Assembly (NCBI GenBank): GCA_016867095.1 | Contig: VGKK01000002.1 | Span: forward strand, 1 to 38,128 | Direction: 5' to 3' | Length of the DNA stretch: 38,128 bases | Origin: Candidatus Omnitrophota bacterium | GTDB taxonomy: Bacteria > Omnitrophota > Gorgyraeia > Gygaellales > Profunditerraquicolaceae | Part shown: positions 1 through 38,128 of the stretch, in pieces | Position numbering within the stretch: position 1 is the stretch's first letter | Layout: the number at the start of each line of letters is the position of its first letter | Notes under the pieces: model-generated | Databases searched by the model: none | What the model was told of the DNA's origin: nothing | What the model saw: only the letters and a program-made list of their open reading frames with translations | Made by a program: the position numbers and the translations under genes

Positions 1-1
1 A

Positions 2-1360
2 ACTAGGCGCAATGTTTTCCCGGTATTAGGGGGGTCAGCCTTAACTGATAAAGGCATCCCGCAAATTTTAGACGCCATTATTCAGTATTTACCCAACCCG
101 CAAGAGCGGCCAAAAATTGAGGCAACTGATCCTTTAAAACCCGAGGATAAAAAAGAAGTTGTTTTTAAGGAGGACGCGCCGTTCTGCGCCTTTGTTTTTA
201 AGAGCATCTCCGACCCCTATGTCGGGCAGCTGACATTGTTGCGGGTTTTTTCCGGAAAATTATTATCAAATACCAGTTTTTATAACGTGAATAAAAGGAC
301 CAGGGAGAGGATCGGCCAGATTTACCTCCTGCAGGGTAAGGAGCAGGTTGGCGCGGAGGCCGTTGCTTGCGGCGATATTGTGGCCATCGCCAAATTAAAA
401 GAGACGGTAACTTCGGACTCGCTCTGCGATGAGAAGGCGCAGGTTTTATTCGCGCCGATAGTTTTCCCCGAGGCCGCGATATCCGCTTCGGTAAAGCCCA
501 AGTCGCGCGAAGACGAAGAAAAAATTTCTATTGCCCTGCACAAGCTGGTGGCAGAAGACCCCACTTTTAAAGTTACGCATGACCCGCAGACCAAGGAACT
601 GATTATTTCCGGGTTGGGCGACCAGCATTTAGGCGTGATGGTTAACCGTTTAAAGAAACGCTTTCATGTGGATGTGGAAATGGGCACGCCGAAAGTCTCC
701 TATAAGGAAACCATTACTAAAGGCGTGAAGGTGCAGGGTAAATTCAAGCGCCAGTCCGGCGGCCGGGGCCAGTACGGGGATTGCTGGATTGAAGTTGAGC
801 CCTTGGGGCGCGGCGGAGGTTTTGAATTTATTGACAAAATTTTCGGCGGCGCTATCCCGCGCAATTTTATTCCCTCGGTAGAAAAAGGCGTGCGCCAGGC
901 CTGCCTGGAGGGCGCGGTAGCCGGTTGCAACATTGTAGATCTGCGGATAAGGCTTGTGGACGGCTCTTACCATGAAGTTGATTCTTCGGATATGGCCTTT
1001 CAGATTGCCGGGGGTATGGCCCTAAGAAAGGCCGTGCAGGAGGCCGGGCCGGTGCTCCTGGAGCCGATAATGGATGTAGAGGTGTTTATCCCCGAGGATT
1101 ATTTGGGCGCAATATCAGGAGACCTGAATTCCCGGCGCGGCCGCATTATGGGGATGGATGTAAAAGGTAAATCCCAGATTGTCAAGGCCCAGGTCCCGCA
1201 ATCGGAAATGTTCACCTATGCCAATGACCTGCGTTCCTTGACCGGCGGCAGGGGTTCGTACTCTATGCGTTTTTCGCATTACGAGGAAGTCCCGCACAAA
1301 ATTGCCTCCACGATTATCGCTGCTTATCAAGCCACCAGAAAACAGGAAGAGCGCGAATAA
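2..1360 (+). CDS. fusA: Elongation factor G, C-terminal ~450 aa (5' end cut by the window edge)
   Basis: The frame is open from nt 2 (..VFPVLGGSALTDKGIPQILDAIIQYLPNP..) and continues into track ORF 236..1360. EF-G hallmark strings are present: GDQHLGVMVNRLKKRF, KRQSGGRGQYG, GAIPRNFIPSVEKG, YHEVDSS, LLEPIM. Confidence 0.9.
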   Translation, partial: TRRNVFPVLGGSALTDKGIPQILDAIIQYLPNPQERPKIEATDPLKPEDKKEVVFKEDAPFCAFVFKSISDPYVGQLTLLRVFSGKLLSNTSFYNVNKRTRERIGQIYLLQGKEQVGAEAVACGDIVAIAKLKETVTSDSLCDEKAQVLFAPIVFPEAAISASVKPKSREDEEKISIALHKLVAEDPTFKVTHDPQTKELIISGLGDQHLGVMVNRLKKRFHVDVEMGTPKVSYKETITKGVKVQGKFKRQSGGRGQYGDCWIEVEPLGRGGGFEFIDKIFGGAIPRNFIPSVEKGVRQACLEGAVAGCNIVDLRIRLVDGSYHEVDSSDMAFQIAGGMALRKAVQEAGPVLLEPIMDVEVFIPEDYLGAISGDLNSRRGRIMGMDVKGKSQIVKAQVPQSEMFTYANDLRSLTGGRGSYSMRFSHYEEVPHKIASTIIAAYQATRKQEERE

Positions 1361-1395
1361 TACAGTCACCAAGGCAACGCTAAAAAGGAAAAAAG

Positions 1396-2097
1396 ATGAA
1401 AATCTGCGCATTTTCTATCCCGGAAATAAATATAGGTAAGCACAATATAAAGGACTCGCGGCTGGATGAGGTAGATAAGATTACCAAATCCAAAAAGAAA
1501 ACTTATATGCAGGCGGAGGTAGTTACTCAGGATATGGCTGTTGACGCGGATGCCATATTGGCCCCGCAGGACGCGCGCGCCGACCTTGTGCTGAAGGATT
1601 TGGAATTTGTGGAAGCGCGCTTTTCCCGCAGCGAGCAGGAAACGGAAAAAGCGCTTTTGAATAAATTAAAAAGTACGCTGGAAAAAGAAGAATTCATTAG
1701 CAGCCTGCAATTAAACGACGAGGAGAAAAAGATAGTCTCCGGATACGGGTTATTGACCTCCAGGCCGGTTGTCGTCCTGCAAAAAGAAGATTTAGCTGAC
1801 CAAGACGCGGCCTTGGCCAAGGCGGTTAAAGAGAGCGGTTTTATCAGTTTCTTTACCACAGGAGAAAAGGAAACCAGGTCTTGGCTGATTAAAAAAGGCA
1901 CCACTGCCTGGGAGGCGGCAGGCTCAGTGCATTCAGATATCCAGCGCGGCTTTATTCGCGCTGAAATCATCAGCCTCAATGATTTTTTAAGTTGCGGCGG
2001 AGAAAGCCAGGCAAAGCAGCAAGGCAAGATGCGCCTTGAGCCAAAAGAATACGTTATGCAGGACGCGGATTTAACAAATTTTAGATTTAATAAGTGA
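1396..2097 (+). CDS. YchF-like protein with an intact C-terminal TGS/DUF933 region but a degenerate, shortened G domain
   Basis: The C-terminus (FFTTGEKETRSWLIKKGTTAWEAAGSVHSDIQRGFIRAEIIS...GKMRLEPKEYVMQDADLTNFRFNK) closely parallels the YchF C-terminus. The N-terminus reads IPEINIGKH instead of GxxxxGK[ST], and there is no DxxG switch II. Length is 233 aa versus ~360 aa for YchF. Confidence 0.65.
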   Translation: MKICAFSIPEINIGKHNIKDSRLDEVDKITKSKKKTYMQAEVVTQDMAVDADAILAPQDARADLVLKDLEFVEARFSRSEQETEKALLNKLKSTLEKEEFISSLQLNDEEKKIVSGYGLLTSRPVVVLQKEDLADQDAALAKAVKESGFISFFTTGEKETRSWLIKKGTTAWEAAGSVHSDIQRGFIRAEIISLNDFLSCGGESQAKQQGKMRLEPKEYVMQDADLTNFRFNK

Positions 2098-2185
2098 GCG
2101 CATAAGTTGTGGAGCACGCACCCGGCTTTGTTGGAATAGCCGGCGTGCCGCTTTCTGCGGCAAGTGCGACATAACTTATATGCGC
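2098..2185. repeat. Conserved multi-hairpin element 'X', copy 1 (outer stem gcgcataagtt/aacttatatgcgc enclosing two inner hairpins)
   Basis: It starts 1 nt after the ychF-like stop codon. The inner ~60 nt (ggagc..cacccggct..agccggYgtgccgctt..ggcaag.g..ac) is shared with 24496-24580, while the outer stems differ but still pair. Confidence 0.7.
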
Positions 2186-2251
2186 GAACTTATCCCGCCG
2201 AGTATGGCGAAATTGTCGTAAGAGAATTTCACCATATCTTACGAGGCGGGA
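2186..2251. repeat. Hairpin element starting with gaacttatcc (the same leader as the ~118-bp TIR elements), closed by cccgcc/ggcggg
   Basis: gaacttatcccgcc...tatggcgaaatt gtcgtaagag aatttcaccata...ggcggg forms nested inverted repeats. The leader is identical to the first 10 nt of element D at 38004. Confidence 0.5.
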
Positions 2252-2272
2252 CAGAGTAATAAAGAAAGGAGT

Positions 2273-3841
2273 ATGGTTGTGGTTAAAATTAAGCGTGCGT
2301 TAATTAGCGTTTCGGACAAAACCGGCATCCTGGATTTTGCCAAAGAGCTAAATAACATGGGCGTGGATATTCTTTCTACGGGCGGCACGGCAAAATTACT
2401 GCGCGAAAACAATATCCCGGCAAAGGAAGTATCGGAATACACCGGTTTTCCCGAGATGCTGGATGGAAGAGTAAAGACCTTGCACCCTAAAATACACGGG
2501 GGGCTCCTGGCTATACGCGATAATCCCCAGCATATGCAGAGCCTCAAAGAGCATGATATCGGCTTAATAGATATGGTGGTAGTAAATCTTTATCCTTTTG
2601 AAAAGACCACCCAGAAACCCAACGTTTCCATAGAGGAAGTCATTGAAAATATTGACATTGGCGGGCCTTCCATGCTGCGCTCCGCGGCCAAGAACCATCG
2701 TTTTGTGGCGGTGATCTGCAATCCGTTGCGTTATTCCCAGGTAATCGCGGAGCTGAAGAAAAATAAGGGCGCAATCCCCGAAAGTTTAATGCGCGAATTG
2801 GCGGTAGAGGTGTTTAAGCGCACCAGCCTTTATGACGGCGCCATATATGAATACCTGAACAGGTACCTGACAGGCCTGGCCCAGCAGCCTGCGCAGGGTT
2901 TTCCCAAAGAACTGAATTTAGAATTTACTAAATTGCAGGACCTGCGCTACGGAGAGAATCCGCATCAGCAGGCGGCATTTTATAAAGAAAAGGGCAAGGC
3001 CAAAGGGCTGATAAACTTAAAACAGTTGCAGGGTAAGGAGCTATCCTTTAACAACATTTTAGATTTAAATGCCGCCTTTGAGTTAGTCAAAGAATTCAGC
3101 AATCCGGCAGCGGTAGTGGTCAAGCATAATAATCCCTGTGGCGTAGCCGAAGATAAAACGCTGGATAAGGCCTTTCTGGCAGCCTGGAAATGCGACCCTC
3201 TTTCGGCATTCGGCGGGATTGTCGCCTTAAATAGAAAACTGGATTTGGCGACTGCCGCGCTTATCGCAAAAAGCGGATTCCTGGAATGTATCATTGCCCC
3301 GGAGATTCCCGCGCAAGTCAGGGGTTTATTTGAAGGAAAAAAGAACCTGCGTTTAGTGGAATTAGCCGGCCTTGAGCCGATTGCCGAGCTGGAATTTAAA
3401 CGCGTCAGCGGCGGGCTCCTGTTGCAGGATAAGGATTTAGACACCCTGGATCCTAAGAACCTTAAGGTAGTGACTAAAAAGAAGCCGACCAAGAAGGAAT
3501 TGGAGAGTCTTATCTTCGGCTGGAAGGTGGCCAAGCACGTAAAGTCAAATGCCATTATTCTGACCAAAGGCACAAAGACTATCGGTATCGGCGCAGGCCA
3601 GATGTCCAGAGTAGATTCAGTGATGATTGCCAAAAAGAAGGCTCTGGTTTCCACTCAGAATACCTGCCTGGCCTCGGATGCCTTTTTCCCCAAGGAAGAC
3701 GCGGTCGTCAACGCGATTAAGGCCGGGGTAAAGGCGGTTATTCAGCCCGGCGGCTCCATTGCCGACGAAGCCATTATCAAGGTTTGCGACAAGCATAAAA
3801 TTTCCATGGTCACGACGGGCATCAGGCATTTTAGACATTAA
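2273..3841 (+). CDS. purH: Bifunctional AICAR transformylase / IMP cyclohydrolase
   Basis: 522 aa. The N-terminal MGS-like motif is KRALISVSDKTGILDFAKEL..STGGTAK. The C-terminal AICARFT region contains VVKHNNPCGVA and QPGGSI.D. An RBS (aaaggag) precedes the ATG. Confidence 0.95.
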   Translation: MVVVKIKRALISVSDKTGILDFAKELNNMGVDILSTGGTAKLLRENNIPAKEVSEYTGFPEMLDGRVKTLHPKIHGGLLAIRDNPQHMQSLKEHDIGLIDMVVVNLYPFEKTTQKPNVSIEEVIENIDIGGPSMLRSAAKNHRFVAVICNPLRYSQVIAELKKNKGAIPESLMRELAVEVFKRTSLYDGAIYEYLNRYLTGLAQQPAQGFPKELNLEFTKLQDLRYGENPHQQAAFYKEKGKAKGLINLKQLQGKELSFNNILDLNAAFELVKEFSNPAAVVVKHNNPCGVAEDKTLDKAFLAAWKCDPLSAFGGIVALNRKLDLATAALIAKSGFLECIIAPEIPAQVRGLFEGKKNLRLVELAGLEPIAELEFKRVSGGLLLQDKDLDTLDPKNLKVVTKKKPTKKELESLIFGWKVAKHVKSNAIILTKGTKTIGIGAGQMSRVDSVMIAKKKALVSTQNTCLASDAFFPKEDAVVNAIKAGVKAVIQPGGSIADEAIIKVCDKHKISMVTTGIRHFRH

Positions 3842-3947
3842 GTCAAAACTCAAAAGTCAAAAGTAAAAAGTTCAAGGCAAAATTCAAAAGTTTTTAATTT
3901 TTACTTTTTACTTGCACTTTTGACTTTTTACTTTTACCTTTTGACTT
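3841..3947. repeat. 107-bp imperfect palindrome built from CAAAAG/CTTTTG words, copy 1, filling the whole purH-folC spacer
   Basis: The left arm agtcaaaactcaaaagtcaaaagtaaaaag... is about 80% complementary to the right arm ...ctttttacttttaccttttgactt. It is nearly identical to 34537-34645. Confidence 0.85.
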
Positions 3948-3949
3948 AA

Positions 3950-5266
3950 ATGACCTACCCAGAAACTATTAAATACCTAGAATCTTTTATTAACTACGAA
4001 AAGATTCCCGCCTACCCTTATAAAGAGTCCTTAAAATTAGAGCGCGTCAAGGGGTTCCTGGCCGCGATAGGCAACCCCCAGGATAGCCTGAAGTGCATTC
4101 ATATTGCCGGCACCAAAGGCAAAGGCTCAACCTGCGCCTTTCTTACCTATATATTGCGCCAAGCCGGCTTTAAGGTAGGGTTATACACTTCCCCGCATTT
4201 GTCGGATTTCCGCGAGAGAATCCGTATATTAAGTCACAAGTCACAAGTCACAAGTCACAAGTTAAGTAGAGAATTTGAAGGGATGATCTCACAAAAGGAG
4301 ATTAGTGATTTAGTCGCCAGATTAAGGCCGGCGATAGAGGATTACAACAGAAATTCCAAATACGAGAGGCTTTCTTTTTTTGAGGTTTATACTGCCCTGG
4401 CCTTTGTTTATTTTAAAGAAAAAAAAGTGGATTTCGCGGTTTTAGAGACCGGTTTAGGCGGGAGGCTGGATGCGACTAATGTGGTAAATCCTTTAGTCGC
4501 GGTAATCACGCCCATCAGTTATGAGCACACACAGAAACTGGGCAATACCTTAAAAGAAATCGCCCAGGAAAAGGCAGGAATCATTAAGCCGCAAGTCCCG
4601 ATAGTTATTAGCGCTCCGCAGGAAAAAGAGGCTGGTAAGGTCATCCGGCAGAGGTGCAAAGACGCCGGAGCCAAATTATACGAAATAAAGCAAAATAAAT
4701 ATCCCCGTTTTAAAATAAAACTGCTGGGAGAGCATCAACAGATTAATGCTAATGTAGCTGCGCAGGCGGCCAGGGCCTTGGGTTCTTGCGGGATTAAAAT
4801 TAGTGAAAAGACAATTCAAAAAGGCCTCTGTCAGACGGTTTGGCCAGGACGCCTGGAAATAGTTGCCAGAGAGCCTTTGGTAGTTTTAGATGGCGCGCAA
4901 AATGTAGCCTCGGCAGTTGCTTTAAAAAAAGCAGTCCAGGATAATTTCAAATATAAGGAATTAATTTTGGTTTTGGGAATTTCCAGCGATAAAGATATTA
5001 AGGGAGTTTGCCGGCAATTATGCCCTTTGGCAGATAAGATTATTTTGACGCGAGCGAATAATCCGCGGGCAACAAAGGTGGATGAGCTTGAGAAAATTAT
5101 TAAGTCACAAACTAGGTGTCAGGTGCCACAGATTATTATGACCGAAAATGCGAGAGAGGCAATGAATAAGGCCAGGGGTATAGCTCATAAGGAAGATTTA
5201 GTATTAGTAACGGGGTCATTGTTTGTAGTAGGCGAGGCGCGCAAATTGCTAAAAAAACTTGACTGA
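3950..5266 (+). CDS. folC: Folylpolyglutamate synthase / dihydrofolate synthase
   Basis: 438 aa with the Mur-ligase P-loop HIAGTKGKGST, plus TSPHL..F.ERIRI and LDGAQN motifs. Confidence 0.9.
   Translation: MTYPETIKYLESFINYEKIPAYPYKESLKLERVKGFLAAIGNPQDSLKCIHIAGTKGKGSTCAFLTYILRQAGFKVGLYTSPHLSDFRERIRILSHKSQVTSHKLSREFEGMISQKEISDLVARLRPAIEDYNRNSKYERLSFFEVYTALAFVYFKEKKVDFAVLETGLGGRLDATNVVNPLVAVITPISYEHTQKLGNTLKEIAQEKAGIIKPQVPIVISAPQEKEAGKVIRQRCKDAGAKLYEIKQNKYPRFKIKLLGEHQQINANVAAQAARALGSCGIKISEKTIQKGLCQTVWPGRLEIVAREPLVVLDGAQNVASAVALKKAVQDNFKYKELILVLGISSDKDIKGVCRQLCPLADKIILTRANNPRATKVDELEKIIKSQTRCQVPQIIMTENAREAMNKARGIAHKEDLVLVTGSLFVVGEARKLLKKLD
4231..4262 (+). repeat. Tandem 7-mer (aagtcac) x4.5 inside the folC reading frame
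   Basis: aagtcac aagtcac aagtcac aagtcac aagt, translated as SHKSQVTSHK. It lies within an apparent extra segment after the conserved ERIRI motif. Confidence 0.9.
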
Positions 5267-5350
5267 GGTGGATTAAGCGGGATAATTAGGCTATGCAGAT
5301 TGGATAGTGGTGAAGTTGGAAGGGGTAAATCCTCCACTCTAAAAAAGAAA

Positions 5351-5396
5351 AACCTTCGTTGGCCAGTTTTGGTCGGCGGAGGTTTTTATGTTTTTA
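5351..5396 (+). terminator. Rho-independent terminator downstream of folC
   Basis: aaccttcgttggcc - agtttt - ggtcggcggaggtt forms a 14-bp stem that needs G-U pairs, so it pairs only as + strand RNA. It is followed by tttttatgttttt. Confidence 0.6.
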
Positions 5397-5438
5397 GGAG
5401 ATTAAGGCGGATTTGTTCGTTTGGGGAATATTTAGAGA

Positions 5439-7418
5439 ATGAAAAGTAGAATTATTGGCATATTAGGCGAAGACGGAGTTATCTCGCGGGCGCTTAGCGG
5501 TTATGAGTCAAGGCCGGAACAGATCAAAATGGCCGAAGCAGTGTGCGAGGCAATTGAATGTGGAAAACATCTCTTAGTCGAGGCAGGTACCGGCATCGGG
5601 AAAAGTCTGGCGTATCTGGTGCCTTTTATAATTCATGCGGTAGAAGGCGAAAAGAAAATAGTTATATCAACCAACACAAAAACACTTCAACAGCAATTAT
5701 GTCAGAAGGATTTGCCGTTTCTAAAAAGATCTCTGGGGATAGAGTTTGATTTTACCTTATGCCTGGGCAGCGAGAATTATCTCTGCAAGAGGCGGCTTAA
5801 CAGCAGTTTTACTTATGATCTCTTTGAAACCGATGCGCAAGCCGAAGACTTAAAGAAAATCATGGCATGGTCAGAGCGTGCAGAAAGGGGTATTAAGTCA
5901 GATTTAGAATTCGTTCCGAGAGGCGGGGTTTGGGATAATGTATGCAGGGATCCGGATTTATGCATTGGTAATAAGTGCCATTATAATAACGGCTGCTTTT
6001 ACAGGAAGGCAAAAAGCGCGCAGAAGAATGCGCACGTTCTTATTGTGAACCATTCGCTTTTCTTTACGAATTTATCCGCAGGCGGCCAGGTTCTTCCGCA
6101 GTTTGACGCCGTAGTTTTTGATGAGGCCCATACGCTGGAAGAGGCCGCGGCAGGGTGTCTCGGTTATGAAGTCAGCAATACCCAGGTAAAATACCTGCTT
6201 GATTCGATATATAACTCTAAGACGAAAAGAGGCTTATTGTCTAAGTTCAAGCGGGCGAAGCATCAGATAGGCGTCATACAGCATAGATTGGAAGAGGCAA
6301 GGACCGCTGCTATGCAATTTTTTAACGCTGTTTCTGAGAAATTTGGCAGTCAAAGCGATGTTAAGAGGATACGAACTGCGAATATCATTTATAACTATTT
6401 AGACGAACCGCTAAAAGGGTTGACGGAAGCCATAAAAGGCTTAATTGATTGCGTTAATAAGCAAGAAGATGAGGTTTTGTTAAGGTTCTATGTCAAAAGA
6501 TGCATCGGCCTGAGGGCATCGCTTGAATTTATATTGAGTCTTGAGGAGAAGGCGGATTACGTTTACTGGGTTGAAGTGGCAGCGCGCCGCCGCGGCATAA
6601 AATACTCACTTTTGGCAAGCCCTATAGAGATAGCCGAAGAGCTGGATAATCAGCTATTCAGTATCATTAAGCCGGTAGTTTTAACTTCCGCCACGCTCGC
6701 TGTTAATAATAATTTCAGTTTCATAAGAAAACGCCTGGGTATAAAGGACTGCATAGAAGCGCTGTTGAATTCGCCTTTTGATTATAAAAAGAACGTCACT
6801 CTATATTTGCCGAGGAATATAGCCGATCCCGGCAACGATCAGGAATTGTTTCTCCAACAGGCGCTGGAGCATATCAAGCGGATAATAGATGTTATGGGAG
6901 GTAGGACATTTATCCTCTTTACCAGCTTTCGGATGCTGAATTTTATAAGCAAAGAATTGAAGAGTAACTATAAAGATATTCTTCTTCTGCGGCAAGGCGA
7001 GCGTCCCCGTTACACTCTCCTTGAAGAGTTTAAGAAAAATTCTAACGCTGTTTTACTTGGGACTAACAGCTTCTGGCAGGGCGTAGACGTTCCAGGCAGG
7101 GCGCTTGAGTGCGTGGTGATAGCTAAGTTACCGTTTTTAGTGCCGGATGATCCGATTACAGAAGCCAGGACGGAGTTAATAGAGTCGCGTAATGGCAATC
7201 CTTTTACGGAATATCAGATCCCCCAGGCAATAATGATGTTCAAGCAGGGCTTCGGCAGATTGATAAGGAACAAGACCGATAGAGGAGTAGTAGCGGTTCT
7301 TGATCCAAGGATTTCAACAAAATATTACGGTAAATCTTTCATAAATGCCATACCGGAATGCGGGCATATTTATGATATTAACGATATTAAGGAATTTTTC
7401 AAAGCAGCCTGCCCGTGA
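5439..7418 (+). CDS. dinG: DinG/XPD-family ATP-dependent DNA helicase (Fe-S type)
   Basis: 659 aa with Walker A AGTGIGKS, a DEAH box (VVFDEAHTLEE), and a 4-Cys cluster region (CLGSENYLCKRR ... CRDPDLCIGNKCHYNNGC). The C-terminal helicase motifs are GTNSFWQGVD and QGFGRLIR. Confidence 0.85.
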   Translation: MKSRIIGILGEDGVISRALSGYESRPEQIKMAEAVCEAIECGKHLLVEAGTGIGKSLAYLVPFIIHAVEGEKKIVISTNTKTLQQQLCQKDLPFLKRSLGIEFDFTLCLGSENYLCKRRLNSSFTYDLFETDAQAEDLKKIMAWSERAERGIKSDLEFVPRGGVWDNVCRDPDLCIGNKCHYNNGCFYRKAKSAQKNAHVLIVNHSLFFTNLSAGGQVLPQFDAVVFDEAHTLEEAAAGCLGYEVSNTQVKYLLDSIYNSKTKRGLLSKFKRAKHQIGVIQHRLEEARTAAMQFFNAVSEKFGSQSDVKRIRTANIIYNYLDEPLKGLTEAIKGLIDCVNKQEDEVLLRFYVKRCIGLRASLEFILSLEEKADYVYWVEVAARRRGIKYSLLASPIEIAEELDNQLFSIIKPVVLTSATLAVNNNFSFIRKRLGIKDCIEALLNSPFDYKKNVTLYLPRNIADPGNDQELFLQQALEHIKRIIDVMGGRTFILFTSFRMLNFISKELKSNYKDILLLRQGERPRYTLLEEFKKNSNAVLLGTNSFWQGVDVPGRALECVVIAKLPFLVPDDPITEARTELIESRNGNPFTEYQIPQAIMMFKQGFGRLIRNKTDRGVVAVLDPRISTKYYGKSFINAIPECGHIYDINDIKEFFKAACP

Positions 7419-7430
7419 GCAATAGAATAA

Positions 7431-7478
7431 CTCTTGCCAAGTGTTGGTTGAAATTCCGGCCGGCGGAGGTTTTTGTGT
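7431..7478 (+). terminator. Probable terminator downstream of dinG
   Basis: ctcttgcc..ttgg / ccgg..ggcggagg forms an imperfect stem followed by tttttgtgtttt. The 3' half (ggccggcggaggtttttgtgtttt) is nearly the same as in the folC terminator. Confidence 0.4.
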
Positions 7479-7497
7479 TTTATGGGGAGAATTCGGA

Positions 7498-7526
7498 TTG
7501 ACTTCGACCTGCAATAGGGTTAAAAT
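7498..7526 (+). promoter_or_regulatory. Sigma70-like promoter upstream of mod
   Basis: TTGACT (7498-7503), a 17-nt spacer, then TAAAAT (7521-7526), about 38 nt upstream of the mod ATG. Confidence 0.35.
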
Positions 7527-7563
7527 CTCTAAGGGCTGTAAAGAAAGAAGATGAGGAAAATTA

Positions 7564-9669
7564 ATGAAATTGACGGATAATGAAATAAGAAACATTACAA
7601 AATATCTGGAATCGGGAAAACCGCTTCCTGATCAGTATCGTTTCCTGCTTTTTGAGGAAAAACGCGAGGTAGAGCTGGTTTGGAACGGCAAGACCAGTGA
7701 AGTCTGCAACGCGATATTGCCGTTCCAGGTGATTGAGCAGGTTGATGAGCCGCGCAAGGAGAAAACGCAGGCCGAGTGGCAGGGGACGTTATTTGACACA
7801 AGCGGACGCCAGATCAAGGGTTGGACAAATAAGCTTATCTGGGGTGATAACAAATTGATCTTGAGCAGTCTTAAGAACGGGCCTCTGCACGATGAGATAG
7901 AAAAAGATGGCGGAATAAAGTTGATCTATATTGATCCGCCGTTTGACGTCGGCACAGATTTTTCCATGAATATTGAAATCGGCGATGAGCAATTTACCAA
8001 AGCGCCATCAGTGTTGGAAGAGATCGCATATCGGGATACCTGGGGAAAGGGCGCGGATAGTTTTATCGCCATGATTTATGAGCGGCTAACGCTGATGCGG
8101 GATTTATTGGCGCAAGATGGAAGTATTTATGTGCATTGCGATTATAGAGTTGATTCTTATATTCGGTGTATTCTAGATGAACTATTTGGTAAGCCAAATT
8201 TAAGAAATGAAATTATTTGGTGTTATACGGCTCCGTCAAATGTGTCCGGAAATTATCCGCGTAAACACGACGTTATTTATTTCTATTCGAAAAGCTCTAA
8301 GGTTACTTTAAATTTAGATGACATTAGAATTCCTTATTCTGCAGAAAGTCTTAGTCGTGCAAATCGGAATGTGATTAAGAAAGGCGGAACAATATTTGAT
8401 GACGTTAAATTAAATGATAAAGGGAAGGTGCCAGAAGATTGGTGGGCAGATGTTAATCCGGCATCTCGTTATCCGACAGAACATTTAGGTTATGATACCC
8501 AGAAATCCGAAAAACTTCTAGAACGGATTATTAAAGCTTCTTCAAACGAAGGAGATATTGTAGCCGATTTCTTTTGCGGCTCCGGGACAACTATGGCAGT
8601 GGCCGAGAAGTTAGGGCGAAAATGGATCGGCGCTGACCTTGGCAAGTTTGCCATTCATACGACGCGCAAGCGGATGATTTCGGTTCAGCGCGAGCTTAAA
8701 GAAGCAGGCAAGGATTACCGCGCGTTTGAGATCTTAAACCTCGGGAAATATGAACGCCAGCATTATATCGGCGTAAACCCGAATTTGCGGGACAAGGAAA
8801 AAGAGAAACAACTTGCCAAGCGTGAGAAGGAGTTCCTTGAGCTTATTCTTCGGGCTTACCGTGCTGAGAAAGCTGAAGGATTCAAAACGCTGCACGGAAA
8901 GAAATCCGGCCGAATGGTTGCGGTCGGGCCGATCAATTTACCGGTAACGAAAGATTTTGTTGATGCTGTTATAAACGAATGCATAGAAAAGAAGATTACA
9001 AAAGCAGATATACTGGCTTTTGAATTCGCGATGAGTGTTATTTCTACCGAGAAGACCAGAGAAAATAGGGTAATTCAAGAAGAAGCCAAGTCAAAAGGTA
9101 TTGACCTTGCCCTGAAGTATATCCCCCGGGATGTCTTTGACAAGCGCGCAGTGGAGAAGAGCCAGGTTGTTTTTCACGATGTGTCTTATATTGAGGTTAA
9201 GCCGATCGTTCAAAAGAAAGGCGCGGCCGTTGAGCTGGTAGATTTCAGCGTTTATTACAATCAGGATACCATCGCTAATGTTGAGGCATCGCTTAAGAAC
9301 GGCGGGACCAAGATTTATGTTGAGAACGGCAAGATCATCAAAGTTACCAAAGATGAGAAGGGAATTATAAAGCGAGAAGCCTTGACTAAGAAATGGACGG
9401 ACTGGATTGATTACTGGGCAATTGATTTTGATTTTGAAAGCAAAAAAGAAATTGTCCGGGTCAAGAAAGATAACGGCTCGGTTGAAGAAGCCTGGACCGG
9501 CGACTATGTTTTTGAGAACGAATGGCAGTCTTTCCGCACCAAGAAAGACCGGACAATCGAGCTCAAAAGCGCATTCCATGAATGCCCCAAAGGCCGCCGC
9601 AAAATCGCGGTTAAAGTGGTGGATATATTCGGGAATGATACAATGAAAGTGATTGAGGTCAATATATAG
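7564..9669 (+). CDS. mod: Type III restriction-modification DNA methyltransferase (Mod, beta-class N6A/N4C)
   Basis: 701 aa. Motif IV IYIDPPFDVG lies upstream of motif I FFCGSGTTMAVAEKLGRKWIGADL (order IV-TRD-I). The N-terminus is LLFEEKREVELVWNGK...LPFQVIE. The gene sits in an operon with a res helicase-nuclease. Confidence 0.9.
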   Translation: MKLTDNEIRNITKYLESGKPLPDQYRFLLFEEKREVELVWNGKTSEVCNAILPFQVIEQVDEPRKEKTQAEWQGTLFDTSGRQIKGWTNKLIWGDNKLILSSLKNGPLHDEIEKDGGIKLIYIDPPFDVGTDFSMNIEIGDEQFTKAPSVLEEIAYRDTWGKGADSFIAMIYERLTLMRDLLAQDGSIYVHCDYRVDSYIRCILDELFGKPNLRNEIIWCYTAPSNVSGNYPRKHDVIYFYSKSSKVTLNLDDIRIPYSAESLSRANRNVIKKGGTIFDDVKLNDKGKVPEDWWADVNPASRYPTEHLGYDTQKSEKLLERIIKASSNEGDIVADFFCGSGTTMAVAEKLGRKWIGADLGKFAIHTTRKRMISVQRELKEAGKDYRAFEILNLGKYERQHYIGVNPNLRDKEKEKQLAKREKEFLELILRAYRAEKAEGFKTLHGKKSGRMVAVGPINLPVTKDFVDAVINECIEKKITKADILAFEFAMSVISTEKTRENRVIQEEAKSKGIDLALKYIPRDVFDKRAVEKSQVVFHDVSYIEVKPIVQKKGAAVELVDFSVYYNQDTIANVEASLKNGGTKIYVENGKIIKVTKDEKGIIKREALTKKWTDWIDYWAIDFDFESKKEIVRVKKDNGSVEEAWTGDYVFENEWQSFRTKKDRTIELKSAFHECPKGRRKIAVKVVDIFGNDTMKVIEVNI

Positions 9670-9673
9670 TTTT

Positions 9674-9727
9674 TCTATAGGGAATATATGAGAAAATCGC
9701 CGCATCTATAGAAAATATATGAAAAAT
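9674..9727. repeat. Two ~23-bp direct repeats in the mod-ATPase spacer
   Basis: tctatagggaatatatgagaaaat (9674-9697) and tctatagaaaatatatgaaaaat (9705-9727). They end 12 nt before the ATG at 9740. Confidence 0.7.
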
Positions 9728-9739
9728 AGGGGGTGATAT

Positions 9740-11254
9740 ATGAAAAAGAGTTCTTATGGAAAAAATTTGTTCGGACTTCATTTGAGCCAGGAATTGGAAG
9801 ATTTCCTTAGAGATACAAACCCTTGGTGGAGTGGTAAACCTATGCGGCGGCTTCCGGAATTCCGCCGCTGGCTATTTGATCACACTTTACAACGCTTAAA
9901 AACAGGGCTTGCCCCTGTGATCGTTTTGCGCGGCCCGCGTCAGGTGGGCAAGACAACATTACAAGAGCAGATCATTCTTCATTTATTAAGCCAAGAAAAT
10001 GTTGATCCTAAAAATATTTTTCGCGTTCAATTTGACGAGATCCCTTCCCTGAAAGGATTAAAAGACCCTATTTTAAGCATATGCCGCTGGTATCAGGAAA
10101 GGATTTTAGGAGAAACATTTAATGAATCAATAAATAAAAACCGGCCGGTCTATATTTTTTTTGATGAAGTGCAGAATTTGACGGATTGGTCTCCTCAGAT
10201 TAAATCGTTAGTCGATCTGCATTCCGTAAGAATTCTTTTAACCGGGAGCTCGGCGCTGCGAATCGAACAGGGGCGGGACAGCCTTGCAGGCAGGATCACA
10301 ACTTTAGAGCTTGGAACGCTTCTGTTAAGGGAAATCGCGGAATTGCAAAATTTCGAGAAAATTGTCCCTATGATTGTGTTAAATGGATTAAAGGAATTGA
10401 CACAGAAAGATTTTTGGGCGGATGTTCGGACAAACGGCGAGAAATACAAAGAAGTGCGTGATAAAGCATTCAATCTATTTTCTGAACGGGGAGGTTACCC
10501 GGTTGCCCAAGTGCGGATAGACAGGCCATGGGGAGAAGTTTCCGATCAGCTCAATGAAACAGTTATAAAACGCGTTATTCAACATGATTTGAGGATCGGG
10601 GAGCGGGGAAGGAAGCGGGACCAGGATTTACTAGAAGAGCTTTTTCGTTTATGCTGCAGGTATATCGGTCAAGCTCCCGCACAGGCCATGTTTATTACAG
10701 AACTGCGCAAGCCTTTATCCGCTAACGTGGGCTGGAACAGGGTCTTGGCCTATTTAAGATTTCTCAATAATACGCTGTTGATTAGATTGATAGATCCGCT
10801 TGAAATTAGAATTAAAAAAAGGAAAGGCCGCCCGAAAATTTGTCTTTGTGACCATGCATTGCGCGCAAGCTGGCTGCAGGAGTTAATCCCGTTTTCTCCG
10901 CAAGGATTAGCTTCTGCCCCGCATTTAAGCGATCTGGCCGGGCATATTGCGGAAAGCGTGCTTGGATATTTTTTGGCAGGCATTCCCAATCTTGACGTGG
11001 CTTGGTTTCCAGAGCGCGCCGATGAGCCCGAAGTCGATTATGTCGTTTCTGTCGGAGAATTTAGGATTCCTATTGAAGTGAAATACCGAAGACACATTGA
11101 TTCTCATAGGGATACCATAGGACTGCGCTCATTTATAGAAAAAACTGTTTATAATGCTCCTTTCGGCATATTGGTCACTTTAAATGACGATACGATTATC
11201 GATGATCCAAGAATTGTCACCGTGCCTTTGTCGTCATTTTTGCTTCTTCGGTAA
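9740..11254 (+). CDS. AAA+ ATPase of the COG1373 type (AAA_14 plus a DUF4143-like C-terminal PD-(D/E)xK-like domain), embedded between mod and res
   Basis: 504 aa with an NPWW motif, Walker A GPRQVGKTT, Walker B IFFDEVQN, and a C-terminal EVDYVV...IPIEVK (D...ExK) pattern. Confidence 0.8.
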   Translation: MKKSSYGKNLFGLHLSQELEDFLRDTNPWWSGKPMRRLPEFRRWLFDHTLQRLKTGLAPVIVLRGPRQVGKTTLQEQIILHLLSQENVDPKNIFRVQFDEIPSLKGLKDPILSICRWYQERILGETFNESINKNRPVYIFFDEVQNLTDWSPQIKSLVDLHSVRILLTGSSALRIEQGRDSLAGRITTLELGTLLLREIAELQNFEKIVPMIVLNGLKELTQKDFWADVRTNGEKYKEVRDKAFNLFSERGGYPVAQVRIDRPWGEVSDQLNETVIKRVIQHDLRIGERGRKRDQDLLEELFRLCCRYIGQAPAQAMFITELRKPLSANVGWNRVLAYLRFLNNTLLIRLIDPLEIRIKKRKGRPKICLCDHALRASWLQELIPFSPQGLASAPHLSDLAGHIAESVLGYFLAGIPNLDVAWFPERADEPEVDYVVSVGEFRIPIEVKYRRHIDSHRDTIGLRSFIEKTVYNAPFGILVTLNDDTIIDDPRIVTVPLSSFLLLR

Positions 11255-11263
11255 AAACAGTTT

Positions 11264-13939
11264 ATGGCCATACATCCAAAATTACCTAAGTCACCTTACG
11301 AAATAATTAAACCTGAATTACGCTGGTTCCCGGCTGATGAGATGCTGCGGGAAAAGGGCTACGATAAGCTTCTGCCGCCTTTAGTCGCTAAACTACGCAA
11401 GCTGGTTGAGGCATGGCGAAACTCTGGTTATGACGGCGCAAGCGCCACGAGCAAGGCGCTTCTCAATTGGTGGTTTAAGACCGACCACCCCAAGTATAAC
11501 GCGGATGGCGAAGAGTATCTTTTTCAATATTATTTTGCTCAACGAGAATCGGTGGAAACGATTATTTATCTTTATGAAGTCGCCAGGATCGAAGATAAAT
11601 ATGACCTCCTGCGGTTTGACAGCTCCGGGATCTTGACGCCGGGAATGTTTGCGGAAGACTGGCGCCGGTTTGTGATCAAAATGGCCACGGGCAGCGGAAA
11701 AACAAAGGTCCTTAGCCTTGTTTTAGCCTGGAGCTATTTCCATAAAATGTATGAGACCGATTCTATGTTAGCGAGGAATTTTCTTGTTATTACACCCAAT
11801 ATTATCGTGTTAGACCGTATCAAAGCGGATTTTGACGGTTTGAAGATATTCTTTGATGATCCCGTGGTGCCGGAGAATGGTTATGCCGGGCAGAACTGGA
11901 AAGATGATTTTCAGGTTACGCTCCATATTCAGGACGAGATCGGAACCATTGGAAAAACAGGCAATATTTTTCTTTCTAATATCCACCGTGTTTATGAGAG
12001 CGGCGATGTTACGCCCTCTTTTGATGATGTGGATACGTCGGATTACTTTCTCGGTAAAAAACCGGTCGGCGCGACAAATGAATCAAAGATCGATCTTTCC
12101 GAGATCGTGCGAAATGTTGATGAGCTGGTTGTATTAAATGACGAAGCGCACCATATTCACGATGAAAAACTCGCCTGGTTTAAATCTATAGAGGATATTC
12201 ATAACCGCCTAAAGATGAAAGGTTCTGAGCTGTCGCTCCAGGTGGATGTAACCGCCACACCGCGGCACAATAACGGCGGTATATTTGTCCAGACGGTTTC
12301 CGATTACCCGCTTGTTGAAGCGATCCATCAGGATGTTGTGAAACACCCTCTTGTTCCGGATTCGGCCAGCCGGGCTAAGCTGGTTGAAAAGAAGAGCTCA
12401 AAATATACCGAGAAATATGAGGATTATATTCATCTTGGTTACCTTGAATGGAAAAAAGTCCATGAAGAGCATTCAAAACTTGGCAAGAAAGCCGTCCTAT
12501 TTATTATGACCGATGATACGCGTAATTGTGATGAGGTCGCGGCATACCTGGAGGGAAGATACCCGGAATTTAAAGAGGCGGTTTTGATTATTCATACCAA
12601 AAATAACGGCGATATCGCAGAGAGCGTAACCGGTAAAAAGAAAGAAGAACTGGATGTTTTGCGCGAAGCGGCCAATAAAATCGACCGGCCGGATAATCCG
12701 TATAAGGTTATAGTTTCGGTTCTAATGCTGAAAGAAGGCTGGGATGTCCGCAATGTAACGACAATTGTCGGGCTTCGGCCTTATTCGTCGGCAAGCAATA
12801 TTTTGCCTGAGCAGACCATGGGGCGGGGTTTGCGCCGGATGTATCGCGACGCAAATCTTCAGGAAATGGTCAGCGTTGTCGGGACGGATGCTTTTATGGA
12901 TTTTGTAGAATCGGTAAAAAGTGAAGGCGTTGAACTTGAACATCGCAAAATGGGCGAAGGAAGTGCCCCTAAGGCGCCGCTTGTTGTTGAGGTCGATAAA
13001 GAAAATTTGAAGAAAGATATTGAGAAGCTCGATATTCAAATTCCTGTATTAACCGCTCGTATTTATCGCGAATATAAGAATCTTTCTATTCTCAACGTGA
13101 GCGATTTTGGCCATGCAAAGGTTAAAGTCCGGCAATTTTCCGAAGAAGAAAAACGCGAGATCGTTTTTAAAGATATCGCATCCGATGAAATATCTCATAA
13201 AACCGAGCTGGATTCTGATTTTACAGCGAATTATCAAAGTGTGGTCGGATATTTTACTCAGGTCATTATGAAAGACCTGAGGTTGGTGGGCGGGTATGAT
13301 ATCCTCTATGGCAAGGTAAAAGAATTTATCCAGAATTATCTCTTTGAGAATGTCGTAAATTTAGAAGATCTGAACATTCTTAGGAATTTGTCCGAGCTCG
13401 AAGCCACCAAAACCATAATCGAAACTTTTAAGCGAAAGATTAACGATCTTACCGTTCTGGACAAGGGGGAAGCAGAGATCAAGGATTACATAAAAATAAG
13501 CCAATGCCGCCCCTTTGTAGTTAAAGAGCAGGGTTATCTTATGCCTCAAAAGAGCGCGTTTAATAAGATAGTGGGGGACAGCCATTTTGAACTTGAGGTA
13601 GCAGCTTTCTTGGAGAAATGCGATGATATTATTTCATATGCGAAAAATTATTTTTCTGTCCACTTCAAGATAGATTACCGTGATGCCGATGGTGAGATAA
13701 AAGATTATTATCCGGACTTCTTCGTAAAATTCTCGCAGAATGATCTCTATATTGTTGAAACAAAGGGCCGTGAAGACCTAGGTGATCCTCTTAAAATCGC
13801 CCGCCTCAAACAATGGTGCGAAGACGTGAATAGAGCGCAAAGCGATGTAAAATGCCGCTGTCTTTATATCAAACAAGAGCAGTTTGATAAATATAAGCCG
13901 CAAAATTTCTCGGAAGTAATAAAGAATTTCGCGCCATAA
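11264..13939 (+). CDS. res: Type III restriction enzyme Res subunit (SF2 helicase plus C-terminal PD-(D/E)xK nuclease)
   Basis: 891 aa with Walker A MATGSGKT, a DEAH box (LNDEAHHI), and helicase motifs LKEGWDV and QTMGRGLR. The C-terminus has YYPDFFV...YIVETKG. It starts 9 nt after the ATPase gene. Confidence 0.9.
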   Translation: MAIHPKLPKSPYEIIKPELRWFPADEMLREKGYDKLLPPLVAKLRKLVEAWRNSGYDGASATSKALLNWWFKTDHPKYNADGEEYLFQYYFAQRESVETIIYLYEVARIEDKYDLLRFDSSGILTPGMFAEDWRRFVIKMATGSGKTKVLSLVLAWSYFHKMYETDSMLARNFLVITPNIIVLDRIKADFDGLKIFFDDPVVPENGYAGQNWKDDFQVTLHIQDEIGTIGKTGNIFLSNIHRVYESGDVTPSFDDVDTSDYFLGKKPVGATNESKIDLSEIVRNVDELVVLNDEAHHIHDEKLAWFKSIEDIHNRLKMKGSELSLQVDVTATPRHNNGGIFVQTVSDYPLVEAIHQDVVKHPLVPDSASRAKLVEKKSSKYTEKYEDYIHLGYLEWKKVHEEHSKLGKKAVLFIMTDDTRNCDEVAAYLEGRYPEFKEAVLIIHTKNNGDIAESVTGKKKEELDVLREAANKIDRPDNPYKVIVSVLMLKEGWDVRNVTTIVGLRPYSSASNILPEQTMGRGLRRMYRDANLQEMVSVVGTDAFMDFVESVKSEGVELEHRKMGEGSAPKAPLVVEVDKENLKKDIEKLDIQIPVLTARIYREYKNLSILNVSDFGHAKVKVRQFSEEEKREIVFKDIASDEISHKTELDSDFTANYQSVVGYFTQVIMKDLRLVGGYDILYGKVKEFIQNYLFENVVNLEDLNILRNLSELEATKTIIETFKRKINDLTVLDKGEAEIKDYIKISQCRPFVVKEQGYLMPQKSAFNKIVGDSHFELEVAAFLEKCDDIISYAKNYFSVHFKIDYRDADGEIKDYYPDFFVKFSQNDLYIVETKGREDLGDPLKIARLKQWCEDVNRAQSDVKCRCLYIKQEQFDKYKPQNFSEVIKNFAP

Positions 13940-14031
13940 CAGACAAGCCCTAACCCGCATTGTCAAGGTGCCTTTTTTAGGGTGCCTTTTTAGTTTTAGA
14001 AAACTAGGTACATTTTAATGAAAGAAATACT

Positions 14032-15483
14032 ATGCAAAATATAAATTTAACCGATACTATTGCCGCTGTGGCCACCGCCGTCGGAGAATCCGGCATCGGG
14101 ATCGTGCGGATAAGCGGCAAGGACGCCTTAAGGGTAGCGGATAAGATTTTTCTTTCTAAGGACGGCAAGAGGGCTTCTACTTTTAAGGCTTATACCACGC
14201 ATTATGGATGGATTGTTAGTCGGTTATCCGGTAAGCCGGTAAGCCGGTTAGCCAGTTTAAGCCGGCACACCGGCACACCGGCACACCGGCACACCGAAAT
14301 AATTGATGAAGTTCTCTTGACGGTGATGCGCGGCCCAAAAAGTTATACCAAAGAAGACGTTGTGGAAATCAACTGCCACGGAGGCATTGTGGCTTTGCGG
14401 GCGGCCTTGGATTTAGTTTTGGAAAACGGCTGCCGCCTGGCTGAGCCGGGTGAATTTACCAGGCGCGCCTTCTTAAACGGCAGAATTGACCTGGCGCAGG
14501 CCGAGGCAGTCCTGGATATTATTCGCGCCAGGACTGATTCAGCGTTAAAAATAAGCGCGGAGCAGTTAAGGGGAGGTGTATCTAAGCAGATTAATAAAAT
14601 GAGGAACCGCCTCTTGGAATTAGCTTCGCACTTAGAGGCAGATATTGATTTTCCCGGCGAGGAGCTTGATGCTGCCGGGCCTCAGCAGATTAGGGAAGGT
14701 TTGCAAGAAGTAGGCCGCCAATGCCGGGATATCCTGGAGGGGGCCAGGCGCGGCCGGATATTCCGCGAGGGCATACAGGTAGTAATCTGCGGCAAGCCCA
14801 ATGTAGGAAAATCCTCGCTGTTAAACGCGCTTTTAAAACAGGAGCGCTCTATCGTTACGCCGGTAGCCGGAACTACCCGCGATACCATTGAGGAGGTTAT
14901 TGATATTAAGGGTATCCCGGTCAGGATTGTGGATACCGCCGGGATCATTGAGCCCAGGGATTTGGTGGAAAAAAAGGCGGTCTTGCGGTCCAAAAGATAC
15001 ATAGGTTTAGCCGACCTGGTAATCCTTCTATTGGATGGGAGTAGGCCACTGGCCAAAGACGATGAAGCCCTGGCCAGAAAATTAAAAAAGAAGGCCATTA
15101 TCGCCGTGGTCAATAAAATAGACTTAAAACAAAAGATTGATAAAGGCAAAATTTTAAAAAGATTCCCGAGCGTAGTGGGAATTTCAGCCAAAAAACTAAA
15201 AAACATTGATTTATTGGAGCAGGCAATCGCTAATTTAGTCTATGCCGGAGGGCTCAGGACCCCCGAATCGGCATTAGTCAGCAACCTGCGCCATATTGAG
15301 GCGGTCAGGCACGCAGAAAAATTTATTGCGCAAGCCCTAAATTCATTAGATAATGAATTATCTTTAGAATTCATCGCCCAGGAGATAAGGGAAGCCCTGG
15401 GTTATTTGGATGAGATATTGGGCAGGAGGTTTTCGGAAGAACTGCTGGATAAAATCTTCAGCGAGTTTTGCGTAGGCAAATAG
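14032..15483 (+). CDS. mnmE: tRNA modification GTPase MnmE (TrmE)
   Basis: 483 aa. The N-terminus is [22 protein letters not shown], followed by [24 protein letters not shown]. The G domain has [13 protein letters not shown] and NKID. The terminal CVGK matches the MnmE C(I/V)GK motif. Confidence 0.95.
14221..14296 (+). repeat. Two adjacent 8-bp tandem arrays inside the mnmE reading frame
   Basis: cggttatc cggtaagc cggtaagc cggttagc (14221-14252), a 10-nt linker, then cggcacac x4 (14263-14294). The translation is [25 protein letters not shown]. Confidence 0.9.
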
Positions 15484-15492
15484 ATCTATCAG

Positions 15493-15534
15493 CTCAAGAC
15501 CCGGTCTTGAGACGGTTGGCAAGACCGGGTCTTG
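15493..15534. repeat. Twin short palindromes in the mnmE-folE spacer
   Basis: ctcaagac-ccg-gtcttgag (15493-15511) and caagac-cgg-gtcttg (15520-15534). No T-tract follows either one. Confidence 0.6.
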
Positions 15535-15548
15535 GAGGTAGGGAGGGA

Positions 15549-17093
15549 ATGGATAAGAAAAAAATTGAAAAGGCAATCAGGGAGCTGCTCGGGGCTATCG
15601 GCGATGACCCCGGGCGTAAAGACCTGCAGGCAACCCCCCGGCGCGTGGCAGAGATGTATGAAGAGATATTTTCCGGCCTGCGCCAGGACCCGCGCAAGGA
15701 ATTAGAGGTTATTTTAGACCAGAAACACGACGAAATAATTTTATTAAAGGGCATTCCCCTGTATAGTTGCTGTGAGCACCATCTTTTACCGTTTATCGGT
15801 AAGGCGCACATCGCCTATATTCCTAAAAACGGCCGCGTCACCGGCTTAAGTAAGCTCGCCCGGGTGGTGGATATTTTAGCCAAGCGGCCGCAAATCCAGG
15901 AAAGATTAACCACGCAGATTGCCGAGATTATTATGTCCAAACTTAAACCGCAGGGTTGTATGGTGGTTATTGAAGCAGAACATATGTGTTATGATGATAA
16001 AACAGAAGTTTTAACGGCTGACGGTTGGAAATTATTTCAGAATCTAAAAGAGAGCGATAAAATAGCCCAAGTAGATTCGGTAACGAGAAACCTATCATTT
16101 ATAACACCAAAAAATCCCTTTTCATATAACTATAATGGTATGATGGTAGCAATTAAAAGCTTATCCGTAGATTTGTTAGTTACACCGGACCACAGGATTT
16201 ACTATTCTTCCGAATGGGATTTTTATAATGGCCATAATAATTGGCAGATATCCCAAGCCCAGGAATTAATGAAAAGATATATAATCATTCCAAGGGCATG
16301 TAATTGGATAGGCAGTAATCCTGGAAAAATACGAATTGGGAAATATACTATAGATTTTGAATATTTTGTGCAAATTTTTGGAATTTGGGTTAGCGAAGGA
16401 TGTACAACGCAGATAGATAAGAATAGAAGAAAGTTTGTAGTTGTTACTCAGAGTCCAAAATCAAAATATTTCCTAGATATTAAGAAACTATTTAGCAAAT
16501 TGAAAGTCAAATATATTCAGTGTAAGTCCGGAAAGGCAGTTCAATTCAGGATAGAGGATGACGATTTTTTTAATTATTTTAGACAATTTGGCAAGTCCGG
16601 AGATAAATACATACCCGACGTTATTAAAAATTCGACTCAGAAGTTTTTGAGGTTATTTTTAAGTTGGTATATAAAAGGCGACGGGCATATCAAAAAAAAT
16701 AAGGCAATACATTTTGTTTCTAAATCGCAGAGACTCATGGATGATTTGCAAGAAGTTTGTATTAAGCTAGGCATAGGTTGCACAAAGCAGAACAATAAAA
16801 ATTATTTCAGAATGGAGACTCACAGAACAAAATCTGGCAAAGATAAATGGTATTCAAGGTTGAGGCCTTGTAATTTTTCACTCAGAGAATATAAAGGAAA
16901 AGTCTTTTGCGTATCTGTGCCTAAAGGGCTAATTTTAGTAAGACGGAATGGAAAGGTAGCGATATCTGGAAATTGTATGTCTATGCGGGGGGTAAAAAAA
17001 CCGGGGACACTGACCATCACTTCGGCGGTAAGAGGGGTATTTAAGAAAAACGAGAAGACCCGCGCCGAGGCCCTGACCTTGATTAAGTCGTAA
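15549..17093 (+). CDS. folE: GTP cyclohydrolase I (FolE) precursor interrupted by an intein
   Basis: ATG at 15549 is preceded by ggaggtagggaggga. The exteins read [14 protein letters not shown]...[23 protein letters not shown]...MVVIEAEHM | [24 protein letters not shown].... Joined, they total 185 aa, which is normal FolE length. Confidence 0.9.
15987..16973 (+). mobile_element. Intein (329 aa) with a LAGLIDADG homing-endonuclease domain
   Basis: Block A is [14 protein letters not shown] (Cys1) and block B is VTPDH. The two dodecapeptide motifs are [13 protein letters not shown] and [15 protein letters not shown]. The C-terminus is VFCVSVP...[14 protein letters not shown] followed by a +1 Cys. 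GC falls to ~27% (16/60 at 16081-16140) versus 58% (35/60 at 15841-15900) in the N-extein. Confidence 0.85.
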
Positions 17094-17111
17094 GTAAGAA
17101 AGGAATATGCG

Positions 17112-17996
17112 ATGAGGAAAGCCATTATATTATTTTTATTATTCATCTTTCTGCCGGGCTGCGCGACATATAAATTCCAATATGGCAGAAAGCCCTACGA
17201 GAAAGGATATGTTGTTTCCAGGGATGATTATGTGATTTTAGAATATACCGTCGGAAAAGATAAAAGCCTGCCGGATAAAATAGCATTGGCCCGCGACAGG
17301 TTTGAGCGCCGCCGCAAGGCCGTTGAGCACTATTATAAACAGATGGGCTATGTTGAGAACCATTTTAAGGCGTTGCTGTGGAATCCCTGCATTTATACCG
17401 TTAAGCTGGTAGGAGGCGCATTCCGCCTGCCCTTTATCATAGTTTCGGATTATCGCTACCAGCATAATCCTAAATACAAGGAGAAGATTGACGCACATGA
17501 CGCGCAAAAAGAGGCGCGGGAAGAAGCGCGTATGAGTAAAATCAGGGAAGAATTAAACGCCTATATTAATGAGGATGTTGCTGTTGAAACAAAAGCGCCG
17601 GCTGAAGCCGGAGTGACCCGGCCTAAAGCGAAAAAGCCGGTTATGCCCCGGCAGGAAAAACCCAAACGTTCGGCAGAGAAAAAAGCCACGGTTACTCGGG
17701 CCTCGTCCGCGGCTTTACCGGATGAGCCGGTGGCAATAATTATCGCCAAGCCTTCCCAGGGTCTTTCCCCTTTAAGGGTGCGTTTTTCCGGCAATAAATC
17801 TTACGCCGCAAAGAAAAGGATAGTTTCTTATTCTTGGGATTTTGGAGACGGGGAAACCTCGCAAAAAGTAAATCCTGTCAATACTTATTATAGTAGCACA
17901 TTCACGCCGAGATATTTTACCGTTACCTTAACTGTGCGAGACGAAAAAGGTAACAGCGCCACAGCCACGACGAAGATAGAAGTCTTAAATAAGTAA
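17112..17996 (+). CDS. Lipoprotein with a C-terminal PKD domain
   Basis: The signal peptide and lipobox are MRKAIILFLLFIFLPGC. A Lys/Pro-rich linker follows. The PKD-like segment is PLRVRFSGN..SYSWDFGDGETS...TVTLTVRDEKGNSATA. Confidence 0.75.
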   Translation: MRKAIILFLLFIFLPGCATYKFQYGRKPYEKGYVVSRDDYVILEYTVGKDKSLPDKIALARDRFERRRKAVEHYYKQMGYVENHFKALLWNPCIYTVKLVGGAFRLPFIIVSDYRYQHNPKYKEKIDAHDAQKEAREEARMSKIREELNAYINEDVAVETKAPAEAGVTRPKAKKPVMPRQEKPKRSAEKKATVTRASSAALPDEPVAIIIAKPSQGLSPLRVRFSGNKSYAAKKRIVSYSWDFGDGETSQKVNPVNTYYSSTFTPRYFTVTLTVRDEKGNSATATTKIEVLNK

Positions 17997-17997
17997 G

Positions 17998-19443
17998 ATG
18001 CGCGAGTTGCTTATCAGGATAAAAAATAATTATTTATTATTTCTCGTTTTATGGCTGGCAACCATAATTATTTTTGCCTATGCCTGGGTCCCCGGAGGCC
18101 TGGATGTAGATTCCTGTAATTACGCGGTAGTGGCAAAGGAAATCTTACATACGCAGCGCTGGTTAGGTTTATACGACCCCGTATATCAGGGGGTTTTTTA
18201 TTATCATTTCCCTCTGTGTATCTGGGTTACCGCCGGCTTATTTAAGCTTATCGGGGTATCTACTTTTAGCGCCAAGCTTTTTTCCATGCTTTGCGGCGTA
18301 GTTTTGGCCGGAGTGATATTTTATTTGGGCAGGTTATTGAAAAATCAGTGGGTAGGGTTTTTCGCGGCCGTAAGTTTTCTTTTTACCAACCATATCGTCC
18401 GCCTGGCCCGGCAGTGCCGGATGGATATACCGGTGAGCCTGTTTATCAGCTTGGCTGTTTTGAGTTTTATTCTGGCGCAAAGGCGTTCGCGCTGGTATTA
18501 TCTTTTGTTCGGGTTATTTACCAGCCTGGCGATATTGGCCAAAGATGTTTTTGGCCTGGCGCCCCTTGTTATTGTCTTTATATATTTGACCATTCGGCTG
18601 CGCTGGAAGGAATTTTTTCATCCCTTATTTATATTGGGCTTATTGGCGGCAGCAGGCCCGGTTCTTATCTGGCTTTGGCTTGATCACGGCGTCTTATTCC
18701 ATCCCTGGCTGAATTGGAATTTTCTTTATCTTTTAAACGCGCCGCATTTTACCGTGCCGTGGTATTATTATATCTGGGCGATTGTGACAAAATATTTTTA
18801 TTTTCTGCCTTTTGCCGTTTATGGCGCTTATCTATTGATTAAACAGGCGCGCTGGAATAAAAATTACGAGTTTTACCTGTTAATTATCTGGGCGTTGATT
18901 TTCCCTTTAGCTTTTTCTTTTGGGAGACAGAAACTGCACTATTTTATTTTAGCGATGTATCCGGCTACCTCGTTGCTGGCGGGCGCGGCATTTGACGATA
19001 TTTTTAAGGAGTCGGTGAAGTTCAAGATTGCCGCGGCGCTTAAATATCTCTTAATCTTCGCCACTATAGTGATGTTATGCCTGCCTTTGTCGCGCCAGAG
19101 TAAGCGTTTTATTGAATCTGTGCGCCTGGCCCCGGCCATAGACCAGCTATTAAAGCAGGCGCCCGGATACGAATTTATTAGCCATAAGCAGGACAACGCC
19201 TCTATTTTGTTCTATTCGCAGGAATTAAAGCGGGTTAGCGCAATCAACGATAGCGCCTTACTGGAAAAAGCCTTGACTTCTACCGCAGGCAGGCCGTATT
19301 TATGTTATCTGTCGGAACAGGATTTTCTCAAACTTACTCCGACGGCAAGGCAAAATAACCGCGTTATTTTGAAATATAAGGATAGAATAGTTATAACCGA
19401 TCGCAAAGATACCGGCTTAGTCGTTATCCTGCCGCCTGATTAG
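17998..19443 (+). CDS. GT39/ArnT-family membrane glycosyltransferase (PMT_2-like)
   Basis: 481 aa and polytopic. The N-terminal loop with DVDS.NYAVVAKE and the run of hydrophobic helices are typical of ArnT/PMT-type transferases. The start is 1 nt after the preceding stop codon. Confidence 0.7.
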   Translation: MRELLIRIKNNYLLFLVLWLATIIIFAYAWVPGGLDVDSCNYAVVAKEILHTQRWLGLYDPVYQGVFYYHFPLCIWVTAGLFKLIGVSTFSAKLFSMLCGVVLAGVIFYLGRLLKNQWVGFFAAVSFLFTNHIVRLARQCRMDIPVSLFISLAVLSFILAQRRSRWYYLLFGLFTSLAILAKDVFGLAPLVIVFIYLTIRLRWKEFFHPLFILGLLAAAGPVLIWLWLDHGVLFHPWLNWNFLYLLNAPHFTVPWYYYIWAIVTKYFYFLPFAVYGAYLLIKQARWNKNYEFYLLIIWALIFPLAFSFGRQKLHYFILAMYPATSLLAGAAFDDIFKESVKFKIAAALKYLLIFATIVMLCLPLSRQSKRFIESVRLAPAIDQLLKQAPGYEFISHKQDNASILFYSQELKRVSAINDSALLEKALTSTAGRPYLCYLSEQDFLKLTPTARQNNRVILKYKDRIVITDRKDTGLVVILPPD

Positions 19444-19457
19444 TAAATCCCCCCTTT

Positions 19458-19488
19458 CCTAAAAACTCATGCCTAAAAACTCATGCCT
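19458..19488. repeat. Tandem 14-mer (cctaaaaactcatg x2 plus cct) abutting a promoter -35 box
   Basis: The sequence cctaaaaactcatgcctaaaaactcatgcct lies immediately upstream of TTGACC. Confidence 0.8.
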
Positions 19489-19489
19489 C

Positions 19490-19518
19490 TTGACCGGGCG
19501 GTATCGATGTTATATAAT
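19490..19518 (+). promoter_or_regulatory. Strong sigma70-like promoter for the pilin-like gene
   Basis: TTGACC (19490-19495), a 17-nt spacer, then TATAAT (19513-19518), 30 nt upstream of the ATG at 19548. Confidence 0.55.
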
Positions 19519-19547
19519 TGGGGCAGTATAAATATGGGGCGAAAGAG

Positions 19548-19856
19548 ATGCCAATAAAAAGAGGCTTTACTTTAATTGAGATACTTTTAGTCTTGGTTAT
19601 TGTCGGAACTCTGGCAGCGATGACAATACCGCGGGTAATTTATTCGCGCACCGAGGCGCAAAAACAGGCCTGCAACGCTAATGTAGCGCTGCTTAATTGC
19701 CAGATTCAGCTTTATTATGAGCGGCAGAGGAGCTGGCCGGTAACCCTCACCGATTTAGTTAGCGAAGAATATGCCAGCGGTATCCCCACCTGCCCCTTTA
19801 ACGCGCCTTATAAATACAACCCGTCCTCGCACCGCGTCACCCCGCATAGCCATTAA
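19548..19856 (+). CDS. Type IV pilin / type II secretion pseudopilin-like protein (prepilin N-terminal methylation motif)
   Basis: MPIKRG|FTLIEILLVLVIVGTLAA is a class III signal peptide. The ATG at 19548 (RBS aaagag) is preferred over the TTG at 19518, which overlaps the -10 box. Confidence 0.8.
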   Translation: MPIKRGFTLIEILLVLVIVGTLAAMTIPRVIYSRTEAQKQACNANVALLNCQIQLYYERQRSWPVTLTDLVSEEYASGIPTCPFNAPYKYNPSSHRVTPHSH

Positions 19857-19899
19857 TATTATCCTATCCGCAGAAATTGTTTTTATTTCGGGGCAGAAG

Positions 19900-19908
19900 T
19901 GGTATAAT
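19900..19908 (+). promoter_or_regulatory. Extended -10 promoter element (TGgTATAAT)
   Basis: tggtataat lies 105 nt upstream of the LamG gene start. No good -35 box is present. Confidence 0.3.
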
Positions 19909-19959
19909 TAGATTAATTACAAGGAAACGGCAGGATGAGGAAAAAAGAGGTTAAATTTA

Positions 19960-19995
19960 AAGGCAACTCTCTAAAATAGAGGGTTGCCTTTTTTA
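19960..19995 (+). terminator. Intrinsic terminator / attenuator hairpin directly upstream of the LamG gene RBS
   Basis: aggcaactctcta-aaa-tagagggttgcct is followed by ttttttatt. The LamG RBS (aggaaggaggg) starts right after the T-tract. Confidence 0.55.
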
Positions 19996-20013
19996 TTAGG
20001 AAGGAGGGCAGGG

Positions 20014-21240
20014 ATGAGAAAAATAATTCTGGGAGTATTAGTCTTAGGGCTTTGTTTAATTAAGGCAAACCTTTATGCTGACGGAAACGATATTTATACA
20101 AAGTTACTACTGCATTTTAATGGGGTGAATGGTTCAACAAGTTTTGTGGACAGTTCTTTCAGCAGCCATTCCGTAACTCCTAATGGTGATGCTCAGATTG
20201 ATACGGCACAAAGTAAATTTGGAGGTGCCTCCGGATTATTTGATGGCAATGGGGATTTTTTAACTTTAGATGACCACGCGGACTGGGCTTTTGAAAACGG
20301 GGATTTTACAATTGATTTTTGGATGGAGTTTAAATCTTTGGCGCCGTCCCCCTACCTTTATTATCAACGCATAAATGACACTAATCGTTTTCAGGTAGAT
20401 ATTACCGCTACAAATCTTGTTCAGCTGAGCATAGTAAACAACGGGACAACTGTCGCCTTTTTAAGGGGGATTACGCCGTTGCAAGTCTATGCCTGGTATC
20501 ATTTCGCAATTGTCAGAAACGGAGATACGATTAGCTTGTATTTAAATGGAGTTTTAGAAAGTTCGGTCGCCAGCGCTTTAGCTTGCAATGATTTGCCCGC
20601 GCCTGTGTATATCGCAGGTTATGTGTTAGGCGGCGATTTTAACGGCTGGCTGGATGAGTTCAGGGTTTCTAAAGGCATAGCCCGCTGGAATTCTAATTTT
20701 ACCCCGCCCACAGAGGAATACGACACCGTTCCAAATACTCTGCCCTTAGCGCATGCAGGGCCAGATGTAGAGGCCTATGTTAATGAGGAAGTGTTTTTAG
20801 ATGGAAGGCAGTCCTATGACCCGGACGGACAAATTATCTCTTGGGTTTGGAGAAGTTTATCCGACCCGCAGAAATCCATAGTAGCTGAAGGCGAAACCGC
20901 TACAATTAATGCCCATGGCTACGCGGAGGAGCTAATTGAATTGACGGTTACGGATAATTATGGAGGCGCAAGCACAGATACAATGAAAATTACCAACCCT
21001 GGTATTCAGGGCCCTGTTGGCCCGCCGGGCATCACTCCGGAAGAAATTGCGGCCATGGAAGGGCAGATAAGCTTGTTAGAGCAACAAAATGTAATCCTGC
21101 AACAGCAGAATACGGCATTACAGCAGCAGAATGTAGAACAGCAGTTAAGATTAGAGCAAGATAGATACTTATTGCAACAACTTCCCCAATTGCATAAGAA
21201 GATAGAGGGATTAAAAGCGCAGGCCGTACAAACACCGTAG
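20014..21240 (+). CDS. Secreted LamG (concanavalin A-like lectin) domain protein with a PKD-like domain, a collagen-like GPxGPPG segment and a Q-rich coiled-coil tail
   Basis: The signal peptide is MRKIILGVLVLGLCLIKANLYA. The LamG pattern is LLLHFNG..GSTSF.DSS...FDGNGDFL...DFTIDFW...WYHFAIVRNGDT..LYLNG...G.LDEFRVSKG. The tail contains GPVGPPG and QQQN heptad-like repeats. Confidence 0.8.
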   Translation: MRKIILGVLVLGLCLIKANLYADGNDIYTKLLLHFNGVNGSTSFVDSSFSSHSVTPNGDAQIDTAQSKFGGASGLFDGNGDFLTLDDHADWAFENGDFTIDFWMEFKSLAPSPYLYYQRINDTNRFQVDITATNLVQLSIVNNGTTVAFLRGITPLQVYAWYHFAIVRNGDTISLYLNGVLESSVASALACNDLPAPVYIAGYVLGGDFNGWLDEFRVSKGIARWNSNFTPPTEEYDTVPNTLPLAHAGPDVEAYVNEEVFLDGRQSYDPDGQIISWVWRSLSDPQKSIVAEGETATINAHGYAEELIELTVTDNYGGASTDTMKITNPGIQGPVGPPGITPEEIAAMEGQISLLEQQNVILQQQNTALQQQNVEQQLRLEQDRYLLQQLPQLHKKIEGLKAQAVQTP

Positions 21241-21275
21241 GTGGACGATAACACGGCGTTCTTTTTGTAGTGAAA

Positions 21276-21296
21276 CTGGTGCCAAATTGGCACCAG
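21276..21296. repeat. Perfect palindrome P1 (ctggtgccaa-a-ttggcaccag)
   Basis: 10+1+10 perfect inverted repeat. Its core ggtgccaaNttggcacc is shared with P3 (32742-32768), and its outer arms aactggt/accagt are shared with P2 (32412-32438). Confidence 0.85.
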
Positions 21297-21438
21297 TAGC
21301 AGATGGCGCTTAGATCTCTCTATCCAAGCTCCGGTATTGTATTGCTTCTGACAAATGCTCCGAACTAACTTCTTAACTGTTTCCTTAATCTTTAATGAAT
21401 AAACTGTTGGCATTTGGGTATTACCAAGAAAATTCTTA

Positions 21439-21466
21439 TTGCAATATTACTTTTTCGTGGTATACT
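21439..21466 (+). promoter_or_regulatory. Candidate promoter for the second AAA+ ATPase gene (would give a near-leaderless mRNA)
   Basis: TTGCAA (21439-21444), a 16-nt spacer ending in TGg, then TATACT (21461-21466). The ATG at 21474 is only 7 nt downstream. Confidence 0.3.
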
Positions 21467-21473
21467 TTTATCA

Positions 21474-22637
21474 ATGATTAAACGCATTGATTTATATAAG
21501 AAAATACGGTTTGCATTTCGTTATGGGCGTATCGTCGCTCTATTAGGTCCTCGCCAGTGCGGAAAAACAACCCTCGCGCGCCAATTTATTTCCCCTGATT
21601 CCACGCATTATTTCGATCTTGAAGACCCTGTCGGTGCAGCGAAGCTTGCGGAACCCATGAATGTTTTATCTAAACTCAAAGGGGCAGTTGTCATTGACGA
21701 GATTCAACGTCAACCCAGTTTATTCCCTATTCTGCGCGTTCTTGCTGACCGTAAGCCTCTGCGGGCAAGATTCCTTATTTTGGGTAGCGCCTCTCCGGAA
21801 TTGATTAAACATTCTTCAGAATCTCTGGCGGGAAGACTAGCCCGCGTTACTATGGCAGGATTTACTCTTTCTGAAGTAGGATTATCGGTTTCCAGTCGGC
21901 TTTGGCTTCGCGGCGGTTTCCCTCGTTCATTCTTAGCAAAAACAGAAAAAGACAGCGTCAGCTGGAGGAAAGATTTTATCCAGAGTTTTGTAGAAAGGGA
22001 TCTGCCTGCGTACGGCATGACGCTACCGCCTCTTACGTTATCAAGGCTTTGGGTTATGGTAGCTCATTATCACGGACAACTTTTAAATTCAAGCGAAATA
22101 GCACGCTCTTTAGGAATCAATGAACTCACAGTAAAAAGATACTTGGATGTTTTAAGTGGTGTTTTCATGCTCAGGCAATTACAGCCTTGGCATGTGAATA
22201 TCAAGAAACGCCAGGTAAAGGCACCTAAGATTTATATCCGCGATACGGGTATTCTCCATAGCCTATTAGGCATACGTACTATGGATGACCTATTAGCCAA
22301 TCCAAAATATGGCGCATCATGGGAGGGATATGTTATTGAGCAAATCATCAATTTTGTTGAACCCGATGAGGTTTATTTCTGGGCCACACATAACGGCGCA
22401 GAGATTGATCTGGTATTTTCGAAAGGCGGGCGAATGTATGGCGTTGAATGCAAGCGAGCTGATGCTCCGCTTATGACGCCCTCTATGAGGATAGCGCTTA
22501 AGGACTTAAAACTGGCACGTATCGCCGTAATCTACCCAGGCAAACAGCGATATTTACTGCATAAGCAAATTGAAGTTGTGCCGTTTGAAGCGGTAGTTGA
22601 TGGCTTTAGCGGAATATTCCCCAAAACTACACGTTGA
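21474..22637 (+). CDS. AAA+ ATPase, COG1373 type (AAA_14 plus DUF4143-like), paralog of 9740-11254
   Basis: Walker A GPRQCGKTT, Walker B VVIDEIQR, and a C-terminal EIDLVF...YGVECK (D...ExK) pattern. The ATG at 21474 is preferred over the TTG at 21414. Confidence 0.8.
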   Translation: MIKRIDLYKKIRFAFRYGRIVALLGPRQCGKTTLARQFISPDSTHYFDLEDPVGAAKLAEPMNVLSKLKGAVVIDEIQRQPSLFPILRVLADRKPLRARFLILGSASPELIKHSSESLAGRLARVTMAGFTLSEVGLSVSSRLWLRGGFPRSFLAKTEKDSVSWRKDFIQSFVERDLPAYGMTLPPLTLSRLWVMVAHYHGQLLNSSEIARSLGINELTVKRYLDVLSGVFMLRQLQPWHVNIKKRQVKAPKIYIRDTGILHSLLGIRTMDDLLANPKYGASWEGYVIEQIINFVEPDEVYFWATHNGAEIDLVFSKGGRMYGVECKRADAPLMTPSMRIALKDLKLARIAVIYPGKQRYLLHKQIEVVPFEAVVDGFSGIFPKTTR

Positions 22638-22941
22638 TGGAGGTATAAATGGAGCAGAAGACGATTAAATAAATTATGTGATTTTATTTTTAAGAAAGCT
22701 ACTAAAGCAAAGTTCGTTATATTAGAAGATGCTTCGGCAATTCCTTTTATAAGAAAACATATTCCTGTTGAATGGAACCGGCGAGAAGGTTCTAAGGAAA
22801 CAATTTTTGGTACGAAGTAAAAGAATGGCAGGGGCGTCTTTAAACAGTGCTTCATACCAAAGACATACTTCTCCCTTTCCGAATACCAGAATACCAAATA
22901 TTCCAAACGCAACTAGTTATACCCAAAAACAGAAACCGTTT

Positions 22942-24483
22942 CTATACAAAAAAATCCCTATCCAAACTCCTATACTGTATCGCCTCTGATAGATGCCCTG
23001 TTTTGATATCTTGACTTCCCGCTAAATCCGCAATAGTTCTTGATACCTTCAATATTTTATCATAGGCCCGGGCGCTCAAATTTAATTCTGTCATCGCCAT
23101 TTTTAACAGCTCGCTTTCCTCCTTGCCTAACGCGCAGAATTTGCGCACCTGTTTATGGCTCATCTGGGCATTCCACCCCGGGGTTTCTTCCTGAAACCTT
23201 TGCTTCTGCATTACGCGCGCCTTATTTATCCTTTCCTTAATTTGGGCTGAATTTTCCGCGGGTTGAGTGCTGGCAAGCTCCTGATACCTGGCCGCCGGGA
23301 CTTCAATGTGGATGTCTATTCTATCTAATAGCGGCCCGGAGATTTTAGAGCGGTATTTATAAATCTCCTGCGTGGAGCAGCGGCACGCGGATTTAAAGTC
23401 ATAGTAGCGGCCGCATTTACAGGGGTTCATTGCCGCCACCAGCATAAAGGAAGCGGGAAAGACTAGGGATTTTTTCACGCGACAGACGCGGATAAACCCG
23501 TCTTCCAGGGGCTGGCGCAGCGTCTCCAGGCAGTCGCGGTGAAATTCAGGCAGCTCATCCAGGAAGAGCACTCCGTGGTGTGCCAGGCTGATTTCTCCGG
23601 GCTGCGGGATTGCCCCGCCGCCAATCAAGGCAATGCTGGATATGCTGTGGTGCGGGCTGCGAAAGGGCCGGACACTGATTAACCCATCTTTAGCCGGCAA
23701 AGTCCCCATTACTGAATGAATCCTGGTTATCTCCAAAGCCTCCTGGAGGCATAAATCCGGCATAATCGTGGGAATCCTTTTGGCGAGCATAGTCTTGCCG
23801 CTGCCCGGCGGGCCAATCATCAGCAGGTTGTGAGCGCCGGCCACGGCTATTTCAATGGCGCGTTTGGCTAAATACTGGCCCTTAACATCCTGAAAGTCCA
23901 GTGTATAGCCAGGGCTCTCTTTGAATAAATCCAGGATGTCTATTTGGCAGGGTTTGACTATGTCCGGATGATTTAGGAATTCCACGCTTTCCCGCAGTGT
24001 CTTTACGCCAAAGACAGCGACCGGCGAAACTATGGCCGCCTCTTTAGCGTTTTCCGCGGGCACGATAAGATTGTTAATTTTGGATTTGGCTGCCGCCATG
24101 CTCGCCGGTAAAATCCCCTGGCCGGGCCGCAGGGAGCCGTCCAATGCCAGCTCGCCGGCCACATAATAATCTTTCAGGCTTTGGCTGTTTAATTGCTCGC
24201 TGGCCGCCAGAACCCCCAGGGCAATCGCCAGGTCTAAAGAGGCGCCTTCCTTTTTTAGGCTGGAAGGCGCCAGGCTTACAGTGATTCTTCCTGCCGGCCA
24301 GGTAAATCCCGAGTTTTTAATCGCGGATTTAACTCGCTCCTTGCTCTCTCTTATTGCCGTATCTGCCAGGCCCACTACGGTTACGTTGGGCAGGCCGCGC
24401 GAGACATCCACTTCTATTTCAATAGGGTACGCCTCGATGCCTAATAAGCCGAAACTAAATACCCTTGCCAACATAGCTACCAC
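22942..24483 (-). CDS. comM: YifB/ComM family Mg-chelatase-like AAA+ ATPase
   Basis: 513 aa with an N-terminal Lon-protease-like fold (GLPNVTVVGLADTAIRESKERV), Walker A GPPGSGKT, Walker B LFLDELPEF, and a C-terminal LSARAYDKILKVSRTIADL. Confidence 0.9.
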   Translation of the reverse strand: MVAMLARVFSFGLLGIEAYPIEIEVDVSRGLPNVTVVGLADTAIRESKERVKSAIKNSGFTWPAGRITVSLAPSSLKKEGASLDLAIALGVLAASEQLNSQSLKDYYVAGELALDGSLRPGQGILPASMAAAKSKINNLIVPAENAKEAAIVSPVAVFGVKTLRESVEFLNHPDIVKPCQIDILDLFKESPGYTLDFQDVKGQYLAKRAIEIAVAGAHNLLMIGPPGSGKTMLAKRIPTIMPDLCLQEALEITRIHSVMGTLPAKDGLISVRPFRSPHHSISSIALIGGGAIPQPGEISLAHHGVLFLDELPEFHRDCLETLRQPLEDGFIRVCRVKKSLVFPASFMLVAAMNPCKCGRYYDFKSACRCSTQEIYKYRSKISGPLLDRIDIHIEVPAARYQELASTQPAENSAQIKERINKARVMQKQRFQEETPGWNAQMSHKQVRKFCALGKEESELLKMAMTELNLSARAYDKILKVSRTIADLAGSQDIKTGHLSEAIQYRSLDRDFFV

Positions 24484-24495
24484 CTCCTCAAATGA

Positions 24496-24580
24496 AGCCG
24501 AGACTTACGGAGCGAACACCCGGCTGTATTTGAACAGCCGGTGTGCCGCTTGTGTGGCAAGCGAACGTAAGTCTCTGGCT
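24496..24580. repeat. Conserved multi-hairpin element 'X', copy 2
   Basis: The outer stem agccgagacttacg/cgtaagtctctggct encloses cacccggct..agccggtgtg and gccgcttgtgtggc. The core aligns with 2098-2185. Confidence 0.7.
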
Positions 24581-24699
24581 GAATTTGACCCAGCACTAAT
24601 TTTTATAAACTCTTATCTCTATATCTTAAGAGTTGATGCCAATGCAGCCTCTATGAGATATCTTTAAGCGTTGTATAAAATTAGTGCTGGGTAAGTTCG
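24581..24699. repeat. ~118-bp TIR element, copy A (inverted relative to copies B and D)
   Basis: The termini are gaatttgacccagcactaattttt ... aaaattagtgctgggtaagttcg. The reverse complement of its core aligns along its length with copies B and D. Confidence 0.85.
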
Positions 24700-24740
24700 G
24701 GCACATAACTTGCGTCACCCAGGCTCCGCAAGTTATGCCC
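24699..24740. repeat. Flanking hairpin (gggcacataacttgcg ... cgcaagttatgccc)
   Basis: The arms are 16 nt and 14 nt; the innermost 12 nt pair perfectly and the outer ends pair with a 2-nt bulge. It directly abuts TIR element A. Confidence 0.75.
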
Positions 24741-24792
24741 TCACTTCTAATAGACGTAAGAGGCGGTAAAATCTAACTAAGAATTTTAATGA

Positions 24793-24836
24793 AGCCACAG
24801 CTTAGCGAGCAATAAGCGAAGCTAAGCTGTTTGGCT
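24793..24836. repeat. Flanking hairpin (agccacagcttagc ... gctaagctgtttggct)
   Basis: An inverted repeat that directly abuts the left end of TIR element B. It has the same ..tggct|gaat junction as element A. Confidence 0.75.
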
Positions 24837-24957
24837 GAATTAACCCAGCACTAATTTTATGAAACGCTTGAGATAGCTCATAGGCGTTGCTTCCGAATCG
24901 ACCCCCCCTATAAGATAGAGATAAAACTCTATAAAAATTAGTGCTGGGTTTAATTCG
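24837..24957. repeat. ~118-bp TIR element, copy B
   Basis: gaattaacccagcactaatttt ... aaaattagtgctgggtttaattcg. The 17-nt TIR core is perfectly complementary, and there is an inner hairpin atagag-ataaaa-ctctat. Confidence 0.85.
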
Positions 24958-24998
24958 CACAGTAACTTACGTTCACTTCGTTTCGTAAGTTACGTGCT
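24957..24998. repeat. Flanking hairpin (gcacagtaacttacg ... cgtaagttacgtgc)
   Basis: An inverted repeat with the ACTTACG/CGTAAGT core. It abuts the right end of element B. Confidence 0.75.
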
Positions 24999-25168
24999 CA
25001 TTAAAAATCCTTGCCCCGTTAGAAATTTTATGCTAATCTATAAACGTATTTCTAACGGGATTTGCTTTTTGCCCATTCCGATTATATAATCTAAAATTAC
25101 GGTAATGAGGAACAAAACCTATTGTGGGACTTAAGGAAAGAAAAAAAGCCTGCTGCGGGAGCTGACTA

Positions 25169-25618
25169 ATGAAAAACATATTTACCCAGCTGATTAATAA
25201 TAGAGTATTGCTGGTTACGCTTTCTGGCTGGGTTATTGCCCAGGGCATTAAGGTGTTAATCGGGGTTGTCCGCTATAGAAAAATTGATTTCCGCTGGTTT
25301 GTAGGCACCGGCGGCATGCCTTCGGCCCACGCCACCGGCGCTTCGTGCCTGGCCACCGCCATTGGCTTAGAGTACGGCTTTCAGAGCGTTTCTTTTGCCC
25401 TGGCCGCCACATTTGCGATTGTGGTGATGTTTGACGCGCAGGGCGTACGCCGGGCCACCGGCAAGCAGGCCAGGATATTGAACAAGATTACTGAGGATAT
25501 TTACTGGCGGGGCAGGATTAATGAAGACCGGCTGCGCGAATTGGTCGGACATACGCCCGTAGAGGTTATTGCTGGGTTTCTTTTGGGAATAATCATCGCC
25601 TTAATCGCGGCAATATAG
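25169..25618 (+). CDS. Divergent PAP2-family membrane protein (DUF212 / YuiD-like)
   Basis: 149 aa with GGMPSAHA, VVMFDAQGVRR..GKQA and GHTPVEV motifs, plus several transmembrane helices. Confidence 0.8.
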   Translation: MKNIFTQLINNRVLLVTLSGWVIAQGIKVLIGVVRYRKIDFRWFVGTGGMPSAHATGASCLATAIGLEYGFQSVSFALAATFAIVVMFDAQGVRRATGKQARILNKITEDIYWRGRINEDRLRELVGHTPVEVIAGFLLGIIIALIAAI

Positions 25619-25676
25619 ACATTCTAATCAGTTTAGCAGGCTCGAGAAACTATAACTACAGTAAGACATCTCGAAA

Positions 25677-25813
25677 GCGAATATCAGAAGACCAGAGTAT
25701 CAGAACGGGATTATCAGAGTATCAGATTATCAGAAAAAACGCGAAATTTCCCTACTTCCGGTATTCTGATAATCTGATTTTCTCGCTCTGATATTCTGAT
25801 GGTCTGATACTCG
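25677..25813. repeat. Imperfect palindrome with five TATCAGA words on the left arm and five TCTGAT words on the right arm
   Basis: TATCAGA occurs at 25682, 25698, 25712, 25720 and 25728. The mirrored tctgat words lie between 25765 and 25808. The inner 15 nt (atcagattatcagaa / ttctgataatctgat) pair perfectly. Confidence 0.85.
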
Positions 25814-25859
25814 TAATTAATTAAAGCTATAAGGATACATTATATCGGGAGGTAACAAG

Positions 25860-26678
25860 GTGAAGAAGAAATTGTGGTTAATCATCATTGCCTGTTTTCT
25901 GGCAGGTCTAATAGTCCTGGCGTTTGTTAATCTCAGGAAAAATAGGGCGCCCTTAATTGCCAAGACCGGCGGCGCTGTTTCCGCGTCCAGCTTACTTAGC
26001 CAGGCCAGGGCTTTGGAGGCCAAGGGCAATCTCCTGGAAGCCAAAGCAACGTATCAAGAGCTGGTTAATAATTTTTCCAATTCCGGCGAGATGATGAATT
26101 GGCAGAAGAAACTGGAAGATATAAATATAAAGTTATTATTCAGCCCCGCTATAACCCTCAACAGCCAGCTTTACCAAATCAGGGCGGGTGATACCCTGGC
26201 GAAGATTGCCAGGGAATTTAAGACCACGGTGGAGCTGATTAAAAAAAGCAACAGCCTCGCCGACGATAAAATTATCCCAGGCAGGAAGATTAAGGTATGG
26301 ACAGCGCCTTTTAGCATATTGATAGATAAATCTCAAAATACGCTCATCTTAAAGACTGATGAAGAGATTTTTAAGACTTATATTGTTTCCACGGGTGCAA
26401 ATAATTCCACTCCCGTCGGTAATTTCAGGATTACCAATAAGCTTTCCAACCCCACCTGGTTTAAGGCAGGCGCGGTAGTCCTCGCGGACAGCCCGGAGAA
26501 TATCTTGGGCACGCGCTGGCTGGGTTTTGACCTGGCTGGTTACGGAATACACGGCACTACCGAGCCGCAAAGCCTGGGTAAGCAGGTTACCCAGGGCTGC
26601 GTGCGCATGGCTAATGCCGAGGTTGAAGAACTATATACCATCGTCCCCGTGGGCACAGAAGTTACCACCGTTGATTGA
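25860..26678 (+). CDS. L,D-transpeptidase (YkuD domain) with a LysM domain and an N-terminal membrane anchor
   Basis: GTG start after gggagg. The LysM segment is YQIRAGDTLAKIAREFKTTVELIKKSNSL. The YkuD catalytic motif is YGIHGT......G...T.GCVRM. Confidence 0.85.
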   Translation: MKKKLWLIIIACFLAGLIVLAFVNLRKNRAPLIAKTGGAVSASSLLSQARALEAKGNLLEAKATYQELVNNFSNSGEMMNWQKKLEDINIKLLFSPAITLNSQLYQIRAGDTLAKIAREFKTTVELIKKSNSLADDKIIPGRKIKVWTAPFSILIDKSQNTLILKTDEEIFKTYIVSTGANNSTPVGNFRITNKLSNPTWFKAGAVVLADSPENILGTRWLGFDLAGYGIHGTTEPQSLGKQVTQGCVRMANAEVEELYTIVPVGTEVTTVD

Positions 26679-26682
26679 GTGA

Positions 26683-26727
26683 GGACATAACTTATGGAGC
26701 TCGAAGAGCTACATAAGTTATGTGTCC
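26683..26727. repeat. Flanking hairpin (ggacataacttatg ... cataagttatgtgtcc)
   Basis: It begins 5 nt after the ldt stop codon, preceded by gtgag, and abuts TIR element C. Confidence 0.75.
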
Positions 26728-26846
26728 GAACTCATCCAGCACTTATTTTTGCAATTGTGCTGGAGTTACAAATCAAGCGATAGAGCGAAACTATTCCTTG
26801 AGTTAACTCAAGTGCTTTTTTAAAAATAAGTGCTGGATTAAATTCG
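26728..26846. repeat. ~118-bp TIR element, divergent copy C
   Basis: gaactcatccagcacttattttt ... aaaaataagtgctggattaaattcg. Both arms carry matching substitutions relative to A, B and D. There is an inner perfect palindrome cttgagttaactcaag. Confidence 0.8.
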
Positions 26847-26873
26847 CAGACGCCGGAGGTATTAAAAATATAA

Positions 26874-26925
26874 GCAGCTATAACTTACGTCGTCCGCCTA
26901 TGGCGGACTTCCGTAAGTTATCTGC
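26874..26925. repeat. Flanking hairpin (gcagctataacttacg ... cgtaagttatctgc) with a nested gtccgcc-tat-ggcggac hairpin
   Basis: An inverted repeat that ends 9 nt before the accA ATG. Confidence 0.75.
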
Positions 26926-26934
26926 TCATTTAAT

Positions 26935-27882
26935 ATGGCAGGACTTGATTTTGAAAAACCGATTACCGAGTTAGAGAGGAAAATCCAGGAGCTGAAGAAT
27001 TTTATCTCGGATAAAAAGATTGACCTTAGCTCCGAAGTCAGGCGCCTGGAAGAAAAACTGGAGCACCTTAAGAAAGATACCTATGGCAGCTTAAGTGCTT
27101 GGCAAAGGGTGCAGATCGCCCGGCATCCGCAAAGGCCTTACACCCTGGATTATGTCAACCTGATTATGCCCGATTTTATAGAAATACACGGCGACAGGAA
27201 TTTTTCCGACGATAAAGCCATCATTTGCGGGTTCGCGAAAATAGACAATAAGAAAATTATGATTATCGGGCATCAGAAGGGCAGGGATACCAAGGAGAAC
27301 CTGAAGCGGAACTTTGGCTGCGCGCACCCGGAAGGGTACCGCAAGGCCTTAAGGGCGATGCAATTGGCGGAGAAATTCGCTTTGCCGGTAGTGATATTTA
27401 TTGATACTCCCGGCGCTTATCCGGGGGTAGGCGCGGAAGAGCGCGGCCAGGCCCAGGCGATTGCCTTGAATTTACGGGAGATGGTTTTGGTAACTACGCC
27501 CATTATCTCCATTGTAATCGGCGAGGGCGGCTCAGGCGGGGCATTAGGTATTGGTGTTGCCGACAGGGTTTGTGTTTTAGAGAATGCCTACTATTCGGTA
27601 ATTTCTCCCGAGGGCTGCGCCGCGATATTATGGAAAGACGGCTCCAAGGCGGCGGATGCGGCCGAGGTATTAAAACTTACGGCGCCGGATTTATTAAAGA
27701 TGGGCCTCATTGACGAGATAGTCCCTGAGCCGCTGGGAGGGGCGCATCGCGACCCTCAGAAGGCCGCCGGGACTTTAAAGGAATTGATCAAAAGGAATTT
27801 AAAGGATTTGGAATCGCTGAGCAAGGAAAACCTTTTAAAATTAAGGTATAAGAAATTTAGGGGAATGGGTGTTACCGGATGA
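26935..27882 (+). CDS. accA: Acetyl-CoA carboxylase carboxyltransferase alpha subunit
   Basis: 315 aa with FEKPI.ELE.KI.EL, ARHPQRPYTLDY, FIDTPGAYPG..AEERGQ..AIA and GEGGSGGALG motifs. Confidence 0.95.
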   Translation: MAGLDFEKPITELERKIQELKNFISDKKIDLSSEVRRLEEKLEHLKKDTYGSLSAWQRVQIARHPQRPYTLDYVNLIMPDFIEIHGDRNFSDDKAIICGFAKIDNKKIMIIGHQKGRDTKENLKRNFGCAHPEGYRKALRAMQLAEKFALPVVIFIDTPGAYPGVGAEERGQAQAIALNLREMVLVTTPIISIVIGEGGSGGALGIGVADRVCVLENAYYSVISPEGCAAILWKDGSKAADAAEVLKLTAPDLLKMGLIDEIVPEPLGGAHRDPQKAAGTLKELIKRNLKDLESLSKENLLKLRYKKFRGMGVTG

Positions 27883-28394
27883 TTGAACACGAGCTGCTGT
27901 TATTGGGGCTGCTTAAGGAAAACCCCAAGCACGGCTATGAAATAAAAAGAAAGATTAAAGAAATTATTTCTCTGTTTGCCGGCGGCAACCCCAAGTCCAT
28001 ATATTACCCTTTAAAGATACTGGAGAAAAAAGGCCTGGTGGTAAAGCGCGCCAGGAGGGTCGGCCGCCGGCCGCAGCGGCTGGTTTATGCCTTGACCCAA
28101 AAAGGAGAAAGCCGCTTTAACGGCCTGCTGACTCAAAGCCTGTTGAATTTTAAACGGCCGCAGTTTAGCTTGGACTTGAGCCTCTATTTCCTGAATTATA
28201 TAAAACCGCAAGTCGCTCAGCGCAGGCTGCAGGCGCGGCTGTTCGTCCTGGAGAAGCTGGCCAGGGAGATAAAAGAGCTGGCAGCTTCCTTGAGAAATAA
28301 AAAAATTCTGTCGCTGACGCTTATTTTAGAGCACGACCTGAAAATGGTAGAGGCTGAATGCAAATTCCTTGCCGGCCTGATAAAAACCCTGTAA
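27879..28394 (+). CDS. PadR-family transcriptional regulator
   Basis: The winged-helix signature is LLLLGLLKENPKHGYEIKRKIKE...YYPLKILEKKGLV. The ATG overlaps the accA stop codon (ATGA). Confidence 0.85.
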   Translation: MIEHELLLLGLLKENPKHGYEIKRKIKEIISLFAGGNPKSIYYPLKILEKKGLVVKRARRVGRRPQRLVYALTQKGESRFNGLLTQSLLNFKRPQFSLDLSLYFLNYIKPQVAQRRLQARLFVLEKLAREIKELAASLRNKKILSLTLILEHDLKMVEAECKFLAGLIKTL

Positions 28395-28426
28395 AGGGAG
28401 ATATTTTTTCTCTGGAAAGGAGAAGA

Positions 28427-28558
28427 ATGCGCCTTGCACGTAAAATCGCTACCGGCTTAGTTTTAATATTTTTAGCAGTTTCTGTTTACGGATGCGCCTT
28501 AGTCGGCGCCGCCATCAGCGCCGGTATTGCCTACGGCCTTTACCAAGCTACCAAATAG
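28427..28558 (+). CDS. Small (43 aa) putative lipoprotein or membrane peptide with a Gly/Ala zipper
   Basis: RBS ggaaaggag precedes the ATG at 28427. The peptide is MRLARKIATGLVLIFLAVSVYGC-ALVGAAISAGIAYGLY. The lipobox is atypical (VYGC). Confidence 0.45.
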   Translation: MRLARKIATGLVLIFLAVSVYGCALVGAAISAGIAYGLYQATK

Positions 28559-28589
28559 AGCGCCCCCTTCCTTTCGAGTATTTTCCCCC

Positions 28590-28618
28590 TTGACAGATTC
28601 AAAAGAGCCTGATACACT
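28590..28618 (+). promoter_or_regulatory. Sigma70-like promoter upstream of the AbrB-family gene and efflux cluster
   Basis: TTGACA (28590-28595), a 17-nt spacer, then TACACT (28613-28618). Confidence 0.4.
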
Positions 28619-28684
28619 TTCCCTATAAATCATACAAATCAGTCATATCATACCAATGGCTTAATAAGCGCAAGGAGGAGGAAA

Positions 28685-28906
28685 ATGAACGGCCATTTAA
28701 AATGCAAGATTTACGGCGCGGCAACGGTTGGCGAAAGGGGGCAGGTGGTCATTCCGGCGGAAATCCGCAAGACCTTCAAGGTTAAGGCTGGCGACAAACT
28801 GATTGTTTTTGCCCGGCCAGGCGGGATGATCGGCTTGGTTCCGACCGAGGAATTTAACCGGTTTTTGAACGAAGCGACGGAAGTTCTAGCCCAATTTAAA
28901 AAATAA
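28685..28906 (+). CDS. AbrB/MazE/SpoVT-family DNA-binding protein
   Basis: 73 aa with the swapped-hairpin motif VGERGQVVIPAEIRKTFKVKAGDKLIVF. The RBS is aaggaggagg. Confidence 0.75.
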   Translation: MNGHLKCKIYGAATVGERGQVVIPAEIRKTFKVKAGDKLIVFARPGGMIGLVPTEEFNRFLNEATEVLAQFKK

Positions 28907-28926
28907 AGCCAGAGAGACCGCTCTCT

Positions 28927-29991
28927 ATGAAAAAGCCTATCTTTTTTTCTTTAATTTTATGTTTTTTAACTTTTCTCTGCCGAGGGGCAAGGGCCGAGGA
29001 GGTTTTTCTCTGGCAGGAGTGCCTTGCCGAGGCTAAGAAGAACCACCCGGACCTGGTTTCTGCGGTAGAGAGCACTAATCAGAAAAAATCCAATAAGACC
29101 ATCGCTGCCAGCGGCCTTTTTCCGCAAATTGACGCCAACCTCTCCGGCTCCACCGCAAAGACCAGCGCTGCCGGCACAAGCGCCACCGCCGATTCTTATA
29201 CTTACGACCTCAGCGGCACGCAGCTTATCTTTGACGGGTTTAAGACGCTGAATAACGTGCACTCCGCTGCCGAAGATATCAAGGCCAGCCAAGACAGTTA
29301 TCTGTTTACTTCTTCCCAGGTCAGGTTAAATCTACACACCGCGTTTATTAATTTATTGAAGGCGCAGGAATTAATTAAGGTTACCGAGGAGATTATTAAA
29401 ATCAGAAGGGACAACCTGCAATTAATCGCCCTCGGTTATGAATCAGGCTTGGAGCATAAGGGCGCTTTATTGACGGCTGAGGCCAGCCTTGCGGAGGCAA
29501 ATTTTGAATTGGCGCAGGCAAAGAGGGACATCAGCCAGTACCAGCGGCAGCTGACCAAGGAAATGGGCCGCCAGGAATTTAAGCCGATGTCGGTAAAGGG
29601 AGATTTTACGGTGCGCGACGCGGCTCTTGAAAAGCCGGATTTGGAAGCTCTGGCCAAAAGCCACCCTTCTTTATTAAAGGCGCTGGCTACCAGAAATGCC
29701 GCGGCCTTTGATATTAAGTCTGCCTACGCGGATTTTTACCCGGCGCTTTCCGGCAGCGCAGGGGCGAATAAAAAGAGCGCGCACTGGCCGCCGAAAGACG
29801 ACAATTGGAATTTAGGCCTAGAAGTAACGCTGCCGGTATTTGAGGGCGGCCGGCGCCTCGGCGCTCATCACCATTTTTGCCGGGTGGACAGTGAGGGTTT
29901 CTTCGTTTTCCGTAATCCTGGCTACCGCCTTTTCCTTAATCATGGGGATATTGTTCGGGCTTTGGCCGGCGCAGAAAGCCGCCCAGCTTGA
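28927..29991 (+). pseudogene. TolC-family outer membrane factor, 3'-truncated (homology ends near 29856; the tail is out-of-frame permease DNA)
   Basis: There is a signal peptide and TolC repeats up to ..[13 protein letters not shown] (29830-29856). The remaining 45 codons have no TolC character and, read in a different frame, encode an FtsX C-terminus. Confidence 0.7.
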
Positions 29992-30019
29992 CCCGATTGA
30001 AGCCTTAAGGTATGAATAA
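29852..30019 (+). pseudogene. Remnant: last ~55 codons of an FtsX/MacB-type ABC permease
   Basis: This frame reads [55 protein letters not shown]. The G..PA.KAA.L.PIEALR.E ending is typical of MacB/LolCE/FtsX permeases. There is no upstream continuation or start codon. Confidence 0.75.
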
Positions 30020-31361
30020 AAACAGAAAATACATTATCATCTTGGTTTTAGCCGCTTTTATCTTCCCGTTTGCTAAAGGCTACAGCCAGGAAAAACAGGA
30101 GAGCCGGAGCGTTTTGCTTTCCCTGCAGGAGGCGGTTGCCGCGGCTTTTCGCAACAATAAGGACATCCGCATTCAGGAAGAGGAAAACAAAATTTCTCAA
30201 GCCAAAATACAGGAAGCACAGAGCAAATTTTTGCCTCAAGTAAACTTGGGCGCGGGATACACGCATAGCGGCAGCGTCCTTCAGCTCAGCACAATAAAGA
30301 GCACCAAGAAAGACATCGGTATTTTTTCCGGATATAAGAATGATAATAACCTGAATATCAGCGTTGATGAATCTGTCTATAACGGCGGCGCGGATATCGC
30401 CAACTTTAAGCAGAGCGAGCTGGGCCTGCGGGTCAGCCAGGAAACCCTGCGGGTAAAGAAATTAGACGTGGAGTTTGAAACAAAGAGGCTATATTACGGG
30501 CTGTTACTGGCGTATGAGGCCGAGCGTATTGCCCAGGAGCTCTTTGACCAGGCCCAGGCGCATTATGAAGATGTAAAGAATAAATTCGGGCAGGGGACAG
30601 TCTCTAAATTTGACCTTTTGCAGTCAAAGGTCCAGGTTTCTAAAATTATGCCTGAGCTGGTAAGGGCAAAGAACGCGGTGGATTTAATCGCCGCGGACCT
30701 GAAGAAAATGCTCGGTTTTAAAATGCGGGACTCGCTGGCCTTAAAGGACAAGCTCCTCTATTCTTTAATAGAGATTAATGAGGAGGAATTTTTAAAGCAG
30801 GCTTACTTAAACCGTCCGGAGATGAATTTAAAGGCATTAGGCATTGATATCCAGAAATGGGCGATACAGATGGCTAAGTCGGGTTGGCGGCCGCAGATCA
30901 GCGCTGAGGGAGGGTATAGTTACCGCTCCAATAACCTGGGGAATATGTTTAATAACCGGCACAGCAACTGGAACGCGGGGTTTAGCGTCAGCATCCCGCT
31001 CTTTGACGGTTTTTCCACTAAGGCAAAAGTAGACCAAGCAGCCAGCCGCTATGCCCAGGCTAAATTAGAAAAGGAAGATTTAGGAGAGCAGATCGCCGTG
31101 GATATCCGGCAGGCCTGTTTGGATTTAAAACAGGCAGAGGCGATTATTAATTCTTCAAAGGATAATATTGAGGAAGCCCGCGAGGCTTTAAGGATTGCCG
31201 GCGTCAGTTTTGATAACGGCGAGGGGACGAATTTGGATGTTTTGGACGCGCAGATATCCTTGAGCCAGATAGAAAATAATTTTTCCGAAGGGGTTTATGA
31301 TTATCTGATGGCTAAGGCGTTTTTGGACCGGACAATGGCAGGAAGCCAGGAGGGCAAGTAA
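30012..31361 (+). CDS. TolC-family outer membrane efflux protein
   Basis: 449 aa with a signal peptide and two TolC repeats ([18 protein letters not shown]..., [17 protein letters not shown]...). The ATG overlaps the end of the permease remnant. Confidence 0.85.
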
Positions 31362-32188
31362 TGAAAAATAATAAAAAAATAATCCTGATTGTGGTTTTGG
31401 CGGCGGCGCTGGCCGCGGCGCTTTTGTTTATCCGGAGGGAAAAAGAGCGTAACGGCAGAATTAAGGTTTCGGGGAATATAGAGGCAACCGAGGTGCGGCT
31501 TTCCTTTCGGGTTTCAGGCAAGATAAAAGAACTGTTGACTGATGAAGGCAGGCGCGTGAAAAAACAAGAGGTGGTCGCCCGGCTGGAAACCGATGAGTTG
31601 GAAAAAATCAAAAATGAAGCAGAGGCCTCGCTTAAGGCGGTAGAATATCAGTATGCCCTGGATAAGGCTGACGCTGATCGCGCGGAGAATCTTTTTACCG
31701 CCGGTTCCATCTCGGCGCAAAAAAGGGATTTAGCCAAGGCCAGGGCTGACGCGGATAAAGCCAATGCGGAAGCCATGAGGGCTTCCCTGGAGCTGGCCAG
31801 TACCAGGTTGGGGTTTGCCGAATTAGCCTCGCCCCTTGACGCTTTTGTGATGGTTAAGAGCGCCGAGGCAGGCGAAGTAGTGCAAGCCGGCTCCACCATT
31901 TTTACCATTACCGACCTGCAGGATATCTGGCTGACCGCCTACATTAATGAAACTGATTTAGCTCGGGTCAAACTCAACCAGCCGGCGCAAATCCGCGCGG
32001 ATACCTATCCGAATAAAAATTATAAAGGCCGGATTTCCTTTATTTCCCAGGAAGCGGAATTCACTCCCAAGCAGATTCAGACTACCGAAGAGCGGGTCAG
32101 GCTGGTCTATCGGATTAAAATTCAGGTGGACAATGCCAGCCTGGAGCTTAAACCCGGCATGCCCGCCGACGGGTATATTATGGAGTAA
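31361..32188 (+). CDS. HlyD-family periplasmic adaptor (YbhG-like)
   Basis: 275 aa with an N-terminal transmembrane anchor, a coiled-coil hairpin, and a C-terminal beta-barrel segment YRIKIQVDN....LKPGMPADGYI. The start overlaps the TolC stop codon. Confidence 0.85.
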   Translation: MKNNKKIILIVVLAAALAAALLFIRREKERNGRIKVSGNIEATEVRLSFRVSGKIKELLTDEGRRVKKQEVVARLETDELEKIKNEAEASLKAVEYQYALDKADADRAENLFTAGSISAQKRDLAKARADADKANAEAMRASLELASTRLGFAELASPLDAFVMVKSAEAGEVVQAGSTIFTITDLQDIWLTAYINETDLARVKLNQPAQIRADTYPNKNYKGRISFISQEAEFTPKQIQTTEERVRLVYRIKIQVDNASLELKPGMPADGYIME

Positions 32189-32213
32189 TGATGGGCCTGT
32201 TTATTTTTTGCGG

Positions 32214-32373
32214 GTTCTGCCAAGGCTTGTTTTCGCAGCACCGCTCGCATTTCCCCACCGAGGAAATGCTCGCTTGGAGTTTGCGCTCGCTCGCCCTCGC
32301 TGTCGCTCGGGCACCCTGGCCGCTCGCACAAACTACATGCTGCTTGAAATCAAGCCTTGTCACCCGCAAAAAA
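32214..32373. repeat. GC-rich ~160-bp structured inverted-repeat element built from GCTCGC words
   Basis: The outer arms ttttttgcgggt..ccaaggcttg / caagccttg..acccgcaaaaaa enclose gcatttcc-ccaccga-ggaaatgc and gcagca/tgctgc stems. It contains more than 6 gctcgc-like words. Confidence 0.75.
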
Positions 32374-32411
32374 TAGCGATTGCCGAAACTTTGACAGAAG
32401 AATGATACAAT

Positions 32412-32438
32412 GAACTGGTTGTAATTTGCAACCAGTTC
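32412..32438. repeat. Perfect hairpin/palindrome P2 (gaactggttg-taatttg-caaccagttc)
   Basis: A 10-bp perfect stem about 110 nt upstream of the ORF6N gene start. It is related to P1. Confidence 0.85.
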
Positions 32439-32547
32439 CAATTAAACTTCGGATACACTGGTGATAACTTGAATAAAGGGAACGGTTATAAAAATATTCG
32501 TTAGATTTTGTCACCCCTTACGTCTATTGTAGTAGGAGGTGGCAAAT

Positions 32548-33066
32548 ATGGCTAATTTAACTTCCGTCGAAGTAATCGCGACAAAGATTCTAGAGATACG
32601 TGGTAAGAAGGCGATGTTAGACAGCGAGCTGGCGCGGCTTTACGGCGTGGCAACAAAACAATTGATTCGTCAGGTAAAGAGAAATATTGCTCGGTTTCCG
32701 GAAGACTTTATGTATCCACTTACACAGCAAGAAGTTGCAAACTTGAGGTGCCAATTTGGCACCTCAAGATGGGGTGGCAGGAGATATCCACCGTTGGTAT
32801 TTACTCAAGAAGGCGTGGCTATGCTATCTAGTGTCCTGAATAGCAAAAGAGCCATCCTGGTTAATATCCTGATTATGCGCGCCTTCGTGAAATTGAAAGA
32901 GTTATTGCTGACGCATAAGGATCTCGCCGCCAAAATCAATGCCCTGGAAAGAAAGTACGCCGAACATGATAACAAGATTAAACAGGTATTTGATGCAATC
33001 CGTCGCCTTATGCAGCTGCCGGATGATTCAAAAAGAGTAATTGCCGGCTTTAAAGTTATGAAGTAA
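32548..33066 (+). CDS. ORF6N (KilA-N-related) domain DNA-binding protein
   Basis: IRGKKAMLDSELARLYGVATKQLIRQVKRNIARFPEDFMYPLTQQE...PPLVFTQEGVAMLSSVL.S..A is the ORF6N pattern. A C-terminal coiled coil follows. The RBS aggagg lies 8 nt before the ATG at 32548. Confidence 0.8.
   Translation: MANLTSVEVIATKILEIRGKKAMLDSELARLYGVATKQLIRQVKRNIARFPEDFMYPLTQQEVANLRCQFGTSRWGGRRYPPLVFTQEGVAMLSSVLNSKRAILVNILIMRAFVKLKELLLTHKDLAAKINALERKYAEHDNKIKQVFDAIRRLMQLPDDSKRVIAGFKVMK
32742..32768. repeat. Perfect 13+1+13 palindrome P3 inside the ORF6N coding sequence
   Basis: cttgaggtgccaa-t-ttggcacctcaag, encoding NLRCQFGTSR. Confidence 0.9.
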
Positions 33067-33119
33067 AATCCAGATAAATATTCGCTCTAGCCGTAATTCG
33101 CAACCGGTTTATGCAGTTG

Positions 33120-33195
33120 TTTTGCGGGTTCTGGCAAGGTGGACTTTTCGCTTGTATCGCGTTTGTCCTAAGCCCGCCTCGTCCCCCACAAAAAT
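33120..33195. repeat. Shorter relative of the 32214-32373 element
   Basis: It starts with ttttgcgggttctggcaagg, a 19/20 match to 32216-32235. It closes with gtcc..agcccgc and cccacaaaaa. Confidence 0.6.
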
Positions 33196-33217
33196 TAGCC
33201 CAAAGTGAGATTTGCTT

Positions 33218-33499
33218 ATGGCAGTAATTCATAATAAACATCCAATAAAACAATCATTTCGCAATTGGATTAATAATTATCCTGAGTCATTCCATTGGTG
33301 TGATATGGATCGATTTTATATTTTTGTTAAATGCGTATGTCGTTATAGTAGGAAAATTAAAGGTTACCAGTGGTTAAAAAAGAAAATAGAGAAAACCGAC
33401 AAGAAATTATCTAAAGACGTAATTGATATATATTGCCATAAGTTTATTGAACTTCAGAAATTCTATAGTGCTTCATGTTTGCAAATTTATGAAAGTTAG
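33218..33499 (+). CDS. Hypothetical small protein (93 aa), AT-rich, no recognisable domain
   Basis: An open frame with ATG at 33218. Local GC is ~32% (19/60 at 33241-33300). The protein is Lys/Cys/Tyr-rich, and I recognise no homology. Confidence 0.35.
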   Translation: MAVIHNKHPIKQSFRNWINNYPESFHWCDMDRFYIFVKCVCRYSRKIKGYQWLKKKIEKTDKKLSKDVIDIYCHKFIELQKFYSASCLQIYES

Positions 33500-33799
33500 T
33501 TAATAGAATGGATATGCAATAAGGGGGATATTTCGATTTAGCGGGTGGCGAGGCATGTTTGGAGCTTCGCTAAATTTTGCGAGGGTGTTTGTGAGCGTGC
33601 ATAAGAAATTTTTTGGCAAAAGTCTGCAAGGATTTACGACGAGAGAGCGCGGAAACCGACCATCGTAACCGCAGGTCACCGAATTTTAAGCAGGCGAACG
33701 AGGAGTAAGCCGTAGCAGACGGCAAAAAATTTCAGCACGCGAGCAAATACCTGAAGCAAAATACCAACGATAAGACCCGCTAGGGGCGATGGATAAATT

Positions 33800-34531
33800 A
33801 TGATTACCATAAAGGCGCAGGGGTTGACGAGGAAATTTAATTCCACGACCGCGGTAAATAATCTCAACCTGGAAATTGAGGAGGGGGAGATATTTGGCCT
33901 GGTGGGCCCGGACGGCGCCGGCAAGACCACTACAATGCGGCTTTTAACCGGCATCCTTGAGCCGAATTCAGGCGAGGCCTGGGTTTTTAATAAGCATATT
34001 GTCAAGGAATCCGAAGGCCTGAAAGACCATATCGGATATATGTCGCAGCGTTTCGGGCTTTATGAAGATTTGACTGTGCTGGAGAATTTGCATTTTTACG
34101 CCGATATTTATGATGTGCCGTATAAAGAGCGGCCAGGGCGCATTGAGCGGCTGATGAGTTTCAGCGGCCTGGGGCCTTTTCAGAAAAGGCTTGCCCGGCA
34201 TCTCTCCGGCGGGATGAAGCAGAAATTGGGCTTAAGCTGCGCGCTCATCCATACCCCCAAGGTCCTTTTTCTGGATGAGCCGACCAGCGGCGTTGACCCG
34301 GTCTCAAGGAGGGATTTCTGGCGGATACTTTACCAGCTTTTAAGAGAAAAAGTCACCATCCTGTTTTCTACATCCTATCTTGATGAGGCCGAGCGCTGCC
34401 GCCGGGTCGGGCTTATCCATAAGGGGAGCCTTTTAAAATGCGACATCCCCGCGAATATCAAAAAAGAGCGCCGCTCCGAAACCCTGGAGCAGGCATTCAT
34501 CTCTATTATAAATAGCTATGAAAAACCCTGA
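33800..34531 (+). CDS. ABC transporter ATP-binding protein (equivalent to the N-terminal half of YbhF)
   Basis: Walker A GPDGAGKTT, Q-loop, signature LSGGMKQKL, Walker B LFLDEPTSGVD. Confidence 0.9.
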   Translation: MITIKAQGLTRKFNSTTAVNNLNLEIEEGEIFGLVGPDGAGKTTTMRLLTGILEPNSGEAWVFNKHIVKESEGLKDHIGYMSQRFGLYEDLTVLENLHFYADIYDVPYKERPGRIERLMSFSGLGPFQKRLARHLSGGMKQKLGLSCALIHTPKVLFLDEPTSGVDPVSRRDFWRILYQLLREKVTILFSTSYLDEAERCRRVGLIHKGSLLKCDIPANIKKERRSETLEQAFISIINSYEKP

Positions 34532-34536
34532 ATATA

Positions 34537-34645
34537 AGTCAAAACTCAAAAGTCAAAAGTAAAAAGTTCAAGGCAAAATTCAAAAGTTTTTTAAGTTTTT
34601 ACTTTTTACTTGCACTTTTGACTTTTTACTTTTACCTTTTGACTT
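34537..34645. repeat. 107-bp CAAAAG/CTTTTG word palindrome, copy 2, between the two ABC ATPase genes
   Basis: It is identical to 3841-3947 except at the central loop (ttttttaagttttt versus tttttaattttt). Confidence 0.85.
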
Positions 34646-34663
34646 AGACAGGATTTAATAATT

Positions 34664-35599
34664 ATGAGTAATAATATTGCCGTCAGCGCCAAGGATTTGG
34701 AAAAGAAATTCGGGAATTTTGTCGCCGTTAACCGGATTAGTTTTGAAGTCAGGCGCGGGGAAATATTCGGCTTCCTGGGGCCTAATGGCGCGGGAAAATC
34801 CACGACCATCAGGATGCTCTGCGGCCTGCTCCTGCCTACTTCAGGCGCCGGCCATGTGGGTGGATATGATATTAATCGCCAGCAGGAATTCATCAAGCAG
34901 AATATCGGCTATATGTCGCAAAAATTTTCGCTTTATGAAGACCTGACGGTTGAAGAAAATATTGATTTTTACAGCGGTATTTATAAAGTGCCCGGGCAAT
35001 ATAAGAAGGAGCGCGCAGAGCGGGTAATCCGCATGGCCGGGATTGAAGAATTCAGGAAGAGCCTCAGCGGCATTTTATCCGGAGGATGGAAGCAGAGGCT
35101 GGCCCTGGGTTGCGCCATCATTCACCAACCCAAAATAGTTTTTTTAGACGAGCCGACCAGCGGTGTTGACCCCATTGCCCGGAATAATTTCTGGAAGTTG
35201 ATTAAAGAAATGGCCGAGGAGGGCACCACCGTATTTGTGACTACCCATTATATGGACGAGGCCCAGAATTGCGACCGCCTAGCCTTAATTTACCAGGGCG
35301 CGCTTATTGCCACCGGAGCGCCCGAAGATTTAAAGAAGCAATGTATGCGCGAGGAGGTTTTAAAAATATCCGTCCCGGAGCCATTGGAATGGGCGGAAAG
35401 GTTAGAAAAACTGGAATTCGTAAAAGAGATGGCGCTTTTCGGAGTGGTTTTGCACGCGATTGTTAAGGATGCGGACCAGGCTATACCGGTTTTTTCCCGG
35501 CTATTTTCCCAGGAGGGGATTAAAGACGCCCGGATAGAGAAAATTCAGCCGTCCTTAGAGGATGTTTTCATTTCCCTGATTGAATCTTACGACAAATAG
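34664..35599 (+). CDS. ABC transporter ATP-binding protein (equivalent to the C-terminal half of YbhF)
   Basis: Walker A GPNGAGKST, signature LSGGWKQRL, Walker B VFLDEPTSGVD, plus a C-terminal accessory domain. Confidence 0.9.
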   Translation: MSNNIAVSAKDLEKKFGNFVAVNRISFEVRRGEIFGFLGPNGAGKSTTIRMLCGLLLPTSGAGHVGGYDINRQQEFIKQNIGYMSQKFSLYEDLTVEENIDFYSGIYKVPGQYKKERAERVIRMAGIEEFRKSLSGILSGGWKQRLALGCAIIHQPKIVFLDEPTSGVDPIARNNFWKLIKEMAEEGTTVFVTTHYMDEAQNCDRLALIYQGALIATGAPEDLKKQCMREEVLKISVPEPLEWAERLEKLEFVKEMALFGVVLHAIVKDADQAIPVFSRLFSQEGIKDARIEKIQPSLEDVFISLIESYDK

Positions 35600-35662
35600 G
35601 CGGGAAGCTGCGAGCCCCGTCTTTCCTAAAGGAGCGGGGTGCATATTGAAAGGAAGAGCGGG

Positions 35663-36793
35663 GTGAACTTAAGGCGAGTTAGCGCGATTACCAAGAAGGA
35701 ATTTATCCAGATTGTCCGGGATTACCGCAGCCTGGGCCTGGCGCTGATTAACCCGGTGCTTTTATTGTGCATCTTTGGCTTTGCCCTTTCCCTGGATGTA
35801 AACAGCGTGCCGATGGCAATCTGGAACCAGGATAAAACCCAGGTCTCCAATGATTTTATCCTGGATTTCCAGAATTCCCCCTATTTTAAAATTGTCGGTT
35901 ATTTTGATAACTATACCGAGCTGCAGAATTATATTGATAGAAGAAAAGCAATGATGGCTATGGTTATCCCCAAGGACTTCTCCAAAATTATCAATTCTCA
36001 ACAGGCCGCGCCGGTGCAGTTGCTGGTGGACGGAAGCGACGCCAATACCGCCACCATTGCCCTGGGGTATGTTAACGCGATGGTCGCCAAATACAACGCC
36101 AAGTTTGTGAATGCCTCGCTTTCTAAATTGGGCCTGAAGGATTTTTCCCCCATAGATGTCCGGCCGCGGGTCTGGTTTAATGAAGATTTAAAGAGCAAGA
36201 ATTATATTGTCCCCGGCCTGATTGCCTTGATTATGATGATGATTGCCGCCCAGCTTGCCTCCATAACCATTGCCCGGGAATGGGAAAGAGGCACCATGGA
36301 ACAGCTGATTTCTACTCCGGTGCGGCCAGGGGAACTCATCCTGGGCAAATTCATCCCTTATTTTATGATTGGTTTTTTTGACCTGCTGGTGGCGGTGGCT
36401 ATGGCAGAATTTGTTTTTCGCGTTCCCCTAAAGGGGAGTTTAACTTTATTGCTTATCTTAAGCAGTATTTTTCTTTGCGGGGCCCTGGCGCAGGGGATTT
36501 ATTTTTCCGTGGTGGCTAAGAACCAGCGCCTGGCCACGCAAATGGCGGTCTTGACCACCTTCCTGCCGACCTTTATACTTTCCGGCTTTGTCTTTCCCAT
36601 TTACAATATGCCCAAGCTGATACAAGCCACGACCTATATAGTTCCGGCGCGCTATTTTATCGCCATACTCAAGGGGATTTATTTAAAAGGCCAGGGAATG
36701 GATGTTTTGTGGCGGCCGACCCTGTTCCTGTTGATTTTTTCGTCAATGATGATATTTTTTGCTTACCGGCGCTTTAAAAAGAAGGTTAGCTGA
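35663..36793 (+). CDS. ABC-2 type transporter permease (YbhS/YbhR-like)
   Basis: A GTG at 35663 after aggaag gives MNLRRVSAITKKEFIQIVRD, parallel to the paralog MFERIRAILIKEFKQVFRD. There is a large periplasmic loop followed by 5 transmembrane helices and an EREWERGTMEQL-type motif. The track ORF starts at 35639. Confidence 0.85.
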   Translation: MNLRRVSAITKKEFIQIVRDYRSLGLALINPVLLLCIFGFALSLDVNSVPMAIWNQDKTQVSNDFILDFQNSPYFKIVGYFDNYTELQNYIDRRKAMMAMVIPKDFSKIINSQQAAPVQLLVDGSDANTATIALGYVNAMVAKYNAKFVNASLSKLGLKDFSPIDVRPRVWFNEDLKSKNYIVPGLIALIMMMIAAQLASITIAREWERGTMEQLISTPVRPGELILGKFIPYFMIGFFDLLVAVAMAEFVFRVPLKGSLTLLLILSSIFLCGALAQGIYFSVVAKNQRLATQMAVLTTFLPTFILSGFVFPIYNMPKLIQATTYIVPARYFIAILKGIYLKGQGMDVLWRPTLFLLIFSSMMIFFAYRRFKKKVS

Positions 36794-37923
36794 TGTTTGA
36801 ACGCATCCGGGCCATTCTTATTAAGGAATTCAAGCAGGTCTTTCGCGACCCGCGGATGAGGACAATGATTTTTATTTCTCCGCTCCTGCAGGTGTTCATT
36901 TTCGGCTATGCCGCCAGTACCGACGTAAGAAATATCCCTACCGCGATATACGACCTGGATAATACCGCTCAGAGCCGCCAGGTCATCCGGGCTTTCTCTT
37001 TTTCCAAATATTTTAGCATAAAAAAATATATCTCTAACGACACACAGGAAAAAGAATTGATTGATAAGGCGCAGGTTTCCGTAGTGCTGCGTTTTAACCG
37101 CGGCTTTGCCCGGGATTTAGAAGCCAATAAAGGCGCCCAGTTACAGATTATCGTGGATGGCACAGATTCAAATACCGCCTCCATTGCCCTGGCTTACGCC
37201 AACAAGATTATCCAGAAATACTCTAGTTCAATATTAGAAAGGCGCGCCGATATCCTGTTAAAACAGAGGCTGGCCTTTCCGAGCGTAGAGCTTAAGGACC
37301 GGCCCTGGTTTAATGAAAACCTGGAATCAAGGAACTATTTTATCCCCGGGGTCATTGCCATGCTGGTGACCGTTACTTCCCTCTTGATGACTGCCTTGGC
37401 TATAGTCCGGGAAAAGGAAATCGGCACCATGGAGCAGCTGCTGGTTTCGCCGATTAAGCCCATTGAGTTTATTTTAGGAAAGCTCGCGCCCTTTGCGGCG
37501 TTGAGTTTCATTGACCTGATCTTTATCGCCCTGACCGGGATCCTCTGGTTCCATATTCCTATGCGGGGCAGCCTGTTATTGCTCGTTGGCGCCACCTGTA
37601 TTTACCTGTTGACTACGCTGGGCGCGGGGTTATTTATCTCCACTATTTCCTCAACGCAGCAGGAAGCGGCAATGTCCGTATTTTTATTCCTGCCGGTGAT
37701 GAATTTGTTTTCGGGCTTTGCCTTTCCTATTACCAGTATGCCCAAGGCTGCGCAGTACTTTACCTATATTATACCGCTACGCTATTACCTGGAGATTGTC
37801 AGGGGGATATTCTTGAAGGGGGTAGGGATAAACATCCTCTGGCCGCAGCTGTCGGCCTTGCTTGTCATCGGTGTCAGCGTAATCGCCATGAGCTCCTTAA
37901 GATTCCACAAGAGGCTGGGATAA
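36793..37923 (+). CDS. ABC-2 type transporter permease (YbhR/YbhS-like paralog)
   Basis: 376 aa with the same architecture as the preceding gene (VREKEIGTMEQLLVSP). The start overlaps the upstream stop codon (ATGA-type). Confidence 0.9.
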   Translation: MFERIRAILIKEFKQVFRDPRMRTMIFISPLLQVFIFGYAASTDVRNIPTAIYDLDNTAQSRQVIRAFSFSKYFSIKKYISNDTQEKELIDKAQVSVVLRFNRGFARDLEANKGAQLQIIVDGTDSNTASIALAYANKIIQKYSSSILERRADILLKQRLAFPSVELKDRPWFNENLESRNYFIPGVIAMLVTVTSLLMTALAIVREKEIGTMEQLLVSPIKPIEFILGKLAPFAALSFIDLIFIALTGILWFHIPMRGSLLLLVGATCIYLLTTLGAGLFISTISSTQQEAAMSVFLFLPVMNLFSGFAFPITSMPKAAQYFTYIIPLRYYLEIVRGIFLKGVGINILWPQLSALLVIGVSVIAMSSLRFHKRLG

Positions 37924-37970
37924 CCGCCGTTTTCGGTTGTAAACCCGGCGACGGATGTTATAATAAGTGA

Positions 37971-38003
37971 GGCCACGACTTACGTTCCGTAAGTCGTATG
38001 GCC
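37971..38003. repeat. Flanking hairpin (ggccacgacttacg-ttc-cgtaagtcgtatggcc), preceded by gtgag
   Basis: An inverted repeat with the ACTTACG core that abuts TIR element D. Confidence 0.75.
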
Positions 38004-38121
38004 GAACTTATCCAGCACTAATTTTATGAAACGCTTAAAGTTAGCTCATAGGGGTTGCTATGGCATCAACCCTTATCAGATAAAGATAAGGCTTTATAAA
38101 AATTAGTGCTGGGTTAATTCG
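38004..38121. repeat. ~118-bp TIR element, copy D (its right-flank hairpin is cut by the window end)
   Basis: gaacttatccagcactaatttt ... aaaattagtgctgggttaattcg. It is collinear with copy B and has inner hairpins gggttg-ctatggcat-caaccc and ataaag-ataagg-ctttat. Confidence 0.85.
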
Positions 38122-38128
38122 CGCAATA

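Follow-up and report, generated by a model that had tools for sequence, protein, structure and literature searches.

Defence genes embedded within the operons of other systems have been described for Hma, BREX, DISARM and Type I restriction-modification (R-M), and 96.7% of the embedded genes were co-oriented (Payne et al. 2024, 10.1101/2024.01.29.577857). PrrC in the EcoprrI Type IC hsd operon is a nuclease-containing NTPase of this kind; it joins an ABC ATPase to a tRNA anticodon nuclease and is hardly ever found outside a host operon. PDC-S01, an ATPase fused to a PD-(D/E)xK nuclease, is widespread in Bacteria and Archaea (PMC12988326) and reportedly ranks fourth in frequency among prokaryotic "defence" calls, still with the status of a candidate (PMC12988326; 10.1101/2024.09.26.614923). 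One representative of PDC-S01 failed to protect E. coli against T4, T5 or T7 (10.1101/2024.09.26.614923). The PADLOC PDC candidates were derived from embedding in BREX, DISARM and Type I R-M, not Type III, and Type III also lay outside the study of Payne et al.

Here, we analyzed a mod-ATPase-res locus of an uncultured Omnitrophota bacterium within a window of 38,128 nt (the whole stretch of DNA analyzed; GCA_016867095.1, contig VGKK01000002.1). Comparison with relatives makes it fairly probable, in our judgement, that mod and res of this locus form a Type III-like operon whose junction between the two genes is a variable slot, occupied here by an autonomous single-gene PDC-S01 module. Its layout is as follows.

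5439-7418, DinG-like helicase gene, left flank of the trio
7442-7468, + strand, terminator-like hairpin downstream of the dinG-like gene, bounding the unit on the left
7498-7526, + strand, putative sigma-70-like promoter match upstream of mod (TTGACT-17-TAAAAT, 10/12)
7564-9669, + strand, mod, Type III-like beta-class DNA methyltransferase, 701 aa
9670-9739, + strand, 70-nt spacer from mod to the ATPase gene
9740-11254, + strand, embedded passenger ATPase, AAA_14 fused to DUF4143, 504 aa, PADLOC PDC-S01
11255-11263, + strand, 9-nt spacer AAACAGTTT from the ATPase gene to res
11264-13939, + strand, res, SF2 helicase-nuclease, 891 aa
13965-13988, + strand, terminator-like hairpin downstream of res, bounding the unit on the right
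14032-15483, MnmE gene, right flank of the trio

When the ORF coordinates were rechecked, all three genes proved intact and on the + strand, and the gene positions, strand, both spacer lengths and the dinG and mnmE flanks given in the initial annotation were reproduced exactly. The left hairpin comprises two overlapping calls, 7442-7465 and 7454-7468, after which comes a T run, and the hairpin scan detected terminator-like hairpins only outside the trio, none in either intergenic spacer. A single recognizable promoter upstream of mod had also been proposed. The site at 7498-7526 exists and was the best intergenic match in the scan, but it is not the sole one: the region holds 14 promoter-like sites, no excess over shuffled sequence (12.2 +/- 3.4), and a second site (9/12) lies at 9643-9670, immediately upstream of the ATPase gene. 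GC content is about 0.435 in mod, the ATPase gene, res and dinG alike, with no contrast between the ATPase gene and the other three. Independent assemblies from several lake-water metagenomes contain this locus too, which rules out an assembly chimera. RNA runs were sought too, and the sequencing runs that hold the locus were DNA runs only; co-transcription of the trio is therefore an inference. The window contains no Rfam families and no tRNAs.

The two outer proteins share domain features with those of EcoP15I and EcoP1I, the described Type III systems, in which mod precedes res and a beta-class Mod carries a central variable target-recognition domain. Their sequence features are listed here.

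7933-7944, Mod DPPF (aa 124)
8164-8463, Mod variable target-recognition segment (about aa 201-300)
8572-8592, Mod FCGSGTT (aa 337)
11687-11704, Res TGSGKT
12140-12154, Res DEAHH
13709-13768, Res C-terminal PD...ETK nuclease

Mod matched N6_N4_Mtase (PF01555, 5e-48), the PADLOC MTase_III model (3.5e-129) and the Mod subunit of EcoP15I (4zcf_A, 2.6e-17). DPPF (motif IV) precedes FCGSGTT (motif I), the order of the beta class, and identity to relatives falls to 12-52% at aa 201-300. No phase-variable repeats were found in mod. Res matched ResIII (5.7e-15) and, in its C-terminal PD-(D/E)xK region, a TnsA-like N domain (1.4e-4); it also has a TATP motif, and 18 relatives all retain residues K146, D293-H297, D818 and E832-K834. 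Like the Res subunits of EcoP15I and EcoP1I, it pairs a DEAH-bearing SF2 helicase with a PD-(D/E)xK nuclease at the C-terminus, and mod stands first in one operon with res, with one gene interrupting the pair here. The likeness has limits. At the sequence level, the Res in the window matched no PDB chain, either as a single sequence or as a profile. It scored 272 bits against NCBIfam BPTD_3080, below the cut-off of 800, and its match to PADLOC REase_III was only partial (8e-19, aa 281-545). The Mod further differs from theirs in its long C-terminal extension.

The protein encoded between mod and res scored above the Pfam gathering scores for AAA_14 (94.7 bits, cut-off 27) and DUF4143 (45.7 bits, cut-off 28.1), a combination that defines COG1373 (PMC3424549), and matched seven PADLOC PDC-S01 models (best 3.4e-35). 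All of the motifs named in the initial annotation were located.

9818-9829, NPWW (aa 27-30)
9932-9958, Walker A GPRQVGKTT (aa 65-73)
10163-10174, Walker B DEVQ (aa 142-145)
10877-11251, nuclease domain
11036-11038, D433
11075-11083, E446-x-K448

In 45 homologs the motif residues, with D433, E446 and K448 among them, are invariant, with three exceptions that are at least 90% conserved: P66 and V69 in Walker A, and V144 in Walker B. A sequence search found no solved structures for this ATPase. Its N-terminal part has an AAA+ fold of the clamp-loader/ORC kind. The full-length fold search returned generic AAA+ proteins only, so the nuclease domain was modelled on its own (pLDDT 87). The best Foldseek matches of this model were nearly all PD-(D/E)xK nucleases (Bax1, Can2, McrC, Hjc and DdmD; probability 0.9-1.0, TM 0.4-0.5), and in the model the C-terminal domain takes the PD-(D/E)xK nuclease fold with a predicted catalytic D...ExK. 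The domain architecture is that of PDC-S01, but the ATPase falls in a single subclade whose conservation is unusually high and whose N-terminal NPWW never varies. McrBC, which likewise brings together an AAA+ NTPase and a PD-(D/E)xK nuclease, and whose McrC is among the fold matches, offers a plausible working analogy. In contrast to McrBC, both predicted activities share one polypeptide, the ATPase is AAA_14 and clamp-loader/ORC-like and not of the GTP-specific McrB kind, and no modification-reading domain was identified in it.

The initial annotation suggested that the three genes form one unit. To place the locus, we turned to 70 Res relatives (71-90% identity) from a metagenome scan, a metagenomic sample and not an unbiased census. 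Wherever both genes were seen, mod precedes res. The two genes abut in 24 of the 70 relatives, 2-16 nt apart, and the other 46 carry one to three co-oriented passenger genes between them, so that about two thirds of the loci in the Res clade have an occupied junction. The ATPase of the window occurs in none of the 70. Every passenger of at least 70 aa lies on the mod/res strand, and the passengers fall into about 40 unrelated clusters. Their Pfam domains include SLFN_AlbA_2+HATPase_c_4, DUF488, KTSC+NYN, HEPN, OLD-TOPRIM, Abi_C, PIN_12, Fic, TIR_2, RhuM+Fic, DUF3800, ClpP-like, M78+DUF4411 and KilA-N; OLD/ABC ATPases are among the families, and PADLOC matches comprise AriA, PtuA, GajA, Old, AbiLi, HEC-01A and PDC-S05. 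Roughly half of the passenger families match neither Pfam nor PADLOC. The state of the slot is scattered across the Res tree: the group of the window's own Res (at least 88% identity) holds three different passengers, and the two closest backbones (Res 90% identical) hold passengers other than this ATPase. A divergent branch reverses the order, with res before mod (L213, L214 and L220).

The abutting pairs, the lack of the ATPase among the 70 relatives and the other passengers of the closest backbones speak against a conserved three-gene unit, and indicate that the ATPase is a sporadic occupant and not a core third subunit. Of the alternatives raised in the initial annotation, insertion into the operon is borne out in part, in that comparative data support an independent module inserted into a Type III-like operon; the obligate three-gene system is not. 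The gene lies between the core genes on the same strand, its host is also found empty or with other passengers, its homologs are common outside the host, and it has no transposase or integrase domain. By this comparison, the locus appears as one case of the operon family's general habit of carrying swappable passengers at the mod-res junction, that is, of defence-gene "embedding", here seen in Type III. As in the systems of Payne et al., a modification-based system carries diverse and almost always co-oriented passengers between its core genes; they are often known defences that occur elsewhere too, and the host is found with and without them. The host in the window differs in being Type III-like, with two genes and one slot (mod|res), and the junction in its clade is extremely tight, many passengers overlapping the mod stop codon.

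The junction sequences give some indication of how the slot may be filled. In the relatives, the junction sequences are conserved and many passengers begin with an ATGA that overlaps the mod stop, the usual junction, where the mod stop overlaps the cargo start, being AATATATGA. The 70-nt spacer of the window contains a 22-nt direct repeat (9674-9695 and 9705-9726), two mini-ORFs (9688-9711 and 9719-9736) and a strong Shine-Dalgarno sequence, AGGGGGTGA, ahead of the ATPase gene. The sequence ATATATGARAAA occurs three times (0.04 matches expected), twice in this spacer and a third time across the ATPase start codon. On the other side, the 9-nt spacer resembles the short linker before res in empty-slot relatives and contains no Shine-Dalgarno sequence. 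In all relatives, res starts a few bases past the upstream stop codon, and its translation is thus probably coupled to whichever ORF precedes it. Around the ATPase gene or the island, neither inverted repeats nor target-site duplications were found.

From these observations, we propose a putative course of events. The passenger would have arrived by recombination at the conserved mod-3'/res-5' junction, and two apparent relic copies of the canonical junction may persist in the 70-nt spacer. The trio would be transcribed together from upstream of mod, with the ATPase translated from its own strong ribosome-binding site. Acting independently of Mod and Res as a second layer, the ATPase might form an oligomer driven by ATP, detect a cue from nucleic acid or infection, and cleave DNA through its C-terminal nuclease. 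Its position inside the operon would lead to its co-transfer and co-expression with the R-M system.

We also followed the ATPase itself, through 45 close homologs that again form a metagenomic sample and not an unbiased census. They make up a tight clade (59-89% identity across many phyla) whose members are mostly solitary among housekeeping genes. All-versus-all clustering of the +/-4 neighbors at the 45 loci yielded no conserved neighbor gene, and the flanks show no conservation beyond about 20 nt of the ribosome-binding region. The clade was absent from IMG/VR phage contigs, where AAA_14 relatives are only 22-33% identical, and plasmids gave distant matches only. Among about 52 other contexts of the ATPase, three contain Type III-like mod/res genes (L176, L005 and L001) and four lie inside Hma (L019, L022, L023 and L026), a share well above the expectation for a random gene and in keeping with the embedding in BREX, DISARM and Type I R-M from which the PDC class of PADLOC was derived. 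In the survey of homolog neighborhoods called for at the outset, most homologs stand alone and a minority recurs in modification-based systems. That the ATPase never recurs with mod/res was considered and rejected once L176, L005 and L001 emerged from lower-threshold, Pfam-labelled contexts. L176, an unrelated Type III-like pair, reads mod(split)-ATPase-x-res, with a Mod and Res only 24% identical to those of the window; at L005, an intact ATPase gene lies between relics of a mod and res of the L176 type. At L001, the closest homolog (87% identity) lies 88 nt upstream of a mod of the window's clade, and its position again beside such a gene hints at a sub-lineage tied to this R-M clade more tightly than pure chance would have it.

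Most members of the clade lie away from defence genes, so the ATPase may have a selfish role or one outside defence. The ATPase gene could be a mobile element the size of one ORF that settles in operons, perhaps by means of its own nuclease, and brings no defence benefit, defence operons being tolerant of insertions. The identity of 59-89% across many phyla, yet with unconserved flanks, would fit such an element, as would the always co-directional and tight insertion, even in housekeeping surroundings, and the negative phage test of the PDC-S01 representative (10.1101/2024.09.26.614923). However, no transposase, integrase, inverted repeats or target duplications accompany the gene, the catalytic residues of both ATPase and nuclease are under strong purifying selection, and most of the slot's other occupants come from bona fide defence families, not from mobile elements. 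We regard a selfish passenger as unlikely. It is also doubtful that the Type III-like clade is a dedicated carrier, in which a single translationally coupled slot shuffles defence genes between phyla and the passengers are functionally coupled back-ups that fire upon R-M inhibition or when the R-M enzyme generates DNA ends.

A guardian role, in which Mod/Res would hold the ATPase-nuclease inactive until a phage anti-restriction protein disables them, as for PrrC/EcoprrI, is improbable. PrrC and PARIS are precedents for it, and the ATPase is embedded between two subunits with shared expression, recurs as a clade in methylase-based systems and, in its closest homolog, also adjoins a same-clade mod. 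Nevertheless, PrrC is almost exclusively embedded and consists of an ABC ATPase and an anticodon nuclease, whereas this ATPase pairs AAA+ with PD-(D/E)xK and belongs to a mostly solitary and highly conserved clade. Its hosts are also unrelated (two families of Type III, plus Hma, in which it takes two different positions), and at L005 it stayed intact though the R-M system decayed. An obligate three-component mod-ATPase-res restriction system is highly improbable despite the tight spacing, the single strand and the lack of an internal terminator, because the ATPase is missing from all 70 close Res relatives, with mod and res abutting in 24, and from all 14 further same-clade mod-then-res relatives on IMG/VR contigs, and because mod and res overlap in a cultured relative on an Aminobacter plasmid. 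The cultured relatives on Aminobacter pANY103c and Sinorhizobium medicae WSM419 pSMED01 offer the backbone with its slot empty.

Under the preferred reading of an autonomous PDC-S01 module in a variable slot, this compact and intact operon is a convenient handle on PDC-S01, for which the same backbone, empty or otherwise loaded, provides natural controls. The comparative result may be the more useful by-product, as it extends guilt-by-embedding to Type III and yields a list of new candidates. For annotators, genes between R-M core genes should not be taken for subunits. In a related Omnitrophota MAG (GCA_041643055.1), the ATPase (83% identical) and a Type III-like pair are found at separate loci.

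The ORF listing reproduced the coordinates, common strand and spacers of the trio reported in the initial annotation (70 nt between mod and the ATPase gene, 9 nt between the ATPase gene and res):

7564-9669, + strand, mod, methyltransferase gene, 701-aa ORF
9740-11254, + strand, ATPase gene, 504-aa ORF
11264-13939, + strand, res, helicase-nuclease gene, 891-aa ORF

Mod matches Pfam N6_N4_Mtase (5e-48), the PADLOC MTase_III model over almost its full length (3.5e-129) and, in a PDB sequence search, EcoP15I Mod. Res carries a ResIII helicase domain with TGSGKT/DEAHH/TATP motifs and a C-terminal PD...ETK nuclease; because its ties to characterised Type III enzymes are loose, we label the pair Type III-like. 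Judged from sequence, mod-res is most likely a normal, intact system of this kind, and the identical locus was assembled from several lake-water metagenomes. Source names attached to DinG homologs point to an Omnitrophota host. Within Mod, identity to relatives that are otherwise 75-90% similar falls to 12-52% over residues 201-300 (window 8164-8463) and to ~55% over residues 451-500 (window ~8914-9063). These stretches are probably the target-recognition region, whose variability implies differing methylation motifs on near-identical R-M backbones.

The intervening protein combines AAA_14 and DUF4143 (Pfam), the architecture of COG1373 (PMC3424549), and PADLOC assigns it to the defence candidate family PDC-S01. 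Every motif that had been named in it (NPWW, Walker A, Walker B and a C-terminal D...ExK) is present, and the residues concerned are invariant among 45 homologs; the exceptions are P66 and V69 in Walker A and V144 in Walker B, each retained in 90% or more of them. No solved structure was detectable by sequence search. The full-length AlphaFold2 model (pLDDT 73) matches AAA+ proteins of the clamp-loader, ORC and PAB2304 kinds, and the best fold matches of the separately modelled C-terminal 125 residues (pLDDT 87) are nearly all PD-(D/E)xK nucleases, including Bax1, Can2, McrC, Hjc, HindIII and DdmD.

The initial annotation had read the trio as a three-gene unit behind a single promoter. The promoter match at 7498-7526 is present; however, such matches are no commoner in the region than in shuffles and a second, weaker one lies directly before the ATPase gene, so that "single" was a matter of interpretation. 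Terminator-like hairpins lie 3′ of the dinG-like gene and 3′ of res, with none inside either spacer of the trio.

A metagenome scan with Res as query returned 80 loci (71-90% identity), and mod lies 5′ of res wherever both genes are on the contig. We counted occupancy of the mod-res junction, here called the slot, over the 70 loci in which mod is present to its end and res from its start. In 24 of them the two genes lie 2-16 nt apart; in the other 46 the gap spans 0.3-3.5 kb and holds one to three ORFs, and every such passenger ORF of at least 70 aa shares the strand of mod and res. The passengers form ~40 unrelated clusters. Schlafen/AlbA_2+HATPase_c_4 proteins occur at 11 loci, and further Pfam families are DUF488, KTSC+NYN, HEPN, OLD-type ABC ATPase+TOPRIM, Abi_C, PIN_12, Fic, TIR_2, RhuM+Fic, DUF3800, ClpP-like protease, M78 peptidase+DUF4411, KilA-N and DUF6864. 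PADLOC calls among the passengers comprise AriA, PtuA, GajA, Old, AbiLi, HEC-01A and PDC-S05. Many passengers have no Pfam match, and no scanned passenger matches a transposase or integrase family in Pfam. An AAA_14 ATPase occupies the slot in none of the 70 relatives. At one locus (L082, 7082-7996), a 305-aa passenger 3′ of a HEPN protein consists in part of about eleven perfect tandem NHNINPIF peptides and has no Pfam match.

When loci are sorted by Res similarity, passenger state is scattered. The window's own Res group (at least 88% identity) holds three passengers, namely the window ATPase, HEPN with a repeat protein, and an unknown protein of 179 aa; elsewhere, tight groups contain empty slots alongside up to four differing passengers, and distant backbones share one passenger, e.g. 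AlbA_2 or KTSC+NYN. A more divergent sample of IMG/VR contigs gave the same pattern, with 5/14 slots loaded and an AAA_14 passenger in 0/14; on an Aminobacter plasmid, from a cultured relative, mod and res overlap. The junction itself is conserved in relatives: mod ends in ...AATATATAA or ...AATATATGA, res starts with ATGGCAYTACAT a few bases on, and the ATG start of many passengers overlaps the mod TGA stop. Because passengers vary on scattered backbones with a conserved junction, comparison of these loci identifies the slot as a putative recombination hotspot, with the window ATPase as one sporadic occupant. The three-gene unit is therefore not upheld, given the 24 relatives with adjacent mod and res and the lack of an AAA_14 ATPase in all 70, whereas insertion into the operon, also among the initial proposals, is supported, as that of an independent module, by the empty or differently loaded slots.

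The 12-mer ATATATGARAAA, which forms part of a 22-nt direct repeat, is present in three copies on a 64-nt stretch that runs from the mod-ATPase spacer to the ATPase start codon (window 9674-9747; expected 0.04); the rest of the 38-kb window has none. In two of the copies the sequence is AATATATGA, the canonical junction of relatives in which the cargo starts within the mod stop, and these two produce two mini-ORFs (7 and 5 codons) before the ATPase start. These repeats may be relics of past cargo exchanges or a leader/regulatory element. In a divergent branch (L213, L214 and L220; Res 52-57% identical), the order is reversed, res then mod. The R-M clade also occurs on viral-classed IMG/VR contigs (L200-L216) and large rhizobial plasmids (NZ_AP017989.1, NC_009621.1), with Res 52-72% identical, which marks it as horizontally mobile; the IMG/VR viral contigs yielded no member of the ATPase clade.

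Homologs of the ATPase number in the thousands, and the best 120 (65-89% identical) carry source names including Desantisbacteria, Nitrospinota, Chloroflexota, Poribacteria, KSB1 and Calditrichota. Neighbour clustering over 45 loci from a genome scan of the clade revealed no conserved partner gene, and an aggregate Pfam scan showed 115 neighbours to be mostly housekeeping enzymes. Pfam labels around eight further homologs give a matching picture, with P0005 between glutamate synthase and a permease, P0013 between alcohol dehydrogenase and ligA, and P0106, P0110, P0113 and P0035 amid ordinary genes; P0098 adjoins an AbiLi/PDC-M38 pair. One related Omnitrophota MAG encodes both an 83%-identical ATPase and a Type III-like pair, and the two loci are unlinked.

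Other homologs do sit in or beside methylase-based systems. Four lie inside Hma, at two positions (HmaA|HmaB and HmaB|HmaC). At L176 (2973-11094), a 69%-identical ATPase follows, with a 4-nt overlap, a split mod (ORFs of 602 and 427 aa matching one MTase_III model), and a 260-aa ORF related to Y1 (IS200-like) transposases separates it from a ResIII gene; the Mod and Res of this locus share only 24% identity with those of the window and thus represent an independent Type III family. At L005 (1879-3981), an intact 504-aa ATPase lies between a mod relic of ~40-50 codons and two res fragments of the L176 family; this passenger has outlived its host system. The closest homolog (87%) belongs to L001, where it is 88 nt 5′ of a mod gene; over its first 30 residues, the product of that gene shares 90% identity with the window's Mod. 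The expected link to R-M genes thus stands in part: such nesting (~7 of ~52 other contexts) is far above random-gene level, yet a minority, and most homologs lie amid housekeeping genes.

The ATPase-nuclease is, we propose, an autonomous module. It would have entered the mod-res junction through recombination and would be co-expressed with the operon, its translation starting from a strong ribosome-binding site of its own. Since res has no ribosome-binding site and in all cases closely follows a stop codon, its translation is probably coupled to whichever ORF precedes. The protein may act as an ATP-dependent DNA-cutting effector independent of Mod/Res, by analogy with McrBC, likewise a pairing of AAA+ and PD-(D/E)xK components. 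A purely selfish passenger is a less probable reading, to be weighed beside the single PDC-S01 representative assayed, which failed to protect against T4, T5 or T7 (10.1101/2024.09.26.614923). A PrrC-like guardian of the R-M system, to be set beside the ATPase's many contexts amid housekeeping genes, is more doubtful still. That it is an integral subunit of the restriction system is very improbable with so many slots empty or otherwise filled.

PADLOC drew its PDC candidates from genes lying within BREX, DISARM and Type I R-M systems (Payne et al. 2024, 10.1101/2024.01.29.577857), so embedding is already known as a phenomenon, near-universal co-orientation included. The window is a further instance of modest novelty; Type III systems lie outside the analysis in the main text of that paper. 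PDC-S01 has been described as a fusion of an ATPase with a PD-(D/E)xK domain and as the fourth commonest "defence" call in prokaryotes (PMC12988326). The main value here is that the passenger slot can supply candidates and offers a natural context for testing PDC-S01.

Downstream of the trio, folE (GTP cyclohydrolase I; window 15468-17093, with the gene call in L168 at 15549-17093) is split by a LAGLIDADG homing-endonuclease domain; its GTP_cyclohydroI match falls in two stretches, one on each side of LAGLIDADG_3, and the gene therefore contains an intein. In related Omnitrophota, the dinG flanks (L172, L173 and L174) carry other defence-type genes, namely Fic, AbiGi, E1/E2-like ThiF+Prok-E2, another N6_N4_Mtase+ResIII pair, HTH-SocA and an MNT nucleotidyltransferase, together with a distant AAA_14/DUF4143 paralog, and in this lineage the surroundings of dinG resemble a defence-island hotspot.

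Follow-up and report, generated by a model that had tools for sequence, protein, structure and literature searches.

The closest described systems are endonuclease-bearing inteins of known structure, namely TliVMA and PhoVMA (7qsu, 7qss, 7qst), PI-PfuI (1dq3), PI-PkoII (2cw7), and yeast PI-SceI (1vde). In each, a Hint splicing domain is split by a two-motif LAGLIDADG endonuclease, the nucleophile is Cys1, the terminal residue is Asn, and the insertion occupies a conserved site in an essential enzyme. Most inteins catalogued so far cluster in proteins of replication, repair, and nucleotide metabolism (PMC4760082). The intein described here shares the layout, residues, and kind of site listed above, but its host is a folate/queuosine enzyme, whereas the hosts of its structural relatives are replication, ATPase, or nucleotide-reductase proteins. 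It lies in a stretch of 38,128 nucleotides (hereafter “the window”) from an Omnitrophota-like bacterium, within folE, which encodes the enzyme that opens folate and queuosine synthesis.

FolE or GTP cyclohydrolase was not found as a host in the intein literature that we searched, where co-mentions concern unrelated genes, and Novikova et al. (2016) name neither cyclohydrolase nor folate in the body of their article. A preliminary description of this DNA had suggested that the insertion site may be new. The site does go unmentioned in the searchable literature, but FolE with an intein at the same site is already present in public databases in about 100 protein clusters, and 28 reference species in five phyla carry it.

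Host gene and predicted spliced product

The folE precursor gene (15549..17093, + strand) consists of 514 codons plus a stop and was divided into an N-extein, an intein, and a C-extein using the list of open reading frames, the sequence, and profiles. The open frame itself spans 15468..17093 (+), and the ATG at 15549 lies 3′ of a GGAGG/GGGAGGG ribosome-binding site. Homologues begin with the same N-terminal 12 residues as FolE read from 15549, matching this start. In the region 5′ of folE, Rfam found no riboswitch or folE motif at gathering thresholds, and in E-value mode the sole hits were microRNA families matching a hairpin at chance level.

The 514-aa precursor matched Pfam GTP_cyclohydroI in two stretches (E 3.6e-71) and NCBIfam TIGR00063 folE with 223 bits (cut-off 181.6). 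Excision of 15987-16973 (329 aa) leaves a 185-aa FolE that matched GTP_cyclohydroI over 1-178/179 in a single stretch (E 1.9e-76). It scored 240.7 bits with TIGR00063 and 286 bits with NF006826, against cut-offs of 181.6 and 162, respectively. The preliminary description had claimed that removal of exactly this segment turns a 514-aa reading frame into a FolE of ~185 aa, and both the exact translation and the single Pfam stretch bear this out. It had also proposed aligning the spliced product with FolE structures. The 185 residues are collinear with 4uqf, 1wm9, and 1fb1, with no gap at the junction.

In this gap-free alignment, the N-extein (15549..15986, +; 146 aa, ending ...EAEHM) contributes two zinc ligands from its CEHH motif, Cys75 and His78, together with the active-site His145. 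The C-extein (16974..17093, +; 39 aa plus stop) is defined by translation and alignment and opens with the TGT codon at 16974-16976, the +1 Cys, which would become Cys147 once spliced. C75, H78, and C147 align with residues 108, 111, and 179 of the Thermus thermophilus enzyme and 141, 144, and 212 of the human enzyme. The +1 Cys had been proposed as a FolE zinc ligand, and its alignment with the ligand C179 of T. thermophilus, equivalent to human Cys212, agrees with that proposal. We take Cys181 of Escherichia coli FolE to be the same position, presuming a ligand numbering of Cys110/His113/Cys181. Judged by its sequence, the host protein is GTP cyclohydrolase IA (FolE) with its Cys-His-Cys zinc ligands present. 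FolE is a Cys2His zinc enzyme that is inactive without the metal, and C179 is one of the ligands (PMC11672702).

Intein architecture and predicted fold

The insert is a full-size intein, consisting of a Hint splicing domain around a two-motif LAGLIDADG endonuclease, an assignment based on sequence profiles, predicted fold, and family. Its 329 residues run from Cys1 to Asn329 (15987..16973, +), with limits taken from the translation, homologues with identical junctions, AlphaFold, and Foldseek. The N-terminal Hint segment (residues 1-112; 15987..16322, +) was identified from the conserved C1/T66/P67/H69 and the family profile, with limits read from the model's secondary structure. It includes block A, the 14 residues at the intein start (15987-16028, +), and block B (16173-16196, +), LLVTPDHR, in which TPDH (residues 66-69) supplies the Thr-x-x-His of this block as T66-P-D-H69. 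Across alignments of relatives, C1, T66, P67, and H69 were invariant or at least 90% conserved; both Cys1 and H69 reached at least 90% among 70 relatives and were invariant in a 10-sequence intein-only alignment.

The LAGLIDADG homing endonuclease domain (residues 113-292; 16323..16862, +) was recognized from Pfam LAGLIDADG_3, the family profile, the fold, and conserved acidic residues. Motif 1 (16374-16403, +; residues 130-139, IFGIWVSE137G) contributes the acidic E137, and motif 2 (16656-16691, +; residues 224-235, WYIKGD232G) contributes D232. In alignments of relatives, G138, G231, D232, and G233 were invariant and E137 was at least 90% conserved, and in the AlphaFold model strands come after both helix 124-137 and helix 218-232. 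The C-terminal Hint segment (residues 293-329; 16863..16973, +), delimited by an alignment of 160 clade members, contains blocks F and G (16899-16973, +), with Cys308 at F:4, Ser327 at G:5, Gly328 as the penultimate residue, and Asn329 at the end. The intein thus terminates in ISGN, directly before the TGT codon of the +1 Cys. The initial Cys, TPDH, two LAGLIDADG motifs, and ISGN followed by Cys had been reported in the preliminary description, and every one of them was recovered.

Pfam LAGLIDADG_3 matched the insert at E 8.8e-9 with 35.9 bits (cut-off 22.5). The suggested profile searches gave a mixed outcome, significant for the endonuclease but not for the splicing domain, where none of the Hint, Intein_splicing, and Vint models of Pfam reached significance and Vint came closest (E 0.16). 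The Hint assignment is accordingly based on the predicted fold together with the family profile. The family profile matched the AceL NrdHF intein (residues 6-76, E 2.9e-6) and, in the PDB, PI-PkoII (1.8e-11) and TliVMA (2.2e-7). It performed better than a single-sequence PDB search, which returned PI-PkoII alone (3.5e-4). The AlphaFold model of the intein had a pLDDT of 97.1 and a pTM of 0.94. In a Foldseek search with it, inteins filled all of the top 16 places among PDB entries. The best matches were inteins with an endonuclease (E 7e-15 to 2e-11), headed at probability 1.00 by TliVMA, PI-PfuI, PI-SceI, PhoVMA, and PI-PkoII, with query TM-scores of 0.60-0.71 at 10-15% sequence identity. The endonuclease I-DmoI also matched, with a target-normalised TM-score of 0.64-0.70 and an rmsd of about 3 Å. 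Together, the LAGLIDADG_3 match, the Hint-plus-LAGLIDADG fold, and the roughly 100 homologous clusters support the original identification as a LAGLIDADG intein.

Distribution, base composition, and selection

The intein occurs sporadically, as expected of a homing element. All 120 best-scoring matches of the spliced FolE (82-90% identity) were intein-less; when relatives were ranked by identity, the nearest intein-carrying extein came 21st, after 20 intein-less FolE sequences. An extein cluster at 85% identity contained 2 intein-carrying and 100 intein-less sequences, and at least eight gain or loss events were needed on a rough tree built by average-linkage clustering. At two loci among those 20 nearest relatives (L082 and L084), the gene order purH-folC-mnmE-folE is kept and the empty site is intact. 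In L084, the site reads GAAGCAGAGCATATG followed directly, at the insertion point, by TGTATGTCAATGCGGGG, and 2/32 flanking positions compared differ, both synonymously. Close relatives are thus polymorphic for presence or absence of the intein at a conserved target.

Two observations count against a mobile intein. No very recent transfer was seen, the window intein being 70-74% identical to its closest relatives. Moreover, its flanking codons (TGT at the +1 Cys, ATG at −1) resemble those of its own lineage rather than those of other intein-carrying alleles. One carrier is in culture, Rubrobacter taiwanensis strain Yellowstone (L028). Among the 80 best viral loci, there was no viral FolE with the FolE intein. 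JGI annotation of two fragments reads “LAGLIDADG-like domain” and “intein/homing endonuclease”.

Base composition falls at the intein, from 48.9% GC in the N-extein to 33.2%, and rises again to 50.8% in the C-extein. The drop from 58% to 27% given in the preliminary description had the right direction but overstated the size, which is 49% to 33% by segment; the two 100-nt flanks of the N-terminal junction have 43% and 35% GC, and 200-nt windows range from 59% (15500-15699) to 30% (16300-16499). Nor does the contrast serve as a sign specific to the window copy. Within the Omnitrophota subfamily, intein GC stays at 31-35% as host gene GC varies from 37% to 59%, and the contrast is a constant feature of this subfamily.

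Because synonymous sites were saturated (pS about 0.75) and dN/dS was unusable, we report pN/pS, and the selection estimates are rough. Values were 0.30 for the N-terminal Hint part, 0.23 for the endonuclease, 0.22 for the C-terminal Hint part, and 0.22 for the extein. All parts, the endonuclease included, appear to be under purifying selection, within the roughness of these estimates.

Proposed mechanism and a possible zinc or redox switch

We consider it very probable that 15987-16973 encodes a mobile intein of class 1 type that interrupts folE in frame, with the HMC motif split between its active-site His and its zinc-ligand Cys. Splicing, precursor inactivity, and DNA cleavage are inferred from the sequence, as follows. 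The 514-aa precursor would be translated with a 37-kDa insert parting Cys75/His78 from Cys147. With the ligands held apart, the precursor should fail to assemble a Cys2His zinc site and would probably not form the decamer either. Cys1 would then undergo an N-to-S acyl shift, aided by Thr66 and His69 of block B, and the thioester would be handed to the +1 Cys. Cyclisation of Asn329 would free the intein, and an S-to-N shift would leave a His-Met-Cys peptide bond, giving active 185-aa FolE and free intein. The latter is predicted to be a monomeric two-motif LAGLIDADG endonuclease that cuts intein-less folE around the point where GAAGCAGARCATATG meets TGTATGTC, and repair from an intein-carrying copy would spread the element by homing.

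Besides being a parasite, the intein could also act as a conditional switch, a reading that adds to the mobile-intein explanation and is compatible with a selfish element. Zn2+ coordinated across the splice site, or a disulfide joining Cys1 to Cys+1 (or Cys308) under oxidative stress, could delay splicing and so limit folate and queuosine precursor. A Cys1-Cys+1 disulfide is known to block the Pyrococcus abyssi PolII intein, and zinc has been used to suppress splicing (PMC5874633); inhibition of splicing by metals has likewise been reported (PMC8735848). In the FolE intein, Cys1, Cys308 (F:4), and Cys+1 are all conserved, both splicing nucleophiles are Cys, and the one at +1 doubles as a zinc ligand adjoining Cys75/His78.

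Moreover, a second intein family sits at the other zinc cysteine of FolE, CEHH (site a, the window intein being at site b, HMC), which puts the two families exactly at the two zinc-ligand cysteines. A search for the site-a family gave 435 clusters at E <= 1e-5, and the best 120 of the 435 (proteins P0241-P0360) were all FolE; one example (L019) is in a Rubrobacter genome assembled from metagenome. The family is absent from the window. Still, we regard a switch as unlikely. Most close FolE relatives are intein-less, which argues against a needed function. In addition, inteins generally insert at conserved catalytic Cys, Ser, or Thr residues. The position needs no regulatory explanation, because a residue of this kind is required at +1 and conserved DNA is a stable homing target. 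A more elaborate version, which we offer as speculation with a low chance of being right, is that FolE is a recurrent target at both zinc cysteines and that the site-b intein, which has three conserved cysteines but lacks catalytic histidines in blocks F and G, splices only if the zinc residues are unoccupied or reduced. FolE maturation would then be a post-translational zinc/redox sensor at the entry to the folate and queuosine pathways, with the block F Cys perhaps acting in a pathway intermediate between class 1 and class 3.

Atypical catalytic residues

The penultimate His (G:6) of an intein normally assists Asn cyclisation, and an Asp at F:4 normally coordinates the steps. The FolE intein has Gly328 and Cys308 instead, and with both usual residues absent, its kinetics or even its pathway may differ from the textbook mechanism. 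The preliminary description had singled out the penultimate Gly. It is indeed present, but it is not an oddity of this copy, being invariant in 27/27 FolE loci scored and found in 152/159 members of the wider clade. Terminal Asn occurs in 155/159 clade members, the +1 residue is always Cys in FolE hosts, and the block F His is absent in the clade. Its members interrupt a wide range of host proteins and number at least 528 loci among reference genomes and at least 536 among viral contigs. The Gly characterizes this large intein clade, which is rich in phage members, and is not a product of decay. Compensatory changes can permit splicing in inteins that lack the conserved histidines (PMC7664689). 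Given these documented exceptions, Gly328 and Cys308 lower the typicality of the FolE intein but not its class 1 membership.

Class 3 inteins use the block F Cys as a nucleophile and have a signature of Trp (B:12), Cys (F:4), and Thr (G:5) (PMC7664689). A class 3-like or hybrid route for the FolE intein, in which Cys308 attacks the N-terminal junction instead of or besides Cys1 to form a branched thioester, would fit the nearly clade-wide presence of a nucleophile at F:4 (Cys in 136 and Ser in 13 of 159 members). We find this route very doubtful. Unlike the class 3 inteins mycobacterial DnaB1 and Deinococcus Snf2, with which it shares Cys at F:4, the FolE intein has no Trp at B:12, where Ile71 occupies a variable position (I/F/M/V/C), and no Thr at G:5, which is Ser or Cys, and its Cys1 is invariant. 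Furthermore, the remaining 10 clade members, all viral, likewise end in ...SGN but have the ordinary Asp at F:4. Cys and Asp thus appear interchangeable at this position, which suggests that the Cys is not an obligate nucleophile. Membership in class 3 proper, suggested by the F:4 Cys, was ruled out by the lack of the Trp-Cys-Thr motif.

That the element is instead a decaying, splicing-defective remnant, with folE in effect a pseudogene and another GTP cyclohydrolase or salvage in use, is scarcely credible: the penultimate His and F:4 Asp are missing and a FolE2-type paralogue is possible given a visible genome of 38 kb, but the reading frame of 514 codons is unbroken, every nucleophile is still present, as are the two acidic residues of the endonuclease, pN/pS (0.22-0.30) equals that of the extein, the same “defects” occur in 152/159 relatives in many host proteins, and the exteins exceed the curated FolE cut-offs.

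Significance and comparison with known inteins

The FolE insert is a genuine but conventional selfish element, and it leaves the general understanding of inteins unchanged. It does add to the list of intein hosts an obligate zinc enzyme at the folate/queuosine branch point. Such genes in metagenomes bear a plain “GTP cyclohydrolase I FolE” annotation. FolE proteins of 510-560 aa are discarded by length filters, and gene callers and metabolic reconstructions should not call them aberrant. The clade also provides a large natural set of inteins with a Gly-Asn C-terminal junction and Cys at F:4, useful for studying Asn cyclisation without a penultimate His and for intein engineering, and the cultured Rubrobacter carrier makes experiments possible.

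Individual inteins with an unusual penultimate residue have reportedly been described before, with Gly in Methanocaldococcus jannaschii RpolA′ and Chlamydomonas ClpP and Phe in M. jannaschii PEP synthase. The RpolA′ and ClpP inteins reportedly have the same Gly-Asn at the C-terminal splice junction as the FolE intein; unlike in those single inteins, the Gly in the FolE intein's clade is a fixture across many host proteins.

The site-a family resembles the window intein in its FolE host, its LAGLIDADG endonuclease, and its insertion right before a zinc-ligand Cys that serves as the +1 nucleophile. However, it is a different lineage, starting with C[VI][PA]... and closing with a canonical L-T-H-N end. 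At the presumed F:4 it has Ser (TVYSFKC, by our own reading), where the window intein has Cys.

Compared with the structurally characterized inteins, the FolE intein is smaller, at 329 aa against 361-537 residues, and in the model's secondary structure, as we read it, no additional region for DNA recognition like that of PI-SceI was evident. Where the alignment permits comparison, PI-PkoII has Asp at F:4 (VYDLSVE), whereas the FolE intein has Cys there and Gly in place of the penultimate His; a sub-threshold HMMER fragment sets the family's “kvycvsvp” opposite “yvydlsve” of PI-PkoII.

Results

The folE open reading frame extends from 15468 to 17093 on the forward strand. Its ATG start at 15549 has GGAGG/GGGAGGG upstream, and the N-terminus of the 514-aa product is identical to that of its homologues. 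As the preliminary description had proposed, positions 15987-16973 translate to 329 residues ending in ...VAISGN and followed by Cys (the +1 Cys), with both dodecapeptide motifs and TPDH at the positions it assigned them. Excision of these residues in silico indeed restores a FolE sequence. The joined flanks (exteins, 185 aa) match Pfam GTP_cyclohydroI positions 1-178/179 in a single stretch (E 1.9e-76), exceed the cut-offs of the curated NCBIfam FolE models TIGR00063 (240.7 bits vs. 181.6) and NF006826 (286 bits vs. 162), and align collinearly, with no gap at the junction, with solved structures from Listeria (4uqf, 3.8e-73), T. thermophilus (1wm9), and human (1fb1). The Pfam and NCBIfam FolE models match the unspliced 514-aa precursor in two pieces.

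Pfam LAGLIDADG_3 matched the insert significantly (E 8.8e-9, 35.9 bits vs. a cut-off of 22.5); none of the Pfam Hint-type models did. NCBIfam models for intein-containing RpoA'', RNR, DnaB, and GyrA matched through their intein segments, and a ten-member family profile found PI-PkoII (1.8e-11), TliVMA (2.2e-7), and, in the AceL NrdHF intein, the N-terminal half of the Hint domain (2.9e-6). From an alignment of 70 relatives, AlphaFold2 produced a very confident model (pLDDT 97.1, pTM 0.94). Its 16 best PDB matches were endonuclease-bearing inteins only (TliVMA, PI-PfuI, PI-SceI, PhoVMA, and PI-PkoII; probability 1.00, E 7e-15 to 1.5e-9, query TM-score 0.58-0.71), with one structure per intein reaching E <= 2e-11, and the next was the free-standing LAGLIDADG enzyme I-DmoI, covering the central domain. 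Together, the profile matches, predicted fold, and PDB matches identify the insert as a Hint splicing domain (intein residues about 1-112 and 293-329) enclosing a predicted single-chain, two-motif LAGLIDADG endonuclease (residues about 113-292). We consider it very likely, from sequence and the structural model, that the precursor would undergo standard class 1 splicing, after which DNA cleavage by the endonuclease would drive homing into empty folE alleles.

Residue 147 of spliced FolE is the +1 Cys; in the gap-free part of the alignments it lines up with Cys179 of T. thermophilus and Cys212 of the human enzyme, and presumably with Cys181 in E. coli numbering. Likewise, Cys75/His78 of the CEHH motif correspond to T. 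thermophilus 108/111 and human 141/144. Type IA FolE has a Cys2His-OH zinc site with C179 as a ligand, and the apoprotein is inactive (PMC11672702); the preliminary description was therefore right that the +1 Cys is a zinc ligand. Because a 37-kDa domain stands between the rest of the enzyme and its last 39 residues, the third zinc ligand among them, the unspliced precursor is likely inactive. The three cysteines (Cys1, Cys308, and the +1 Cys) and the zinc-ligand position make it attractive to imagine a conditional zinc or redox switch. Any intein, however, requires a position of this kind, and the element is absent from most relatives; we give this idea a small chance.

Cys1, block B T66-x-x-H69, the terminal Asn329, and the +1 Cys are conserved in the family, as are the endonuclease acidic residues E137 and D232, whose flanking glycines are invariant. 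Three positions depart from the standard intein blocks as we read them: Gly replaces the penultimate His, the block F His is absent, and block F position 4 (F:4) is occupied by Cys308 in place of the Asp found in most inteins. In a sub-threshold fragment, the family's "kvycvsvp" aligned with "yvydlsve" of PI-PkoII. The penultimate Gly had been noted correctly; none of the three features is peculiar to this copy. Among 159 aligned clade relatives, comprising 27 FolE loci, 52 other reference-genome loci (L029-L080), and 80 loci on IMG/VR viral contigs (L085-L164), Gly is penultimate in 152 and Asn terminal in 155; at F:4, 136 have Cys, 13 have Ser, and 10 have Asp.

Cysteine at F:4 belongs, with Trp at B:12 and Thr at G:5, to the class 3 signature (PMC7664689), and splicing could conceivably run through Cys308. 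We rejected a class 3 assignment: B:12 is Ile71, a position that varies, Ser or Cys stands at G:5, and Cys1 never changes. Moreover, ten viral clade members combine an ordinary Asp at F:4 with the same ...SGN ending, so Cys and Asp appear interchangeable there. These observations make a route via Cys308 unlikely and lead us to read the intein as a putative class 1 element whose blocks F and G take a form specific to its clade. Compensatory changes can allow splicing by inteins in which the conserved histidines are missing (PMC7664689).

When the intein by itself was searched against protein clusters (90% identity level), 197 matched at E <= 0.001. About the first 100 were FolE proteins, 494-559 aa long, in which the intein interrupts the same H[LM]↓C junction (arrows mark splice junctions), all ending in (S/C/I)GN↓C, under source-given names including Omnitrophica, Ktedonobacterales, and "Thermoplasmatales archaeon." With one genome per GTDB species, 28 FolE-host loci fell in five phyla: Omnitrophota (inteins sharing 63-71% identity with that of the window; some entries carry Planctomycetes-type names), Margulisiibacteriota, Chloroflexota (Anaerolineae and Ktedonobacteria), Actinomycetota (including the cultured Rubrobacter taiwanensis strain Yellowstone), and Aquificota (Hydrogenothermaceae and Persephonella). 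The protein that NCBI labels "Thermoplasmatales archaeon" (P0019, 1.07-Mb contig) carries an intein 67% identical to the window's in a FolE whose extein resembles, by eye, that of Omnitrophota; the label could reflect a mislabelled bin or cross-domain transfer.

The window intein belongs to a wider Gly-Asn clade, with many copies in phages, that has 538 representatives (50% identity) at E <= 1e-30 and 10,547 at E <= 1e-3. This clade, with the signature CY[DS]xxTE[IV]LT ... [SC]GN, is abundant and occupies many host proteins. Reference genomes carry it in hosts other than FolE at no fewer than 528 loci, many in DPANN archaea and candidate-phyla bacteria, and it is also found in Omnitrophota genomes. 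IMG/VR viral contigs have at least 536 loci, the best 80 of which include no FolE host. PurD-like GPN↓...↓TGGMG and NrdD-like ...TG↓...↓SIGVVTxNLPR junctions among its hosts were recognized only by eye.

The 120 best-scoring matches to spliced FolE were all intein-less (82-90% identity, 184-194 aa, Omnitrophota where named); the nearest intein-carrying extein (homologue P0011, 87.6% identity) ranked 21st by identity. At 85% identity, the cluster to which the window's FolE belongs held 2 intein carriers vs. 100 proteins without, and a rough parsimony count gave at least eight gains or losses. In two close intein-less relatives (L082 and L084), folE is uninterrupted (185 aa) and the purH-folC-mnmE-folE order is kept; downstream lie a PKD-domain and/or PMT_2 gene and, beyond, genes for type II secretion. 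The empty site in L084 reads GAAGCAGAGCATATG↓TGTATGTCAATGCGGGG, and the window exteins joined at the splice site read GAAGCAGAACATATG↓TGTATGTCTATGCGGGG. With synonymous sites saturated, pN/pS was 0.30, 0.23, and 0.22 for the three intein parts vs. 0.22 for the extein; purifying selection acts on all three and is close in strength to that on the extein. The well-kept endonuclease domain argues for an active homing cycle over a decaying remnant, and the conservation of the intein contradicts the view that it is a dead element.

The preliminary description reported a GC step from 58% to 27% across the junction, a size we could not reproduce: the exteins have 48.9% and 50.8% GC and the intein 33.2% (whole window, 45.7%), with third-codon-position values of 57% and 67% vs. 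31%. The earlier figures lie near the 200-nt-window extremes (59% and 30%), both well away from the junction. Intein GC tracks host phylum (Aquificota, 26-30%; Chloroflexota, 52-58%; Rubrobacter, 64-67%), indicating that the element has long been resident in each. Throughout Omnitrophota, intein GC is 31-35% and host gene GC runs from 37% to 59%, which fits movement among that phylum's genomes outpacing base-composition adjustment.

Elsewhere in the window, a block of ~8.5 kb (5439-13939) lies between folC (3950-5266) and mnmE (14032-15483). It encodes a DinG-like helicase (5439-7418), a type III restriction-modification methylase (7564-9669), an AAA_14/DUF4143 ATPase (9740-11254), and a Res-type helicase/nuclease (11264-13939). 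The block is missing from L082 and L084, has low GC (36-42%) at its sampled 3' end (13000-13999), and is probably an inserted defence island. A second AAA_14/DUF4143 ATPase gene lies at 21414-22637. The MnmE N-terminal domain contains a 19- to 27-aa low-complexity loop (about 14218-14298) encoded by short tandem repeats (CCGGTAAG... and GGCACACC x3); the loop has the same length and a different sequence in L082 and is absent from L084. The 65-nt mnmE-folE spacer holds a perfect 16-bp hairpin (15494-15535, CAAGACCCGGTCTTG...CAAGACCGGGTCTTG; free energy -32.9 kcal/mol, z = -4.5 vs. shuffles) with its 3' end abutting the folE ribosome-binding site, no T-tract downstream, and no Rfam match, including to the THF-II "folE motif." Finally, in a YchF-like ORF of only 233 aa (1396-2097), only the C-terminal YchF domain was recognized (residues 150-232), and the N-terminus (MKICAFSIPEINIGKHNI...) lacks a P-loop; either this YchF is truncated or divergent, or its start is miscalled.

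Discussion

The suggestion that FolE is a new insertion site holds for the literature we searched, as neither full-text searches nor the main text of a large intein survey yielded a mention of this host; that main text stresses replication, repair, and nucleotide metabolism (PMC4760082). Still, the sequences were already public, and two fragments had been machine-labelled LAGLIDADG or intein. We therefore rate FolE as a well-populated new host whose intein has an atypical yet conserved catalytic set, a kind of finding that is not surprising.

FolE gains some further interest, beyond this one window, from a second intein family located just ahead of its other zinc-ligand Cys (CEHH). The junction of this second family reads ...S[LMV]↓C[VI][PA]...L-T-H-N↓CEHH. 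A search for this family gave 435 clusters at E <= 1e-5; all 120 matches listed were FolE (P0241-P0360), 118 of them with this junction. Both inteins occur within a single 863-aa FolE of a Rubrobacter sp. metagenome-assembled genome (L019, JACCZN010000054.1, 1537-4128). The two families share a host protein but are of unrelated lineage, the second with the canonical His-Asn ending and the window's with Gly-Asn. With PI-PfuI, PI-PkoII, and the VMA inteins, the window intein shares the ordinary endonuclease-bearing architecture and, presumably, the mechanism.

Follow-up and report, generated by a model that had tools for sequence, protein, structure and literature searches.

The intergenic regions of an Omnitrophota bacterium (contig VGKK01000002.1 of assembly GCA_016867095.1, positions 1 to 38,128, here called the window) contain palindromic repeats that raise the question of what these elements are, which part of them is copied from place to place, and by which enzyme. 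Four composites occur in this stretch, each consisting in succession of a REP-like hairpin, a foldback of ~100 nt and an inverted REP-like hairpin. The window copies are likely to be non-autonomous members of a foldback family that is associated with a predicted GIY-YIG nuclease and is lodged between pairs of REP-like hairpins.

The central element of each of the four composites is 101-107 bp long and lacks a transposase ORF. Its inverted ends measure 16 bp (ACCCAGCACTWATTTT at all four sites), and the foldback stem goes on for 2 co-varying pairs beyond them. Elements A and B share the ends CCCAGCACTAATTTT / AAAATTAGTGCTGGG, located at 24589-24603/24677-24691 and 24844-24858/24934-24948, respectively, and the reverse complement of the A core matches the cores of B and D. 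Variant ends are present in element C (26735-26749/26823-26837), with an A-to-T swap on both arms, and in element D (38011-38025/38099-38113). Eight end half-sites occur in the window versus 0.15 expected from shuffled sequence, and the four repeats are not chance occurrences. Three consecutive hairpins are predicted both for composite B with DNA parameters (z = -11.3 vs shuffles) and for composite A with RNA parameters (z = -11.7 vs shuffles). The flanking hairpins are larger, defined modules, and therefore the unit is the composite, of about 215-255 bp, extending over 24491-24745 (A), 24788-25002 (B), 26678-26930 (C) and from 37966 to past the window end (D). Its parts are the following.

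24491..24585, + strand: comM-proximal hairpin module of composite A (AATGA...GAATT; sequence, inverted repeat, fold), on the G.A strand, with two nested small hairpins inside the apical loop at about 24517-24562.
24588..24692, - strand: central foldback A, 16-bp ends ACCCAGCACTAATTTT / AAAATTAGTGCTGGGT, 73-nt core inverted relative to B and D, no ORF.
24694..24745, - strand: distal module of composite A, AGTTC...TCACT on the + strand and hence AGTGA...GAACT on the - strand (inverted repeat, fold).
24749..24777, no strand assigned: host landmark AATAGACG...AAAATCTAAC, conserved beside the comM start in relatives with an empty site.
24788..24841, + strand: left module of composite B, AATGAAGCC-ACAGCTTAGC...GCTAAGCTGT-TT-GGCTGAATT (inverted repeat, fold).
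24843..24949, + strand: central foldback B, 16-bp ends, 75-nt core, no ORF.
24952..25002, - strand: right module of composite B, AATTC...TCATT (inverted repeat, fold).
26678..26732, + strand: left module of composite C, AGTGAGGAC...GTCCGAACT, overlapping the final base of the ldt stop codon; orthologous composites occupy the same site.
26734..26838, no strand assigned: central foldback C, ends ATCCAGCACTTATTTT / AAAATAAGTGCTGGAT (the compensatory A/T variant), 73-nt core of a different subfamily.
26841..26930, - strand: right module of composite C, with a side-sequence insert and a nested TCCGCC..GGCGGA hairpin in the loop, stopping 4 nt upstream of the accA ATG.
37966..38008, + strand: left module of composite D in a short form, AGTGAGGCC...GGCCGAACT.
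38010..38114, + strand: central foldback D, with a core of the B subfamily.
38116..38128, - strand: start of the right module of composite D, AATTCGCGCAATA..., ending at the window edge.

The landmark at 24749..24777 lies outside the element and represents what was originally the spacer separating composites A and B. The closing pairs of the distal module of composite A co-vary (AGTGA/GAACT vs AATGA/GAATT), and a module homologous to the comM-proximal one, with the same nested loop, is found in a relative (L107) on the composite's opposite side. An earlier note, made from the sequence alone, had described A and B as oppositely oriented inverted-repeat elements beside hairpins with ACTTACG-type stems and had seen the same architecture again near 26683-26925 and from 37971; all of this holds for copies A to D. 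Hairpins with ACTTAYG/CRTAAGT stems flank every window copy (B-left carries the variant CAGCTTAGC/GCTAAGCTG, and D-right is only partly inside the window), and within the window they are found solely beside the four elements. The element size given there needed revision: the inverted ends stand, but they are set at 16 bp, the modules are larger, and the unit is extended to the composite. As the note also stated, the window is free of a transposase; none of its 29 large ORFs contains a transposase, integrase or Y1 domain, and the window holds no GIY-YIG gene. Nor does it match a recognised family, with no Rfam 15 match in the window at gathering score and only chance miRNA-hairpin matches below threshold.

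The suspicion that the repeats belong to a non-autonomous, MITE- or BIME-like family is borne out by their copies elsewhere. The paired-end pattern occurs at at least 98 genome loci; at least 105 element copies lie outside the window, and a single MAG, JAUYCX01, contains at least 22. Among the matches listed, 69 are labelled Omnitrophota, 13 CPR, and 9 are labelled Planctomycetes but have the same modules. The apparent cross-phylum range is possibly inflated by MAG binning errors involving contigs without a marker gene. The two ends are complementary at the W position in 105/105 copies and two more stem pairs co-vary, while the core between them is a hypervariable, AT-rich filler of nearly constant length. 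Across all loci compared, the length between exact ends falls into just two classes, a short one of no more than 125 nt and a long one of 260-266 nt, and intact (ORF-bearing) and gene-less copies are found together in one MAG. Mini hairpins made of the ends alone occur at five loci (L034, L042, L052, L095, L201). A phage origin was rejected, the paired-end patterns having no match in viral contigs.

The larger size class carries a gene. In 10/10 distinct loci examined, a GIY-YIG ORF of 75-79 aa lies exactly between the same or co-varying ends (ACCSAGCAC...). Six of these loci are from Omnitrophota (L080, L099, L100, L105, L187, L194); the CPR-type loci have the ends ACCGAGCACTCAATTT/AAATTGAGTGCTCGGT (L196 and L206), AACCGAGCACATAATA/TATTATGTGCTCGGTT (L213) or another end variant (L201). 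Full-length members measure 260-266 bp, with the ORF starting 0-6 nt inward of the left end and its stop codon within or abutting the right end, and the ORF is co-oriented with both neighbour genes at 9/9 sites scored. The product of the relatives matches PF01541 (E = 6e-10), its conserved alignment columns are YxY, YYGYT, RR, EH and RERE, and the nearest solved structures are those of UPF0213 proteins (PDB 1zg2, 1ywl). With dN/dS at 0.08-0.14 for dS of about 1 and ends unchanged, the ORFs of the relatives encode a predicted GIY-YIG nuclease under strong purifying selection. A limited literature search found no published description linking foldback ends to a GIY-YIG ORF, and no earlier description of a shared 16-bp end sequence strictly tied to one. 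A leader peptide starting at the ATG in AATGA, often after GGAGG, was also considered; its frame passes across the hairpin and the left end and runs to a TGA overlapping the GIY-YIG ATG in L099 and L100, and also runs to a TGA in window copy D, but it closes early in L105, L187, L194, L089, L071 and window copies A and B, and it was rejected as a conserved feature.

In the reading we prefer, each site combines two kinds of palindromic DNA, a central foldback and flanking REP-like modules. The central ~100-bp unit would be the gene-less version of a family in which full-length members have the GIY-YIG ORF between the same ends, and this unit, sitting at the junction of two inverted modules (AATGA-stem-GNA/GNNA loop-stem-GAATT), would be what is copied from place to place and what has spread between phyla. 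The nuclease may recognise or cut the conserved ends or the empty junction and thereby drive copying of its own cassette, in a homing-like or a cut-and-paste manner, with gene-less copies presumably copied in trans by the same nuclease. The long stem probably acts in RNA as an intervening sequence, that is, an RNase III-type processing site, since transcription units, and rRNA helices in other phyla, are where the insertions are found; in that case, the neighbour genes would be buffered by the flanking hairpins.

The direction of descent within this family can be read in two ways. Comparison of the gene-less cores with the ORF interior by blastn-short gave only 7-8-mers (E >= 1.2), which does not support the idea that the cores are internal deletions of the ORF. 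Derivation from the ORF form is therefore argued only from the shared ends and position, and the reverse history, an ORF invading a pre-existing hairpin, is equally possible. A related reading holds that the foldback was there first, as a hairpin of the host or a selfish one, and served as landing site for a free-standing GIY-YIG homing endonuclease gene, so that gene-less copies are uninvaded targets, neither derivatives nor trans-mobilised passengers. The dissimilarity of cores and ORF and the ends-only mini hairpins would fit such a history, as would the typical location of homing endonuclease genes, in loops of structured elements. However, the ORF takes the place of the entire core, with no remnant of the inner stem on either side, the ends are kept across phyla along with the ORF family, and near-identical gene-less cores at many loci show that the gene-less unit itself multiplies. 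We consider the landing-site history unlikely.

That the foldback, and not the whole composite, is copied follows from comparison of its parts. Identity across different loci is 89% for cores vs 63% for flanks (60 pairs), which places the flanking hairpins outside the copied unit, and at orthologous sites the same flanking hairpins enclose other central hairpins or none. The notion that the hairpins form part of the mobile unit is thus not sustained; the modules are an Omnitrophota-specific scaffold that occurs at other loci and in other genomes with other central hairpins or with none. Their layout is AATGA-N4-stem-loop-stem-N(1-2)-N4-GAATT, with a modal length of 51-55 nt and a loop of GNA/GNNA type. 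Among 179 modules counted beside the elements, the paired fraction of cells is 91.9%, and changes on both sides affect 16 of 21 pairs; the stem pairs comprise 435 Watson-Crick, 7 G.T and 18 A.C. This near-pure Watson-Crick covariation fits a constraint at the DNA level better than one at the RNA level. An automatic module detector was too strict, recovering 1/4 of the window composites, and served for examples only. A K-turn or box C/D reading of AATGA...GAATT was dismissed, with no 3-nt bulge beside the tandem G.A and a bulge of 1-2 nt sitting 4 bp further up the stem.

Presence/absence polymorphism among relatives is seen at sites A, B and C of the window. The ldt-accA site of copy C is empty, with a spacer of 1-50 bp, in about 30 of 80 syntenic relatives; elsewhere it holds composites with other central hairpins (L123, L133, L138), an empty module junction (GTCCGAACTTA|TTAATTCGCCC in L132) or remnants (L121 and L122). 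At the position of the window's C-type core, the Omnitrophota MAG L042 carries one of B type. In 8 relatives neither site A nor site B is occupied; an inverted composite is present at site A of L107, and site B of L125 holds a composite. Copies of the CCAGCAC type number 0 in 334 kb of relatives vs 4 in the 38-kb window. Comparison of empty and filled sites showed no consistent target-site duplication; in the T/A-rich flanks, TA or TTAA could be one. A duplication in the Shine-Dalgarno region, suggested by GGAGG on both sides of several copies, is not present in L068 or the window copies and was discarded.

The genomic placement of the composites bears on a possible role in RNA. Of 46 composites, 42 lie between co-oriented genes and none between convergent genes; they often end 3 nt ahead of a Shine-Dalgarno sequence, and folding of the sense strand is favoured by 2.5-4.7 kcal/mol (p = 0.006 and 0.001). 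The folding advantage of the sense strand could also reflect transcription-linked mutation bias. Outside Omnitrophota, 23S rRNA genes contain the same foldback, in some cases at the classical helix-45 intervening-sequence site. In a complete Cloacimonadales chromosome (OY782781.1) it sits at the helix-45 tip in both rrn operons, and CPR and Phycisphaerae 23S genes also contain it; in the 23S insertions of relatives (L033 and L081 at the helix-45 tip, L091 at model positions 152-178), the complementary ends form a stem. Such observations would suit composites that are mainly host-beneficial, cis-acting RNA elements of operon transcripts and 5' UTRs, processing, stabilising or insulating them in the manner of REP stabilisers or RNase III sites, with mobility incidental. 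Yet many relatives lack a composite at the orthologous site, which makes the composite dispensable for those genes; the central hairpin is replaceable and the composite invertible, the stems are almost without G.U pairs, and Rfam holds no match. Copy B, moreover, appears to lie between two putative divergent promoters, as placed from conserved landmarks in relatives. A primary role of this kind is quite improbable, although structured RNA may be a secondary property of the composites; of the earlier suggestion of a structured RNA module, the better folding of the sense strand speaks for it, while the almost purely Watson-Crick covariation of the stems and the inferred position of copy B speak against it. 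A terminator or promoter function was rejected, since no terminator-like sites were found and promoter-like matches are at chance level.

The composites also resemble the enterobacterial BIMEs, in which a REP, a linker and an inverted REP are mobilised by RAYT. Shared features are a pair of inverted imperfect palindromes around a central motif, as in BIME-1, many intergenic copies, compensatory changes that here are DNA-like in proceeding via Watson-Crick pairs, and a mosaic of modules. If the entire composite were an element of this type, its hairpins would be REPs, and a RAYT (Y1 HUH) transposase gene located elsewhere in the genome would be responsible for their mobilisation. This is very unlikely: the GTAG-type tetranucleotide 5' of the palindrome is absent, and the conserved frame is instead A(A/G)TGA...GAA(T/C)T with tandem G.A mismatches in modules of 51-55 nt; the central part is a 100-nt foldback; unlike REPs, the composites never lie between convergent genes; and the enzyme physically linked to the elements is a predicted GIY-YIG nuclease encoded exactly between the same ends, with no Y1 domain among the window ORFs. 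The earlier reading as a MITE- or REP-like non-autonomous repeat family is borne out in part, and the RAYT or IS200/IS605 partner that it had envisaged found no support among the window ORFs. A last candidate, that the foldbacks are integron attC-like recombination sites, recalls their imperfect palindromes of 60-140 nt with conserved ends, a variable centre and flanks often like RYYYAAC / GTTRRRY (e.g. ATTTAAC-CCAGC...GCTGG-GTTAAAT), but is hardly credible and already contradicted by architecture: attC sites occur one per cassette after an ORF in same-orientation arrays beside intI, whereas here the ORF lies inside the palindrome and not between two, the neighbours are syntenic housekeeping genes with only the composite gained or lost, adjacent copies A and B point in opposite directions, some copies are located within rRNA genes, and the window has no integrase.

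Returning to the foldback family with its predicted nuclease, a broader proposal can be made tentatively, and we give it rather less than an even chance. The family may be a candidate unrecognised class of prokaryotic mobile element whose sole protein is a 75-79-aa GIY-YIG nuclease within conserved inverted ends (ACCSAGCAC...), which would move as or into DNA hairpins or cruciforms, make swarms of gene-less foldbacks, and cross phyla (Omnitrophota, CPR/Patescibacteria, Cloacimonadota, Planctomycetota, possibly Altiarchaeota). Should the hairpins indeed be mobilised by the nuclease, this would be a mobile element with a minimal GIY-YIG domain in place of a transposase; we know of no prokaryotic element of this kind, and the GIY-YIG nuclease is, to our knowledge, no known transposase class. 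In size (100-150 bp), inverted ends, lack of a transposase, high copy number and co-transcribed intergenic sites, where the hairpin RNA could be an RNase III substrate, the foldbacks resemble MITEs such as the Correia elements of Neisseria. They differ in that the partner with the same ends encodes the GIY-YIG domain and not a DDE transposase, the core is hypervariable at near-constant length, and the apparent target is the palindromic junction between hairpins.

With GIY-YIG homing endonucleases of the free-standing and the intron-encoded kind (T4 Seg proteins, I-TevI) and minimal proteins of the UPF0213/YhbQ type, the foldback ORF has the catalytic domain in common; like homing endonuclease genes, it is inserted between and co-oriented with host genes, multi-copy and horizontally spread. 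Its product is only 75-79 aa and lacks a DNA-binding domain, in contrast to homing endonucleases, and a conserved 16-bp inverted repeat encloses the ORF, which is less numerous than the gene-less hairpin copies; neither feature is one that we know as a trait of homing endonuclease genes. The protein is small and the DNA ends are defined, which makes the hypothesis directly testable in vitro.

The classical 23S rRNA intervening sequences at helix 25/45 (Salmonella, Leptospira, Coxiella and others) likewise form a ~100-nt stem of complementary ends at helix tips, and like the foldback family they are sporadic across phyla, some with an ORF. Unlike them, the foldback is mainly found away from rRNA, as numerous intergenic copies with REP-like hairpins on both sides. 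In CPR rRNA genes, non-intron insertions with GIY-YIG ORFs, as in the foldback family, and short ORF-less insertions at known intervening-sequence sites have been described (PMC11270868). The proposed class, if real, would account for both of these and for some classical-type 23S intervening sequences, giving one sequence-defined account of the origin and sporadic spread of rRNA intervening sequences, and also for the palindromic repeats that lie so densely between genes in Omnitrophota. The 16-bp ends are, further, a simple marker with which DNA passing between Omnitrophota and CPR bacteria can be traced; gene exchange between these groups in groundwater is already suspected (PMC12455944).

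Insertion is tolerated in protein genes as well. At L196 a composite lies inside a gene; a group I or group II intron was rejected there, the boundary nucleotides being unfit and no ribozyme-sized structure being present. The Rickettsia palindromic elements, palindromic repeats of ~100-150 bp, are similarly tolerated in RNA and protein genes. They bear no sequence relation to the foldbacks and are translated in frame, whereas the L196 composite adds a stop codon and splits the gene.

Four copies of a central foldback element, a unit of about 100 nt with inverted ends, lie in the window, each between REP-like hairpin modules with which it forms a composite. Counted together with its complement, the 15-nt end sequence is present eight times there, and these sites resolve into four properly spaced pairs, against a chance expectation of 0.15, so the four inverted-end copies described in the earlier note are real. 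Their end pairs are:

24589-24691, copy A, in the comM-DUF212 (PAP2) spacer
24844-24948, copy B, in the same spacer
26735-26837, copy C, in the ldt-accA spacer
38011-38113, copy D, at the window end

The core of A aligns to those of B and D in reverse complement only, and A is thus inverted relative to B as had been proposed; C has a distinct core and an A-to-T change in both arms of its ends. The claim that ACTTACG-type hairpins border every copy on both sides also held, with ACTTAYG/CRTAAGT or a near variant at each, and no hairpin of this type occurs in the window away from the four copies. Both composites folded form three consecutive hairpins, with z = -11.3 for B under DNA parameters and z = -11.7 for A under RNA parameters relative to dinucleotide shuffles. 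As the earlier note had stated, the window lacks a transposase (no transposase, integrase or Y1 domain in 29 large ORFs). The copies match no family in Rfam 15 at gathering thresholds, below which only chance miRNA-hairpin hits appeared.

A scan of one genome per species for the paired-end pattern, with both W positions left free, returned at least 98 loci, and the copies there form one family of foldbacks whose ends are under constraint. Conservation at the ends spans 16 bp (ACCCAGCACTWATTTT); the left-arm W is complementary to the right-arm W in 105 of 105 copies (54 A/T, 51 T/A), the next two pairs inward co-vary (A-T/T-A/G-C and C-G/G-C), and deeper inward pairing fades into AT-rich hypervariable filler of near-constant length (~70-76 nt). 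The flanking modules, of which 179 were detected beside elements, have a modal length of 51-55 nt and the form 5'-A(A/G)TGA-N4-[10-bp stem, usually nnAACTTAYG]-GA-[mini-stem, GNA/GNNA loop]-GAA-[stem]-N(1-2)-N4-GAA(T/C)T-3', the mini-stem being for example GCGTAAGC or GCGAAGC, a classic very stable mini-hairpin. Left modules read on the + strand and right ones on the - strand, so the whole composite is palindromic in form. In 23 gap-free modules, 91.9% of cells fall in standard pairs versus 70.7% for shuffled sequences and 19-36% after a shift of the partner by 1-3 columns, and 16 of 21 pairs show both-sided changes; because self-complementarity was the basis on which these modules were picked, the paired percentage is biased, whereas the compensatory changes are not. 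Nearly all pairs are Watson-Crick (435, with 7 G.T and 18 A.C), the closing pairs co-vary (AATGA/GAATT versus AGTGA/GAACT) and the basal stem runs on into the linker (TCA/TGA, TTT/AAA, GTA/TAC). Tandem G.A/A.G is present in 23 of 23 modules, a count without independent value because the detection pattern demanded the motif.

Small secondary palindromes are nested in the apical loops of modules at many loci, in the window at 24517-24562 and 26893-26908, with examples including ACCCGGCTG..CAGCCGGGT, TGCCGC..GCGGCA and the recurrent TCCGCC..GGCGGA, a hairpin that in other loci takes the place of whole module stems or stands alone. The loop motif GA(A/G)CG-N(1-4)-(A/G)G(C/T)GA(A/G), such as GAGCGAAGCGAA or GAACGAAGTGAA, caps Omnitrophota modules (in the window, for instance, 24509-24516 with 24559-24566, and 24972-24983). 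Of 21 non-Omnitrophota copies, 4 have it on one side at a distance of 15-30 nt, with a background of 0.09 per kb; loci of other genomes listed for it are L011, L034, L054, L084, L196, L201 and L051, the last with the motif on both sides of an unrelated free GIY-YIG gene.

Among the matches listed, 69 are labelled Candidatus Omnitrophota, 9 are labelled Planctomycetes yet have the same modules, 13 are CPR (Saccharibacteria, Paceibacterota, Parcubacteria, Nomurabacteria), 2 come from one complete Cloacimonadales chromosome, and the others are 1 Phycisphaerae, 1 Altarchaeum and 3 unclassified; no flanking modules surround the foldback copies outside Omnitrophota in this set. The pattern gave no hits in viral contigs. 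Single MAGs carry at least 22 (JAUYCX01) and at least 14 (JBFMEB01) copies.

The earlier note had suggested a mobile element, to be judged by further copies and by empty sites among relatives, and both were found. A scan with the window DUF212 protein gave 80 syntenic loci (70-82% identity), in about 30 of which the ldt-accA spacer, the site of copy C, is empty (1-50 bp). In L123, L133 and L138 this spacer holds a composite in which modules of the same type enclose another central palindrome, in L132 modules with an empty junction (GTCCGAACTTA|TTAATTCGCCC), and in L121 and L122 remnants. The window comes from an Omnitrophota bacterium, and its comM-DUF212-ldt-accA block is also syntenic with Omnitrophota MAG contigs L042 and L032 (69-80% amino-acid identity with L042), and L042 has at ldt-accA an element with the window's CCAGCAC-type ends of the B/D core subfamily, where the window has the C subfamily. 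The comM-DUF212 spacer is empty in 8 loci, which define host landmarks AATAGACG..AAATCTAAC and a promoter-like box CTTGCTTTTT..TATATAAT; composite A is bordered by the comM ribosome-binding site and the first landmark, composite B by landmark and box. At site B, L125 has a composite with another central hairpin, and at site A the closest relative, L107, has the composite inverted, with the distinctive nested-loop module on the other side. Fixed sites show gain, loss, replacement and inversion of the unit. CCAGCAC-type elements, four in the 38 kb of the window, were not found in 334 kb of syntenic relatives, where eleven other central hairpins have the form A(C/T)CC...GG(A/G)T. The gene-less unit multiplies: in 60 element pairs across loci the cores are at least 80% identical (mean 89%) and the flanking 62 nt 63% identical. 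Together with the site comparisons, this better match of cores than flanks identifies the central foldback as the copied unit and the modules as a separate, older scaffold that it enters. A separate 45-bp hairpin at 25015-25059, with a perfect 12-bp stem (CCCGTTAGAAAT...ATTTCTAACGGG) flanked by CCTTGC and TTTGC, adjoins the DUF212 promoter-like box, is missing in empty-site relatives, and may be another tiny palindromic insertion. Most syntenic relatives (L107-L186) have a ~190-aa coiled-coil gene (MKNYK...) between comM and DUF212 that window 24484-25168 lacks.

A gene for a minimal, conserved GIY-YIG nuclease shows strict linkage to the ends. One 266-nt copy (L080) encloses a truncated GIY-YIG ORF, relatives of which form 43 protein clusters, mostly full length (76-79 aa), that were located in their contigs. 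At six of six distinct Omnitrophota loci (L080, L099, L100, L105, L187, L194) the same ends enclose the ORF exactly (...GAATTTGAC-CCAGCACTAATTTT|ATG ... TTGTAA|AATTAGTGCTGG-GTTCAATTC...), with the stop codon within the right end and the same hairpin modules outside. Protein cluster P0043 represents a more distant branch (48% identity), a large CPR family of 621 clusters at E <= 1e-5 with names including Falkowbacteria, Staskawiczbacteria, Sungbacteria and Parcubacteria, and its ORFs are likewise bounded by co-varying versions of the ends:

L196 and L206, ACCGAGCACTCAATTT/AAATTGAGTGCTCGGT
L213, AACCGAGCACATAATA/TATTATGTGCTCGGTT
L201, ACCGAGTACTTAAATTATTT/...TTTAAGTGCTTGGTT

Across Omnitrophota and CPR, the same or co-varying ends bound the ORF at 10 of 10 distinct loci, and exact end halves at all loci examined are paired at spacings of <=125 nt or 260-266 nt only. 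The ORF is co-oriented with both neighbours at 9 of 9 scorable sites, for example between nuoB and nuoC, coaE and rho, and pilB and pilC. Among three Omnitrophota copies its dN/dS is 0.08-0.14 at dS 0.9-1.4 with identical ends, which places both protein and ends under constraint. The protein consists of the catalytic domain alone, and its nearest solved structures are, weakly, UPF0213 proteins. With 13 cluster representatives at E <= 1e-10 among 1.84 billion, the Omnitrophota subfamily is small. In L196, a 361-bp composite (1136-1496; also L197, L198) of hairpin, end, GIY-YIG ORF, end and hairpin falls between two codons of a GT4 glycosyltransferase gene and splits it; its first three bases supply a TAA stop, an ATG follows 3 nt past its end, and its deletion in silico restores one continuous PF00534 match. 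Side observations at CPR elements include a direct repeat of ~55 nt (CCCTGGGCTGGGGAATTGAGGGCTTAATCCAGATTTTCGAGCC...) on either side of the Sungbacteria element of L206 (~1380-1440 and ~1780-1840), a 23S_rRNA_IVP (PF05635) gene ~1 kb downstream of it, and, adjoining the element of L201, a mini hairpin of 38 nt (~1745-1785) that belongs to the same end family (CCAAGCACC...GGTGCTCGG).

The unit tolerates rRNA as well as operon contexts. In Cloacimonadales OY782781.1 it lies in the 23S genes of both rrn operons (L033 5188-5295, L081 6984-7091), in place of a hairpin tip between ...GCACCGAAG...GGC and GGGTAG..., which from the flanking sequence and the layout of E. coli 23S rRNA we take to be the classical helix-45 intervening-sequence site. 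CPR 23S genes (L045, L091, L095) and a Phycisphaerae 23S gene also hold it, in L091 replacing the hairpin at 23S model positions 152-178. Beyond the Cloacimonadales pair, copies in 23S without flanking modules are:

L091, 6579-6674
L045, 328-445
L040, 56-156
L095, 4707-4839

Two minimal versions in L095 consist of the ends and a 4-15-nt loop. In L047, a Saccharibacteria contig, a foldback (3946-4046) abuts the 5' end of the tmRNA gene, which starts at 4047, and the sequences outside its ends (GAGGCATTCGC / GGGGATGCCTC) are mutually complementary. A survey of CPR rRNA genes placed all GIY-YIG ORFs in insertions belonging to neither intron group (I or II), found that known intervening-sequence sites hold many short insertions (<200 bp) with no ORF, and makes no mention of inverted repeats (PMC11270868). 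Among 46 Omnitrophota composites, 42 lie between co-oriented genes, 4 between divergent and 0 between convergent genes, and the transcribed strand folds better than its complement by 2.5 kcal/mol for the centre (p = 0.006) and 4.7 kcal/mol for the composite (p = 0.001). This strand bias suggests RNA-level selection on composites; a transcription-linked C-to-T mutation bias would give a difference of the same sign.

We consider it likely that the family is a foldback element associated with a GIY-YIG nuclease and housed in a REP-like scaffold. That mobilisation is the work of the nuclease, which would make this a new element class, we advance tentatively, at somewhat less than even chances. The substrate of the nuclease would be the ends or else the empty palindromic junction, and its action would promote copying by homing-like repair or cut-and-paste, with gene-less copies mobilised in trans; hairpin or cruciform DNA would be a fitting target for an Slx1/UPF0213-type fold. 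In RNA, the stem of 18 bp or longer could serve as an intervening-sequence-like processing site, with the ORF start codon predicted to be buried at the stem base. The G.A-rich flanking hairpins would form stable DNA or RNA hairpins and may set the target, insulate neighbouring genes, or both. The element mixes traits of MITEs, BIMEs, rRNA intervening sequences and homing endonuclease genes, and the defining features of each are absent or present only in part. A limited literature search returned no paper on GIY-YIG genes bounded by inverted repeats or on Omnitrophota composites, and there is a substantial chance that the family represents a mobile element of a new class. A study of gene exchange between Omnitrophota and Patescibacteria counts GIY-YIG proteins among the predicted transfers out of Patescibacteria (PMC12455944).

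Elsewhere in the window, a 541-aa GTP cyclohydrolase I (15468-17093, +; PF01227 in two stretches) is broken by LAGLIDADG_3 at residues 393-455; folE probably carries an intein that includes a homing endonuclease. The region 7564-13939 (+) looks like a type III-like restriction-modification island, and a second AAA_14/DUF4143 gene lies further on:

7564-9669, +, N6/N4 DNA methylase
9740-11254, +, AAA_14/DUF4143 ATPase, between methylase and helicase/restriction subunit
11264-13939, +, ResIII-type helicase/restriction subunit
21414-22637, +, second AAA_14/DUF4143 gene
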